This document shows positions 1 to 64,000 of a stretch of DNA of 64,000 bases, one piece after another. Position numbers and translations under genes: made by a program. The notes under the pieces are model-generated. The model did no database searches. It saw only the letters and a list, made by a program, of their open reading frames with translations, and had not been told where the DNA came from. Within the stretch, counting starts at the first letter, position 1; each line of letters begins with the position of its first letter. The stretch covers positions 160,227 to 224,226 of the forward strand of contig JBQTIY010000001.1 of the NCBI GenBank assembly GCA_052387675.1, given 5' to 3'. Source of the DNA: Planctomycetota bacterium. Its GTDB lineage: Bacteria > Planctomycetota > B15-G4.

Positions 1-507
1 CGGCAACCCCTGAGTAGCAGCGTCAATGGCCCCTATTACCGGAGCGAAATAGGTCGAGCGGGCCAAAGGGAGCAGGTAGACATCCTGAGCGAAAGCATAG
101 TCTTGCGCCTCGGCCGTGAACTCGGACGAACTGAAGATCGCAGTTTGATAGTGAAATCGGCGTACCGATGGCTGCCCCGGCGACCGCGCCACCCAGTACT
201 CAGACACATCCTTCAAGACACCGACAGCTCCGCGTACTACTGGCAATCCAATCCTTCGATGATCCGCATAGCACTTGGCCTCAACCAGTAGGCGCTGAGG
301 ATTACTGAACGGCTGGCCTATCCGAAGGTCCGCGATAGCGTCGATCTGATGTTTCGTACCCCTACCAGCCACCGTGATGCCAGCCGGGCCGATTGCCAGG
401 GTCGGGTCGGTACCAGGGTCGGTCATCGTGCGGTAGCCCGCAGCACGAAGAAGCGTCAGCACCGCCTCCTCTAGCAGAAGCCCTCGCACTTGGTGAATGG
501 ATGCCAT
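1..507 (-). CDS. Partial CDS (N-terminal 169 aa in window; gene continues beyond position 1): Mrr-cat-like PD-(D/E)xK restriction endonuclease domain protein
   Basis: Not in the ORF track because it runs off the window edge. Hand translation of the minus strand from ATG at 507 gives MASIHQVRGLLLEEAVLTLLRAAGYRTMTDPG...GTKHQIDAIADLRIGQPFSNPQRLLVEAKCYADHRRIGLPVVRGAVGVL...AIFSSSEFTAEAQDYAFAQDVYLLP. The pattern (LLxxLGY ... D-x-IDxxA ... E-A-K ... fTs.FT.eA..yA) matches the Mrr_cat restriction-endonuclease fold. An in-frame stop lies upstream at 565-567. Confidence 0.55.
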   Translation of the reverse strand, partial: MASIHQVRGLLLEEAVLTLLRAAGYRTMTDPGTDPTLAIGPAGITVAGRGTKHQIDAIADLRIGQPFSNPQRLLVEAKCYADHRRIGLPVVRGAVGVLKDVSEYWVARSPGQPSVRRFHYQTAIFSSSEFTAEAQDYAFAQDVYLLPLARSTYFAPVIGAIDAATQGLP

Positions 508-560
508 AGCTAACAGTCGATAGCTTGGAGTGCGGTCTGAGCCATAGAGCGCGCCATGCG

Positions 561-785
561 CTACTTAAACCAACCATGTCGAGTAGCTTCGGACACCAGC
601 TTCCTCAGCGTTCTCGCATCCTCAATCAGTGCCTGCCCGCGAGACGGCTTCAAGTGGCCCGATTTGCTATCTCGCCAAATGAACCGGTAACCAACTGATG
701 GACTGCCCCGGTCCCAGTGCCACCTGCATTCCTGAAAGCAGAGGCCGCGCTTGTTCCCAACTTCATTAAGTACTTTGACCCTCAT
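561..785 (-). CDS. Small hypothetical protein (74 aa) between the two Mrr-like nuclease genes
   Basis: ORF-track ORF; no recognisable motif. It fills the gap between the two nuclease genes on the same strand, and the neighbouring gene start/stop are 8 nt apart. Confidence 0.2.
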   Translation of the reverse strand: MRVKVLNEVGNKRGLCFQECRWHWDRGSPSVGYRFIWRDSKSGHLKPSRGQALIEDARTLRKLVSEATRHGWFK

Positions 786-792
786 TGTCAGT

Positions 793-1707
793 TCACTCCT
801 CCACGAAATAGTCCGAATCGATGCGCTTGATCTCGTAGGTCTCGACGGGCGAGACGCCCACGCCGTGGTCGATCATCAGGCTTGCCAACTCGGCCCCATC
901 GATAAGCGCAATCTTGCAGTCGATCTGCTTCGTGTACTCGACGGCATCTCGAGAGAAGTCGGATGTGGTGATGAAGACACCTTTTCTTGCCCGCTGGCCC
1001 TGGAGCGCGCCGACGAACTTCTGAAGTTCCGGGCGTCCCACCGTGGCCTCCCATCGCTTGGCCTGGATGTAGACGACATCGAGACCGAGACGATCCTCCT
1101 TGATGATCCCGTCGATGCCGCCGTCGCCGCTGCCGCCGACTGCCTTTCCAGCGTCCCTCAGCGTTCCGCCATAGCCCATCTTGACAAGCAAGGCTACGAC
1201 AAGGCGTTCAAAAAACGCGGGAGAGCAGCCCTTCACTCGATCCAGCACCTCGGCCTCGAGGTTAGCGCGGAGCCCTTCGTAGGCTCCCTCGAGTGTCTCC
1301 TCTGGCGTTGCTGATTCGGACTCAGCTGCGGGCTCTTGCTCTGTAGCCTCCTCCCGCTGGCGGCGAATCGCCCGAAACGCCCGATACTCCTCGAACCGCT
1401 CGAGGTACGGCATGTCGATCCTGACTGGCGCGGACCTCAGGACATCCTTGCCGCGTTCGGTGATTAGAAACACTCCCCGGCGCGGCGAAGCAAGCAGACA
1501 TGACTTGCCGAGGAAAGTGCGAGCCCACCCCGTGCGGTTGTGAAGGACTGTCTGCCGACCACTGGGCAGAAGCGAGACCTTCTCCGCCTCCGTGAGCCGA
1601 AACTCCACCGCCATGGCGTCGACTGCCTCGCGGAGGGTGTGAGCCTTGTCATCGGCCGCAAACCGAAGCAGCGGGAGCATGAGCGTCTGGAAATCCGGAA
1701 CCGGCAT
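793..1707 (-). CDS. mrr: Mrr restriction system protein (type IV modification-dependent restriction endonuclease; N-terminal winged helix + Mrr_cat nuclease)
   Basis: 304 aa. N-terminal MPVPDFQTLMLPLLRFAADDK..LREAVDAMAVEFRLTEAEKVSLLPSG is a Mrr_N-like winged helix. C-terminal ...FFERLVVALLVKMGYGGTLRDAGKAVGGSGDGGIDGIIKEDRLGLDVVYIQAKRWEATVGRPELQKFVGALQGQRARKGVFITTSDFSRDAVEYTK is a canonical Mrr_cat (D..IDG...QAKRW). Confidence 0.85.
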   Translation of the reverse strand: MPVPDFQTLMLPLLRFAADDKAHTLREAVDAMAVEFRLTEAEKVSLLPSGRQTVLHNRTGWARTFLGKSCLLASPRRGVFLITERGKDVLRSAPVRIDMPYLERFEEYRAFRAIRRQREEATEQEPAAESESATPEETLEGAYEGLRANLEAEVLDRVKGCSPAFFERLVVALLVKMGYGGTLRDAGKAVGGSGDGGIDGIIKEDRLGLDVVYIQAKRWEATVGRPELQKFVGALQGQRARKGVFITTSDFSRDAVEYTKQIDCKIALIDGAELASLMIDHGVGVSPVETYEIKRIDSDYFVEE

Positions 1708-2114
1708 GGAGGCCCTTTCCCTAAGCGCGAGGGCGGCACCCTATCGCGAGCGCGATGTGTCGCACAAGGCCCGGCGCTCCGAGAGCTGATCACTAAAGGG
1801 CAACTCGCCGAGCCCGTGCCCACCCGCCTCGGCACTTGCTCATGGTCGGAGAAATCATGTTTGAGCTGCTCTGCTAGGCCGAGGGAAGTCGGGGATTGCG
1901 CCACATCATCTACACCTCAGCCTTCGGCGCCTCGCAGTTCGCCCATTCCGCGTTGCGGGCTGCCGTCGTGGGCGCGCGAGTAGTGTTCAATCTCACCAGC
2001 ACTTAAGCGTGGTGTCAGGGTGGTGATCTCAGCCTGGGCGACCGGTTCTGAGTTTTCGGGAGGCACAACGGCCACAGACACCAATTGCTGCTGCGACTGT
2101 CTTGCCGCTGCCAC

Positions 2115-2489
2115 TCACGGCGTACTCAGCCCGTAGATCGTAAACGCGAACGCCGTCGCGTACGCAACCCCCAGAGCGCCAACTGACATGGCGACGAGTT
2201 CTCCTGCGTTCATCTTTTGCCCAGCTTGGTCACCGAACTGTCGCGCCACGCCGAGGACAGCCAAAAGAACCAAGGTGAAGAAGACCAGATACGCGCCCAC
2301 AACCACAAATATCCCAACCGCACTAGCTGTGAGCCCTTTCATCTCCGCCTCCGCCAGGATCGCTTTCAACGTGCCACCGAGAGTCATGACCTCCGTAAGT
2401 TTCAAAACACTGATTCCAAGCAGAATGCTCAAGACAAGCAAGTAGCGGTCGCCCAATTGATCATTCTTGTTCGACAATTCGGGGGCCAT
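2115..2489 (-). CDS. Small integral membrane protein (124 aa, 3-4 predicted TM helices), last gene of the ECF-like module
   Basis: Hydrophobic segments LLVLSILLGISVLKL, VGIFVVVGAYLVFFTLVLLAVLGV, VGALGVAYATAFAFTIYGL. It directly abuts the upstream S-component gene (2489/2490). Confidence 0.5.
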   Translation of the reverse strand: MAPELSNKNDQLGDRYLLVLSILLGISVLKLTEVMTLGGTLKAILAEAEMKGLTASAVGIFVVVGAYLVFFTLVLLAVLGVARQFGDQAGQKMNAGELVAMSVGALGVAYATAFAFTIYGLSTP

Positions 2490-2963
2490 CTACTTCGCCT
2501 CCGGTTGCGGAAACGCCAGCTGCACTCCCCTATGGACCGCTATGCCACCCACTGCCCCCACAACCGCCTGTACCGCGTTGAATGGGAGCTCGCTCACAGC
2601 CGCCGCCAACCCCATGCCGGGAAGAAATATCTCTGCCACAAAGTAAACGAATACCATGGCACCGACCGCCAAACCGACCCATCCCCCGTGCTTGCGACCA
2701 AGGCTGCCCGCAATGAACCCCTCCAGCCCCTTCGCTAGCAGAGTCACCGGAGCGAATATGAAGAAGCCACCAATCATGTCTGCAGCCGCACTCCCCGCCC
2801 CACCAGCTATCGCCCCATACTTTTTGCCGAGGAACAGACCACTGAATACTACGGCCATGTCACCGAGATTCAGGTAGCCCTGGGTTCCGGGTATCGGAAT
2901 CCGGATAACCATGGTCAGGGATGCCACTACTCCCGCGAGCAACAGGACAACGAACCACTTCAT
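2490..2963 (-). CDS. ECF transporter substrate-specific (S) component-like membrane protein
   Basis: 157 aa, about 5-6 TM. N-terminal MKWFVVLLLAGVVASLTMVIRIPIPGTQGYLNLGDMAVVFSGLFLG and the glycine-rich middle (GAIAGGAGSAAADMIGGFFIFAP) resemble ThiW/QueT/BioY-type S components. Its start overlaps the stop of the fused ATPase/T gene by 4 nt (2960-2963). Confidence 0.6.
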   Translation of the reverse strand: MKWFVVLLLAGVVASLTMVIRIPIPGTQGYLNLGDMAVVFSGLFLGKKYGAIAGGAGSAAADMIGGFFIFAPVTLLAKGLEGFIAGSLGRKHGGWVGLAVGAMVFVYFVAEIFLPGMGLAAAVSELPFNAVQAVVGAVGGIAVHRGVQLAFPQPEAK

Positions 2964-5266
2964 CTCTTACCTCCACTTTTGAGTGCCTTGTGTTGAGCAA
3001 CCGTCCTCGACATGCACATCCACGCCCAGGGTGACCAGACGAGGATATTGCGTATCACTGTCCCGAGGAGCTCAGGGGAACGGCGCAGCGCTACCCACGC
3101 TTGCCTTGGGACCATGTTTGCAGCCTCGAAGTCCGGCCAACGACTGAGCATGACCATGGCTTGCATCGTATCCAAAAGCGCTTCAGTTGCGAATTCCGCC
3201 GAACGAAACAGCAGAGTGGCCCGGCGCCGCCATCTCCCGAACAAGCCAAACTCCAAGGGAGACGTGAACTGGAAGAACAGCATGCCGCTTGTGATTGTCG
3301 CCAACATGCGTAGGGGATGCGAAAGCGTGTAGAGCCACCGTGTAGTTGGTGTATCCAGGGACATATAGGGCGAGAGACTTGCGCCCGACATAACCACGAG
3401 CGCAGCTACCGCAACATACAAGAGAGATCCAAAGGCCCATGTCACCATCAAGATGTGAAACGCTGATCTCTGCACCGCGGCACGCAAGAGCACTACGAGA
3501 AGACTTGCAACCAGGGACAGTGCTACACAGTAGACGACCAACGTAGATTCTGAGACAACGAACACGAAGCCGTAGCAGAATGTCGCGACAGCCACAAGGC
3601 CCAACAACTTTAAGGACAGCGGCGCACTCCATAGCATCGCGCGTGCATGGGTCTCTCTCCCGGCATCCGCGCCATGGACCGCTTCCTGATGAGGAGGGCG
3701 CTCCCTACTGATATGACCGTCTGTCAGGTAGAGCAGTTCCGCTCGGAGGGAATCTGCGAGATGCGTGTTATGCGATATCACAAGGATGCTGCGGCTGTCA
3801 CCGCACATGCTACTTAAGGCTGTGAGAAACTCGGCTTCGTCCTTTGCAGACAAGCCCCAAGTCGGCTCGTCCAGCACCACCACTCGGGTCGTCGGCGTGA
3901 TCGCTGAGGCCAACACAAGGAGTTTCTGCTGAAGCGGCGTTAGTTGAATTACACATCGATGGTCCGGAACGGGCACCCAGCTATCAATCAACTGAAGCGC
4001 TATCGCGTTGTCGTGGCAGTGCTTCTTGTAGCTACCCACGGTGGGCAGAGGTAGCTGCTGTAGCGGATACTGGCTGAGGTACGTCACGCAAGACAAGATG
4101 TCTTCACGAGTAAGGGACGCCAATGGTGTTCCGTTGAGCTCAACCATCCCTTTGTCCGGTGTCAACAGCTTGTACACCAGCTTTGCAATACTAGACTTGC
4201 CAGAACCGTTGGGGCCAACGATGCAATAGTTCTGACCGGGATAGATCGCGAAGGACAGCGCGTCCAACAGCGGCTCTTGACGCACGATTTCTGACCCCGG
4301 ATAGTCGAGGAAGCTGACTTCCTTAAACTGGACAAGCGGGGCCGTACCTTCCGGACGTACTCCAGTGGGTATTTGGTCGCGTCGCCGCTCGGGTCTGTGA
4401 ATGTCTTCTAGAAAATCCATCGGCCGAAGCTGCCCTCCATCGAGAAGGTAAGCGGCATCGGTGACGCAAAGCAGATCTTCCCTCTCATGTTCGAGCAAGA
4501 CGATGTGGGATGAACGCGCACTCCGGATAGCCGCGAGCAGGGCCGCCCTGCCCGAAGAATCAAGCCAGGGAACTACTCCATGAAGCGCATAGCAACTGCG
4601 ATCACTGGAAAAGGCTAGGGAAAGGGCTACACGCATCCGCTCGCCACCGGAAAGCGCCGAAAGGGTGCGCCGCAGGAAGGATGGTGCAAGACCAAATCGC
4701 GTGAGTGCGCTTATGGCTTGGTTGCGGTCCATCCCAAGAGAGCGGAAGTTGTCCTCAACCCGGGAGAAGAGCAGCATCTGATCGGGATCGGGGCCGACGT
4801 ACGCGGTCGATTCTGGGAGAGCGCCCTCAACTACATCCAGTTTGCCTGTGTAGGGCCTAAGAAGTTCTTCGATGGGTGCCCATGGAACAACACCGTCGGT
4901 AATGGGAATTAGGCCTGCGATAATCCCGCCAAGCACGTGGTACGCAGGGGTGTTTTCTCCAACGATCAGACACGGGCGTCCGGGTGTGAGTTCGATCCTG
5001 GCTCCATCGAGCAGCACGACGCCACACTTCAGTACGTAGTTGAGCTTCATGCTAAGCACAGGCGCCATCTCATTCTCTGCCACCAGGATGTTCCACGGAG
5101 AGTTCGTCGCCATTCGGTGTCGCTGAGTCGCAGAGTGTGCCTCGCGGTAGATCCCCCCCCAACACTTCCGTTCAGCGGCGGCGCGTAGCACCGCCCTCTG
5201 CGTGCTGTTGTTGGGCGGCGCCGCTAAGTGCCCCGCTTCGGGAGTTGGTCGATTCGGCCCGGTCAC
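2960..5266 (-). CDS. Fused ECF-type ABC transporter energy module: NBD1 (degenerate) - NBD2 (consensus) - EcfT/CbiQ-like transmembrane domain in one 768-aa polypeptide
   Basis: NBD1 has an atypical P-loop (LIVGENTPAYHVLGG), an intact signature (LSGGERMRV) and a degenerate Walker B (IVLLEHE). NBD2 has Walker A GPNGSGKSS, Q-loop LSQYP, Walker B VVVLDEPT and H-loop ISHN, with a degenerate signature (LTPLQQK). The C-terminal ~230 aa carry 5-6 TM helices (LLGLVAVATFCYGFVFVV, LVVYCVALSLVASLLVVLL, LMVTWAFGSLLYVAVAALVVM) and an amphipathic EcfT-like coupling segment. The true start may be the internal MATNSPW (about 5113); the longest ORF start overlaps the DUF4145 gene stop by 4 nt. Confidence 0.7.
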   Translation of the reverse strand: MTGPNRPTPEAGHLAAPPNNSTQRAVLRAAAERKCWGGIYREAHSATQRHRMATNSPWNILVAENEMAPVLSMKLNYVLKCGVVLLDGARIELTPGRPCLIVGENTPAYHVLGGIIAGLIPITDGVVPWAPIEELLRPYTGKLDVVEGALPESTAYVGPDPDQMLLFSRVEDNFRSLGMDRNQAISALTRFGLAPSFLRRTLSALSGGERMRVALSLAFSSDRSCYALHGVVPWLDSSGRAALLAAIRSARSSHIVLLEHEREDLLCVTDAAYLLDGGQLRPMDFLEDIHRPERRRDQIPTGVRPEGTAPLVQFKEVSFLDYPGSEIVRQEPLLDALSFAIYPGQNYCIVGPNGSGKSSIAKLVYKLLTPDKGMVELNGTPLASLTREDILSCVTYLSQYPLQQLPLPTVGSYKKHCHDNAIALQLIDSWVPVPDHRCVIQLTPLQQKLLVLASAITPTTRVVVLDEPTWGLSAKDEAEFLTALSSMCGDSRSILVISHNTHLADSLRAELLYLTDGHISRERPPHQEAVHGADAGRETHARAMLWSAPLSLKLLGLVAVATFCYGFVFVVSESTLVVYCVALSLVASLLVVLLRAAVQRSAFHILMVTWAFGSLLYVAVAALVVMSGASLSPYMSLDTPTTRWLYTLSHPLRMLATITSGMLFFQFTSPLEFGLFGRWRRRATLLFRSAEFATEALLDTMQAMVMLSRWPDFEAANMVPRQAWVALRRSPELLGTVIRNILVWSPWAWMCMSRTVAQHKALKSGGKR

Positions 5267-5934
5267 CCCTTATCGCGTTTCGCGATCGCATCCAACTTCT
5301 CCTTGGGGAGTGAACCGTAGATGCTACTGATCTCATTGGGCTCCGTGATCAGCTTCGTTGCGATGAAGTTAACGAGCTTGAAGAGAGCACCCGCGACCGC
5401 GCGATTGTCGCGAAGATCAATCGCTCCCGGGTGAACGGCCTCGTTTCCTATCACGCGCACGCTGTCGAGGGCCTCCTGAACCCTTGGCGGAAGTCCGGCC
5501 GCAACCAGCGCAGCGACATCATCATTGATGTTCTTGCCAGGTTGGCCCAAATGAGAACAAAGCCTCTGAATCGCTAGTCGAAGAAGCGCAGCCGAGCCAC
5601 GGGGTGAAGCAGCTAGAATCGCCCGCGCTTCCTCATAATCGTTCTTGATGTCGGCGGGCAGATCCGGGTTCGGTGGCTCAGCACCCCCAGTGTTTGGAAA
5701 GAGCATTCTGTCGCCCAGCCAAATGGTGGGATAGCGGCACCGCTCGCACTGGCTCACGAGGAATCTCGAATCTCGAAACTCCTCGCCAAAGCCGTTAGCC
5801 ATCGACGATCCATGCATGTAGAACCAGACCTGGCGGCAGTAGACGTGGCAGTTCACACAGTTGAACGCGTCAAGTCCATTCGCGGGCAGCACGTACTCAG
5901 GCTTCATACGTTCCTTTCGGCCGCCCAACCGCAA
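5263..5934 (-). CDS. Zinc-ribbon + DUF4145-like domain protein (first gene of the island operon)
   Basis: 223 aa (a likely start MKPEYV at about 5907 gives 214 aa). The N-terminus has CVNCHVYC...CERCRYP, a CxxC...CxxC zinc ribbon. The C-terminal ...LRLAIQRLCSHLGQPGKNINDDVAALVAAGLPPRVQEALDSVRVIGNEAVHPGAIDLRDNRAVAGALFKLVNFIATKLI is an all-alpha DUF4145-like region, a domain typically found fused to restriction-modification/Abi proteins. Lower GC. Confidence 0.5.
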   Translation of the reverse strand: MRLGGRKERMKPEYVLPANGLDAFNCVNCHVYCRQVWFYMHGSSMANGFGEEFRDSRFLVSQCERCRYPTIWLGDRMLFPNTGGAEPPNPDLPADIKNDYEEARAILAASPRGSAALLRLAIQRLCSHLGQPGKNINDDVAALVAAGLPPRVQEALDSVRVIGNEAVHPGAIDLRDNRAVAGALFKLVNFIATKLITEPNEISSIYGSLPKEKLDAIAKRDKG

Positions 5935-6391
5935 TCAGACCGGTCTGTGTTTTCAGTTTGCCCGCTGCCAAGCACGGCGGGCAGGGTCGCATCAAATCGG
6001 TTACAGTCGTCCCGGTGGATTCGAGTTGCGGAACTCACGTTGCCGTCATCGCACCACGAAGGAAAGGCCTGCTCTTGCCTCGCAAACGCAGCGATTGGCT
6101 GTCGCGAGAGCCTAGCGATTGCGCTCTCGTCGGCCGAGCAGTTAACCACGCCCATTTTGAGCCCCTTTCGCGGAGAGCAAGAGAGCGTTGTAACCGCCAT
6201 CGCGCGGGCCGTGAAGGCTTCGGCGGTCAACTGCCTGCGAGCCACATCACCTGCGCGTCGCGCCCGGCACGACACCCCTCGCAATCCTGCGCAGAACGGG
6301 CGATTCCTGGCGCTCGCCGCGCGGCCGGTCGCGGCGCTCGCGGAGCCTTCCGAGCACCCCGCCCTTGCCCGCCTCGTTCGCATGGAGGCGA

Positions 6392-6465
6392 TGGTTCCCG
6401 AACTAGGATTCGAACCTAGATACCCAGATCCAGAATCTGGTGTCCTGCCGTTGGACGATTCGGGA
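6392..6465 (-). tRNA. tRNA-Gln (anticodon CUG)
   Basis: The reverse complement of 6392-6465 folds as a 74-nt cloverleaf: acceptor UCCCGAA/UUCGGGA with a U1:A72 pair (typical of bacterial tRNA-Gln), D stem GUCC/GGAC, anticodon stem CCAGA/UCUGG, loop UUCUGGA (anticodon CUG), T arm CUAGG-UUCGAAU-CCUAG, discriminator A, encoded CCA. Confidence 0.8.
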
Positions 6466-6589
6466 AACGATGGATCGCGAGGCCGGTCCTCAAGACCGAA
6501 GCCGCAAGGGGCCATTGTGGCGAAGGCGCAGCGGAAGCGTCAACGCCGCGCCCTTCTGCCAGCGCGCCCTTTTGCGAGAATGCGCGGGA

Positions 6590-7507
6590 ATGCCCACCGC
6601 TCACACCGTCCCCGCGATGACCCCCACCACCGAACCGCTCAGCTTCCTCGGCCTGCCGGACGCCGGCCCTGCCGCGCAGGTGGCTGTCGTGCTGGCGCCC
6701 TACGACCTCACGAGCACCTACGGCAAGGGCGCCGACCGCGGCCCGGCCGCCCTGCTCGCCGCGAGCGGCGCCGTGGAAACCTGGGACGACGAGACCGGCC
6801 GCGACCTCGAAGAGCTGGGCTACACCACCTGGCGCCCCGCCGACCCGGCCGCCTTCGGCCGCCTGCGCCCCGAAATCATGGTGCGCGAACTCGAGCGCGC
6901 CCACGCCGCGCACATCGAGGCCGGCCGCTTCACGCTGGGCGTCGGCGGCGAGCACTCCATCAGCTACGGCCAGTTCGCGGCCTTGCGCGCGCGCTACCCC
7001 GACCTCGCCGTGCTGCAAGTGGATGCGCACTGCGACCTGCGCGACACCTACAAGGACAGCCCCCACAGCCACGCCTGCATCGCGCGCCGCTTCCTGGAGG
7101 ACGGCGCGCCGCTCGTCCAAGTGGGCATGCGCAGTTGCAGCCGCGAGGAGGCGGCGCTCATCGCCGCGCGCCGCCTCACCGTGCACTGGGCGCGCGACGT
7201 GGCCGGCCGCGTGGCCTATCACCGCGACGTGCTCGCGGTGCTCGCCAACCGCCCCGTCTTCGTCACCGTGGACCTGGACGGCTTCGATCCTTCGCTTGTG
7301 CCCGCCACGGGCACGCCCGAGCCCGGCGGCCTGACCTGGTTCGACGTCACGCGCCTGCTCTTTGCCGTCGCGCGCCACAACACCGTGGTCGGCGCCGACA
7401 TCACCGAGCTGGCGCCCACGCCCGACGGCGTCTTCTCGCGGCCCAGTGAGTTCCTCGCCGCGCGCCTGGCCGCCAAGATGGTGGCCTACTTCGTCAAGGC
7501 GCCTTAA
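6590..7507 (+). CDS. Arginase/agmatinase/formiminoglutamase-family ureohydrolase
   Basis: GVGGEHSISYG, VLQVDAHCDLRDTY, VTVDLDGFDPSLVPATGTPEPGGL are the Mn-binding motifs of the arginase fold. The ORF-track N-terminus (GTG at 6440) overlaps the tRNA and is probably spurious; the ATG at 6590 (MPTAHT) is in frame. Confidence 0.8.
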   Translation: MPTAHTVPAMTPTTEPLSFLGLPDAGPAAQVAVVLAPYDLTSTYGKGADRGPAALLAASGAVETWDDETGRDLEELGYTTWRPADPAAFGRLRPEIMVRELERAHAAHIEAGRFTLGVGGEHSISYGQFAALRARYPDLAVLQVDAHCDLRDTYKDSPHSHACIARRFLEDGAPLVQVGMRSCSREEAALIAARRLTVHWARDVAGRVAYHRDVLAVLANRPVFVTVDLDGFDPSLVPATGTPEPGGLTWFDVTRLLFAVARHNTVVGADITELAPTPDGVFSRPSEFLAARLAAKMVAYFVKAP

Positions 7508-8361
7508 CCCGGCGCGGATTCCCCGGCCGTTGCGCTGCCGGCGAACTCCTTGCGCCGCAGCACGAAGGTCGTGAGCGCGAGCGTGGCCACGATGACGGCG
7601 CCTAGCATGAGCAGCGACTCAGTGGCCGTCGTGGGATCGACGAGCTGCTCCTGATTGCGTTCGAGCGTCAGCGGCTCAAAGGCATCGTGCCCGGTGCCGA
7701 GCCAGAGCAGATTGCGGGCGTGGTAGGAAAGCGAGGCGAAGGCGAAGCCCTGCGGCAGCCGCGAAATGAAGCCCTCGAAGACGAGCACATAGCCCAGTGC
7801 CGTCACGACCGAGCGCCGCAGCAGGATGCCGAAGCAGACGAAGACGGCGATGTAGGCCGCGATGGCGAGCGCCGCCACACCGAGAATGAGCAGGACGTCG
7901 GGCAGGTAGTGCTCGAGCGCGCCTTCGAAGCTCAGCACACAGAGTACGAAGAGCAGCGCGATGGCCGGCAGCAGCAGCACGAGCGCGCGCCGCACCGCGG
8001 CAAACCAGCGGCCGACGACCAGCGCCCCGCGCGACAAGGGCGCGCCGATCACATAGCCCGCCGTGCCGCCCTCCCACTCGTCGCCGAAGGCCGCCGTGCC
8101 GAGAAAGATCGTGGTGAGCGGAACGATGACGCCCAAGATCGCCGAGTTGACCCACTTGGCAAAGTGATTGAAGGCCTGGCCGCGGCCCTCGCCCCAGAGC
8201 AGGAAGGCGATCTGAATGACGAGCGGCAGGGCGACGAGCGCCGCCACACCCCACAGGCGACGCCCGCGCAGCGCGCCGGCGCTGCTCGTGGCCGCCGCCA
8301 CCCACACGGCGCGCAGGCCCGTGGGCGGTGCCGGCCGGCGCGTGGCTCCGTCGCCGCTCAT
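7504..8361 (-). CDS. ABC-2 family transporter permease
   Basis: 285 aa, 6 predicted TM. The start overlaps the stop of the upstream ATPase by 4 nt; the stop overlaps the convergent ureohydrolase gene by 4 nt. Confidence 0.65.
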   Translation of the reverse strand: MSGDGATRRPAPPTGLRAVWVAAATSSAGALRGRRLWGVAALVALPLVIQIAFLLWGEGRGQAFNHFAKWVNSAILGVIVPLTTIFLGTAAFGDEWEGGTAGYVIGAPLSRGALVVGRWFAAVRRALVLLLPAIALLFVLCVLSFEGALEHYLPDVLLILGVAALAIAAYIAVFVCFGILLRRSVVTALGYVLVFEGFISRLPQGFAFASLSYHARNLLWLGTGHDAFEPLTLERNQEQLVDPTTATESLLMLGAVIVATLALTTFVLRRKEFAGSATAGESAPG

Positions 8362-9365
8362 CGATTCACCAGGTAGGCGAAGACCGAGCCGAGGTCGTCG
8401 TCGAGCGGTTCGATGGAGTGCAGCTCGAGGCGCTCACCAGCCCCCGGACTCGTCGCCGCTGCGCCCGCGGCGGCGGTCGTGACGAAGCGCTGGAGCACGC
8501 GGCAGAGTGTGTCGGGCTGCATAGTCTCGACAATGAGCGCCTGCGGCTGCAGCGTGAGCGCGGTGAGCAGGTTCTCTTGCTCGAGCAGCCGGCGCGCCAG
8601 GCCGCGCGGGTCGGGCGTGCCGAGTCGGATGCGGCGCGCATGCTTCTCAAGCAGGTCGCGGATGTCGGGCACGGTGCCCTCGGCCAGCACCTGGCCGTGG
8701 TGCAAGAGCACGATCGAGTCGGTCATGGCCTCGACTTCGTGCAGCACGTGGCTGCTCACCAGCACGGTGACGCCCTCATCGCCGAGCTCGCGCACGATGC
8801 GGATGAAGTCGCGCCGCATGACCGGATCAAGGCCGGTGAGCGGCTCGTCCAGCACGAGCACGTCGGGGTCGTGCAGCAGCGCCTGGGCCAGTTTCAGCCG
8901 CTGACGCATGCCCTTGCTGAAGCCGCCCGTGCGCCGATCGGCGGCGTCGGCGAGCCCGACGTGCTGCAGGCACTCGGCGGCCCGTCGCCCGGCCTCGGCG
9001 CCGACAAAGCCGCGCAGTTGCGCCTGGTCCACGAGAAAGCGCCGCGCGGGAAGGTCTTCGTAGAGGCCGTCGCCGTCGGGCACAAAACCGATGCGCGCCA
9101 GCGAAGGCAGATGGTTGCGCACCGGCACGCCGTCGAGCAGCACGCGGCCGGCGTCGTCGCGGCCGCGGCTCACGCCACTGCCCGCTGACGCCATGCCGGT
9201 GATGAGCCGGATGAGTGTGGACTTGCCCGCTCCGTTGGGGCCGAGCAGGCCGGTGACACCCGGGCCGATCGTGAGCTGCACGGCGTCGAGGGCCAGCACG
9301 TCGCCATACCAGCGCGAGGCCTTCTCCACCGTGATCGTGGCGGGTGCGCGGCGCGCGGCGCTCAT
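8358..9365 (-). CDS. ABC transporter ATP-binding protein
   Basis: Internal start MSAARRAPATITVEKASRWYG at 9365 (the ORF-track upstream extension is spurious). Walker A GPNGAGKST, signature FSKGMRQRL, Walker B VLVLDEPLTGLD, H-loop SSHVL. The start overlaps the upstream permease stop (9362-9365). Confidence 0.9.
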   Translation of the reverse strand: MSAARRAPATITVEKASRWYGDVLALDAVQLTIGPGVTGLLGPNGAGKSTLIRLITGMASAGSGVSRGRDDAGRVLLDGVPVRNHLPSLARIGFVPDGDGLYEDLPARRFLVDQAQLRGFVGAEAGRRAAECLQHVGLADAADRRTGGFSKGMRQRLKLAQALLHDPDVLVLDEPLTGLDPVMRRDFIRIVRELGDEGVTVLVSSHVLHEVEAMTDSIVLLHHGQVLAEGTVPDIRDLLEKHARRIRLGTPDPRGLARRLLEQENLLTALTLQPQALIVETMQPDTLCRVLQRFVTTAAAGAAATSPGAGERLELHSIEPLDDDLGSVFAYLVNR

Positions 9366-10284
9366 GCCACCACCTCCACCGGGCGCACGCGGCGCAGCAT
9401 GACCGGCACGCAGAGCGCGACCCAGCCCAGGAGCACCAGCGCGCTCTGCCAGACGGGCACGTGCTTGCTGATGTTCGAGGCGCTGCCCATGATCCACGCG
9501 CCGACCTGCTGCACGTTGAAGCCGATCTTGAGTAGCGAGAAGCGTTCGTTGCCGAAGACCTCGATGAGAATGTTGGAGGCCACGAACTCCAGCATCACGA
9601 CGACCGCGATCCAGAGGATGGCGGCGTTGCGCGCGCGCGAAGCCAGCGCCGAGGCCGTGACGATGAGCAGCGAGGGCACCGCGACCCAGATGGCGCCGGC
9701 CAGAATCGTGCGCCCGAGCAATTCGATGAGTGCCAGCGCCTCGCCGGGCTGGCCCCACGACAAGCTCAGCCCAATGAGAATGAGCACGGCGGCCGGGATG
9801 ACCGTGACCGCCGCGAGGAAGGTGCCGATGATGGCCAGCTTGCCGAGCAGGTACTGGCGCACCGTGACCGGCCGGCTGAGGTAGAGCTCGAGCGCGTTGG
9901 CGCGGCGGTCTTCGGCGATGAGGCCCGAGCCGAGCAGCACGCAGCCCAGCAGCACGAAGGGCCACTGGAAAAGGAACATGTAGCTGAAGGCATTGTCGGG
10001 ACTCGCCGCCAGCATCTCGGCGAACTCCGGCTCTTGCAGCGCGCTGGCCAGCCCTACCGGAAACTTGTCCGCGTTGGCGAGCACGTAGGCGCGCACGTAG
10101 AGCGCGCCGGCCATGAAAATGAAGGGCCCGTAGGCAGCGAGCAGCAAGAGCAGGGCGGGGAGCTTCTTGCGAAACAGGATGGTGATGCCGCGACGCAGGC
10201 CGGCGCTCCACAGCACGGACACAGCCGGCACGGTGCCGTCGCGACTGCCGGTCCAGCGCGAGTAGCTGCGATCGTGAATGACCA

Positions 10285-10285
<1 letters not shown>
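9362..10285 (-). CDS. ABC-2 family transporter permease
   Basis: 307 aa, multiple TM helices; the start codon shares position 10285 with the stop of the upstream ATPase gene. Confidence 0.65.
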
Positions 10286-11208
<923 letters not shown>

Positions 11209-11242
11209 GCGGCGCGTCTCAGGCGACGACTCACGCGGTGAC

Positions 11243-11506
11243 TCATGCCGCGGCCCGGCGGCGTGCGCCGAACAGGGCCCAGAGGCTGGCGATGCACCAG
11301 AAGCCCTCGAGCGCGACGAAGACCCATTCGTCGATCACCGCGGAGTAGGCCGCGAGCAGCCCGCTGCCCAGCACGTTGGCGAGCAGGTAGCGCTGCGAGT
11401 CGGGACGGCAGCGGCCGCGCTGATTCACGAGGTAGGCGCCGACGAGCAGCAGGAAGCCCGCGATGGAGAGGACTCGCCAGGCGGAGTCAGAAATCATCGG
11501 CGGCAT
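11243..11506 (-). CDS. Small membrane protein (about 87 aa) heading the tandem ABC-2 exporter operon
   Basis: MPPMISDSAWRVLSIAGFLLLVGAYLVNQ...WVFVALEGFWCIASLWALFGA gives two hydrophobic helices; the start is chosen at the internal ATG (ORF-track start 11563). Confidence 0.4.
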   Translation of the reverse strand: MPPMISDSAWRVLSIAGFLLLVGAYLVNQRGRCRPDSQRYLLANVLGSGLLAAYSAVIDEWVFVALEGFWCIASLWALFGARRRAAA

Positions 11507-11598
11507 CGTAGCGGTGCCAGAGGGCCCGGTACACAGTTGCGCCCCCGCTGAAGGCCGCGCCACAGGGCCGGCTCAGATCGCGGTACAGTCTCCCGGGC

Positions 11599-12963
11599 AT
11601 GGCCGACCCCCTGCGTATCGGCGTCATCGGCTGCGGCGAGATCCTGCGCACGCATCTGTGGGGCTATTGGTCGATCGGGCGCGCCGAGCAGGAGTCGCTG
11701 CGAGTCGTGGCGCTGTGCGACCGCAGCCGCAGCCAGGCCGAGCGCTACGTGGGCCGCTTCCTGCGCGGCTCGCCGCCGGAGGAGGGCGCCTTCAACGTCG
11801 CGCCGCGACGGCGCCGCTACAAGGCCGGGCTCATCGGACTGGCCGACTTGCCGCAGGGCAATGCGCCGGTGGCGGTTCACGAAGTGTGGCAAGAACTTGT
11901 CGCTCGCGACGACCTGGATCTCGTGGTCATCTTGCTGCCGCCGGCCTTGCACGCCGACGTGGCCGAGGCGGCGCTGCGTGCCGGCAAGCATGTCTTCGTG
12001 GAAAAGCCGCTGGCGCTCAGCGTGAGCGAGGCGCGGCGCGTCTGTGCGGCGGCCGGCGAGGGTCGACGCCATTGCGCGGTGGGCCTCAACTATCGCTTCG
12101 ACGGCGCCGTGCGCGCGGCGCAGTGGCTGCTGAGTTCGGGGCGGCTCGGTGCGCCGCGCCTCTTTCACTCGCTCACGCTGCGCGCGCCCGGACACCGCCG
12201 CGAGGCGGCCACGCGCAGCCAGGCTCTCGTGCAGAAAGTGCGCGACTGGGCCGCCTTCCATCGGGGCAAGCCCGCGGGCCACGCGCCCGGCGCCGAGTGG
12301 CGCTACGTCGCCGAGGAAATCGGCTCGGGCGAACTCGTTGAGAACGGCATCCACCTGCTCGACCTGGGCCGCGCCCTGCTCGGCGAGATCGATCGCGTGA
12401 GCGGCCAGCTTGGGCGCCTGCAGCCGCTTCAGTTGCGCGGCCCCGACGGCAGCGAGCAATCCTGCGCCGTGCCAGACACCTTTCAGACGCTGCTGCGCTT
12501 TCGGAGCGGGGTGCGCGGAATGGTGGCCGTCTCCTCCGGAGTTTGGGGCGAGGCCAGCAGTGCGCGCGAGAACTTCCGGCTCTACGGCGATGAGGGCTGC
12601 GTGACACAGGAGAGCTTCACCGGGCGGGATGGCCGGCCGGAGGATCCCTGGACGCTGCTGCACGCCGGCGCGCCGGCCGAGCTGCTCGAGCGCTGGTTTC
12701 CGGGCGGGCTGAGCCATCGCTTCGGGCTGCAGACGCTCGACTTGCTGCGCGCGATCCGCGGCTCAGGGCGCGCGCCGGAAGTCGATGCGCGCGAGGGGCT
12801 GCACTCTCTGGCGGCCTGCGACGCCGTCGCCAAGTCCGACCTCCTCGGCCGCGAAGTCGCGCTTTCGGAAGTGCTGAATGAACGCCCGGCGGTCGCTTCG
12901 GCGGCGGCTTCGACCGTGGCTTCGACGGCGAAGCGGGCTGCGGCTCAGGGCGCGGGCGACTAG
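11599..12963 (+). CDS. Gfo/Idh/MocA family NAD(P)-dependent oxidoreductase
   Basis: N-terminal LRIGVIGCGEILRTHLWGY Rossmann motif, and AGKHVFVEKPLALSVSEARRV (the EKP motif of the Gfo/Idh/MocA family). Confidence 0.85.
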   Translation: MADPLRIGVIGCGEILRTHLWGYWSIGRAEQESLRVVALCDRSRSQAERYVGRFLRGSPPEEGAFNVAPRRRRYKAGLIGLADLPQGNAPVAVHEVWQELVARDDLDLVVILLPPALHADVAEAALRAGKHVFVEKPLALSVSEARRVCAAAGEGRRHCAVGLNYRFDGAVRAAQWLLSSGRLGAPRLFHSLTLRAPGHRREAATRSQALVQKVRDWAAFHRGKPAGHAPGAEWRYVAEEIGSGELVENGIHLLDLGRALLGEIDRVSGQLGRLQPLQLRGPDGSEQSCAVPDTFQTLLRFRSGVRGMVAVSSGVWGEASSARENFRLYGDEGCVTQESFTGRDGRPEDPWTLLHAGAPAELLERWFPGGLSHRFGLQTLDLLRAIRGSGRAPEVDAREGLHSLAACDAVAKSDLLGREVALSEVLNERPAVASAAASTVASTAKRAAAQGAGD

Positions 12964-13048
12964 AGACGCGCTTGCCGTGCCGCGCGACGCGCGCGCAGCC
13001 TCCCGTCGGCACTGGCAGCGCGGGGCCGCCGACGCCATCATGGGCGGC

Positions 13049-14511
<1,463 letters not shown>

Positions 14512-14515
<4 letters not shown>

Positions 14516-14742
14516 CGGACGCTTCGCCCAGCCCCGCCGCGCCCGACGACAGCGCGCCCGACGACGGCTACCGCACGCAATCGCCCGACACCAGCCGCGA
14601 GATCGAGCAGTTGCAGATCCTGCGCTGGCGCGCCATGTCGCCCAGCGAGAAGCTGGCCGAGTTCGAAGACATGTGCCGCGCTGCCGAGGTCCTCAGCGCC
14701 ATGGGAAAGCAGCTCCGACGCACGACTCGGCATGAGCACTGA
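14512..14742 (+). CDS. Small alpha-helical protein (76 aa), putative partner (antitoxin-like) of the downstream AbiEii-like NTase
   Basis: The ATG overlaps the cysS TGA (ATGA at 14512-14515), and its stop overlaps the NTase start by 11 nt. It shares weak similarity and spacing (P-x6-F-x7-E-x5-G) with the small protein at 25668-25862. Confidence 0.45.
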
Positions 14743-15358
14743 GCCCTCAAGCGCCGAGTCCGCGAGCGCAGAGCATTCACCCAATGTCATTGCGGCAATG
14801 CAGGCCGTGGCTGCCGTGCTCGACTCCGCGCAAGTCCGCTACGCCTTTACCGGATCACTCTCCAGCAGCCTGCACGGCGAAGTCCGCACGACCCGCGACG
14901 TCGATGTCCTCATCGAGCTTCCCCCGGCCGCAGTCGAGCGGCTCCTGAAGGCTCTCCGGCAGGACTTCTACGTGCCCGAGACGACCGCCCGGCAGGCGAT
15001 TGCTGCAGGCTCATCCTTCAACGTGATTCACCTTGGCAGCCAAGTGAAGGTGGACATCTATCCGCTGCAGCGGCGTTCGCCCGAACACGATCAGCTCTCT
15101 CGGCGCGTCGCGGTCAGTTCGCCGGGCGACCCGCAGCGACAATTGTGGTTCACCTCCGCTGAGACGTCGATCCTCAGCAAGCTGACTTGGTACCAGAAGG
15201 GTGGACTCGTCTCGGGCCAGCAGTGGCGCGATGTGCTCGGCGTGCTCAAAGTGCAGGCCGAGCGCCTTGATCGCGACTATCTGGAGCGCACCGCTGCGGC
15301 GCTGGGGCTCACCGAACTGCTGCACCGCGCGCTCATCGAGTCGGGCCTCAGACCCTGA
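14732..15358 (+). CDS. Short AbiEii-like (DUF1814-like) nucleotidyltransferase-fold protein, putative toxin/abortive-infection effector
   Basis: 208 aa. The Pol-beta NTase motif [26 protein letters not shown] (hG[GS]...RxTxDhDh) and a C-terminal K...RD motif region; paralogous to 25130-25717. Confidence 0.65.
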
Positions 15359-18300
15359 GTCGCGACAGCCCCGCGAGCGCGCGCCACGGGCCGCGCCGCA
15401 AGCTGGTGAGCGGCGTGTCGCGCCAGCGGCGCGTCTTCTCCACGATCGCGTCCACGAACATGTCTTCAAGGCCGTCGGTCAGCGGGTAAGCGCCGCGGCC
15501 CTCGTGGACTGAGCAGAGCAGGCGCGCCAACCCGACGCGCTTGAGCTCGGGCATGAGCGTGGTGACGGTGTCGCTGGGCCGCACCGGGCCGAGCAGTTCG
15601 GACTCGTCGGCGCTGAGCATCGCGGTCAAGGCGCCGGCGCTGCCCGGTGCGGCTAGGCGAAAGCCCCGGCAGCGGCCGCCCTCGACGATGAGCTGCAGCC
15701 GCGCGCGGACCTGTGCGGGGGCCACGCCGGCCACGCCGGCCCCGCCCTCGGCGTGCTCGCCATCCACGAGAGCGCCGCGCTCGCCGACCAGCGCCCAGCG
15801 CCCGCGCGCAAAGTCTCGCGGCTCATGGATCTCGGCTTGCAGGCCCCCGGCAAAGCTCAACTCCACGATGCGGGCGCCGCCGGCGGTCCGGCGGCGGGCT
15901 GAAAGCAGGCGAGTCGGCGTCCCAACTGGCGCCCCAAGTGGGGCCCCCACGGGCGCCCCGCCCCGCGCCAGGACGCGGGCCAGTGCCACGGCGTGGTAAC
16001 GCCAGGCCGAGCGATCAATGACCACACGCTGGAGCCGGCCTAGGTCTGGCCCAGCCTCAGACTCGGGTCTCGGACCGGGCTTCGGACCGAGCTTTGGGCC
16101 GCGAAGTCCCGGCGCAGATGACCCTCCAGCTCCCGCATCCGCGCTGCCGTCCACTGTGACAACGTTGTTGTCCAAACCCGCCGAGGAGGCCCCGGTCCGG
16201 ACAGCGTTGTTGTCCAGACTCCCGTCCGTGGTGAAGGCTCGGAGCGCCAGACCGAGCCAGGGGAGTGTGGCTGTGTCCTCGGCCACCCACACGTGGCGGT
16301 AGACGCGCAGCCGGCGCGCGTGCCGCAAGTGCTTGAGCAGCAAGACCGGCGTGTCCAGGATCAGGTCCACGCGGCGCGGATCGAAGGCGCCGCTGCGGGC
16401 CAGTTCAGCCAGCCGCGCGAGCACGCCGGGCACCGCCTCCTTGGTGACGGCGCAGTACAGCAAGTCCACGCCGGCCAGTGTTTTCGCGTCGAGGGCGTCG
16501 AAGGCTCGCACGGCGAGTTCGCGGCCGCCAATCGAGAGGCTGCGCGCCCGCCGCGCGCAGACGCCGGCGAGGACGAAGCGGTCCTCGAGCCACAGCAAGG
16601 TCGGCAGCACGTCCTCCTGCACGCGCCGGCCGGCCCCCAGCACGAGCACGCGGCGCGCGTCGGGCCGGGGCTGACGTCGCGGCGGTGGCTTGGTGCCGAG
16701 TGCCGACGGCGCGGCTTCCTCGTCGTGCGCGGCCGGCGGCAGGCCCAGGCGCTGGCGCAAGTGGCGCGCCAGCCGGATCGAAAGCGCGGCGATTGTGAAG
16801 GTGGGATTGGCGCAACCACTTGTGGGGAAGACAGATCCGCCGGCGAGGTAAACGTTGTTGGTTGAGTGGACGCGGAGCGACGGATCCACCACCGAGGTGG
16901 CCGGGTCGGTGCCCATGCGCGTCGTGCCGAGGTGATGGCTGGCATCCTGGTCGATGGGCCAGCCGCGCACCCCGCCTGCGGCGCTCCGAGAATTCGCCGC
17001 GCCAGCCGCGCCGCCCAAGCCAGAGGGCTCCGTGAGATGGGCCGCTAGGTCGGTGCGCAACTCGCCGAATCCGTTGCGGCGCAGATCCTCGGCCAGCGCC
17101 TCATGCAGGGCGAGCAGTGAGCGGCGGTCCCGCTCGGAGGACTCATGCCGCACGAGCGGCAGGCGCTGCCCATAGGCGTCGCGTTCCTCGGCCAACTGCA
17201 CCCGGTTCTCGGCGCGCGGCTCCATCTCCAAGAAGTTGCGCAGGCGGACGGCACGCACGGTCGGCGAGCGCCCCTCGCGCAGGCGCGCGGCCACGTAACG
17301 GGCAACCATCGGCGCGTGCCGCAGCACGAGCCCGGCCAACTTGACCCAGTCCCACGCCGACTTGCGCTCGTTTTGCAGGTCGGAGTCGTCCCCGCTTTCG
17401 GAATAGTCACGCATGGCGACAACGCGGTCTTGGCGCGCCGCCTTCCAGCGCCGGAAGAGGCCGCCGCTGCGCTTGACCAGAAAGACGAAGGCCTCGACGC
17501 CGCGATTGTCCGACCAGGGGAAGAGCGGTTCGAAGCGCACGTAGCAGTTGAGCAGGCCGCGCGCGCGCTGCTCGGACTCGGACAGCCGCAGCCCGGCGTA
17601 CCCGGCGTAGCCCTTGTGCAGGCAGCCGAAGTGGTAAGGCAAGTCGCGCACCGGGCGCGCAAGCTGGATCACGCCGCCGTAGTTCTTGGGGTGGTTCATC
17701 AGCCAGCGGCCGACTTGGTCGTGCTCGTTGCCGAGGCCGGCGGCGCAGAGATCGGTGGAATTCAGCAGCAGGCGCGCGTTCTCGAGGCCGCCGGTGGCCA
17801 GCACGAAGTAGCGCGCGCGCAGCGCGAGCTGCCGGCCCCCGCGCGTCCGCACGATGGCTTGGCGAATGGCGGGCGCCGCCGGCGGCGCGGCCAGCGCGGC
17901 GGTTGGGCCCGGCGCGGCGGGCTGCGCGAGGGGCGAAGCTTCGAGGCGCAGCACGGTGGCGTCGAGCCACAGATCGACGGCGGGCCCTTCGCAGAGCTCG
18001 CGCAGTTCGCGCCCAAAGTTTTGCGGCTCGGCGCAGGCCATGAAGATCTTCTCTTCCATGCGCTGCCAGGCGAGTTGCGCATCGCCGCGCGCCTTGAGAG
18101 CGCCGAAGCCTTGGGCCCCGAAATGCGCCAGCGGAGCGAAGCGATAGCGCGCGGCGGCGCGCGCCCAGTCGGCCAGCAGCTCCTCGCGGGAAATCGGCCA
18201 GGCGGCGTGCGGCGGCAGCACGGCGCGCGGCAGCAGATCGATCGGATCGAGCGGCGCGCTGAGTCCCGCCCAGGTTGTGGAGGCGCCGCCGAGCACGCGC

Positions 18301-18590
18301 TCGCGCGAGTAGTCCTTGATGGTGATGCCCTCGCTGCGCACGGCGCGGAGCGCATCGGCGTGCGAGGTGACGCGCTGGCGGCCGCTCTCCAAGACGCAGA
18401 TCCGCAGCGCGGGCCGCGAGGCGTCGCCGGACGAGCCGGAAGAGTTGGCCGAGTTGGCCGAGCCGTGCGCGCCGGGCGCGCCGGGCGCCGCAAGTTCAGC
18501 GGCGAGGATGAGGCCGGCGGGCCCCGATCCCACGATGCAGACGTCGTACTCCGGGAGTTCGCCGTCCGTCGTGTTGAGGTCGCGGATCAT
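15348..18590 (-). CDS. Fusion protein: N-terminal GMC-family FAD oxidoreductase (about 620 aa) + low-complexity linker + C-terminal Rossmann-fold Gfo/Idh/MocA-like domain (about 330 aa)
   Basis: N-terminal [13 protein letters not shown] (FAD GxGxxG) and C-terminal GMC motif [52 protein letters not shown]. After a P/G-rich linker: [36 protein letters not shown] (NAD-binding-like). A single uninterrupted 1080-codon ORF. Confidence 0.75.
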
Positions 18591-18616
18591 GGCAGCGACC
18601 GCGATCCTACCGGGCG

Positions 18617-19156
18617 CTACTCCTGGCGCTGCGAAGGATCTCGGGAGCGCGAAGAGTCGGGGCCGGGCGCCGAATCCTGGACCGCGCCAGGTTCAGCGCC
18701 GGATTCGCCGCCGGAATCGGCGCCGGATTCGAGGGCGGGTGCGCCATCGGCCGCGCCATCGGCCGCGCCACCGGGCTCGCGGCCTGCCGCGGCGGCGGCC
18801 TCTTCGGCGAGGCGCTTGGCCTCCAGTTCCTCAAGCAGGCTGAGCATCTGGCTCTCCCGCTCGATGGACTCGTCGTAGGTGAAGCGCAGTTCGGGCAGGA
18901 TGCGCAGATTCATCGAGGGGCCGAGCAGATCGCGGATGTGCGAGGAGGCGTCTTGCAGCGCGCGATCCGTGGTGCGCCGCTGCGCCGGCGTGCCCAGCAC
19001 GGTGAACTTCACGGTGGCCACGCGCCGGTCGCCCGACAGCTCCACGCCGGTGATCGTCACGAAGCCCAGGCGCGGATCGTTCAGCCGCTCCAGCACGAGC
19101 ACGGCGATCTTCTCCTGCAGCAGCGCTTCCACGCGATGAACGCGATTCCAGCTCAT
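18617..19156 (-). CDS. rbfA: Ribosome-binding factor A with an extended acidic G/A/S-rich C-terminal tail
   Basis: The N-terminal 110 aa (RVEALLQEKIAVLVLERLNDPRLGFVTITGVELSGDRRVATV...) matches RbfA; the position after infB is canonical. Confidence 0.9.
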   Translation of the reverse strand: MSWNRVHRVEALLQEKIAVLVLERLNDPRLGFVTITGVELSGDRRVATVKFTVLGTPAQRRTTDRALQDASSHIRDLLGPSMNLRILPELRFTYDESIERESQMLSLLEELEAKRLAEEAAAAAGREPGGAADGAADGAPALESGADSGGESGAEPGAVQDSAPGPDSSRSRDPSQRQE

Positions 19157-19226
19157 GGCGGGCTCTCCAACAGGACGGTAGGGCGCAAAGCCTCAGGGCG
19201 CGCGGCGTCGCGCGTCCGGCCGGACG

Positions 19227-22016
19227 CTAGGCCGAGGGCAGCGCCGGCGAGGCGAGCGTGCGCTTGACCTCGCTGACCTCGAAGGCCTCGAGCACGTCGT
19301 CCTTGCGGATGTCGTCGTAGCCCGCGAGATGCAGACCGCACTCGTAGTTCTCCTTGACCTCCTTGACGTCGTCCTTGAAGCGCTTGAGGCTTTCGAGGCG
19401 GCCGGTCCAGAGCACCTTGCCGTCGCGCGACAGGCGCACGCGGCTCTCGCGGTTGATCGTGCCGTCGGTGACGTAGCAGCCGGCGATGCTGCCGTAGCGC
19501 GAAATCTTGAAGACCTCGCGGATGGTGGCGTGGCCGGTGACAGTCTCGACGCGGTCGGGGGCCAGCTCGCCCTCGAGAGCCTTCTCGAGATCGTCGGTCA
19601 TCTCGTAGATGACCTCGTAGTACTTGACCTCGACGCCAGTGCGCGCCAGGGCTTGGCGTGCGTTGGCGTCGGCCGTCACGGCGAAGCCGATGATCAGCGC
19701 CTTGCTCGCGCTGGCCAGCAGCACGTCGTCTTCGGTCACGCCGCCCACTGCGGCGCGGATGACCTTGAAGCGCACTTCGGGGTGCGTCAGCTCCTCGACC
19801 GTGCGGCGCAGCACGTCGAGCGTGCCGTGCGCGTCGGCCTTGATCATCACGTTGATCTCGGTGACCTTTTGCGCGGCGATGGTCGTGTAGAGGTTCTCCA
19901 TCGTCACGGCGTCCACCGCAGCCGGCACGGCCAGCTTGGCGCGCGCGGCTTCGGCGCGCTCGCGCACCACGGCGCGGGCCTCGTCGATGTCCTCCACGGC
20001 CACAACTTCGCTGCCCGCCTCGGGCGGGGTCTCGAAGCCCAGCACCTGCACCGGCACCGAGGGCCCGGCCTCTTCGAGGCGCCGGTCCTGGTCGTCGAGC
20101 ATGTAGCGCACGCGCCCCACCGCGCTGCCCGCGATGAGCGCATCCTTGGCGCGCAGCGTGCCGTTCCGGACCACCACGGTGGCCACGATGCCGAGTTTGG
20201 AATCCTTGCGCGAGTCCACGACGACTCCGCGCGCGGGCACATTGGGATCGGCGCGCAGTTCCAGGATTTCGGTCTCGAGCGCGAGGCGCTCGACGAGTTC
20301 CTGCAGGCCCTTGCCGGTCGTGGCCGAGCACTCCACCACGCCCACTTCGCCGCCCCAGTCTTCCACCATCACGCCGGAGGAGGCCAGCTTCTGGCGCACC
20401 ATGCGCACATCGGCATTGGACTTGTCCACCTTGTTAATGGCCACCAGCATCGGCACGCCGGCCGCCTTGGCGTGGTCGATGGCCTCGAGCGTCTGCTCCA
20501 TGGGGCCGTCGTCGGCCGCCACCACGAGCACGGCCACGTCGGTGAGCCGCGCGCCGCGGGCGCGCATCTCGGTGAAGGCCTTGTGGCCCGGCGTGTCGAG
20601 GAAGGTGACCGCCGCGCCGGAAGCCGTGCGCACGAGGTAGGCCGAGGTGCGCTGCGTGATGCCGCCCGCTTCGCCTGCCGCGACGCGGGTCTTGCGCAAC
20701 GCATCGAGCAGCGAGGTCTTGCCGTGGTCGACGTGGCCCATGACCGCCACGACCGGCGGCCGCGGCAGGAGCTCGCCGGCCAGCTCGCGCGTGCGCTGGT
20801 TCTCGCTCAGCATGAGCCGGTCCCAGGCCGTTTGCGCGGGCTCGACCGTGATCTCGCGCTCCAGCTTCACGGCCAGTTCGAGGAGCTGGTCGGCGTCGAG
20901 CATGGCGTTCTTGTCGCGCGGGTCGAAGGTGCCCGGGAACTGCATCAGAATCTCGCGCGCCTTCAAGCCGAGCAGCTCGGAGAGGTCACGCACGCCGATG
21001 GGCGCATGCACGCTGATCGCGTGCGTGGGCGCATCCGCCGGACGGCGGCTCTTGCGCATGCCGCCACCCACCGAACGCCGCACCGGAGGACGCCGCGTGC
21101 TCGGCCGGCGCTGCCCGGACAGATGTCCGATGCGCAGGGCCGCCAGCGACGAGTTGTCGTCCGGATCGAAGACCCACTCGTAGCCCGAGGGCTTGCCGGC
21201 ATCCTTGCTTTTGGCCTTGCGCTGCGCTTCGGTCTCCGCCGAGGCCGCCGCTCCGCGCTTGGGCGGGCCGGCCGGCGCGCCGGGGCGACGGTTGGCGGGC
21301 CGCGTCGGATCGAGCGGGTCGAACTCCACCGGCTCGGTGCCGGGCGGGCGCGGACGCTGCACGACAACCTTGGGCTTGAGTTCGATGCGACCAAGAATGC
21401 GTGCGCCGCGGCGACGCGTGGGACCGGAGGCGGCCGCACCACCGGCGGCCGGCTGGCCTTCCGTCGCGGCTTCCGCCTCGCCTTCGGGGTTCTCGACGGC
21501 CTTTTGCTCGTCGGCATTCGCGGGCAGAGCCACGTGTCCGCCGATGGTCACCACAACTTTGCGCGAAACCTCGTCGGGAGTCGCGGTCGGAGCCGCCGTC
21601 GCGGAGCCGGCCGGCGCCACCGCTTCGGCGGCCGGCGCGGAAGTCGCCGCCCCGGAGGCTGCGGCGTGGACGGGCGGCGCATCGAGTACGGGCGCGGTGG
21701 GCGCATCGGCTACGCCCTCGGCGGGGCCCTGCGCGGGCACGGCTTCGGTGATTGAGGCCGGAGCGGCAGGCTGCTCAGGCGGTACGAGCGCCGCAGCGGC
21801 TTCCGCGTCCGCGGCCTTCTGCTTGGCGGCCTTCTTGGCGGCCTTAGCGGCGAGCTCTTCGAGCTCCTCGCGCCACGCGGCGCGCAAGATCGACTCGGTG
21901 CCCTTCTCCACATTGGAGGAGGCGGTCTTGATGCCGAGGCCGCCGAGTTCTTTCGCAATCGCCAGGAGGCGCTTGCTCTCCGCGTTCAACTCCTTGGCAA
22001 GTTCGCTCAGTCTCAC
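19227..22016 (-). CDS. infB: Translation initiation factor IF-2
   Basis: 929 aa. G-domain motifs AVMGHVDHGKTSLLDALR, DTPGH, NKVD, and the conserved C-terminal domains. Canonical nusA-infB-rbfA order. Confidence 0.97.
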   Translation of the reverse strand: MRLSELAKELNAESKRLLAIAKELGGLGIKTASSNVEKGTESILRAAWREELEELAAKAAKKAAKQKAADAEAAAALVPPEQPAAPASITEAVPAQGPAEGVADAPTAPVLDAPPVHAAASGAATSAPAAEAVAPAGSATAAPTATPDEVSRKVVVTIGGHVALPANADEQKAVENPEGEAEAATEGQPAAGGAAASGPTRRRGARILGRIELKPKVVVQRPRPPGTEPVEFDPLDPTRPANRRPGAPAGPPKRGAAASAETEAQRKAKSKDAGKPSGYEWVFDPDDNSSLAALRIGHLSGQRRPSTRRPPVRRSVGGGMRKSRRPADAPTHAISVHAPIGVRDLSELLGLKAREILMQFPGTFDPRDKNAMLDADQLLELAVKLEREITVEPAQTAWDRLMLSENQRTRELAGELLPRPPVVAVMGHVDHGKTSLLDALRKTRVAAGEAGGITQRTSAYLVRTASGAAVTFLDTPGHKAFTEMRARGARLTDVAVLVVAADDGPMEQTLEAIDHAKAAGVPMLVAINKVDKSNADVRMVRQKLASSGVMVEDWGGEVGVVECSATTGKGLQELVERLALETEILELRADPNVPARGVVVDSRKDSKLGIVATVVVRNGTLRAKDALIAGSAVGRVRYMLDDQDRRLEEAGPSVPVQVLGFETPPEAGSEVVAVEDIDEARAVVRERAEAARAKLAVPAAVDAVTMENLYTTIAAQKVTEINVMIKADAHGTLDVLRRTVEELTHPEVRFKVIRAAVGGVTEDDVLLASASKALIIGFAVTADANARQALARTGVEVKYYEVIYEMTDDLEKALEGELAPDRVETVTGHATIREVFKISRYGSIAGCYVTDGTINRESRVRLSRDGKVLWTGRLESLKRFKDDVKEVKENYECGLHLAGYDDIRKDDVLEAFEVSEVKRTLASPALPSA

Positions 22017-22022
22017 GGGACA

Positions 22023-23105
22023 TCACTCCGCCTTGGACGACGCGACGTCGTCGGACACTGAATCATTCCCGCCGGGCTGGGCGGCCGGCGCCGCGACAGC
22101 AGGCGCCGCCACGACCGGACTCGGCGCCACAGGCGGCGCGATGAGGTTGCCCTGATCGTCACGCGCGCTGTGCGGCATCTGGGTCACGCCTTCAATCTTG
22201 ATGTCCCAGCCGGTGAGCCGCGTGGCGAGGCGCACGTTCTGCCCCTTGCGGCCGATGGCCAGCGCGAGCTGGTCGTCGGGGACCACAACGCGCGCGATCT
22301 TGGTGGCTGGATCGAGCGAGAGCGAGGCGAGCTGCGCGGGGCGCAGCGCGTTCGCGATGAGGTCTTCGTGCGACTCGCTCCAGCGGATGATGTCGATCTT
22401 CTCGCCGTTGAGTTCGTCGGTGATGGCCTTGATGCGCGTGCCGCGGATGCCCACGCAGGCGCCCACGCAGTCCACGCGGGCGTCATTGCTGTGCACGGCA
22501 ATCTTGGTGCGGTAGCCCGGCTCGCGGGCAATGCGGCGGATTTCGATGACGCCGTCGGCCACTTCCGGCACTTCCAGCTCGAACAGGCTGCGCACCAGGT
22601 CGGGCGTGACGCGCGAGAGCAGGATGCGCACGCGCGGCCCGATGGCCTTGACCTCGGTGATGATCCCGCGGATGCGGTCGCCCGGCGAATACATCTCGCC
22701 GCGCACGCGTTCGCTGCGCGGGATGAGCGCCTCGGCCTTGCCCACATTGACTACCAGGGAGCCGCCCTCGATGCGCTGGACGGTGCCCAGCACGAGCTGC
22801 CCGAGGCGATGCTCGAACTCCTGGTAGACGGCGGCGTTTTCGGCCTCCCGCAGGCTCTGGATGATGACCTGCTTGGCGGCCTGGGCGGCGATGCGCCCCA
22901 GGTCGATGGCGCCGGTGTCGGCCTCGGCCGTGACCGACATTTCGCCAGTCTGGCGGTCCAGGGTGCAGTGGATCGGCACGCCCTCGCCCACCTTCTTCTG
23001 GATCGCCGCCACCATGGCGGTTTCGATCGTGCGGAAGATCAGCTCGGTGTCGATGTCCTTTTCGAGGTGAATCGACTCGATGATCCGCAGCAGTTCGCTG
23101 TTCAT
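22023..23105 (-). CDS. nusA: Transcription termination/antitermination factor NusA
   Basis: [19 protein letters not shown]... with S1 and KH domains. ATG at 23105 is preceded by a GAGAGGAG Shine-Dalgarno; the ORF-track TTG start at 23126 is an extension. Confidence 0.95.
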
Positions 23106-23189
23106 GGTCGGTCTCCTCTCAGGCAAGGGTTTTCAGGCAGGGTCGTCGGAATGCAACGCTCCCGCGCCAGCCGGCCTGAAAACGAAAAC

Positions 23190-23209
23190 AAGTGGGCCGA
23201 GACCCACTT
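23190..23209 (-). promoter_or_regulatory. Intrinsic-terminator-like hairpin plus U-run in the nusA 5' leader (candidate attenuator)
   Basis: The minus-strand RNA reads AAGUGGGUCUCGGCCCACUU (7-bp stem) followed by GUUUUCGUUUUC, about 85 nt upstream of the nusA ATG. There is no upstream same-strand gene for it to terminate, because the neighbouring gene is divergent. Confidence 0.35.
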
Positions 23210-23285
23210 GCACTCACTCACAGGACGGGTACGCGGGAGCCCGGTATTAGGCGCTTTACGCGGCGGGCCTGTCAAGGTGGCCGCC

Positions 23286-23315
23286 TTGACGCTTTGTGCA
23301 CTGCGCACCTAGAAT
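23286..23315 (+). promoter_or_regulatory. Sigma70-like promoter (TTGACG - 18 nt - TAGAAT) for the HPS-RraA/thiS operon
   Basis: -35 TTGACG at 23286-23291, -10 TAGAAT at 23310-23315. A GAAA-tetraloop hairpin (CGCGGC-GAAA-GCCGCG, about 23336-23351) sits in the predicted leader before the ATG at 23376. Confidence 0.4.
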
Positions 23316-23375
23316 TCGCGGTCCGTTTTCCCGCTCGCGGCGAAAGCCGCGGGTTCCTCTGCGCGAGGCGCCGCC

Positions 23376-24821
23376 ATGCCTGTCCCCACTGTCGGCGCTG
23401 GATCGACACCCAAGCCCGGCAACTCGGGCGCAGCCTCCCCCGGCCACGCAGCCGCGCCCGCAGCCGGTCCCGCGGCAGGCGGTCGCCCGCGGCTGCAAGT
23501 CGCGCTCGACTTTCTCATTCTCAGCCGCGCACTGAAGGCGGCCGAGGAGGCCGTGGCCGGCGGCGCCGACATCCTGGAAGTCGGCACCCCGCTGCTGAAG
23601 AGCGCCGGCCTCGACGCGGTGCGCGCGCTGCGCGAACGCTTCCCCAACATCCCCGTGGTGGCCGACACCAAGACCATGGATGCGGGCCGCGCCGAGATGG
23701 AGATGGCCGCCAAAGCCGGCGCTAGCTTCGCGACGGTGCTGGGCGTTTCTTCGCCCGGCACGATCCGCGAGTGCGTCGAGGTGGGCAAAAACTACGGCAT
23801 CACCGTGGTCGTGGACCTGGTCGGCACGGCCGATCCGGTGGCCACGGCCCGCTTGGCCGCTGAACTGGGCGCCGGAGCGGTGGGCGTGCACTGCGGCATC
23901 GACCAGCAGATGGCGGGGCAGGATCCCTGGACCACCCTGCGCGCTGTGCGCGAGGCGGTCTCGATCACGGTGGCGGTGGCCGGCGGCATCACGGCCGAGT
24001 CGGCCGGCCGCGCGGTGGCCGCCGGCGCCGACATCGTCATCGTGGGCGGCGCCATCACCAAGGCGGCCGATGCCGCGGCAGCCACGCGGGCCATTCGGGC
24101 AGCGCTTGAAGGCGGACGCGGCGCGGCGGGCGCGGCCTCAGCCGGCGCGGGCGGCGCCCCAGGCGCGGCGGGCGCCGCTGGCGCGGGCGCCTTTCGTCGC
24201 TACGGCCCGGCGCAGCTCCGCGAAGCCTTCGCGCAGGTCTCCACCTCCAATCTCTCCGACGCCATGCATCGCGGCGGCGCACTCGAAGGCCTGCAGTCCC
24301 TCGTGCTCGGCAAGCACATGGTCGGGCGCGTGCTCACCGTGCGCACTTACCCCGGCGATTGGGCCAAGCCGGTGGAGGCCATTGATCAGGCGCAGCCGGG
24401 CGATGTGCTGGTCATCGACGCGGGCGGCCGCGGCCCGGCCGTCTGGGGTGAACTTGCCACCGAGAGCTGCCTGCAGCGCAAGCTTGCGGGCGTGGTCATC
24501 GACGGCGCCATCCGCGATGTGGATGCCATCCGCGCGCTCGGCTTCCCCGCCTTCGCGCGGCTGGCCTGTCCCAATGCCTGGGAGCCCAAGGGCTTTGGCG
24601 AAATCGGCGCGCCGGTGACGGTGGGCGGCGTGCGCGTCGCGACCGGCGACTGGATCGTGGGCGACGACAGCGGCCTCGTGCACGTGCCCGCCGAGCGCGC
24701 CGTGGAGATCGCCAACCGCGCTCTCGACGTGCTGGAGATGGAGAATCGCGTGCGCGGCGAGATTCGCGCCGGCCGCACGCTGGCCTCGATCATGGAGCTG
24801 TACCGGTGGGAGAAGTCCTGA
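23376..24821 (+). CDS. Bifunctional fusion: 3-hexulose-6-phosphate synthase (HxlA/KGPDC, OMP-decarboxylase fold) + RraA-like (class II aldolase/decarboxylase, RraA/MenG family) domain
   Basis: N-domain LQVALDFL..ADILEVGTPLLK..VVADTKTMDAG..VLGVSSPGTIRECVEVGKNYGITVVVDLVG..VIVGGAITKAADAAAATRAI is nearly colinear with B. subtilis HxlA. After a G/A-rich linker, the C-domain AMHRGGALEGL..QPGDVLVIDAGG..AVWGELATESCLQRKLAGVVIDGAIRDVDAIRALGFPAFAR is an RraA-like fold. The N-terminal 40 aa are P/A-rich, so the true start may be later. Confidence 0.8.
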   Translation: MPVPTVGAGSTPKPGNSGAASPGHAAAPAAGPAAGGRPRLQVALDFLILSRALKAAEEAVAGGADILEVGTPLLKSAGLDAVRALRERFPNIPVVADTKTMDAGRAEMEMAAKAGASFATVLGVSSPGTIRECVEVGKNYGITVVVDLVGTADPVATARLAAELGAGAVGVHCGIDQQMAGQDPWTTLRAVREAVSITVAVAGGITAESAGRAVAAGADIVIVGGAITKAADAAAATRAIRAALEGGRGAAGAASAGAGGAPGAAGAAGAGAFRRYGPAQLREAFAQVSTSNLSDAMHRGGALEGLQSLVLGKHMVGRVLTVRTYPGDWAKPVEAIDQAQPGDVLVIDAGGRGPAVWGELATESCLQRKLAGVVIDGAIRDVDAIRALGFPAFARLACPNAWEPKGFGEIGAPVTVGGVRVATGDWIVGDDSGLVHVPAERAVEIANRALDVLEMENRVRGEIRAGRTLASIMELYRWEKS

Positions 24822-25072
24822 GCGGCCAGCCGGTGCGCGCTGACGGCTCACGCGAGGGCGCGACCACGCTGCTCCGCGTCACGCTGAACGGCGAGCCGCG
24901 CGAGCTGCCCGCCGGCACGACCGTGGCCGAGTTACTCGCCCTGCTCGGCGCCACGGGCAAGCCCTGCGCCGTGGAAATCGACCGCGTCATCGTGCCGCGC
25001 AGCGCGCACGCCACGCGCTCCATCACCGCGGGCAACGCCATCGAAGTCGTGAGCTTCGTCGGCGGTGGCTGA
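24806..25072 (+). CDS. thiS: Sulfur carrier protein ThiS
   Basis: The C-terminal 66 aa LRVTLNGEPRELPAGTTVAELLALLG...AIEVVSFVGGG have the ubiquitin-like ThiS length and the terminal GG. The annotated ATG gives an N-terminal extension; the true start may be a non-ATG codon further in. Confidence 0.8.
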   Translation: MGEVLSGQPVRADGSREGATTLLRVTLNGEPRELPAGTTVAELLALLGATGKPCAVEIDRVIVPRSAHATRSITAGNAIEVVSFVGGG

Positions 25073-25129
25073 CTAGACGAGCGCCAAGAAGGATTCACGC
25101 GGTCGCCCGCTTAACCCTTGAGCGTCGGC

Positions 25130-25717
25130 TTAGGCCTTGCGCGTCGCTTGCCGCCAGCGTTCGAGCAGCGGCAACTCCACAGCCTCCGCGAACTCCCGCA
25201 GTGTTCGCTCGATGAAGGCGAGGTCCAGCTTTGGCTGTCGAGCCACCACCGAGCGCACGTCTTCGAGGTCGCGCTCTCGTCCGGCGATGACCTTGTGGAT
25301 CACCAGATCCTCCGGCGAAACGAAGCGCACGGCCACGGCCCCCATGTGCACGGTCCGCGCCCGCCGCAGAGCCTGCTGCTCGTAGTCCGAGTCGGAGAAG
25401 ACGAGGTCCACGCGCATGCCGCTCGCGGCGTCCGAGCAAGGCAGGACCATGGTCTCGCGCGCAAAGGTTTGGGGATCGACAAGCGCTTGCAGCCCCGCGG
25501 CCTGGGCTGCTGCAACGACCTCGGCCAAACGGTCGAGCGATGCGCCGAGCGTGATGTCGATGTCCCTCGTCAGGCGTGGCTCGCCGTGCACGAGTACAGC
25601 CTGCCCGCCGATCACCATGTAGGGCACGCGCGCCGCGTCCAGCGCGCTGGCGATCCGGCCCAGGATCTCAGAGATCACGGAAGACTCGCGCCCGCCGAAT
25701 GTCCTCCTCGATGCCAT
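25130..25717 (-). CDS. Short AbiEii-like nucleotidyltransferase-fold protein (paralog of 14732-15358)
   Basis: 195 aa. MVIGGQAVLVHGEPRLTRDIDITL (GGxAL + RxTxDIDI) and C-terminal IHKVIAGRERDLEDV (K..A..R.RD..D, AbiEii motif III-like). An alternative GTG start at 25678 lies just after the upstream small gene's stop. Confidence 0.65.
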   Translation of the reverse strand: MASRRTFGGRESSVISEILGRIASALDAARVPYMVIGGQAVLVHGEPRLTRDIDITLGASLDRLAEVVAAAQAAGLQALVDPQTFARETMVLPCSDAASGMRVDLVFSDSDYEQQALRRARTVHMGAVAVRFVSPEDLVIHKVIAGRERDLEDVRSVVARQPKLDLAFIERTLREFAEAVELPLLERWRQATRKA

Positions 25718-25862
25718 CGAGCGGATCCTTCAGTGGGATGACGCCGAGTTGCCGGGCCTCCTCGAGCAGCAGTTCGTGGATGCGGAAGTTCTCTTCGACA
25801 TCCAGGGGCCGCGCGAGTTGGTCACGCTCGAAGTCGTCGAGGAGCTTGCAGCGGCGAATCAT
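25668..25862 (-). CDS. Small alpha-helical protein (64 aa), putative partner of the downstream NTase
   Basis: MIRRCKLLDDFERDQLARPLDVEENFRIHELLLEEARQLG...; it overlaps or abuts the NTase start (GTGATCTCTGA arrangement). Weakly similar to the protein at 14512-14742. Confidence 0.45.
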   Translation of the reverse strand: MIRRCKLLDDFERDQLARPLDVEENFRIHELLLEEARQLGVIPLKDPLDGIEEDIRRARVFRDL

Positions 25863-25871
25863 GGCCCCATC

Positions 25872-26417
25872 TTAGAGCATCGACTCCACAACGTTGCGCG
25901 CCCACTCCGGCAATTCGCGGTAGCGCTCGAGCGGCTCGCTCCGCTTGCTGTAGTAGCGCGCCATGCCGCCTTGGTAGAGCACGGCCACGGCCAGAACCGT
26001 GGCGTAGAAGACATTGGTCATGGACTCCACCATCGCCGCCACATCGAGACCGCCGGCGGCGCCGCCGACAGCCTTCTGCAGTTCGGCTCCGCTGGGACGT
26101 AGCAGCGTGAGCTGCAACAGGGCATAGGCCGCCAACGCACCCAGGAGCGCGAGTTCGCCGTGCGCCAGAGCCTGCGGCGCCAGCGGGTCGGCGTGCAGGA
26201 GGCGCACTCCCCAGCGCCGCTCGCGCAGCCCCACCACCAGCACGACAGTGCCCAAGGCCAGCCCGACGAACTGGCCTACGGAGAAGAACTCCGAGGTCAG
26301 CAAGGCGAAGAGCAGCGTCAGCGCGCCGAAGGCGGCCAGCGAGCCGCCGTTGCTGCGCGCGAGCGCCGCGGCGCGGACCAGCGGACGATGCAGCTCCGCC
26401 GCGTGCGCGAGCAGCAC
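25872..26417 (-). CDS. Integral membrane protein (about 181 aa, 4 TM), divergent from thiG
   Basis: This is the C-terminal part of the 483-aa ORF-track ORF; the remainder of that ORF is antisense to thiG. Hydrophobic helices LAAFGALTLLFALL, VGLALGTVVLVVGL, LALLGALAAYALLQLTLL, VFYATVLAVAVLY. The start is placed at an in-frame GTG (26417) because there is no ATG. Confidence 0.45.
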   Translation of the reverse strand: MLLAHAAELHRPLVRAAALARSNGGSLAAFGALTLLFALLTSEFFSVGQFVGLALGTVVLVVGLRERRWGVRLLHADPLAPQALAHGELALLGALAAYALLQLTLLRPSGAELQKAVGGAAGGLDVAAMVESMTNVFYATVLAVAVLYQGGMARYYSKRSEPLERYRELPEWARNVVESML

Positions 26418-26495
26418 GCGATCCTTTTCGCTCAGCGGGTCGGCCGACGTCGTGATGCAGGCAGAGAGTAGCGGTCGGAGGCTAGAATCGCCGCC

Positions 26496-27281
26496 ATGAT
26501 TCCCGGCGACTCTCCGCTCGTCATCGGCGCGCACAGCTTCCGGTCGCGGCTCTTCGTGGGCACCGGCAAGTACCGCAGCTTGGAGCAGATGCGGGCCGCC
26601 GTGGACGCCTCCGGCACCGAATGCGTCACCGTGGCGGTGCGCCGGATCGGCACGCCCGGCAGTGAATCGCTCTTGGAACACCTGGATCTGACGCGCATCA
26701 CACTGCTGCCCAACACCGCCGGCTGCTACAGCGCCGACGATGCGCTGCGCACGGCGCGCCTCGCGCGCGAAGCCCTCGGCTCCGACTTGGTGAAGCTCGA
26801 AGTTCTGGCCGATCCGCAGACGCTCTTGCCTGAACCCATCGAGACGCTCGCCGCGGCGAAGCAGCTCGTGCGCGAGGGCTTCACCGTGCTGGCCTACACC
26901 ACCGACGACCCGATCATCGCGCGGCGCCTCGAAGAGGCCGGCTGCGCGGCCGTCATGCCGCTCGGCGCCCCCATCGGCAGCGGCCTGGGGATCCTCAATC
27001 CGCGCAACATCGCGGCGATCAAGGCCGCGGCCCGCGTGCCGATCATCGTCGACGCGGGCGTGGGCACGGCCAGCGATGTCTCGGTGGCCTTCGAACTGGG
27101 CGTGGACGGCGTGCTGCTCAACACCGGCATTGCGCTGGCCGACGACCCGGTGCTCATGGCGCGCGCGATGCAGCATGCCTGGCTGGCCGGACGCGCGGCG
27201 TGGCTGGCCGGCCGCATGCCGCGTCGCGCGCAGGCCGCGCCGAGTTCGCCCACGCAGGGCACGATTGCGGCGAGTGCGTGA
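26496..27281 (+). CDS. thiG: Thiazole synthase
   Basis: [26 protein letters not shown]...VKLEVLAD...[27 protein letters not shown], a full-length ThiG TIM-barrel match. Confidence 0.95.
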
Positions 27282-28333
27282 CGGCGCTGAAGCGGGAGAC
27301 TCTGGCCGGCAACACGGCCGCACGTTCGCTCGGTAAGCTGAGTTTCACCGCGCTCGAAACACTCTGCCGCGAATCAGCGGCGGCCTTTCTGCCCGATGCG
27401 GAGTCGGCCTGCGATCCGCGCGGACCGCTGCCGATCGCTTACTCGGAGAACCGGCGCAAGCGCCTGGGGATTCCGGGCTGCGTGGTGTGCGAGAGCCGCA
27501 CCTGCGCGGCCGTGGACTGGCATGCGCTGCCCGGCGAGGATCTCGCCTGGCTCACGCCGAATCTCTACCCCATCGTCGCGCCGCGTGTGGGCAGCGACGC
27601 GATGGGCGCCTCGGCCAGCGCAAGTGGCGGCGCGCACGGCGTGCATGGCATTCATTTGGTGCATTGGAGTTCCCTGCGGCACGACGGCGGCCTCATCGGC
27701 GCCGAGCCAGCCACGGCCGCGGCCCTCTTCGCGCAGCTTGCGCGCGCCGGCGAGTGGCTGCTGCACCACGCCGACGCCCAGTACCCCGAGAGCGGCGAGG
27801 GCCATCGCGGGCACGTCGGCCTGGTGAAAAACCGCGGCCGCACCGTGGGTGGTTCCGTGGAACACGATCACCAGCAGCTCATGCTTTCGAGCGTGCCCTT
27901 CGCCGAGCCGGCCGCCACACGCGACCTGGCCGCGGCGCTGCACGCGGCACCCGCCGCGCTGCGCGTGGACGACATCAACGGCCTGGCCACTACGCTTGTG
28001 CCGCCCTTCATGCGCCGCCCGCTGCACGCCTTCATCGTGCCGCGCCGATCGGTCACGCCGGCCGGCTGGCTGCACCATCTCGATGAGAAGGTGCGCGATG
28101 CCGTGGCCTTCGCCGTGGCGCGGCTCTGCCAAGCCACCTCCACGCTCATGGCGAACGAGGGCCGCGAGCCCGCCTGGAATCTCATCTGTCACGAAGGCCT
28201 CGGCTGCGAGCCGATCTTCGAGATGCGTCCTTTCACGCAGCCGCTCGGCGGCTACGAACATCTCGGGCTCTATCTCTGCGAGGAGCGGCCGGCCACGAGC
28301 GCCGCGCGCCTGCGCGCGGCGCTGCCCCGCTAA
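27278..28333 (+). CDS. GalT-like HIT-superfamily nucleotidyltransferase (HxHxQ motif), translationally coupled to thiG
   Basis: The GTG start overlaps the thiG TGA (GTGA at 27278-27281). EHDHQQL is an H-x-H-x-Q catalytic motif, and the upstream cysteine clusters (CGEC...CVVCESRTC) resemble the GalT zinc site. The ORF-track ATG at 27200 would overlap thiG by 80 nt. Confidence 0.65.
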
Positions 28334-28361
28334 CGCCCAGCCGCTGCGGCGGCCGCGACGC

Positions 28362-28796
28362 TCAGCTCTTCGCGGCGAGCGCCTTGATGCGCCCCTGGAA
28401 AAACTCGAGGTAGCGCCGGCCCGCGGCCGTCTGCGTGGCGGCCCACTCGGCATTCTTGAAGGCGTGCGGCGCCACTTCCTCGCGATAGCGCGACACGTAG
28501 GGCTGCACCTTGGCGAACAGGAACAGGCCCTCGCCGCCATTCTCCACCAGGTACTCGGCGTTCACGATGCCGTGCCGCCCCATGCCATAGGCCATTTCCC
28601 AGTAGCTCGCCACCTGACGGTAGGCCTCGTTCTGCGGATGGTCGGGGCGCGTGACTGCCAGAAACTCTTCCCAGCTCTTGGGCCAGAACTTGCCCATCAT
28701 CGTGTCGCGCGAGGCGCGCATGACCTCCTCGCGGCGCAGCTCGTAGAGCTTGAGCACGAGTTCGGCATCGTGGTAATCGGCGGCCTCTTTGGACAT
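28362..28796 (-). CDS. Hypothetical protein (144 aa, K/E/Y-rich, compositionally distinct), terminal gene of the long minus-strand operon
   Basis: ORF-track ORF with good coding-like composition and no recognisable motif; 9-nt gap to the upstream PSOR gene. Confidence 0.45.
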   Translation of the reverse strand: MSKEAADYHDAELVLKLYELRREEVMRASRDTMMGKFWPKSWEEFLAVTRPDHPQNEAYRQVASYWEMAYGMGRHGIVNAEYLVENGGEGLFLFAKVQPYVSRYREEVAPHAFKNAEWAATQTAAGRRYLEFFQGRIKALAAKS

Positions 28797-28805
28797 GTGG
28801 ACTCC

Positions 28806-29936
28806 TCAGCGCTGGAAGATCGGAAGATAACCGACCGGCACCTGCAGAGTCAGCGAGACGATGGCCGTCGCGTAGACATTGCCGTAGTCGCCATTCCTGA
28901 ACTGCCCTTCAGGCTGCTGGCGCTCGGCGCTGTCGCGCACAAACTCCGGCCACCAGCGGTCGAAGGCGCGCTGGTCGGCGTGCTGCCAATAGGCCTGCGC
29001 GGCGTAAAGCGCGCCGTACTCCTGGAACATCTCGAAGCGGCCTTCGCCCAGGATCGGGTCGCTGCGCTGCAGCGCGTCGAAGCCCTGCTGCAGGCGCTCG
29101 CTGGAGTAGTCGCCCAGCGCGTTGAGCGTGGCCAGCGCGGCGGCCGTGAGCGCCCAGCTCGTCTTGGGATCGTTGAGCGCGTAGCGAAAGCGTCCGTCCA
29201 CCGGATTCTGCGAGGCCTTGAGATAGTCCTCGGCGCGGCGAATGACTTGGCGCTTCACGGCGAAACCCGCATCGCGTGCCGCGCGCAAGGCCTGCACCAT
29301 GCACACCGTGATCGAACCCTCGTGGTTGGTCGTGGCGCGCGGCTCGTAGTACCAGCCGCCCTGCTGGCCTTGGCTTGACTCGATCAAGTTCACGCCGCGC
29401 TGCACGGCGGCGCGCAGACGCTCCTCGCGCAGCGGATCCTGCCCCGACATGCCGCAGGCCTGCGTCAGCGCCAGCAGCGCGTAGCCCTGGCCGTGCATCT
29501 TGGAGACCGAGTCGGCATCGGTGGTGATGTAGCCGTCTTCGCCGCAGCGATCCACGAGCCAGTCGACCGCGCGGCGCACGGGCACGCCGTGGCGGCCGCG
29601 GTCGGGCAGATGCCCGGCGGCCATGAGCGACAGGGCCGCCAGAGCCGTCACGGCCACCGGCGCGGAGTGGCTGGCCTCGCTGCGCTCGATGGAAAAACTG
29701 CCGTCTTTGTTCTGGCGCGCGACGAGCCAGACGTGCGCGCGCTCGACCATGGCCTGCACGCGCACCGTCTGCAAGCGATCGTCCTGGCGCTGCGCGTGGC
29801 TGCTGCCCGAAGTCGTCGGCAGCGCCACCGCAGGGCCGGCCGACGTGGCCGCGAGCAGCGCCCCCGACAGCAGGCAGGCCGCGGCGATCACGGCCGGTCG
29901 TTCCGGTTGAGCGCGCGGATGTAGGCGTCCATCCAC
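28806..29936 (-). CDS. Secreted prenyltransferase/squalene-oxidase repeat (PSOR, alpha/alpha-toroid, QW-motif) protein
   Basis: Signal-peptide-like N-terminus. Repeated Q-x-x-x-G-x-W/F motifs (QNKDGSF, QGQQGGWYY, QQPEGQF). The C-terminus ...LTLQVPVGYLPIFQR is shared with the paralog at 35258-36454. Confidence 0.8.
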   Translation of the reverse strand: MDGRLHPRAQPERPAVIAAACLLSGALLAATSAGPAVALPTTSGSSHAQRQDDRLQTVRVQAMVERAHVWLVARQNKDGSFSIERSEASHSAPVAVTALAALSLMAAGHLPDRGRHGVPVRRAVDWLVDRCGEDGYITTDADSVSKMHGQGYALLALTQACGMSGQDPLREERLRAAVQRGVNLIESSQGQQGGWYYEPRATTNHEGSITVCMVQALRAARDAGFAVKRQVIRRAEDYLKASQNPVDGRFRYALNDPKTSWALTAAALATLNALGDYSSERLQQGFDALQRSDPILGEGRFEMFQEYGALYAAQAYWQHADQRAFDRWWPEFVRDSAERQQPEGQFRNGDYGNVYATAIVSLTLQVPVGYLPIFQR

Positions 29937-30607
29937 GTGCGGTAGCGCTCGGGCACGTCGTCCACGTGCAGATTCATCAGGCGCTCCTGCAGCTTGGGCG
30001 GCAGCACACCCCAGCGCGCGTCGGTGTCCTGACGCAGAAAGGGGTTGGTTGCGTCGGGCGGGAGGCCGCGGCCCTCGCGCTGATCGGCCGCCTCGGCATT
30101 GCTCTCTCCGTCGCGCGGCTGCTTGCCGTCGGCGCCTGCAGGCTGCTCCTCGGCACCATCCTGCGGACGCGGAGTGCCCGAGGGCTGCTGCTCGCCGCCT
30201 TGCGGCTGCGGCGCCCGATCGCCATCACGCTCGCGCGGCGCGCCCGAACTCGGCTGGCCCTGACCCTGCGCGCCCGAACTCGGGTCGCCCTCGCCGCCGC
30301 CGCCGCTGCTGGGCGAAGAGCTGCGCATGTACTTGACCTGCTTGATGAGTTCTTCGAGGTCGCGGATGGCGGCGCGATGACCATCGCGGGCCGCTTCGAT
30401 GCGACCGGCGGGCGTTTCGGCTTCGGCCGCTTCCTGCAAGGCGAGATCGACCGCCTCGAGCTGCGTGCGCACGCGCTTGGCCAGTTCCTCGGCCGGCGAA
30501 ACCTGCAGGGCGCTGGCCGCCGGCGCGCAGAGGAGGAGCGCACAGACTGCGCCACCAGCCCAACGCAGCGCGGTTCCTCGAGCCGGCGCCCTCGGTGCTG
30601 TCGTCAT
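29888..30607 (-). CDS. Secreted low-complexity (G/S/Q/P/E-rich) protein with a conserved C-terminal domain
   Basis: Signal peptide AVCALLLCAPAASALQ, a disordered middle, and the C-terminal ...RWGVLPPKLQERLMNLHVDDVPERYRTWMDAYIRALNR. 4-nt overlap with the upstream gene. Confidence 0.55.
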   Translation of the reverse strand: MTTAPRAPARGTALRWAGGAVCALLLCAPAASALQVSPAEELAKRVRTQLEAVDLALQEAAEAETPAGRIEAARDGHRAAIRDLEELIKQVKYMRSSSPSSGGGGEGDPSSGAQGQGQPSSGAPRERDGDRAPQPQGGEQQPSGTPRPQDGAEEQPAGADGKQPRDGESNAEAADQREGRGLPPDATNPFLRQDTDARWGVLPPKLQERLMNLHVDDVPERYRTWMDAYIRALNRNDRP

Positions 30608-33030
30608 GGTTGCTGTCCCTCCGCCTGCTGCATCATCTTGCTGAACATCTCGCTGACCTGACGGTGCTCGCCGGCCCAGCGATCAAGGAGCTCGCGCTCA
30701 AACTCGGCGAGATCGCCGTCCTCGCCCAAGGACGGATTGAGCCGCACGAAGTTGTCCAGGCGCGCGAGCGCGGCCAACTCCATGCGCTGAATGAGCAGAA
30801 GTTCCGCGACGGTCGGCACGAGCTGGGGCTTGGGCTGGCCTTCCGGCGACTCACTGCCCGCCGGCTGCTCCTCCATGGGCGCACCGCGGCGGCGCTCCTG
30901 CTCCTGCCGCAGCACGGCCAAGAGGTCGGCGAGTCCGCGACGGGCGTCCTCCTGGAGCGACTGCGTGAAGGGGCCGAGCTCCTCGCCGGCGAGCAGGTCG
31001 GCGGCATCGGCCAAGTCATCGCGGCTGCGACTGAGCGCAAAGGTGAAGGCCACGGCACCGTCTTCCTCGAGCTTGACGCGCAGTCCCTCAGACAGCGTGG
31101 AGAGGTCGCGCTCCTCGTCGGCCAGCTTGGCCACCGTGCGGCGCTGCCCGCGCGAGAGGCGCTGCTCTTCGTCGAGACTGGCGTGAAGTTCGCGCGTCTC
31201 CAGACAGGCCGCTTCGTGGCGCGTGAGCAGTGCGGAGAGTTCCTCGCCGAGCCGGAAGAGCGTTTCCTCCTGGCGGAGTTGCTCGTAGCGCTGACTCGTG
31301 CCGGCCAGCGTGTCGCGGGCCGCTTCGAGTTCCTCGGCGGCCTCTTCCTCGCTCTGCGCGGCCTCTTCGCTCTGGCCCTGACGCAGCGCGCCTGAAGCGC
31401 CGCCCATCGCTTGGCCGGCGCGCTGACCGCCCTCGCGGAAACTCTGGTCGGGCAGCTCGGCGAGCCGCTCCATCAGTTCGTGCAAGCGCTTTTGAAGCTC
31501 GTCCTGGCGCTCGGCCAGCGCCGCTGTTTGGGCTGCATCGGGCGGCGGGCGATCCGCCTCGCCCTGCGCTGCGCGAGCGCGCAGCATGGCCAGCAGTTCG
31601 TCGATGGAACGCTCGGCGGCCTGCGCAGCCGCCTGTCCGGGCTGCGCCTGGCCCTGCTCGGCTGCCTTCGCCAGCCGGGCGAGTTCCTCGAGTAGCTGAC
31701 GCGTGCGGTCCAGCAGCTCGGGACCGGCGGCGGGCTCGACGGCCTCAAGGCGCTGCGCCAACTCCTCGAGCTTGGCCGCATCCTGGGCGGCATCTTGCGA
31801 GGCGGTTTGCGCCAGCGCGCGAGCGCGGTTGCGCTGGGCATTGCTGCTGCGCTCGGCGCGGTCGAGCGCGGCCGCAGCCTCGCTCAGCTCTTCAGCGGCG
31901 GCCTCCATCTCAGTGCGCGCGGCTTCCAGCGCCTTCGCGGCTGCGGCCTCGGCCGGCGACTCGGCGCCGCTCTCGCCGCCCGCCTCGTTGCCACTCTCGT
32001 CACCGGGCGGTTCGGGGCCCTCGCCGCCGGCGGACTCCGCGGCTGCGGCCGCGGCTGCTTCGGCCGCTTCAAGTTGGCTGCGCGCGGCTGTCATCTTCTC
32101 GGCGGCAGCCGCAGCACGGGCCTCGGCCTCGGCGCGCGCCTGAGCGACGGCCTTCGAGAGTTCATCGGCTTCGGCTGCGCTGGCAGCCGGATCTCCGTTC
32201 GCGGGGTCGGTGCTCGCCGGGTCGGTGCCAGCTTTCGGCGCGGAGGCTGCGCTCGTCGCGGCCATGCGCTCGCGCAACATGGCCAGGGCCTCCTGCAGCA
32301 GAGCTTGCGTCGCGGCCGTGGGCTCTGCTTCCTCAGCGAGCTGGGCCTGCGCCTCGGCGAGGGACTCGGCCAACTCGGCCTCGCCCAGCTCCTGCTCCGC
32401 TCCCTGCAACTCGCCCAAGGCCGTGGCCGCCTGGCTCAGCGCGCGCTGCAGCGCCTCCGCCGAATTGAGCGCCTGCTCCACGAGTTCGCCGGGGCGATCG
32501 CTCGTGGCCCGCGTCTCGGCCAAAAGCCGGCGCTGATTCTCCGCGAGGTGCGAGAGTTCCGAGACGCCCTGGCGCGCCAAGTCGGCCTGGCGCTTGAGTT
32601 CATCGACTTCGCGGCGGTCGCGCAGCAGCGCGTACAGCTCCTGCAGCGAGTCGACGAGCTGGCCCTGCTGCTCAACGCTCGAGAGGCTGCTGCGTTCGAG
32701 GTTGCGCTCGAGCTCCCCGGCGAGGCTGAGCAGGCCGCGTTCATCGAAGCTGGCCAGGGCTTCGCGCAGCAGCGTGGCGTTGCGCGAGCGGCCTTCGTCC
32801 TCGTAGCGCTGCGCCAGGCGCTCCATCTTCTCGCGCAGCGTGCCGAGCCGCAGACCGATGCGCGACTGGTCGCGCTGCACACGCTGCAGTTCCGTCTCGG
32901 CGGCGCCGCCGTCATCTTGCCAGGGCGCCGCCCAGCCTGGCCCCGCGAGGAGGCTGCCGGCGCAAAGCAGCGCCGACAGCAGCCGAGCGCCGCCGCGCAG
33001 AAAGGGCCGGATCGTGGCTGAGCAGGCCAT
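30604..33030 (-). CDS. Secreted 808-aa coiled-coil protein (A/E/L/Q/R-rich)
   Basis: Signal peptide LLSALLCAGSLLAGPGWAAP followed by about 750 aa of heptad-like, low-complexity coiled coil. The start shares position 33030 with the stop of the upstream gene. Confidence 0.65.
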   Translation of the reverse strand: MACSATIRPFLRGGARLLSALLCAGSLLAGPGWAAPWQDDGGAAETELQRVQRDQSRIGLRLGTLREKMERLAQRYEDEGRSRNATLLREALASFDERGLLSLAGELERNLERSSLSSVEQQGQLVDSLQELYALLRDRREVDELKRQADLARQGVSELSHLAENQRRLLAETRATSDRPGELVEQALNSAEALQRALSQAATALGELQGAEQELGEAELAESLAEAQAQLAEEAEPTAATQALLQEALAMLRERMAATSAASAPKAGTDPASTDPANGDPAASAAEADELSKAVAQARAEAEARAAAAAEKMTAARSQLEAAEAAAAAAAESAGGEGPEPPGDESGNEAGGESGAESPAEAAAAKALEAARTEMEAAAEELSEAAAALDRAERSSNAQRNRARALAQTASQDAAQDAAKLEELAQRLEAVEPAAGPELLDRTRQLLEELARLAKAAEQGQAQPGQAAAQAAERSIDELLAMLRARAAQGEADRPPPDAAQTAALAERQDELQKRLHELMERLAELPDQSFREGGQRAGQAMGGASGALRQGQSEEAAQSEEEAAEELEAARDTLAGTSQRYEQLRQEETLFRLGEELSALLTRHEAACLETRELHASLDEEQRLSRGQRRTVAKLADEERDLSTLSEGLRVKLEEDGAVAFTFALSRSRDDLADAADLLAGEELGPFTQSLQEDARRGLADLLAVLRQEQERRRGAPMEEQPAGSESPEGQPKPQLVPTVAELLLIQRMELAALARLDNFVRLNPSLGEDGDLAEFERELLDRWAGEHRQVSEMFSKMMQQAEGQQP

Positions 33031-35261
33031 CAGTTCGGCCCTCGCGCGCCGGTGAGTGCGGCCTGCGTGCGTTCACGCAGCGCCTGTTGCTCATCGATGA
33101 GGGTCTTCACCACGAGCAGCACCTCCTGATAGTCCTCCCACTCCTCCATGCGACCGAGCAGGCTTTCCAGTCCGGCCAGGACGGCGAGCTGCGCCTCCTG
33201 CGCCGCGGCGAGCGTCTCGCTGCTGGGCTCGGTGAGAGCCGACTCCAAGAACTTGTGCGCGGCGGGCGAAAGATCCTGTTCGAGCATGAGCGCCACGCCG
33301 ACCATGTCGAGCAGGCGCCCCACGAGATCGAGCCGGCCGAAGGCGCCCGCAGTGTGCTCAGCGGCGAGCGTGCGCCAGGCCTGCGGTGCGAAGCCCTCGT
33401 CCACCGGCGCGGCCTGCCAGTCGGCCAAGCGGCGAGCCAGCACGCTGGCGGCGCCCGGCGCCGCGTCGAGGCGATTGAGCAGAAGTTCATCGAGCACGGA
33501 GCAGAGTTCGCGGGCCTCACGCGTGAGCCGCGCCGTGACCTGCTGCTGCGCGACAACCGCGCCGAGCAGCTCAGGATCATCGGCCGGCGGCGGCACGGCC
33601 ACCAGTTCGGCGACAGACTCGGCGGCCGTGCGCTGGCGCTCACGGATCGCCGCGAAAGCTTCTTTGACGCGCAACTGGCGGTCGGCCAGCAGCCGCTGCA
33701 CTTCGGCGTCATCCACGACTTCCAGGCGGCGGCCGTCGGCCGTGGCAAGCTGCGGTCCGCGCCCCGGCAGGTCGCGGCCATCCTGCGCCTCGAGCCGGTA
33801 GCTCAGCGCGCCGGACTGGCTCTGCGTGGACAGGTCCAGCAGATGCCGGCGCTGTGCCGGACGCGTTTCGTCCGCCACGAGGTCGAGCACGGTCTCGGTT
33901 GGCGCTGTCGCCACCGCGCCGCCGGAGGAGAGCTGCTGCGTGTGCAGGCGCACCGAGGCGATGCCGTGGTCGTCCTCGGCCAGCGCGGCAAAGGGCACGA
34001 CCGCGCGCGCGGTGACCTTCAGGTCCGAACGCGCCGGCGCAAAGACGCGCAAGGTCGGCGCGCGATCCTTGCGCACCATGAGCGGCAAGTGATCGGGATC
34101 GGGCGTCTCCAGACCCGCCTCGCCCACGAGCACCACCACCAGCGTGTCGGAAGCCTCGGCCACGAACTCCACGGTGGCCAGGCGCCCGCCATCACCTTCC
34201 GTCATGCGCAGCGGCAGTTCCTGGCCGGAGCTGAGCAGGCGCAGCAAGCCCGAGTGCACGCTGTCCGGCACCTCGCCGCTGAGCCGCAGGCGCGTGCCTT
34301 CATCCAGCATGAGGTCGGCGGCGGTGAGTTCGCGCGGCGCTTGGCCCAGATAGGCGGGCGGCTCGGCGAAGAAGCGCGGCTGCAAGAGCCGCGGCGGCTC
34401 GACGACCTGCAGCCTCAGCTCGGTGTCGGCGCCCGTGTCGTCGCCGCCGCGCACCCAAAGCACCGTGTCGCCGCGCTCGATCGGCAACCGGCCGCGCCAG
34501 GTGCCGTCGGCAGCCACGCTCAGCATGGCGGAGCGTTCGCCCTGCGCCCCGTCGACCACCACTTCTACGCGGTTCGGCGTGCGGCCTTCCACGCGTGCGC
34601 CCACTTCGAGCAGTCCGCCGCGCGCCACGAGCACGTCGCCGTCCTCCAGCACGCGGTGGCTGGGCCCGGCCGGCTCGAGTTCCAGAAAGAGACGCGTGTC
34701 GCGCGGCCAGGCCACGTCCTGCAGCGCCCAGCGCCGCGCAAAGACATCCAGCGGCGGGCGCGTGAGCCCCACGAGCGCGGCGATCAGCAGCAGCACGCCG
34801 CAGGAGAGCGCGCTGGTGCGCAGCGCCGGGCGCGAACGCAGCACTTGGCGCAAATCGTGTGTGCGGCAAAGTTCGGCGGCCTCGCCGTGCAAGCGCGAGG
34901 CGAGCGTGCCCTCCGCCCCGCTCTCCACTTGCAGTGCACTGATAATGCGCCCCTCGGCCTGCGGCAGCGCGCGCTCGACGAGCCGCGCCGTGTCGAGCCG
35001 GTCGGGGCCGCGCAAGAGCGGCCGACCCAAATGCCGCCACAGTTCACGCAGCAGCAGCAGCGCCACCAGCACCAGCAGCGCACCGCGCACGGGCACCGGC
35101 AGATTCAGCCAGCGATCGGCCAGGTAGAGCGTGGCCAATGTGGCCGCTAGGCGCGCGGCCACACGACACAGTCCGGCCGTGCTGCGCAGGAGCCGGATGC
35201 GCCCGCGCACCTGATCCAGGCGGCGCGTCAGCAGAGTGTGGCTCGGGGCGTTGGTGTTCAT
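33030..35261 (-). CDS. Large membrane-anchored hypothetical protein (743 aa, N-terminal TM hairpin, large extracytoplasmic domain)
   Basis: TM segments LAATLATLYLADRWL and ALLVLVALLLLRELW near the N-terminus and one more around residue 150. 4-nt overlap with the upstream PSOR gene stop. Confidence 0.6.
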   Translation of the reverse strand: MNTNAPSHTLLTRRLDQVRGRIRLLRSTAGLCRVAARLAATLATLYLADRWLNLPVPVRGALLVLVALLLLRELWRHLGRPLLRGPDRLDTARLVERALPQAEGRIISALQVESGAEGTLASRLHGEAAELCRTHDLRQVLRSRPALRTSALSCGVLLLIAALVGLTRPPLDVFARRWALQDVAWPRDTRLFLELEPAGPSHRVLEDGDVLVARGGLLEVGARVEGRTPNRVEVVVDGAQGERSAMLSVAADGTWRGRLPIERGDTVLWVRGGDDTGADTELRLQVVEPPRLLQPRFFAEPPAYLGQAPRELTAADLMLDEGTRLRLSGEVPDSVHSGLLRLLSSGQELPLRMTEGDGGRLATVEFVAEASDTLVVVLVGEAGLETPDPDHLPLMVRKDRAPTLRVFAPARSDLKVTARAVVPFAALAEDDHGIASVRLHTQQLSSGGAVATAPTETVLDLVADETRPAQRRHLLDLSTQSQSGALSYRLEAQDGRDLPGRGPQLATADGRRLEVVDDAEVQRLLADRQLRVKEAFAAIRERQRTAAESVAELVAVPPPADDPELLGAVVAQQQVTARLTREARELCSVLDELLLNRLDAAPGAASVLARRLADWQAAPVDEGFAPQAWRTLAAEHTAGAFGRLDLVGRLLDMVGVALMLEQDLSPAAHKFLESALTEPSSETLAAAQEAQLAVLAGLESLLGRMEEWEDYQEVLLVVKTLIDEQQALRERTQAALTGARGPN

Positions 35262-36454
35262 CGTTGGAAGATCGGCAGGTAGCCGTAGGGCAGCGAGAGA
35301 ATGATCGCCCCCACCGCGGTGGAGAAGGCCGGGCCCGGCCCCACCGGGCAGGGCAGGCTGCCGTCGGCGCGCTGCGCAGCGATGAGCTCACCCCGCACGC
35401 GCGGGTAATAGCTGCGCCAAGCCTGGCCGCCCACGACGTAGAGCGCCTGCGTGGCGTAGTAGTGGCCGTACCAGTAGAAGTAATGGAAGCCGTAGGGCGA
35501 ACGCGCCGAGACGAGGTCGTAGTTATCGATCAGAAAGCTGATGCTGGCCTGCAGGTCCAGCGTCTTCTCGCCCCCGCCCGGATCATTGCCGTAGACACCG
35601 GAGTTGTGCAGGGCCGCGATGCCCGCGGCCGTGAGCGCAAAGGAGGAACGCGAGCGCCCCTGGCTCACCTGATAGCGGAAGGAGCCGCGATCGGAGCGGT
35701 AGTAGCTGTCCCAGGAGCGTCCGCCGCCTTCGTTGTCGCTCACGTAGGAGCGCGCCACGTACTTGCGCGCCCGCTCGATCGTGCTCTTGGGCACGCGGAT
35801 GCCCACGTTGCGCGCGCCGCGCAGCGCGTTGAGCTGGCACACCGCGATGGACATGTCCGACTCGACGGCGTGCGGAACATAGCGCCACGCGCCCTCGGCG
35901 TTCTGCGCGGCCACGATGAGGTCCACCGCCGACTGCAGCTTGGCGCGCACATCCTGCCGGTCGGTCATGCCGTAGACCTCGGCCAGGAAGAGCGTGGCGA
36001 AGGCGTGGCTGTACATGCGCGTCTCGTTGCGCGTGATGAAGCCGTCGTCCTGCACGCAGGCCAGCACCGCGTCGGTGGCGCGCCGGATGACGTCGCCGTA
36101 GATGCCGCGTCCGGGTAAGTGCCCGGCCGACAGGAAGGCGATGCCGGCCAGCGCCGTGACGCCCACATGCGGCCGGTCATCGACGGTGACCTGATAACTC
36201 TGGTTGAGCTTGAAGCCCACGTCGGCGGTCCAGGTGCCGTCGGCGTTCTGCGTCTCGGCCAGATAGGCCAGCGCGCGTTCCACGGCCAGGATGGAGGCGG
36301 GCGTGATGTCTTCGTCCTGCGCCGGCATGGGCGCCGGCATGGGCGCCGACGGGGGCGCCGACGGGACCGCGGTCGCCGGCGCCTGCGCCGCGACAGCGCC
36401 GACCAGCAGCGTGACGCTGAGGGTCGCGCGCAACACAGCCGCGGGCAGGTTCAT
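35258..36454 (-). CDS. Secreted PSOR (prenyltransferase/squalene-oxidase repeat) protein, paralog of 28806-29936
   Basis: Start chosen at MNLPAAVLRATLSVTLLVGAVAAQAP (signal peptide); the ORF-track upstream extension is antisense junk. QW motifs QNADGTW, QNAEGAW, QRADGSLP. C-terminus ...LSLPYGYLPIFQR. The ATG overlaps the TGA of the upstream giant gene (36451-36454). Confidence 0.85.
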   Translation of the reverse strand: MNLPAAVLRATLSVTLLVGAVAAQAPATAVPSAPPSAPMPAPMPAQDEDITPASILAVERALAYLAETQNADGTWTADVGFKLNQSYQVTVDDRPHVGVTALAGIAFLSAGHLPGRGIYGDVIRRATDAVLACVQDDGFITRNETRMYSHAFATLFLAEVYGMTDRQDVRAKLQSAVDLIVAAQNAEGAWRYVPHAVESDMSIAVCQLNALRGARNVGIRVPKSTIERARKYVARSYVSDNEGGGRSWDSYYRSDRGSFRYQVSQGRSRSSFALTAAGIAALHNSGVYGNDPGGGEKTLDLQASISFLIDNYDLVSARSPYGFHYFYWYGHYYATQALYVVGGQAWRSYYPRVRGELIAAQRADGSLPCPVGPGPAFSTAVGAIILSLPYGYLPIFQR

Positions 36455-39400
36455 CGCGACGCACTCCGCAGCACGCGCACGACTCCGCCATTCGCGATGA
36501 GCACAGCGCCTTCGGTCACGGTCATCTCCGCGCGACCGGGGGCCGCGAAATCTGTCCACGCAATACTGTAGCGCTGCTCCCCGGTCCTGCCATCGACGAG
36601 TCGCAGCGTGGCCGGCACATCGCGCGTCAGCGGGTCGATGAGCAGCGCGAAGCCATCCCGGGCCGGCGCGATGCGCGGCGCGACCGCCGGAGCTTCGGGC
36701 AGGCGCAGGCTGCCCGAGGGCCGCCCGGCCGCCACATCCACCACGAGCAGGCGCGCCGGGTCGGCGGCCTCGCTCAGTGCGAGGAAGGCCACCGGTCCGG
36801 CGGACTGACCGCCGAGCACGCGCAGCGGGACTTCCGAAGTGAAGGCCTCGCCGGGGCCAAGTTCTCCCGCCAGGCTCAGCACCTGCGAGAGCCCGCTGCG
36901 GCCGTTGAGCGACGACGGCGTGCCCACCAGCACAACCCCGCCGAGGCCGTCGCCGAAGAGCAGGCCGCGCGCGAGCGAGTCGTGCACTTGCGCCTGCCAG
37001 AGCGGCTCGAAGTCCTCCGCGCGGCGCAGTTCGAGGCGCGAGCCGAAGGGCGGCTCGATCGCACCGGCCAGCAGCAGTCCGGCCGGTTCGTCCAGCGCGG
37101 AGAGCAGCGTGGGCGCCTGCCCGCCGAGAGCCACTTCGGCCGCGATGCGGCCCTTGAGCAGATCCACGCGCAGCAGGCGCGCGTCCACCGGCGTGCCGTC
37201 GCGCTGGCGATCGCGAATGCTCATGACGAGCACGCGGCCGTCGGCCAGCACCAGCCGCGCGCCGAGGCAGGGCGGCAGTTCGACGCTGCCGACGAGCGCT
37301 CCCGTCGCCGCACCGAAGCCCTCCACGATGAGGCGGCGCTGCCCCGACTCCACAACTTCCGCGAGACGCACCACGAGCCCGTCGCACAGCCCCCAGCCGC
37401 GCGAGAGACCGGAGACCGGCTGCGCCCACAGCCGTCGCCCGTCGCTCAGCGCGAGCGCCTCGAGCTGGTCTTCGCCGGTGGCGCCGCCCGCGCCGCGCCC
37501 GCGCGAGAGCTGCGCGAAGAGCCGTTCGCCGCCGAACTGCCACTCGGTGAGATCGGCCGGCCCGCTGCGACCCTCGCTGGGCCAGGCGCGCCGCCAGAGC
37601 ACGCGGTCCTGCGCCGCATCGATCAAGAAGAGCAGGCTGGAATCGCGCACCAGACCCAAGGCCACTGAGGCCAGACTCGCGCCCGGCCGGCCGGTCACGG
37701 CGGGCCACTCGATCTGCCCCTGCGACACGATGTCGTGCCGGCTCTGCTGCACGTCGGCGCTCGGGAGCGCGGGCAAGCGCGGCTGCCGCACACCGCGCGG
37801 AATCTCGGCCGCGCCGAGCTGCAGCGCCGCGGCCAGCTCCGCTTCACCCGCCGCCGCAGCGGCCTGACGCTGCAAGTCCTCGCGCAGATCCGGGTCGATG
37901 CGCCCGGCCAGTGCAGACAAGGCGGCCAGGGCTTCCGTGCCGCTGCCGGCGGCCAGCAACTCGCGCACGCGCTCCGCATGCGCCTCCACCACGGCCAGCG
38001 CCTGCGGATAGCGCGCTTCGACGGCGCGGACATCGCGCTCATCGACTGCCACGGCCAGCAGCGCCTCGGCTTCGCGCTCGAAGCGCGCGTAGTGCCCCCG
38101 CCCGTAGCGCCCCAGCAACTCACCCAGCACGGTGGTGGCGCGCACGCGCACGCTCTGCCCGGCCCAGCTCTCATCGGGCCAGCGCAGCAGCAGCTCCTGC
38201 ACCAGCGCCACGGCTGCGCCGGCTTCTTCGTCGAGCATGGCCTGCTCGGCCGAGCGCTGCGCCGCGAGCAGGCCCGCCGGCTGCGGTCCATCGCGCGTCA
38301 GGCCATCAATGGCCAGGCGCAGCTCGGGGTCGCGCTCAGCAATGCGTTCGATCCACTCCGCCACGAGCTCCTGCTCGCCGAGATTCGCCAGCGCAGACAG
38401 CGCCTCCGAAGCCAGTTCGTTCAGGCCGGCGAGACGTTCGGCGAGCTCTAGCAGCGCCTCCCAGGACTCGCGCTGCTCGTCGGCGCGCGCGCGGATGAGT
38501 TCGACCTGCAAGCGGCCCGTGCGAGCGCGCTCGAAGAGCGGGCCCGGCCCGCCCTGCAAGAGTTCGTCGTAGAAGCGCGCCGCTTCGCTGAGCCGCCCGG
38601 CCGCGAGCAGCAGTTCCGCCGAGGCGAAGCTGGCGTCGAGCGCCTCGTCGCCGCCGGCCTGCACTTCGTCCAGCGCGCGCTCGACATCCACCACGCCGTG
38701 CACGGCGCGGTCATCCACCAGCAGCAGAGCCGTACCGGCCGGCACGGCGCGGCGGGCACCGTTGGGCAGTCCGGCGGGATCCCAGGGCCGGTCCCGCAGC
38801 GGAGCCGCGCGATCCTCGAGCGGCACGGTGCGGAGTCCGCGCAGCGTGGGCACGAGCAGGACCTTGCCCGCCAGGCTGGCCGGCCCGGCCACGACATCGC
38901 GCTCCAGTTCCAGGTGCCGCTCCCAGAGCAGCGCTCCCGAATCCGCGGAGCGCACTTCAACTCGCTCGCCGCTCACCAGAATCAGGCGGCCCTCGGCATC
39001 GAGCAGGGCGTCGTGTCGCAGGTCGGGACGCCCAAACTCGGCGACGCCCAGCGTGTACTTGAGGCGGCCCGTCGCGGCATCGAGGGCCAGCAGTTGCGCG
39101 CTGTCGAGCGGCGTGACGATGAGCGTGCCGCGCACGAGGAGCGGTGGATGATTGGTCCACGGCACCGCGCGGCGCACGTCGGAGTTCGGAGAGCGGCTCG
39201 CTCGGCGCGGCATAGGCTCGTAGCCGGTGATCCAGCGCAGCCGCCCGGAGCGCGCATCGACGCAGGCCACCGAGCCCAAGTTGCTACTCACGTAGGCGGC
39301 GCCCTCGGCCAGCAGCGCGGGCGAGGCCGTGTGCTCCTGAAAAGGCCGGTTGAACATGGTCAAGTCCTGCTGGCCGGTGCACAGCAGCGTGCGCCAGAGC

Positions 39401-40674
39401 AGCGCGCCGGTTTGCAGTTCGAAGCCCACGGCATAGCTGCTGATCGCGCCGAGCGTCAGCGAACCGGCCGCCACGACGAGGCCCTCTCCCAGCGCGGGCG
39501 GGCCGGCCACGCTCAGGCGATCCAGGAAGTCGTCACCGTCCGCAGGCGCCTGCTGACGCCAGAGTTCACGGCCCGTGGCGCGGTCGAGGGCCACCAGCCG
39601 CCGCAGCGGCAACGGCCAGTTGATGGGAATGGTTTCAAAGTCGTGCAGCTTGCGGCGCGCCTCGCGGGCCTGCACCACTGCCACGAGCACGTCGCCGGCG
39701 AGCGCGGGCTCCGCGCAGAGATAGGGCGAGACGGCGCGGTCGCGCCAGCCGTCCATGTAGGTCTCGAAGCCAAACCAAGTGGAGCGGCCGCCTTCGCGCG
39801 AGAGCGTTTCCAAGGGCCCGGCGTGATGCCAGACCAGGCGCCCGCTGTGCAGTTCGCGCGCGCTGACCGAGAGCGAGTCGGCCACGAAGACCGTGCCGCC
39901 CGCGATGAGCGGCACCACCGGCCCGATGGGCGCCTCGTCTTGATCCGGCCAGCGGTCGAAGGGATTGCGCGAGACCAGCCGCGCCGCGACGAGGGGCGCG
40001 CTCCAGAGCGGACGCAGGGCGCTGCCCTCACTGAGCAGTTCGGGATCGAGGGCGCTCGCGCCCGTCGCCGCCGGCGCGGACGCGTCGGCTCCGAGCTCGT
40101 GCTCGTGCCGGGCCAGGCGCTCGGCCGCCAGCCGGCCTTCGGGGAGGCCCTCATAGCGATGCGCCAAACGCCGCAGCGCGGCCAAGTCGCGCCACGCGCT
40201 AGCCACGGCGAGTTGCTCCCGCGCGGCTTCACCAGCCAAGCCCTCCAGGACTTCGGGCTGCACGCGCGTCGACAAAAGGTAAAGCGCGTACTCGGCGGCC
40301 CCCACCCAGCGCGGCGGCTCCCCGGCCACCTGCAGCGCATCGTCGTGCGCGCCCGTGGCCAGCGCGACGAGCTGCCGCGCCGCGCCCGCTTCATCACCTT
40401 CGGCCAGCGCGGCGAGTGCGGCGTCCAGCGCCGCGCGCGCACTCGGCGACGTGCGCACGGAATAGCCCAGAAAGGGACGATCGTCCGGATCGAAGCGCCA
40501 CGACGTGTCCGGCAGCCGATCCCAGCCGGCCCAGCGCTCCTGCGCCGCGACACTGGCCGCCAGCACGGGCAGCGCGAGCACGACGCACAGCGCCAGCACA
40601 CGCAGCGACTTGAGGCTCGCAGGAAACATCTCGCTCCAACTCAGACCAGATTGCGGCGTTTGCGCACGATCCAT
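36451..40674 (-). CDS. Giant (1407 aa) secreted PQQ-like beta-propeller repeat + TPR/alpha-solenoid protein
   Basis: Signal peptide LRVLALCVVLALPVLAASVAAQ. At least 6 PQQ/BamB-type repeats (D..TGRELWRQQAP, QTGALLWRTLL, RSGRLRWITGY, DSGALLWERHL, AQDRVLWRRAWP, SDGRRLWAQPV) are split by a central A/L/E-rich helical-repeat region. Confidence 0.8.
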   Translation of the reverse strand: MDRAQTPQSGLSWSEMFPASLKSLRVLALCVVLALPVLAASVAAQERWAGWDRLPDTSWRFDPDDRPFLGYSVRTSPSARAALDAALAALAEGDEAGAARQLVALATGAHDDALQVAGEPPRWVGAAEYALYLLSTRVQPEVLEGLAGEAAREQLAVASAWRDLAALRRLAHRYEGLPEGRLAAERLARHEHELGADASAPAATGASALDPELLSEGSALRPLWSAPLVAARLVSRNPFDRWPDQDEAPIGPVVPLIAGGTVFVADSLSVSARELHSGRLVWHHAGPLETLSREGGRSTWFGFETYMDGWRDRAVSPYLCAEPALAGDVLVAVVQAREARRKLHDFETIPINWPLPLRRLVALDRATGRELWRQQAPADGDDFLDRLSVAGPPALGEGLVVAAGSLTLGAISSYAVGFELQTGALLWRTLLCTGQQDLTMFNRPFQEHTASPALLAEGAAYVSSNLGSVACVDARSGRLRWITGYEPMPRRASRSPNSDVRRAVPWTNHPPLLVRGTLIVTPLDSAQLLALDAATGRLKYTLGVAEFGRPDLRHDALLDAEGRLILVSGERVEVRSADSGALLWERHLELERDVVAGPASLAGKVLLVPTLRGLRTVPLEDRAAPLRDRPWDPAGLPNGARRAVPAGTALLLVDDRAVHGVVDVERALDEVQAGGDEALDASFASAELLLAAGRLSEAARFYDELLQGGPGPLFERARTGRLQVELIRARADEQRESWEALLELAERLAGLNELASEALSALANLGEQELVAEWIERIAERDPELRLAIDGLTRDGPQPAGLLAAQRSAEQAMLDEEAGAAVALVQELLLRWPDESWAGQSVRVRATTVLGELLGRYGRGHYARFEREAEALLAVAVDERDVRAVEARYPQALAVVEAHAERVRELLAAGSGTEALAALSALAGRIDPDLREDLQRQAAAAAGEAELAAALQLGAAEIPRGVRQPRLPALPSADVQQSRHDIVSQGQIEWPAVTGRPGASLASVALGLVRDSSLLFLIDAAQDRVLWRRAWPSEGRSGPADLTEWQFGGERLFAQLSRGRGAGGATGEDQLEALALSDGRRLWAQPVSGLSRGWGLCDGLVVRLAEVVESGQRRLIVEGFGAATGALVGSVELPPCLGARLVLADGRVLVMSIRDRQRDGTPVDARLLRVDLLKGRIAAEVALGGQAPTLLSALDEPAGLLLAGAIEPPFGSRLELRRAEDFEPLWQAQVHDSLARGLLFGDGLGGVVLVGTPSSLNGRSGLSQVLSLAGELGPGEAFTSEVPLRVLGGQSAGPVAFLALSEAADPARLLVVDVAAGRPSGSLRLPEAPAVAPRIAPARDGFALLIDPLTRDVPATLRLVDGRTGEQRYSIAWTDFAAPGRAEMTVTEGAVLIANGGVVRVLRSASR

Positions 40675-42944
40675 TCGACGGATAGCAGACCGACCAGCAG
40701 CAGCAGGGCCGGCGTGCTGGCCCAGAGTTCCTCGCGCTGCGGTTCGTCCACGGGGCGCTCGCGCACCGGATCGGAGAGCCGCTCCAGGAAGGCGGGCGCA
40801 TCCTCTAAGAGCGTGAAGCGCCCGCCACTGCCGGCCGCGAGTTCTTCGAGCAGCCGGCGATCCAGCACGGCGTCCTCAGTCTCGGCCGAAGGCACGCTCG
40901 CGGTGATCACTCGCAGCGCGCGCGGCGTGCCCGCGCCTGAGTCAGCATCCTCCAGCCACAGCCGGTAGGGCCCCGGTTCGCTGGCCACCAGCGCTCCGCG
41001 GAAGAGTCCGTCCTCCTCGCGTTCCAGCGGCAGCACTTCGCGCCGGCCGTCGGGCCGCGTGACCTGCGCCTCCACAGTCTCTGCCGCCAGCGGCTTGAAC
41101 TCGGCGTCGCGCACGCGCGCCGTGACGAGCACGCGCGCACCGAGGTCGTACTCGGCCAAATCGGTGGAGAGATCGAAGCGGTAATCGCTGCGCCGCAGTT
41201 TGTTCAGCGCCAGGTAGCGGATGAGGCCCTTCCAGAAGGGTTCGCGATAGGCCTCGAGGTAGCGGAAGCGCCAGCGCCAGGTTTCGTCGGTGGCCAGGAA
41301 GGCCGTGCGCCCCTGCGGCGCGTACATCGTGGCCAGCAGCACGTGCGGGCCGTGCGCATTGCGCGAGTTGGGATGGCTGAGCAGCACTTCCGCCGTGGCG
41401 CGGGGTTTGGCCACCGGGTAGTACCAAGTCAGCGGCGCCAGGCCGTCTTCGCCTTCCCAGAGCGCGCGGTTCACCTCCAGGTCGGGATGCAGCGTGACAA
41501 CTTCGTGCGGGTCACGCGGCCGCTCCAGCACCGGGTGAAAAGGCGTGCCCGAGTCGTGCACGTTGGCCCACTCGGTGGCGGCGTCGCCGATGAGCACCGG
41601 CAGGATGTCCTCCAGCGGCGTGCCGACGTACTCGCGCGGCGCGTCGCGCTGGCCGGCCTGCATCAGGAAGCCGCCGCCGCCCTCCACGAACTCGCGCAGA
41701 TTGCGCAGCAAGGTGTCGCTGTCGGGGCCCAGGTCGGCCGGATGCACGTCGCCAAAGATCACCACGTGGTAGGGCCGCAGGTCCTCGGCGGTGGGCGGAA
41801 AGCGCGTCAGCGCCGGCACGCCCTCAGTGGACTCCTGAATGAACTCCGGACTCGCATCGAGCAGCAGGCACTGCACATCGAGATTGCCGATGCGCAGCAG
41901 CGAGTTCTTGAGGAAGCGGTATTCGTAGCGCGGATAGCCGTCCACGTAGAGCACCTGGATGCGGCCGGGCTCCACGCGCAGCAGGCGGCGCTCGGAATTA
42001 TTGGCCACGTCGCGCTCGCCGGGCTGCGGACTCACGGTGAGGGTCAAGTCGAGGTCGCCCTCGAGTTCCGGCACGAAGCCGATGCGCACGACCTGCTCGG
42101 TGGAGCCGTCGGCGCCGGCCAGCGTGAAGGACTCCTGCGCGAGCTGGGCGCGGCCCTCTGTCTCGTTCACGCTCAGCGTGGCCACGGCGCCGGGGTAGCC
42201 GCGCGCGGCGATGGCCACTTCGAGTGTCACCGTGTCGCCCGCCAGAGCAACTTCGGGTGCCGTCACGCGCGCGATGCGCACATCGCGCGGCACTTCCGGA
42301 TCGCCGACGCCGATCGCATGCAGGGCCAGGCGGCGGCCGGCCAGCGAGGCCAGTGCCGCGCGCGGATCTCGCCCGGCATTGCTGCGGCCATCGGAGACGA
42401 CCACCACTTGCGCCACCTCGCGTCCGCGCAGCTCGGCGGCCAGCGCCGCCAGCGCATCACCCAAGCGTGTGCTGCCGTCGGCGGCCTGCAGGTCCGTCAG
42501 GCTGCCGACAGCGCGCAGCGCATCGCCGAAGGCGAAGGTGAGCAGTTCGTAACGCTCCTCGAGCGAGGCGAGCGGGCCGGCGAGCTGCGCGCGCACGACT
42601 TCGGCGCGCGTGGCGTCGGCCGGCAATCCCAGCCGCTTGGCCAACTCCGGCATATCGCGCTCGCGCAGACTGGCCGAGTCGTCCAGCAGGGCCACGGCGA
42701 CGGGCCGCTCCACGGCCACCTTCTGCCGCAGCCGCACGGGATGCATGAGAAAGAGCGCCAAGAGCGCGATGACCAGCAGCCGCAGCGTGGCCGGCAGCCA
42801 GCCGGTGCGCCGCGCCGCGCGGTCGCGGTAGAGCCAGCGCACGAAGAGCAGCGCCAGGGGCAGCAGCACGAGCGCCAGCACCCAGACCGGCGGCGCGTTG
42901 AGCAGCTCGATGCGGGTCATTTCCAGCACGGGCGACTGGCTCAT
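40641..42944 (-). CDS. Membrane protein with BatA-like N-terminal TM region, vWA-like domain and C-terminal TM anchor
   Basis: VWVLALVLLPLALLFVRWLYRDR..LLVIALLALFLMHP (aerotolerance-regulator-N-like), VAVALLDDSASL (a vWA MIDAS-like DxSxS), C-terminal LLLLVGLLSVEWIVRKRR. 4-nt overlaps on both sides. Confidence 0.65.
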   Translation of the reverse strand: MSQSPVLEMTRIELLNAPPVWVLALVLLPLALLFVRWLYRDRAARRTGWLPATLRLLVIALLALFLMHPVRLRQKVAVERPVAVALLDDSASLRERDMPELAKRLGLPADATRAEVVRAQLAGPLASLEERYELLTFAFGDALRAVGSLTDLQAADGSTRLGDALAALAAELRGREVAQVVVVSDGRSNAGRDPRAALASLAGRRLALHAIGVGDPEVPRDVRIARVTAPEVALAGDTVTLEVAIAARGYPGAVATLSVNETEGRAQLAQESFTLAGADGSTEQVVRIGFVPELEGDLDLTLTVSPQPGERDVANNSERRLLRVEPGRIQVLYVDGYPRYEYRFLKNSLLRIGNLDVQCLLLDASPEFIQESTEGVPALTRFPPTAEDLRPYHVVIFGDVHPADLGPDSDTLLRNLREFVEGGGGFLMQAGQRDAPREYVGTPLEDILPVLIGDAATEWANVHDSGTPFHPVLERPRDPHEVVTLHPDLEVNRALWEGEDGLAPLTWYYPVAKPRATAEVLLSHPNSRNAHGPHVLLATMYAPQGRTAFLATDETWRWRFRYLEAYREPFWKGLIRYLALNKLRRSDYRFDLSTDLAEYDLGARVLVTARVRDAEFKPLAAETVEAQVTRPDGRREVLPLEREEDGLFRGALVASEPGPYRLWLEDADSGAGTPRALRVITASVPSAETEDAVLDRRLLEELAAGSGGRFTLLEDAPAFLERLSDPVRERPVDEPQREELWASTPALLLLVGLLSVEWIVRKRRNLV

Positions 42945-45151
42945 CGCGGCGCTCCGAGCGAGCGCGCCAGCAGGGATTCCAGCAGCGCAGCACCCAGCAG
43001 CGCCCAGAGCAGCGCGGCGGCGAGACTGCCATCGCCCGGCGCGGCGGGTTCCTCTTCGTCTTCAGCCGCTTCCTCGCCGCGCTCCCACTCCACGCCGGCG
43101 AAGGCCGCGTCGAGTGTGGTTTCATCAGCGAGGCGCAGATCGCCCTCGCGCGCATCGGGATAGGCCGCCAGCGCAAAGTTTTGGCGTGCGCCGGCCGCCT
43201 CGGAGCGCACTTCGAGCAGGTAGGCACCTGGCTCGTCGAGCGGCGTGCCCTCCAGGCGCAAGAGCGATTTGCGCGCCGAGCGTTCATCGAGCGGCACGAC
43301 ATCCGGGCGGTCGATGCTCGTCACGGCGCGGCTCGGCCAAGTGAGCTGCGCCGAAGTCGGCACGCCGTCCACGACCACACTCGGGCCCTGGCCCACCGGC
43401 ACATTGCTGAGTCCCGCTTCGGGCGCCACGAGCGCCGAGAGCAGTTCGTGCACCAGCGGCACCCACAGCGCGGGGTTGCGCGGCAGGAGCGACCAGCGCG
43501 TGTCGGCCGAAGTGCCGCAGAGCAGGATGCGCCCGCGGCCCAGCCGGCCTTCAACCAGCGCCGGCTCGGTGCGGCCAAGTGAGTCGGCGAAGGAGGCCAG
43601 CACCTGCGTCTCGGGCAAGGGTTCGAGGCGCCGCCAGGCAAAGATCGGCACATCGAGCAAAACCGAAAGGCGCGGATCGGAGAAGAGCGCCAGTGCTGCG
43701 GGCGCTGGTTCGGGCAGCGCCAGCGTGACGTAGTCCTCGCCCGAGCGGCCGCCCGGATCGCCCAATGTCTCGGCGCCGATGCGCGCAGGCAGCAGGCCCA
43801 GCGGCAAGAGCCGCTCTTCCCAGAGCCGGCTGTCCACGTTCTCGCCTAGAAAAATGAGCAGCGGCGTGCCGGCGCGCACAGCGAGCGCCAGCGACTCCGC
43901 GGCCGTGGCGGAAATCGCGCCGACATCGGCCAGCACGATGGCGTCGGCGGCCGCCAGCGCCGCACCGGCCTCGTCGAGGCGGCTGGCCTCCACGACGTTG
44001 GGCCGGTAGCGGCCGTCGAGTTCCTCCGGAGCGAGCGCCAAGCGCAAATAGTCGGTGGCTCCGGAAAGCGGCGAGGCATCGCCGGGCGCGCCGTCCACGA
44101 GCAGCACGTCCAAAGCCTGCCGGAGTTCGAAGGCCAGCGTGCGCGCATCGTCCAGCGGCAGTTCGTCGGCGTCGATGCGGAAGCTCAAGTGATGCGGGCC
44201 GGGCGTGTCGATGCGCAGGCGGACGGTGGCCGTGGCCTCGCCGAGCGGCGCGAGTTCGAGGCGCTGCCGGCCGCGCGGCTCGCCGTCGAGCAGAAAGACG
44301 CCTTCGACCGAGGCCGCGGCGTTCTCCGACCAGTTGCGCACCACGGCGGCAAAGCTGACCGGTTCGCCGGAGAGCAAGAGCGGCTCTTGCGCCTCGAGCG
44401 CGAGCACGCCCAGATTGGCGGTGCCCAAGTCGGTGCCGACCGTGGGCAGCAGGCGCAGCGAGCCGCCGCCCGTGGCGAAGGTCTCGCCGAAGAGCGAGCC
44501 CAGCGCACCGGGCGCCATGGTCCAGGAGAGGCGTTGCAGGTCGCTGAGGATCAGGATGTCGAGCCGGCCGGGGCGGGCCGCGCGCACGCGGTCGCGCACG
44601 AAGCGCGCGGCGGCCACGAAGTCCGCCACGCCGGCGGGCGCGGGCAACTCGCCCTCCAGCGCCGCAACAGCCATCGAGGGCGGCGCGCCGATCGGGGCGG
44701 GCAGCGCGGTGGCGCCGCCCAGGAAAACGAGGCTCACGGCATCGCCGCGATCGTCGGAGAGCCGGTCGAGGCGGCGCCTCAAACTGGAGAGCGCGCGATC
44801 GTCGGCGGTCACTCCGGGGGCCACGAGCCGCCCCATGCTGCCGCTGCGATCGAGCAGCACCACGACTTCGCGGCGCCCGCCGGTCACCAGCGCGAGCGGG
44901 CTGTCCTCCGGAACGAAGGGCAGCGCCATGGCCAGCGCCGCGAGCAGCACCAGCAGGCAGCGCAGCAAGAGGAGCAGCAGGCTCTCCAGACGCAGCCGGC
45001 GGCGGCGCTGCGCGAAGGCCTCTTGCAGAAAGCGCATAGCCGCGAAGGGCTGCACGACGAAGCGCCGCCGGTTGAGCAGGTGGATCAGCAGCGGCACGGC
45101 GATGAGCGCCGCACCCCAGAGCATGAGCGGCGAGCCGAAGGCGAAGTTCAT
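42941..45151 (-). CDS. BatA-like protein: aerotolerance-regulator N-terminal domain + vWA domain + long extension + C-terminal TM
   Basis: N-terminal MNFAFGSPLMLWGAALIAVPLLIHLLNRRRF (BatA_N), VVVLLDRSGSMG (vWA MIDAS), C-terminal hydrophobic LAAALLWALLGAALL. Confidence 0.7.
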   Translation of the reverse strand: MNFAFGSPLMLWGAALIAVPLLIHLLNRRRFVVQPFAAMRFLQEAFAQRRRRLRLESLLLLLLRCLLVLLAALAMALPFVPEDSPLALVTGGRREVVVLLDRSGSMGRLVAPGVTADDRALSSLRRRLDRLSDDRGDAVSLVFLGGATALPAPIGAPPSMAVAALEGELPAPAGVADFVAAARFVRDRVRAARPGRLDILILSDLQRLSWTMAPGALGSLFGETFATGGGSLRLLPTVGTDLGTANLGVLALEAQEPLLLSGEPVSFAAVVRNWSENAAASVEGVFLLDGEPRGRQRLELAPLGEATATVRLRIDTPGPHHLSFRIDADELPLDDARTLAFELRQALDVLLVDGAPGDASPLSGATDYLRLALAPEELDGRYRPNVVEASRLDEAGAALAAADAIVLADVGAISATAAESLALAVRAGTPLLIFLGENVDSRLWEERLLPLGLLPARIGAETLGDPGGRSGEDYVTLALPEPAPAALALFSDPRLSVLLDVPIFAWRRLEPLPETQVLASFADSLGRTEPALVEGRLGRGRILLCGTSADTRWSLLPRNPALWVPLVHELLSALVAPEAGLSNVPVGQGPSVVVDGVPTSAQLTWPSRAVTSIDRPDVVPLDERSARKSLLRLEGTPLDEPGAYLLEVRSEAAGARQNFALAAYPDAREGDLRLADETTLDAAFAGVEWERGEEAAEDEEEPAAPGDGSLAAALLWALLGAALLESLLARSLGAPR

Positions 45152-46140
45152 CGGCGGCCCAGCCGCGTGCGGCGCGCCGCGAGATAGGCCGAGAGCGCCA
45201 CTTCAAGCGGCGTGGACGTGTCGAGCAAGTGGTAGTCCGCGCCGGCGCGTCCGCAAACTCCGCGCACTTGAACCCGCCAGCGCTCGAGCGCCTCCAAATA
45301 GCCGGTGCGCAGCGCCAGCGGATCAATGAGCAGCCGCTGCGTTTCTTCCAGGCCCTCGAAGCGCGTCAGCCGGTCGAAGGGAAAGCGCAGCTCATCACCG
45401 TGCAGCACGTGCAGCACGATGGCGTCATGCCGGCGCGCGACGAGCGCGCCCAAGCCCAGCGAGAGCGCTTCGACATCGCCGAGCAGGTCGCTCACGATGA
45501 CCACCAGCCCCGGACGCGCGACGCGCTCGGCCACGCGCTGCAGGGCGACGCCGAGGTCGGTGACGCCCTCCGGCCGCCGCTCGACCAGCGCAGCCAGGAT
45601 CGGCTCGAGATGCGCGGGCGCCGTGGAGGCCGGCACAACGCGGTTGAGCACCTGATCAAAAAGCGCCAGCGCCGCGCCGTCGCGCACGCGCAGCACAAGC
45701 TGCGCGATCGAGGCCGCGACCTGGCAGGCGTAGTCATACTTGGTTGCTGCGGTGCCAACCGCGCCCGCGCCCGCGTCACGTCCGTCGGGCGCCGCCGGAT
45801 AGGCCATCGAGGCGCTGCCGTCCACCACCAGCGTGCACTCGAGGTTGGTCTCCTCTTCGTAGCGCTTGATGGCCAGGCGGTCGTTGCGCGCATAGGCCTT
45901 CCAGTCGAGATGGCGCAGGTCATCGCCCTGCACGTAGGGCCGCCGCTCCACGAACTCCACCGACACGCCGCGCTTGGGGCTGCGGTGATGTCCGGCCAGA
46001 AAACCTTCGACCGCGCGACGCGCCGCCAACGTGAGCTGCGCGATGCGTTCGGCGACGGCCGGATCGGGGCGCAGCGAGCGGCCGGCGCGGCTGGGCGCAT
46101 CCGGCCGGCGCGATGACGGCGAGGAGGACTCGGGCGTCAT
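45148..46140 (-). CDS. DUF58 domain protein (MoxR-associated vWA-like)
   Basis: Start MTPESS at 46140. ...RGVSVEFVERRPYVQGDDLRHLDWKAYARNDRLAIKRYEEETNLECTLVVDGSASM is the diagnostic DUF58 core. The ORF-track N-terminal extension is spurious. Confidence 0.85.
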   Translation of the reverse strand: MTPESSSPSSRRPDAPSRAGRSLRPDPAVAERIAQLTLAARRAVEGFLAGHHRSPKRGVSVEFVERRPYVQGDDLRHLDWKAYARNDRLAIKRYEEETNLECTLVVDGSASMAYPAAPDGRDAGAGAVGTAATKYDYACQVAASIAQLVLRVRDGAALALFDQVLNRVVPASTAPAHLEPILAALVERRPEGVTDLGVALQRVAERVARPGLVVIVSDLLGDVEALSLGLGALVARRHDAIVLHVLHGDELRFPFDRLTRFEGLEETQRLLIDPLALRTGYLEALERWRVQVRGVCGRAGADYHLLDTSTPLEVALSAYLAARRTRLGRR

Positions 46141-46156
46141 CCCCGACCCTCGGGGC

Positions 46157-47200
<1,044 letters not shown>

Positions 47201-47295
47201 CGAGTGTGCTCCGCGGTCATCGAGGGCGAACGCGCCGACCGCGTGTGCCGTTGGGAAATCCTGGCGCGAGTATACGGAGCCGGCCCTCGCCTCGC

Positions 47296-49293
47296 TCAGG
47301 GCTGCGCGGCGAACCAGAGGAGATACCAAGTCCCCGGCCAGCCGGCACGCTCGATGAGCGGCGAGAGTGTGACCACGCCGTCGCCCAGGGTTTGGATCGA
47401 GACCACGCCGGCCGGAACGGAATCCACCAGCGGGAAAGACTGGGGCGGAGCCTGCAGGTTGCCGGCCTCGAAGACCTGCACGCCGGCTGCGGTCGGCAGA
47501 AGCACCCGCTCGCCGAGGCAGAGCGGCCGTCCGAGCACGGCCTGCTCGGCCGGCAGCGCCGGACTGCTGGCCAGCGTGTGTCCGTCGGGACCGAGCAAGA
47601 CGAGGCTGCTGAGTCCGCCGCGCCGCCGCGTGCAAAGCACGGCGGGCGAAGGCCGCCCCTGAGGATCCGGGCGCAGGGCGGCCACATGCACGCGGTCCAG
47701 CTTCTCGATGGGGTCATCCAAGATGAGCTGGCCGCCCGGGCCCGGCTCCAAGGCCAGCATGTAAAGAAAGCGCGAATCGCTGGGCGCCACGACGAGGCGC
47801 TCGCCATAGAGCCGCACGGGCTCCTCATCCCAGCCGCCGGTCTCGAAGAGAAAGGCCGGCTCGTAGACATCGGGATCCTGGGGGAAGACGCGGTCGTAAC
47901 GAAAGGTGTGGCGCAGGTGGCCGGTGAGCCCGTCGACGACGGCCACGACGCCGAAGCCGGTGCAGGCGTAAACCAGGCCCCCGTGCACAGCCACCGGCCC
48001 TTCGCGGGGACGCTTGTCCAAGTCCTCGACATCCGTCTCGGCGAGCCGGCTGGCGAAACGCGGGACCTGTGCGGCGCTGGCCAGCGGCACCTCGAAGAGC
48101 AGCCGCCCATCGGCCACGGCAAAGGCTGCCAGTGAGACGTCGGTCACCAGCCCCACGCGAAAGATCTGCACGAAGAGCCGCGGCCCGGACACGGCGGGCG
48201 GGCCGATGGCCACGCTCGCTGCACCGGCGCGCGGCACGGCCACGCGCCAAGCCACGACGCCCCCGGGATCGATGGCGAGCAGGTGTGCGTCGGTGGGTGT
48301 GCTGATCTCGCGCCAGCGGCCGCGCACCGGCAGATTAGCCGGCACGATGAGTCGGTCGCCGGCCAGCGCCCACGTGAAGGCGGTGGGGTTGGGACGGTCA
48401 TTCGTCAGCGCCGACTCTGGCAAGAGGTCCTTGAGCCAAGCGCGCTGCGCGAAGCTCGGCTCGCCCGTGGCGCGCTGCAGACCGAGCAGGCCCTCAGTGC
48501 GCAAGAGCAGAAACTCGCCGGCAGTTCCTTCGGCCAAGGCGGGCAGGCTGTAGCTGTCATCGCTTTCCGGCGTGAAGGGAAAGCGATAGCCGCCTTGCCA
48601 GCGCCAGCTCCGCGCGGAGGCGAGAGGCTGGCTGGCCGCGGGCGCCGCTGCCGTGGCAGCAAGGTGCGCGCTGCTCGCCGCCAGCAGGGCTGCGCCGCCC
48701 GGATGATCGGCGACGCGCGCGGCCAGGGCCTGCGCCACCCACCAGTCGCCGCGCTCGAAGGAGAGGCGTGCGGCGGCCAGCGTGGCCGCGCTGCCGGCCG
48801 CGAAGCTGTGCGCCCGGCCAGCGAGTTCCAGCAGCCCGCCGAGGTCACGCGTGGCCTGCGCCTCAGCCAGCGCCGCCGCGAGGTCGGCCTCCACGCGAGC
48901 CACCACGGCGGGCGAGCCCGTCTCGCGGACCATGCGGCCGGCCAGCGCGAGCGCCGGCACATGCGTGCGGCTGCCGAAGGGCACGAGCGCGGGCAGCGCG
49001 TTGGCACGCAGCGCCCGCACCAGCGCGGCGGATTCATCGGCATCACCCCGATCGATGGCGCCCTGCAACTTGGCCAGGAGCGTGCGCGCCTGGCCGTCGT
49101 CTTCCAGCGGCAGCGTGGCGCCGTTGCGAAAGGACTGGCCCTCGGGCGCGATGAACTGCGCACGCGCGGCGCTGTGCAGGCCGGCGCACAGCACCGCCAG
49201 CAGCAACACCCCACGTCCAAGGGCCCCACGTGTAGGGGCCCCACGCGCGAGAGCGCCACGCGCGCGGCGCGCGGCGGGCCGGCCCGCACTCAT
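47296..49293 (-). CDS. Secreted beta-propeller-like (PQQ/BamB-like repeats) hypothetical protein
   Basis: Start MSAGRPAARR...GVLLLAVLCAGLHSAARAQ (signal peptide) at 49293, overlapping the ftsB TGA (ATGA). WD/PQQ-like repeats GVVAWRVAVP, DGRLLFEVPL, GGLVYACTGFGVVAVVDGLTGHLRHTF. The ORF-track upstream extension is spurious. Confidence 0.6.
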   Translation of the reverse strand: MSAGRPAARRARGALARGAPTRGALGRGVLLLAVLCAGLHSAARAQFIAPEGQSFRNGATLPLEDDGQARTLLAKLQGAIDRGDADESAALVRALRANALPALVPFGSRTHVPALALAGRMVRETGSPAVVARVEADLAAALAEAQATRDLGGLLELAGRAHSFAAGSAATLAAARLSFERGDWWVAQALAARVADHPGGAALLAASSAHLAATAAAPAASQPLASARSWRWQGGYRFPFTPESDDSYSLPALAEGTAGEFLLLRTEGLLGLQRATGEPSFAQRAWLKDLLPESALTNDRPNPTAFTWALAGDRLIVPANLPVRGRWREISTPTDAHLLAIDPGGVVAWRVAVPRAGAASVAIGPPAVSGPRLFVQIFRVGLVTDVSLAAFAVADGRLLFEVPLASAAQVPRFASRLAETDVEDLDKRPREGPVAVHGGLVYACTGFGVVAVVDGLTGHLRHTFRYDRVFPQDPDVYEPAFLFETGGWDEEPVRLYGERLVVAPSDSRFLYMLALEPGPGGQLILDDPIEKLDRVHVAALRPDPQGRPSPAVLCTRRRGGLSSLVLLGPDGHTLASSPALPAEQAVLGRPLCLGERVLLPTAAGVQVFEAGNLQAPPQSFPLVDSVPAGVVSIQTLGDGVVTLSPLIERAGWPGTWYLLWFAAQP

Positions 49294-49613
49294 GGGGACT
49301 TGCTGCGTCCCTTCGTGCTCACGTCGGACTCGTTCACCACGCGATAGCCCGGCACGTCCGGTGAAAGCAGGAAGCTCTCGGCGAGCCGCTGCCGCAGCAG
49401 CGGATCTTGTTCCACGCCGTCGGCCCACTCCTGCAGGCCCTGCAACTGCGGCTCGAGGCGCTGCAGGTCCTGCACAACCTCCGCGCGGCGTTCGCTCAGG
49501 AGATGCTGGTCCCACCAGGCCGGCAGAAGGCCAGTGAGCAGGACGTAGGCGATGCCCAGGCCGAGGACCAGCGTGAGGCTGTCGCGGCGGACGAGACCGC
49601 GGATCGCTTGCAT
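49290..49613 (-). CDS. ftsB: Cell division protein FtsB/DivIC-like septum formation initiator
   Basis: 107 aa: N-terminal TM (LTLVLGLGIAYVLLTGLL), a coiled coil, and DPLLRQRLAESFLLSPDVPGYRVV, which resembles the E. coli FtsB segment [20 protein letters not shown]. The eno-ftsB synteny is conserved. Confidence 0.7.
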   Translation of the reverse strand: MQAIRGLVRRDSLTLVLGLGIAYVLLTGLLPAWWDQHLLSERRAEVVQDLQRLEPQLQGLQEWADGVEQDPLLRQRLAESFLLSPDVPGYRVVNESDVSTKGRSKSP

Positions 49614-49668
49614 GACCGCGCCAGCATACGCAGGCCCAGCAGCCTTCCTAGCGCAATTCAGGCCGAAC

Positions 49669-52594
<2,926 letters not shown>

Positions 52595-52598
<4 letters not shown>

Positions 52599-53119
52599 GC
52601 GCGGCTGGGCGGACCGTGCGCGCCCTCGTCGCACTGGGCGGCAATCTCGAGCCGCGCCGACAGCATCTGCTCGACGCGCAGGCCGAACTCGCCGCACTGC
52701 CCGAGACGCGCCTGCTGGCCTGTTCGGCCCTGCACGAGACAGCCCCGGTGGAGTGCGCCGCCGGCGATCCGGCCTTCCTGAATGGCGCCTGCCTGCTCGA
52801 GACCAGCCTGCCGCCGCGCGCCCTGCTCGCGGCGCTGCAGGAGATCGAGCGCCGCCACGGTCGAGTGCGCGGAGCCGGCGCGCCGCGGCACGCGCCGCGC
52901 AGCCTCGATCTGGATCTCATCCTGCACGGCGACACGATCCTGGACGAAGCGGGGCTGAATCTGCCGCATCCGCGCGCGCATGAACGGCGCTTCGTGCTCC
53001 AACCTGCAGCCGAGATCGCACCCGAACTGGTCCATCCCGTGCTGGGCCGCAGCTTGGCTCGCCTGCTGGCCGAGTGCCCGCCGCCCGCGCCGGAATCCAG
53101 CCGCGCATGCTCACACTAA
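52595..53119 (+). CDS. folK: 2-amino-4-hydroxy-6-hydroxymethyldihydropteridine diphosphokinase (HPPK)
   Basis: VALGGNLEP..., PRSLDLDLILHGD, LPHPRAHERRFVL are HPPK signature segments. 4-nt overlap with pssA. Confidence 0.9.
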
Positions 53120-53979
53120 GCGAACTCGCCGCCGCGAAGGCGGCCTGCCGTGCCGCCGGCACGCGCGGCAGCGTGGGCTTTCTGCCGACCATGGGCGCGC
53201 TGCACGAGGGGCACCTTGAGCTGGCGCGACGCGCGCGACGCGAGTGCCAGACCGTCGTGGTTTCCATCTTCGTGAACCCGCTGCAGTTCGACGACCCGGC
53301 CGACTTGGCGCGCTATCCGCGGCAGGAGGCGCAGGACGCCGCGCTGCTGGCGGGTGCCGGGGTGGACTTGCTGCTCATGCTGCGACGCGAAGAGATGTAT
53401 CCGCCCGAGTTCGCCACGCGCCTCAGCCAGACGCCGGCGCTCACCGATGTGCTGGAGGGCGCTGCGCGGCCCGGCCATTTTCAGGGCGTACTCACCGTCG
53501 TGGCCAAGCTCTTCGGCATTGTCGGTCCCTGCCGGGCCTACTTCGGCCGCAAAGATTTCCAGCAAACCGTCGTGCTGCGCCGCATGGCGCTCGACCTTGA
53601 GCTGCCGGTGGAGTTAGTGGTTTGCGACACGGTGCGCGAGCCCGACGGCCTCGCGCGCTCCAGCCGCAATGTTTTCCTCAGTGCCGAGGAGCGCCGCCGC
53701 GCAGCGGCCCTGCCGCGAGCGCTGCGCGTCGTGCAGCAGCGCTTCGCCGCCGGAGAGCGCAGCGGCCCGGCACTCGAGCGCGGGCTGCGCGCAGACCTCG
53801 AGCGCGACCTGGGCGTCTCGCCGGACTATGCAGCCGTCGTGCACCCCACGGATCTGTCGCGACGCGAACAGGCGCAGCCGGGCGATGCCGTGCTCGTAGC
53901 GGCCCGCGTGGGTCGCGTGCGCCTGATCGACAACCATCTCCTCGGTGCTACAATCGGCCCCTTTGCCGAAGGCCCCTGA
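53107..53979 (+). CDS. panC: Pantoate--beta-alanine ligase
   Basis: MLTLSELAAAKAA..GFLPTMGALHEGHLELARRA...VVSIFVNPLQFDDPADLARYPR...GHFQGVLTVVAKLFGIV is colinear with E. coli PanC. Confidence 0.93.
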   Translation: MLTLSELAAAKAACRAAGTRGSVGFLPTMGALHEGHLELARRARRECQTVVVSIFVNPLQFDDPADLARYPRQEAQDAALLAGAGVDLLLMLRREEMYPPEFATRLSQTPALTDVLEGAARPGHFQGVLTVVAKLFGIVGPCRAYFGRKDFQQTVVLRRMALDLELPVELVVCDTVREPDGLARSSRNVFLSAEERRRAAALPRALRVVQQRFAAGERSGPALERGLRADLERDLGVSPDYAAVVHPTDLSRREQAQPGDAVLVAARVGRVRLIDNHLLGATIGPFAEGP

Positions 53980-54009
53980 GTTGGCCTGTCGTTTCAGCCC
54001 TCCGGAGTT

Positions 54010-54366
54010 TTGCCCATGCAGCGCTTCCTGATGAAGTCCAAGCTTCACGGCGGCTCCGTCACGCAGTGCAACATCCACTACATGGGCAGCCTCACGGTGG
54101 ACAGAAACCTCATGGAGCTGGCCGACCTGCTGCCCCATGAAAAGGTGCAGGTCGTGAACGTGAACACGGGCGCCCGCTTCGAGACCTACGTCATCGAGGG
54201 CGAGGCCGGCAGCGGCGTCATCGGCGTGAATGGCGGCGCAGCGCGGCTGTGCACCGAGGGCGACATCGTGCTGGTCATCTCGTACTGCCAGATGGAAGAC
54301 GAAGAGGCGCGCGGCTTCGAGCCCACGGTCATCCTTCTGGATCGGAAGAACCAGCCGCAGCAGTGA
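54010..54366 (+). CDS. panD: Aspartate 1-decarboxylase proenzyme
   Basis: [29 protein letters not shown] (the Gly-Ser self-cleavage site) ...[18 protein letters not shown]. Confidence 0.93.
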
Positions 54367-55355
54367 ACGCCTCCGGCCAGAGTGTGCGCCTGGCGGCCCC
54401 GGCCAAGATCAACCTGTTCCTCGAGGTGCTGGGGCGGCGGGCCGACGGCTTCCACGAGCTGCGCACTGTGCTGCAGACCATCGACCTATGCGATGAGCTG
54501 AGCATCACGCTGCGGCCGCGCCGCCGCGAGGCGCTGCCCGGCGAGCCGGACATTGCCCTGGAGTTGCTGGGTCTTTCGGCCGGCGCCGGGACCAATGCTG
54601 AAACGGCGGCGGAAACGGGCACCGCCGTGCCCAGCGACGGGCGGAATCTCGCAGTGCGCGCGGCGCAGCTCCTGCTGGCAGCCTGCGGAGCGGCCGGCGA
54701 AGTCGGCGTGCAGTTGCATCTGACCAAGCGCATCCCTGCCGGCGGCGGCCTGGGCGGCGGATCCTCCGATGCGGCCGCGGTGCTCTTGGGCTTGCACGCC
54801 TTGCTCGGTGAGCCCCTCGGCGCGCTGGGGCCCGACAGCGGGGGCCGGCATGACCCGAGCACCTCCCAACTCCATGCCTTGGCTGCTCAACTCGGCAGCG
54901 ATGTTCCTTTTTTCCTGACCGGAGGCACGGCCCTTTGCACCGGTCGCGGCGAACGCGTGCAACCGCTCGACTCGGTGCCGGCCGGAGAGTTCACGCTCGT
55001 CATGCTGCCCTTCGGCGTCGCGACGGCGGCCGTGTACGCCGCTTTGGCCGCGGACCTGGCGCAGCGCGCGCCGGCGACCGCCGATCCAGCCGCACAAGGC
55101 GCTGCCGAAGCCGCCTTGGCTGCGCGCTTCCGCCGCGCCCGGCCCGAGCAACTGTCCAGCCTGTTCCGCAATGACCTGGAGTCGGCCGCACGCCGCGTTG
55201 AGCCCAGACTCAACGCGTGGCTCAGTCGCGCGGGCCTGCATCTCTCCGGCAGCGGCAGTACGGTTTTCGGCTTCGGCGCCCCGATGGAAGGCGAGTTGCC
55301 CTCCGGCGGGCGTGTCGTCGCCGCCAGGACATTCTCGAGCGGGCGGAATTCCTGA
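54363..55355 (+). CDS. ispE: 4-diphosphocytidyl-2-C-methyl-D-erythritol kinase
   Basis: The GTG start overlaps the panD TGA (GTGA at 54363-54366). [24 protein letters not shown] and GHMP-kinase motif [18 protein letters not shown]. Confidence 0.9.
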
Positions 55356-55424
55356 CGGCCGGGTCAGGGTCGTGGATATCCTGTTGCGCCAACGAGCGGC
55401 TGTGCTGGGTGCGGGAGGCGCGCG

Positions 55425-55949
55425 TTGGACATCACTGAAATCCGCGTGAAGTTGGTTGATCAGTCGCAAGAGCGGCTGCGGGCCTTCTGCACGGTCACGA
55501 TGAATCGCGAGTTCGTCATTCGCGATGTCAAGGTCATCGAGGGGCCCCGCGGACCCTTCGTGGCCATGCCGAGCCGCAAGGTCATGGATCGCTGCCCGAA
55601 CTGCGGCGGCAAGAACCATCTGCGCGCCAATCACTGCAATGATTGCGGACGGGGCCTTCCCGCGGACCGCGCGCCGCGCGACGATCGTGGGCGTGCCCGC
55701 CTCCACGTCGACGTCGCCCATCCCATCAATCAGGACTGCCGCTCCTTCATGGAGCAGCGCATTCTCGGCGCCTACCACGCCGAGCTCGTGCGCTCGCAGC
55801 AGCCCGGCTACGTGGCGCCCGACCTCGCCGACGACGACGATTACATCTTCGATCACGACGCCTTCCTGCCCCCCCCACCTGTCGTCGTCGACCGCGGACC
55901 GATGCGCGCCCGCCCCGAGCAGCAGGACGGCCGGACCTTCCAGGCCTAA
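55425..55949 (+). CDS. spoVG: SpoVG family protein with a roughly 45-aa zinc-ribbon insertion and an acidic/Pro-rich C-terminal extension
   Basis: (TTG start) MDITEIRVKLVDQSQERLRAFCTVTMNREFVIRDVKVIEGPRGPFVAMPSRK ... DVAHPINQDCRSFMEQRILGAYH is colinear with B. subtilis SpoVG, except that the TPDGEFR loop is replaced by VMDRCPNCGGKNHLRANHCNDCGRGLPADRAPRDDRGRARLHV (CxxC-x10-CxxC). Confidence 0.85.
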   Translation: MDITEIRVKLVDQSQERLRAFCTVTMNREFVIRDVKVIEGPRGPFVAMPSRKVMDRCPNCGGKNHLRANHCNDCGRGLPADRAPRDDRGRARLHVDVAHPINQDCRSFMEQRILGAYHAELVRSQQPGYVAPDLADDDDYIFDHDAFLPPPPVVVDRGPMRARPEQQDGRTFQA

Positions 55950-55959
55950 GGCTGGCCCG

Positions 55960-56889
55960 GTGAGCGCGTCCGTGCCGCCCGCCGCCTCGGCTTCACCGTC
56001 GGTCGAACGAGAGCTCGTCATTGCTGGCGCTGGCGCAGCCGGGGCAGCCATCGCGCGCGCAGCTCGCCTGGCAGGCTGGTCGCTCGGCGCCGTGGCCTGC
56101 CGCAGCGTGGAGCGCGCCCAGGCGCGTTGTGCGCGCATCGGCGCCGGCCGGCCCACGAGCCTCGCCGCGCTCGGCGATCCGGTCGCCCACGTGCCAGCGC
56201 GGCCGGTGCTCCTGCTCGTGGCCGTGCCTGATCGGCACATCGCGGAGCAGGCCGAGGCGCTCGCGCGCCAAGCGTGGCCGGCGCACTCCTGCGCCCTGCA
56301 CCTCTCGGGCGCGGTGGAGATCACAGCGCTCGCACCTCTACGCGCGGCCGGACTGGCCCTTGGCGGGATGCACCCGCTCAAGAGCTTCGTCGATCTGGAA
56401 CGGGACGCGGCCAGCCTCGCCGGCACAGTCTGGGCGCTCGAAGGCGATGCCGCAGCGCTGCAGGCGGCCGAGCACTTCACCACGTCACTGGGCGGCAAGT
56501 CCTTTCGGCTTGCTCCGGGCAGCCGCCCGGCTTGGCACGCCGCGGCCACGCACGCCTGCAATCACTTCGTGGCGCTTGTCGATCAGGCCCTCGACCTCAT
56601 TGCCGCCGCAGGACTGTCACGCGACGAGGGCCGCCGGGCTCTGCTCCCGCTGCTGGCGAGCACGCTCGACAATCTGCGCGCCCACCCACCGGGCACTGCA
56701 CTCACCGGACCGGTCGTGCGTGGTGACGAGGCCGCCGTGCGGCGCCACTTGCAGGCGCTCGAGGGCTTGCCGGCAGACGTCGCCGCGGCCTACCGGGCCT
56801 TGGCCAGCCGAGCGGTGCACCTGGCGCAGAGCCAGCGCGGGCTGCCGGCCGGTACCGCGGCCAGCATCCTCAAGGATTTGCGCTCATGA
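55960..56889 (+). CDS. Rossmann-like + DUF2520 domain protein (KPR/ProC-like oxidoreductase fold)
   Basis: The GTG start follows the spoVG stop. LVIAGAGAAGAAIARAARLAG is a dinucleotide-binding motif; the C-terminal TGPVVRGDEAAVRRHLQAL is the TGP..RGD DUF2520 signature. Confidence 0.75.
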   Translation: MSASVPPAASASPSVERELVIAGAGAAGAAIARAARLAGWSLGAVACRSVERAQARCARIGAGRPTSLAALGDPVAHVPARPVLLLVAVPDRHIAEQAEALARQAWPAHSCALHLSGAVEITALAPLRAAGLALGGMHPLKSFVDLERDAASLAGTVWALEGDAAALQAAEHFTTSLGGKSFRLAPGSRPAWHAAATHACNHFVALVDQALDLIAAAGLSRDEGRRALLPLLASTLDNLRAHPPGTALTGPVVRGDEAAVRRHLQALEGLPADVAAAYRALASRAVHLAQSQRGLPAGTAASILKDLRS

Positions 56890-58367
56890 GCACGCGGCTC
56901 ATCGTGACGCTCAGCGCGGCGACGCCGGCCGAGGCCGCGCCCCTGCTGCAGCAGCCGCCGGAGGGCGCCGACTATCTTGAGTTGCGTCTCGACTTGCTGA
57001 CGCGGCCCGATGGCGAGAGCGTGCGAGCGCTGCTGGCCTTGCCGCGCAGCATTCCCGTCATCGCGACATGTCGCCCCGGCCCGGCCCTGCCCGACGACGC
57101 GGCCCGGCTCGCGCTGCTGCAGACCGCCGGCGAGGCGGGCGCCGATGTGCTCGATGTCGACGACACGCTGCTGGACCGCCTGCCCGCCAGCGTGCCCGGC
57201 GAGCGCTTGGCGAGTTGCCATGTCGCGCGCTTCGCGCCACGCCTGAAGGCTCTGGCCGGGCGCGTGGCGGGACACGGCACGCGCTGGTCCAAGCTCGCTG
57301 TCCCGGCCGACACACCGCGGCAGCTCGCAGAGTTGCTCGCGATCCAAGAAGCTCACGCGGGAACCCTGGCCGTAGTCCCCACCGGGCGACTCTCGGAAGC
57401 CGGCCGGGTCATGAGCGCGGGACGCGGAGCGCCCTTGAGCTACGCCGCACTCGACCCGCTGCGTCCCGGACATCCCGATCAGCCGGCGCTGGCTCGCCTG
57501 CACGGCGTGCATGGCATCGGCCATGTCGGCACTCACACACGCTTCTTCGCCGTGCTGGGCAGTCCGGTAGCGCATAGCCTCTCTCCGGCCTGGCACAACG
57601 CGGTGTTCCGCGGCGCCGGCATGGACGCGCGCCTCGTGCCGCTGGATGTCGAGCGCGTGCGCGATGTGCTCGAAGTGGCCGACGCCCTGCGGCTGGACGG
57701 CTTCGCCGTGACGCATCCGCTCAAGCGCCAGGCCCTCGAGGCGGCCGAAAGCAGCCTGCCTGGTGCGAAGACCACCGGCTCGGCCAACACACTGCTGCGC
57801 ACCGCCACGGGCTGGCAGGCCCGCAACACCGATTGGAAGGCGGCCAGCGAACTCCTCCCGAAACTCCTCAAAGCCTGGCGCAAGGCGCAGCCAGGCCAGA
57901 CCCCGCGCGTCCTCTTGCTCGGTTCCGGCGGCGCGGCGCGCGCCATCGCCGTGGCCCTTTTCGACGAGGATGTCGAGTTGGGCATCTGGTCGCGGCGACT
58001 TTCGAATGCACGCCTGCTGGCCGATGCACTGAAGGACAGCATGCCGGTGGTGGCGATTCCCGAGCCGGCGCACTTTCCGGCTGACATTGTGGTGAATGCC
58101 ACGCCGCTGGGCTCGCCCGGTGCTCAGACCACCGAACTGCAGGTTCAGGCCGCCTGCTTCAGGCCGGGGGCCCGTGCGGTCGATCTGGCCTATGGCGCCG
58201 CCGAATCGTGTTTTCGCGCGGCCGCCCACGAGGCCCAGGCTCAACTGACCAGCGGGGAGGATTTTTTCTGTTTACAGGCTCGCCGACAGTCGGAAGTCTT
58301 CACGGGAGCCCCCGTGCCCGAGGCCACGCTGAACGAGGCGCTGCGCCGCTGCGGGATAAAGACCTGA
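56886..58367 (+). CDS. aroDE: Bifunctional 3-dehydroquinate dehydratase (type I) / shikimate dehydrogenase
   Basis: N-terminal type-I DHQase (YLELRLDLL...PVIATCR); C-terminal AroE (FAVLGSPVAHSLSPAWHNAVF, NTDW, LLLGSGGAARA). Confidence 0.9.
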   Translation: MSTRLIVTLSAATPAEAAPLLQQPPEGADYLELRLDLLTRPDGESVRALLALPRSIPVIATCRPGPALPDDAARLALLQTAGEAGADVLDVDDTLLDRLPASVPGERLASCHVARFAPRLKALAGRVAGHGTRWSKLAVPADTPRQLAELLAIQEAHAGTLAVVPTGRLSEAGRVMSAGRGAPLSYAALDPLRPGHPDQPALARLHGVHGIGHVGTHTRFFAVLGSPVAHSLSPAWHNAVFRGAGMDARLVPLDVERVRDVLEVADALRLDGFAVTHPLKRQALEAAESSLPGAKTTGSANTLLRTATGWQARNTDWKAASELLPKLLKAWRKAQPGQTPRVLLLGSGGAARAIAVALFDEDVELGIWSRRLSNARLLADALKDSMPVVAIPEPAHFPADIVVNATPLGSPGAQTTELQVQAACFRPGARAVDLAYGAAESCFRAAAHEAQAQLTSGEDFFCLQARRQSEVFTGAPVPEATLNEALRRCGIKT

Positions 58368-58416
58368 AACCCGAGGTCAGGCATCTGGGCGCAATGCGCT
58401 AGGATGGGGCTTCACC

Positions 58417-60069
58417 GTGCGCCGACTCAAAATCATCTTCGTCAGCCTGAACAACACCATCTTCGCGGATGGTTCGCGCATCCTGTCGGCGGCGCTCCGC
58501 AAGCAGGGGCATGACGTCCACTTCGTCTGCCTGACCCAGGACGGGGACAACTACTACCCCGAACCGGTCCTGCGGCAGTTCTCGGACCTCGTCGCGGAGA
58601 AGGCCCCGCACCTCGTCCTGTACAGCTTCCTCTCGGACAACTTCCTGCGGGCCAGCCGCGTGACCGAGCGGATCTACCGGGACCACCCGGCCGTGACCCA
58701 GGTCTGGGGCGGCGTGCACTGCACGATCGCACCGGAAGAGGCCATCAAGCACGTCAAGGTCCTCTGCCAGGGCGAAGGCGACGAAGCGCTGCCGGAGTTC
58801 GTGGAGAAGTTCGCGAACGGCGAGGACGTGACGAGCGTTGAGAACTTCTGGTTCCGCGACGAGCGCGGCGAGGTCAAGGCCAACGCCATGCGGCCGCTCA
58901 TGCTTGATCTCGACCGGATGCCCTGGCCGGACTATGAGATCGACACGCACTTCGTGCTCGATGAGGGCCAGCTCAAGCCGATGACCGTGGCGCTGCTGGA
59001 GAAGTACCACAACAACGCGCCGCTGGGCTTCCCCACCTATCCGATCTTGAGCAGTCGCGGCTGCGCCTTCCGCTGCAGCTTCTGCTACAACGCGACCTAC
59101 AAGCAGATCTTCGCCGGACAGAAGTCCGTGCGCTTTCGCAGCCTGCCGGACGTCGTGAACGAGCTGCGTTACATGAAGGACCGCTTCCCCTTCTTCCGCT
59201 CCTTCTTCTTCAGCGATGACGACTTCTTCCTGCGCAGCAAGAAGGCGCTGGAGGAGTTCTCCACGCTTGCCCGCGAGAAGATCCCGGACCTGCTCTTCGA
59301 CGCCTGGTGGGGCAGCACGGCCACGCCGGCTTCGCTGAGCAAGGACAAGCTCGATCTGATGTACGACATCGGCTTCCGCGTGGTCGCCGTGGGCGTGCAG
59401 ACCGGCAGCGAAGACTTCAATAAGCGCATCTACGACCGCGACTTCCCGAATCAGCTCTTCATCGAGAAGATGTGGATGATCGACCGGCATTACCGCCGGA
59501 AGATGGTGATTTCGCTCGACTTCATCGTGGACTGCCCCTACGAGACCGAGCAGGACACGCTCGAGACCGTGCGGCTCATCGAAAAGCTCCCCAACTGGGT
59601 GAGCCTGGCCGTGTTCACCTTCGTCTTCTATCCGGGCTCACCGCTCTACAAGCGGGCCATCGAGGCGGGCGAGATCACGGCCGACCCCGAGCTGTACAAC
59701 GCCAAGAGCTTTCAGCCCTTCGAACACAAGGGCCACAGCTATGTCAGCCACGTGATGATCGCCATGGGCTGCGCGAACTACGTCATGCCGCGCTGGTTCA
59801 AGCGCGTGCTCATCAGCCGGCCCATGGTTTGGGCGGGCCGCCACACGCCGCAGTTCCTGCTCGATCTGTGGGACTGGAAGCCCATCTACAACAAGCTCTG
59901 GGCCTACAACCAGGGCACCGCACTGGGCCTCGGCAACCGCAAGAAGCACTGGTGGCAGTTCTGGAACTTCTTCCGCGGCGCCGAAGAAAAGCTCCCCGCG
60001 CAGGAAGCGCAGGTCATGCAGGAGCGCGGCCAGATCGATCAGTGGACTAAGGGCAGCCTGACTGGCTGA
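58417..60069 (+). CDS. B12-binding domain-containing radical SAM protein (class B radical SAM)
   Basis: The N-terminal cobalamin-binding Rossmann-like module (KIIFVSLNN...GHDVHFVCL) plus SSRGCAFRCSFCYN (CxxxCxxC) radical-SAM cluster motif. GC and amino-acid composition differ from the neighbours. Confidence 0.85.
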   Translation: MRRLKIIFVSLNNTIFADGSRILSAALRKQGHDVHFVCLTQDGDNYYPEPVLRQFSDLVAEKAPHLVLYSFLSDNFLRASRVTERIYRDHPAVTQVWGGVHCTIAPEEAIKHVKVLCQGEGDEALPEFVEKFANGEDVTSVENFWFRDERGEVKANAMRPLMLDLDRMPWPDYEIDTHFVLDEGQLKPMTVALLEKYHNNAPLGFPTYPILSSRGCAFRCSFCYNATYKQIFAGQKSVRFRSLPDVVNELRYMKDRFPFFRSFFFSDDDFFLRSKKALEEFSTLAREKIPDLLFDAWWGSTATPASLSKDKLDLMYDIGFRVVAVGVQTGSEDFNKRIYDRDFPNQLFIEKMWMIDRHYRRKMVISLDFIVDCPYETEQDTLETVRLIEKLPNWVSLAVFTFVFYPGSPLYKRAIEAGEITADPELYNAKSFQPFEHKGHSYVSHVMIAMGCANYVMPRWFKRVLISRPMVWAGRHTPQFLLDLWDWKPIYNKLWAYNQGTALGLGNRKKHWWQFWNFFRGAEEKLPAQEAQVMQERGQIDQWTKGSLTG

Positions 60070-60117
60070 TCCCTGACCAGCCCTGACCGCTGAGCGCGGT
60101 CTGCAGGCTGGCGCGCC

Positions 60118-61872
60118 TCAGGGCGTAACGAAGGCGAGGCCGTTGCTGGCTGAGTAGCCCAGGGGGCCCGCCGGATCAGCGACCCAGAACTGGGTGTAGA
60201 TCGGAAAGCCGGCCGGCACTCCCACCGGCACGGCGCCGGTGACCAGGACCTTGCCCACAAAGCCGGTGTTGAAGCCAGGCAGGACCAGCAAGGGATCTGG
60301 CACGAGCACGCCGCCGAAGAGCGGCACACCGAGGTGCGTGATGCCCACCACGAAGAAGGCCGGGGCCTGCGTGACCGCATTGTCGAGCAGGAAGCCAATG
60401 CCTCCGCCCGGTGAGGTGCCGCCGCTGCCGGTGCTCGTGGGGAAGCCCAGCCCGCCGGCGAGTGAATTCCCCAGCGCCGTGAAGACGCCGGTGCTGATCT
60501 GCAGCAGATGCGCCGCACCACGATCGGTGCCGCCGTCATCCGCGAAGCGCGACCCGGTGAGGACCGAGCCGTAGCCGAAGAGCTGGTTCGTGCCGAGGGC
60601 CGCCACGGCGTAGCCGAACTGGTCGCCGGCGGCAATCGTGGGAGCCAGCCCACCTGTCGTCGCGCTGATCTTCTGCGAGTTGAGGATGGTCTGCGTGCTG
60701 GTGAGCGTGAGGATCCAGATCGATCCGGAATCAGTGCCGCCGTCGTCGCAGAGCGGAGCGCCCACGACGAGGTCCAACTCACCATCCAGATTCACGTCCG
60801 GCAGGAAGGCTACTGCGTTGCCGAAGCGATCACCGTCAGCCAGCGCTGGGGTGATGCCGCCCTGCGTGGCACTCAGCTTCTGCTCTTCCGCCACGGTTCC
60901 GCTGGCGTTTAGCAGCAACAGCCAAACGGCTCCGCGATCCGGGCCGCCGTCATCGTCGTTGCGCGCACCCACCGCCAAGTCGGAGAGGCCATCGTCGTTG
61001 AGGTCGGCCGACGCAAGGGCCGAACCAAACCAGTCGCCGTTCGCCAGGGAGCTCGTGAAGCCGCCAGCTCCCTGACTGATCTTGGTGGCGCTCGCCACGC
61101 CGCCGAACGGCTGGAGGAAGAGCACCCAGACGGCTCCGCGGTTGCTGCCGGCATCGTCATCAAGAATCGCGCCGACCGCGACGTCCTCGCGGCCATCGCT
61201 GTTCAGGTCGCCGAGTCCGGTCACGGACAGCCCGAAGAAGTCGCCATCATCGAGCGGGCCAGCGAAACCACCCTGTGTGTGGCTGATCTTGCTGTTGAAG
61301 AACACGGTGCCGTCGTTCTTCAGGAAGAGGATCCAGACCGCGCCGCGATCCGTGCCGCCGTCGTCATCTTTGTTGGCGCCGACGATAATGTCCTGCACGC
61401 CGTCGCTGTTCAGGTCCCCGACAAGCGCCACGGAGACGCCGAACTGGTCGTCGTCATCCAGCACGCCCGTGAAACCGCCCGCTAGGTCGCTGATCTTCTG
61501 GTGCGACTTCACCGTGCCATTGGGCTTGAGGAAGAGCACCCACACGGCACCACGGTTCGGGCCGCCGTCGTTGTCCCACATCGCACCGACGACGATGTCG
61601 TCCACGCCATCCAGGTCGAGGTCACCGATGTCGGCCACGGCCCCGCCGAAGAGATCGGAATCAGCCAACGAGCCCGCGAAGGCGCCGGCGGTGGAACTGA
61701 GGCGCCGGCTGTCGAGGCTCTCGCCGGGCTGCACCTGGGCCGCAGCCGCGAAACTCAAGCCCCCGAGCACCAGTCCACAGAGCAAGCCCACTCGAGGCGC
61801 GAGCTGGCGAGCGCGATCGGCGCTCAAAGAGGCAGCGGGAGCGTCGTTGCGAACACTACGGTTTGTAATCAT
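60118..61872 (-). CDS. Secreted FG-GAP/integrin-alpha-like beta-propeller repeat protein
   Basis: Start MITNRSV at 61872 (signal peptide LLCGLVLGGLSFAAAAQ). Five or more repeats of the type DDIVVGAMWDNDGGPNRGAVWVLFL / VGANKDDDGGTDRGAVWILFL / VGARNDDDGGPDRGAVWLLLL. Confidence 0.8.
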   Translation of the reverse strand: MITNRSVRNDAPAASLSADRARQLAPRVGLLCGLVLGGLSFAAAAQVQPGESLDSRRLSSTAGAFAGSLADSDLFGGAVADIGDLDLDGVDDIVVGAMWDNDGGPNRGAVWVLFLKPNGTVKSHQKISDLAGGFTGVLDDDDQFGVSVALVGDLNSDGVQDIIVGANKDDDGGTDRGAVWILFLKNDGTVFFNSKISHTQGGFAGPLDDGDFFGLSVTGLGDLNSDGREDVAVGAILDDDAGSNRGAVWVLFLQPFGGVASATKISQGAGGFTSSLANGDWFGSALASADLNDDGLSDLAVGARNDDDGGPDRGAVWLLLLNASGTVAEEQKLSATQGGITPALADGDRFGNAVAFLPDVNLDGELDLVVGAPLCDDGGTDSGSIWILTLTSTQTILNSQKISATTGGLAPTIAAGDQFGYAVAALGTNQLFGYGSVLTGSRFADDGGTDRGAAHLLQISTGVFTALGNSLAGGLGFPTSTGSGGTSPGGGIGFLLDNAVTQAPAFFVVGITHLGVPLFGGVLVPDPLLVLPGFNTGFVGKVLVTGAVPVGVPAGFPIYTQFWVADPAGPLGYSASNGLAFVTP

Positions 61873-62192
61873 CGGGAACTCCAACTCGAATGCGGCGATG
61901 GCGGGAACCTGATCCGTGACCGAGCGGGCAGCCGGCAGGCCTCGCTCAGTACCCCCTTCGCTGTCCAGCCGCACCGCTGACTCAGTGCGTCGACCGTGGA
62001 AAGGGGCGGGTGTGACCCAGGTCTGGTTCATATTCTGGCAGAAAAGTGCGGGTGAGGGGATGTCGAGGTCGAGAGGCAGCCCGAAGCTTTGCGCTCCTCC
62101 GGCAGCGTCCGGAGCGACTATCGGCCGAATGGGCCTCTCGGATGGACCTCGAGCGGCCACGGTTCGCCTGCGGAGGGCGTGCGGGCGCTCCT

Positions 62193-64000
62193 CTAGCCGC
62201 CCCTGAGCAGGGCCTCAACCACCCCGGGATCAGCCAGGGTGCTGGTGTCTCCCAGGTCGCTCATTTCCCCGGCGGCGATCTTGCGGAGAATTCGCCGCAT
62301 GATCTTTCCACTGCGGGTCTTAGGGAGGGCCGAGGTGAACTGAATCCGGTCGGGCGTGGCGATCGGCCCAATGACTCGCCGGACGGTCGCCACGAGTTCC
62401 TGACGCAGCACGTCGTCGCCCTCCCGGCCGCGCGCCAGGGTCACGAAGGCATAGATGCCCTGGCCCTTGATGGGGTGGGGCATCCCCACCACGGCCGTTT
62501 CGACCACGGCCTCATGCTCGTCAAGCGCCGACTCAACTTCGGCGGTGCCAAGCCGATGGCCGGAGACATTGATCACGTCGTCGACGCGCCCGGTGATGCG
62601 GTAGTAGCCATCGGCATCGCGCTGGGCACCGTCGCCCGTGAAGTACTTGCCGGGGAACTGTGAGAAGTACGTCTGCCGGAAGCGCTCGTGATCGCCGTAG
62701 ACCGTGCGCATCATTCCCGGCCAGGGGAAGTCCAGGCAGAGTTTGCCTTCAACGTTCGGGCCTTCGAGGACGCGGCCGGCATCGTCCACGATGACCGGCC
62801 GCACGCCCGGCAGCGGCAACGTGGCGAGGCCCGGCTTGAGCGGCGTGGCGCCCGGCAGAGGCGAGATGAGGATGCCGCCGGTCTCGGTTTGCCACCACGT
62901 GTCCACCACCGGGCAGCGGCCCTCGCCCACCACGCCGTGGTACCAGTGCCAAGCGTCCACATTGATCGGCTCACCCACTGTGCCGAGCAGGCGCAGCGAC
63001 GCGCGCGAGCGCTTCGTCACCGGTGCATCGCCGGCCACCATGAGTGCACGAATCGCCGTCGGCGCGGTGTACAGGATCGAGACCTTGTGCTTGTCCACCA
63101 CGTCCCAGAAACGCCCCGCGTCGGGATAGCTGGGGATGCCTTCGTACATGAGCGTGGTCGCGCCGTTGCAAAGCGGCCCGTACACGATGTAGCTGTGCCC
63201 CGTGACCCAGCCGACGTCCGCCGTGCACCAGTAAATGTCGTTGGGGCGCCAGTCGAAGACGAGTTCGTGCGTGTAACTGGCGTAGACGAGGTAGCCGCCG
63301 GTCGTGTGGAGCACGCCCTTGGGTTTGCCGGTTGAGCCCGAGGTGTACAGGATGAAGAGCGGATCCTCGGCCCCCATGCTCTCCGGCGGACAGTCGGCGC
63401 TGAGCCCGGGCGCCTGCATCAGTTCGTGCCACCAGAGGTCGCGGCCGGCGCGCATGGCAACCGAGGCCCCGGTGCGGCGCAGCACGATGGCCTCGCGGAC
63501 GCAGTCAGCCCCCTGCAAGGCCTCGTCGGCGATCGCCTTCAGCGGAATGTGCTTGCCGCCGCGCAGGCCCTCGTCGGCCGTGATGAGCGTGCGGCAGCGA
63601 CTGTCCAGGATGCGATCGCGCAGGGACTGCGCCGAGAAGCCTCCGAAGACCACGCTGTGTACGGCGCCAAGGCGAGCGCAGGCCAGCACCGCCACGGCCA
63701 GCTCGGGCACCATGGGCATGTAGATGCAGACCCGGTCACCACGCACCACGCCGCGGCCCTTGAGCACGTTCGCGAAGCGGCTCACGAGGGCCAGCAGCTC
63801 GGCATAGCTAATGTGCCGATCCTCGGCCGGGTCATCACCCTCCCAGAGGATCGCCGTGCGAGCCCCGTGGCCGGCCAGCACATGCCGATCGAGGCAGTTG
63901 TACGAGGCGTTGAGCTGGCCATCAGCAAACCAGCGCACCTGCGCCGCCTGGAAATCCCACTCGAGCACGCTCTGGAAGGGCTTGTCCCAAGTGAGACGCT
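62193..64000 (-). CDS. acs: Acetyl-coenzyme A synthetase (acetate--CoA ligase), partial: the N-terminal about 50-70 aa lie beyond the window end
   Basis: ...[18 protein letters not shown]..., the AMP-binding motif [34 protein letters not shown], and C-terminal ...[13 protein letters not shown]. The ORF runs off the window edge. Confidence 0.93.

Follow-up and report, generated by a model that had tools for sequence, protein, structure and literature searches.

The thiS-thiG-X locus

Within the window (the whole 64-kb stretch of DNA analysed), the thi locus comprises thiS and thiG only, which corrects the earlier description, and the two are accompanied by a third gene, hereafter X. The sulfur carrier gene thiS (24806..25072, + strand) was recognized by the Pfam ThiS model, by TIGR01683 (65.5 bits, cut-off 37.45) and by orthologue alignment; its product ends in FVGGG, as do all 20 of the 20 orthologues aligned, and its start codon is uncertain because the conserved core begins near 24872. 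The product of thiG (26496..27281, + strand) is a canonical thiazole synthase that matches the full-length Pfam ThiG model (PF05690, 345.7 bits, profile positions 2-247 of 247) and retains the Schiff-base lysine context LVKLEVLAD. It scored 307 bits against ThiG of P. aeruginosa (1wv2) versus 142.6 bits against the thiosugar synthase BexX (4n6e), and a BexX-type thiosugar pathway was thereby ruled out. In the window, thiS and thiG are separated by a three-gene insertion of 1.4 kb on the - strand (25130..26480; ORF list and Pfam), which carries a DUF6036/AbiEii-like nucleotidyltransferase gene (25130-25717), a 64-aa ORF (25668-25862) and a gene for a membrane protein of approximately 200 aa (25872-26480), all on that strand. 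The insertion splits thiS from thiG, and thiG and X therefore form a two-gene unit here; it is missing from two related loci (L001 and L002), where thiS adjoins thiG.

X (27278..28333, + strand) encodes a protein of 351 aa, predicted from its homologues, an AlphaFold2 model, Foldseek and a family profile to be a divergent nucleotidyl transferase or phosphorylase of the GalT superfamily (HIT branch III). The earlier note had described an ORF of this length beginning on the thiG stop codon, and the sequence confirms it: thiG ends ...GCG AGT GCG TGA with its stop at 27279-27281, X starts with the GTG at 27278, and the resulting GTGA overlap (27278..27281, + strand) provides for translational coupling. 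The stop codon of X lies at 28331-28333. The sole alternative in-frame start is at 27200, and the start at 27278 agrees with the N-termini of the aligned homologues. With a coding composition (GC3 0.85, GC2 0.54) and homologues in 71 protein clusters (best E-values 1e-141), X is a genuine conserved protein-coding gene.

That the window holds no thiF, thiO or thiH, as was also noted earlier, stands: the E1 motifs searched for (D.D.V..SNL.RQ and a looser G.GG.G ... SNL.RQ) were found in none of its six reading frames, and Pfam annotation revealed no further thi genes among its remaining ORFs. Searches for a TPP riboswitch returned none in the window at the gathering score and none in 22900-26600 at E<=10, and the thiS-thiG-X operon could thus not be tied to thiamine regulation by that route. 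Next to thiS is a gene for a fusion of a hexulose-6-phosphate synthase domain to an RraA-like aldolase domain (HPS-RraA; 23376..24821, + strand; Pfam and NCBIfam), which was judged to be a neighbour outside the thiamine system. The proposal that HPS-RraA, ThiS, ThiG and X constitute one new pathway, with a supply of glyoxylate/dehydroglycine or of an alternative sugar, was rejected on the contexts in which the HPS-RraA gene occurs. In two outgroup loci (L055 and L057), genes for a HEAT-repeat protein and a methyltransferase, both unrelated, lie between it and thiS, and in another related locus (L056) it adjoins genes for PTPS and a pterin-binding protein; L007, L015 and the P0073 lineage lack it at this locus, and it is very widespread (7859 matches).

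Fold, motifs and family placement of X

Searches of X against Pfam and NCBIfam returned zero matches, even at E<=10; X thus falls below the gathering thresholds of PF01087 and PF02744 (GalP_UDP_transf and GalP_UDP_tr_C), and with models of this type its remote relatives score 17.1-22.6 bits, below or close to the cut-off of 22.1. The AlphaFold2 model (mean pLDDT 92.9, pTM 0.92) nevertheless predicts two tandem HIT-like alpha/beta lobes forming a GalT half-barrel, and the best 19 Foldseek matches in the PDB are all GalT or ADP-glucose phosphorylase (probability 1.00, TM up to 0.66-0.75), among them 2h39, 1z84, 6k5z, 5in3 and 1hxp. Leading these matches are At5g18200 and the archaeal, human and E. 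coli GalT enzymes, with E-values of 4e-14 to 5e-11 at approximately 17% identity. A profile of the X family searched against PDB sequences likewise recovered At5g18200 (E=3.6e-11), Pyrobaculum GalT (1e-9) and E. coli GalT (3e-7), in alignments that line up the RAKRP, CxxC, KNxG...SxxHxHxQ and GG[YF]E motifs. The lack of a Pfam match coupled with a GalT fold places X as a superfamily member outside the curated family models. By predicted structure, family profile and alignment, X belongs to the GalT branch of the HIT superfamily, within which it is highly divergent, and the earlier assignment to the GalT-type HIT nucleotidyltransferases with intact His motif and Cys clusters is borne out, though the likeness is remote.

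The individual motifs fit this placement. The EHDHQQ sequence (residues 195-200, nt 27860-27877) contains the predicted equivalent of the GalT HPHGQ motif, H196-D-H198-Q-Q200 (27863..27877, + strand), in which nucleotidylation is predicted at the nucleophile H198 and zinc binding at H196; H196, H198, Q199 and Q200 are invariant among 35 aligned sequences, and in the profile alignment HDHQQ is matched to SHSHSQ of At5g18200, THPHSQ of 6k5z and NPHPHGQ of E. coli GalT. The stretch 27479..27505 (+ strand) encodes a predicted zinc-binding CxxC, C68-V-V-C71 (nt 27479-27490), aligned to the CPFC of At5g18200 and 6k5z, together with C76, a residue specific to the thiG-linked clade that is kept in at least 90% of the 35 sequences and replaced by Thr in the remote clade. 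C68, C71 and H126 are invariant in the same alignment, so that with H196 all residues of a GalT-type zinc site (C52/C55/H115/H164 in E. coli GalT) are present and invariant; the binding of metal is predicted. Near the C-terminus, Q321-P-L-G-G-Y-E327 (28238..28258, + strand) is the apparent equivalent of the hexose-contacting (V)GYE or GGFE motif of GalT and aligns to GVGGFE of At5g18200, with Q321, G324, G325 and E327 invariant in the thiG-linked and remote clades alike. The counterpart of the N-terminal phosphate-binding motif of the GalT branch (S/P-x-R-A-K-R-P), S56-E-N-R59-R-K-R62 (consensus SEARAxR), is also kept in alignment with At5g18200.

Of the known enzymes, the Arabidopsis ADP-glucose phosphorylase At5g18200 (1z84, 2h39) is the best match to X both by structure (Foldseek E=3.9e-14) and by profile (E=3.6e-11 over residues 44-338). 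The two have in common the two-lobed HIT half-barrel and the RAKRP, CxxC, KNxG..SxSHxHxQ and GGFE motifs at approximately 17% identity; X differs in its operon partner, thiG, in an added helical stretch of roughly 40 residues at the N-terminus, conserved in the X family, and in a variable Ala/Gly-rich loop (residues 103-123) of low pLDDT. The GalT enzymes (E. coli 1hxp/1hxq/1gup, human 5in3 and Pyrobaculum 6k5z) match in fold with E-values of 2e-13 to 5e-11 and share the HxHxQ aligned to HPHGQ, the zinc-site CxxC and the GYE motif, with N153, G159 and S161 of E. coli GalT corresponding to N185, G191 and S193 of X in the profile alignment. The second-metal (Fe) site of GalT appears partly kept, E315 occupying the place of E. 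coli His298 as judged by eye from the motifs, and, unlike GalT, X has no gal genes in its neighbourhood. The Ap4A phosphorylase Apa2 and DUF4931 proteins (4i5w, 4qvu), enzymes of the same HIT branch that transfer AMP to phosphate-type acceptors, gave weaker fold matches (E=1.9e-4 and 1.2e-5; TM 0.41-0.44) and differ in N-terminal domain organization.

Conservation of the thiG-X pairing and contexts of the remote relatives

Recurrence of the pairing in other genomes had been set beforehand as a check on the earlier note, and it was found. Among loci where X is at least 44% identical and the upstream DNA is usable, all 35 of 35, including 12 species-level genomes, retain thiG and thiS, and a second lineage (P0073), in which X is only 34% identical, still keeps the order thiS-thiG-X and the overlap. 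A 4-nt stop/start overlap between thiG and X (ATGA, GTGA or TTGA) occurs in nine of the 12 species-level genomes and a gap of 5-8 nt in two; another locus (L122) has a TGATG overlap at the X start, and in L007 the order is rearranged to thiS-X-thiG, with the thiS stop overlapping the X start. Insertions have repeatedly entered the flanking junctions, between thiS and thiG and between X and the downstream genes; the thiG-X junction is stable by comparison. The pairing is thus real and conserved in a group of uncultivated Planctomycetota, and it is a solid gene-context observation. However, a block of approximately 20 kb (nusA, thiS-thiG-X and downstream genes) is syntenic across the related loci, and the adjacency of thiG and X therefore mostly reflects shared descent. 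A literature search found no paper connecting a GalT/HIT protein, or an HPS-RraA fusion, with ThiS or ThiG.

The comparison also bears on the missing thiF. The nusA ... thiS-thiG arrangement recurs in a related lineage of Planctomycetota in which the vicinity holds neither X nor thiF; hence, the lack of thiF from the 64-kb window says little, and an unlinked E1 would be the normal state in the group. The E1 motif searches found zero in the six frames of 121 related loci (approximately 1 Mb in total), a result that constitutes local evidence only. In the P0073 lineage, genes for MoaC/B, MoeA and MOSC adjoin X, which leads one to expect there an E1 that activates MoaD and might serve ThiS as well.

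The remote relatives of X, at 25-35% identity, tell of other surroundings: none of their 44 loci lies beside thiS or thiG. They occur in Anaerolineae (including Pelolinea submarina), Brocadiales, Competibacteraceae and others. A GT4 glycosyltransferase gene (SPS/MshA-like) adjoins the relative at 15 loci, usually with a start/stop overlap, and a GH32-like beta-fructosidase gene is nearby at eight, directly downstream at six of them; at least two cluster representatives (P0107 and P0114) are GT4-X fusion proteins. The N-terminal extensions of two further fusion proteins (P0125 and P0133) gave no domain with Pfam, and hence no ThiS or ThiF domain was detected in them. Other remote relatives lie within housekeeping operons with aroA, hemC and ribD, and mixed operons are therefore usual for the X family. 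The remote members resemble X in length, in architecture and at 48 positions conserved in common between the two clades, which take in the RAKRP, CxxC and KNxG...SxxHxHxQ motifs and the hexose-binding GG[YF]E motif. Seventeen positions are differently conserved, e.g., D197 in the thiG-linked clade versus G, R317 versus L and C76 versus T, the first of these distinguishing the HDHQQ of thiG-linked X from the HGHQQ of the remote members; these clade-specific positions allow for a changed acceptor.

Proposed reaction and role of X

From the gene, fold, motifs, coupling and relatives' contexts described above, we infer a substrate class for X and the lack of a ThiS-directed role. X is most likely a nucleotidyl transferase or phosphorylase that operates by a ping-pong mechanism through a His-NMP intermediate, as would be expected of a GalT-type enzyme, on a small substrate of the NDP-sugar type. 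By extension from the GalT family, His198 would attack a small nucleoside diphosphate at its alpha-phosphate, the likeliest substrate being an NDP-hexose such as ADP- or UDP-glucose, to form a covalent His198-NMP intermediate positioned by Gln200. The NMP would then be handed to Pi or to a sugar-1-phosphate, phosphate-type acceptors with which X would be a phosphorylase or a transferase, respectively, while Cys68, Cys71, His126 and His196 would bind a structural zinc. We lean toward the account, with somewhat better than even confidence, that X is catalytically competent, keeps the small-molecule chemistry of its relatives without acting on the ThiS protein, and joined the operon once. This single entry into the thiS-thiG operon would have taken place in an ancestor of the uncultivated Planctomycetota group, with X translationally coupled ever after to thiG or, in one branch, to thiS. 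What this account does not explain is the stability of the thiG-X junction, which suggests selection for co-expression with thiazole synthesis.

The earlier note put forward a direct role in ThiS activation, in which X would replace ThiF. On this reading, the carboxylate of the C-terminal Gly of ThiS would attack a His198-AMP formed from ATP, ADP or an NDP-sugar to give ThiS-CO-AMP, and a sulfur donor would then generate the thiocarboxylate used by ThiG. To our knowledge, bacterial thiazole synthesis has one nucleotide-dependent step only, the adenylylation of ThiS, and the coupling of X to thiG (most lineages) or thiS (L007), the survival of the pairing down to 34% identity, and the finding of zero E1 motifs in the window or the 121 related loci are all in keeping with such a substitution. 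Hint-branch HIT enzymes cleave acyl-adenylates through His-AMP, and the reverse of that reaction is conceivable. However, we know of no GalT-branch enzyme with a carboxylate or a protein as acceptor, and X shares its hexose-contacting motif and the 48 conserved positions with relatives linked to glycosyltransferases. Moreover, the association arose once within a deeply syntenic block, the Moco genes of the P0073 lineage suggest an E1 of its own, and with canonical ThiG and ThiS here, and thiS-thiG without local X or thiF in relatives, a need for a ThiF substitute is not demonstrated. X also has nothing in common with ThiF/MoeB beyond its place in the thiS/thiG operon and the proposed net transfer of AMP onto the ThiS C-terminus. 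The folds are unrelated (Rossmann-like E1 versus HIT), X lacks the E1 motifs GxGxxG and DxDxV..SNLxRQ, and E1 enzymes adenylylate directly, without a covalent enzyme-AMP intermediate, so that any ThiS-activating role would be one of analogy and not of membership. The replacement of ThiF by X is thus considered unlikely; ThiS activation by X is unsupported rather than refuted, and it is similarly improbable that an E1-type ThiF is dispensable or absent in these Planctomycetota, with a GalT-type HIT enzyme activating the ThiS carboxylate via His-AMP.

The operon shared with thiG could instead reflect action on a nucleotide of the thiamine pathway, either reversible AMP transfer between ADP and thiamine diphosphate (adenosine thiamine triphosphate, AThTP, + Pi <-> ADP + ThDP) or transfer onto or off a thiazole phosphate to give an ADP-thiazole type of compound. 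Formally, both reactions are of the GalT/Ap4A-phosphorylase type, with a phosphate group as acceptor, and the clade-specific Arg317 and other charge changes lie near the acceptor motif. We know of no adenylylated thiazole intermediate in ThiG-type pathways, however, and X is linked to thiS and thiG instead of late genes such as thiE and thiL, in an operon without a TPP riboswitch. The ThDP adenylyl transferase of E. coli uses ADP as substrate, was uncharacterised at the molecular level by 2021 and always lost activity on purification (PMC8615392, PMC1976097). The E. coli-like organisms in which AThTP was described are without X. With context as its basis, this role is very unlikely. Another thiazole role that requires 1:1 co-production with ThiG or ThiS, whether as a physical partner of ThiG, in the phosphorolysis of ThiS-acyl-AMP to ADP for editing or recycling, or in sulfur mobilisation, would account for the overlaps of start and stop codons that X shows with thiG or thiS in two deep lineages and for a thiG-X junction stabler than its neighbours; we know of no precedent for it, full conservation of the catalytic site argues against a purely structural role, and we regard it as quite unlikely.

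All thiocarboxylate sulfur carriers known to us (ThiS, MoaD, CysO, Urm1 and others) depend for their activation on E1-like adenylyltransferases. Were a HIT-type ThiS activator to prove true, it would be the first non-E1 route to the acyl-adenylate of a ubiquitin-like sulfur carrier and the first case of a GalT-branch enzyme with a protein or a carboxylate as acceptor, and as a second, mechanistically distinct solution it would bear on the evolution of ubiquitin-like activation. Under the favoured small-molecule reading, as under any other, X defines a rare GalT-like subfamily without a curated Pfam or NCBIfam model. Among 1.84 billion representatives it accounts for approximately 92 clusters (50% identity, E<=1e-30). 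In one branch the gene is fixed within the thiazole synthase operon, in another it is fused to genes for sucrose-phosphate-synthase-like glycosyltransferases, and recognition of both would improve the annotation of Planctomycetota, Anaerolineae and Brocadiales genomes.

The thiG junction and the identity of X

The gene for X, a GalT-like protein of 351 aa, lies at 27278-28333 (+) behind thiG (26496-27281, +). The latter ends ...GCG TGA, and the four nucleotides GTGA are common to its stop and to the GTG start of X at 27278; the GTGA overlap described in the earlier note is confirmed. This start agrees with the N-termini of aligned homologues, and the gene has a coding-type composition (GC3 0.85, GC2 0.54; window GC 69%). 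The HxHxQ motif and GalT-like cysteines described earlier are also present, as EHDHQQ at residues 195-200 and as C68-x-x-C71 and C76.

X matched no Pfam or NCBIfam model, even at E≤10, and a single-sequence search of PDB sequences returned GalT-like proteins only at E ~0.4. An AlphaFold2 model generated from an alignment with 34 homologues (mean pLDDT 92.9, pTM 0.92) was compared with the PDB using Foldseek; the top 19 matches were all ADP-glucose phosphorylase At5g18200 or GalT from Pyrobaculum, human, and E. coli (E 4e-14 to 5e-11, ~17% identity), followed at a distance by DUF4931 and yeast Apa2. The family profile recovered At5g18200 (3.6e-11), 6k5z (1e-9), and E. coli GalT (3e-7) among PDB sequences. 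Its alignment assigns to X an N-terminal RAKRP-type motif (S56, R59, R62), the zinc CxxC (C68, C71), the active site KNxG...S-x-x-H196-x-H198-x-Q200, and a C-terminal GG[YF]E (G324, G325, E327); every one of these residues is invariant in 35 sequences. Because fold model, profile matches, and invariant motifs agree, X can be placed, as judged from sequence and predicted structure, within the GalT branch of the HIT superfamily as a divergent member that lacks none of its hallmarks, in keeping with the earlier assignment. It shows every structural and motif feature that defines this branch, and likely works in the mode of GalT or ADP-glucose phosphorylase, but falls below the Pfam thresholds and hence outside the curated GalT family models; it has none of the features of the E1 enzymes ThiF and MoeB.

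Conservation of the thiG-X pairing

The X family is rare, with 92 of 1.84 billion cluster representatives at E≤1e-30 and 856 at E≤1e-3, the latter set presumably including ordinary GalTs. Relatives at ≥44% identity belong in every case to uncultivated Planctomycetota, and thiG/thiS was found at 35/35 of their loci with usable upstream DNA; seven further close-relative loci without these genes have ≤130 nt of upstream sequence each. Among 12 species-level genomes, the thiG stop overlaps the X start by 4 nt in nine, and two have a gap of 5-8 nt. At locus L015, an opposite-strand desaturase-like gene (His-box motifs read from translation only) separates the pair, and in the earliest-branching genome (L007/L023) the order is thiS-X-thiG, so that X overlaps the stop codon of thiS instead. 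Another lineage (P0073), in which X is 34%, NusA 59%, and ThiG 63% identical, also has thiS-thiG-X, with a TGATG overlap. In this lineage, X is followed immediately by opposite-strand genes for MOSC, MoeA, and a MoaC-MoaB fusion (L125 11695-14289, L126 2932-5526), placing ThiS-type and MoaD-type sulfur-carrier pathways side by side.

The "thi locus" of the earlier note holds both thiS (24806-25072) and thiG, but the two are not adjacent: three minus-strand genes (25130-26480), encoding an AbiEii/DUF6036-like nucleotidyltransferase, a 64-aa ORF, and a membrane protein of ~200 aa, stand between them, and thiG-X is therefore a two-gene unit in the window. The reported lack of thiF, thiO, and thiH was borne out: no E1 (ThiF/MoeB) motif occurs in any frame of the window or in 121 related loci, and neither further thi genes, by Pfam annotation of the window's remaining ORFs, nor a TPP riboswitch was found in the window. 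A thiosugar pathway of the BexX type was ruled out, ThiG being canonical. The inserted nucleotidyltransferase is DUF6036/DUF2204/AbiEii-like with a weak PADLOC AbiEii match, and the 64-aa ORF overlapping its gene may be an antitoxin. This insertion is missing from relatives L001 and L002; L012 and L022 have similar-size gaps at the same junction without a homologue of its nucleotidyltransferase, and insertions thus seem to have recurred between thiS and thiG.

Conservation of the pairing is weaker proof than it might at first appear. The thiG-linked close relatives form one clade in an NJ tree, so the association arose once, perhaps twice. Across this clade runs a syntenic block of rbfA-infB-nusA, (HPS-RraA) thiS-thiG-X, and prenyltransferase-like, DUF4175, and further genes, recognizable even in the P0073 lineage. 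At L055, from a third, similarly distant lineage, nusA is followed by HPS-RraA, a HEAT protein, a methyltransferase, thiS-thiG, and an Rce1-like gene, with neither X nor thiF at the locus; thiS-thiG without a local thiF is therefore ancestral here and needs no special explanation, and HPS-RraA adjoins thiS only through loss of intervening genes. Two observations speak for a genuine functional link: the thiG|X junction is far stabler than the flanking junctions, where insertions recurred, and X was kept inside the operon through the rearrangement to thiS-X-thiG.

The HPS-RraA fusion (23376-24821, +), with a hexulose-6-phosphate synthase domain and an RraA-like aldolase domain, scores 540.8 bits, just under the NCBIfam PRK07028 cut-off of 593, and is very widespread (7859 matches at E≤1e-20). 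Its neighbors in one Planctomycetota contig are 6-pyruvoyl-tetrahydropterin synthase on one side and a pterin-binding protein on the other, a hint of a tie to formaldehyde or pterin metabolism. A pathway shared with thiazole synthesis was rejected in view of this context, the wide distribution, and the genes between HPS-RraA and thiS at L055.

Remote relatives and candidate functions

At all 44 loci with X homologues of 25-35% identity and ≥1.5 kb on both sides, thiS/thiG is absent. Instead, in Anaerolineae (Pelolinea submarina among them), one MAG each of Brocadiaceae and Verrucomicrobia, and others, the gene upstream is usually that of a GT4 glycosyltransferase, which often overlaps X and is closest to MshA and sucrose-phosphate synthases. 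A GH32-like beta-fructosidase occurs nearby in eight loci, directly downstream in six, and at least two cluster representatives (P0107, P0114) are GT4-X fusions; in Brocadiales, the homologue lies between hemC and aroA/ribD. A conserved trio of GT4 (SPS/MshA-like), GalT-like protein, and GH32-like beta-fructosidase occurs among loci L029-L046 (e.g., L046 8595-12112, Pelolinea submarina) and, with the fusions, suggests an uncharacterized sucrose- or fructoside-linked NDP-glucose phosphorylase/transferase module.

Given family knowledge and the intact site, X would be a ping-pong nucleotidyl transferase or phosphorylase: His198 would attack the alpha-phosphate of an NDP-X donor (X here in the generic sense), forming a covalent His198-NMP positioned by Gln200, from which a phosphate-type acceptor would take the NMP. 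Zinc at C68, C71, H126, and H196 would be structural. Because the thiG-linked clade has 48 conserved positions in common with the glycosyltransferase-fused relatives, including the hexose-contacting motif, the most economical reading, held with moderate confidence, is that its X still handles a small substrate, probably of the NDP-sugar type. This leaves the co-translation with thiG unexplained. Adenylylation of ThiS by X, the earlier proposal, would fit the coupling to thiG or thiS, ThiS adenylylation being the only step of thiazole synthesis that needs a nucleotide; we nevertheless consider it unlikely, as no precedent is known in the GalT branch for a carboxylate or protein acceptor. Moreover, the E1 negatives extend to the window and related loci only, and an E1 encoded elsewhere in the genome is suggested both by L055, which lacks X, and by the Moco genes that adjoin X in the P0073 lineage.

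Another ThiG/ThiS-linked role appears slightly more doubtful. Less probable again is action on a thiamine nucleotide, e.g., AThTP + Pi <-> ADP + ThDP, which is formally the right chemistry and for which the ThDP adenylyl transferase still lacks molecular characterization (PMC8615392, PMC1976097), but which draws on gene context. Conserved and unusual as the thiG-X context is, comparison across loci tends to speak against ThiS activation. A literature search for ThiS/ThiG with a GalT/HIT protein or the HPS-RraA fusion found nothing relevant; new here is an unannotated GalT-like subfamily with one branch embedded in a thiazole synthase operon.

Other features of the window

Downstream of X, a long, conserved minus-strand block (28806-47713), whose synteny with X holds across the clade, encodes two prenyltransferase/squalene-cyclase-like repeat proteins ending GYLPIFQR, a DUF4175-like 808-aa coiled-coil protein, a 743-aa protein, a 1474-aa PQQ/beta-propeller protein, VWA and BatA-domain proteins, and a MoxR AAA+ ATPase, and resembles a Bat/MoxR "aerotolerance"-type cluster. 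A B12-binding radical SAM protein (58360-60069, +; GC1 and GC2 unusually low at 0.59 and 0.39, GC3 0.90) is not ThiH-like by Pfam; its gene adjoins one for a fused DHquinase/shikimate dehydrogenase (56727-58367). Positions 1-6400, of 55-64% GC against about 70%, adjoin a tRNA (6395-6465, -) and look like a defense or genomic island integrated there, with a type IV Mrr restriction endonuclease (793-1740; PADLOC mREase_IV, 300 bits), an ECF-transporter S component (2490-2963), an ABC-type ATPase (2960-5266), and a PD-T7-4 defense protein with DUF4145 (5263-5934; 273 bits).
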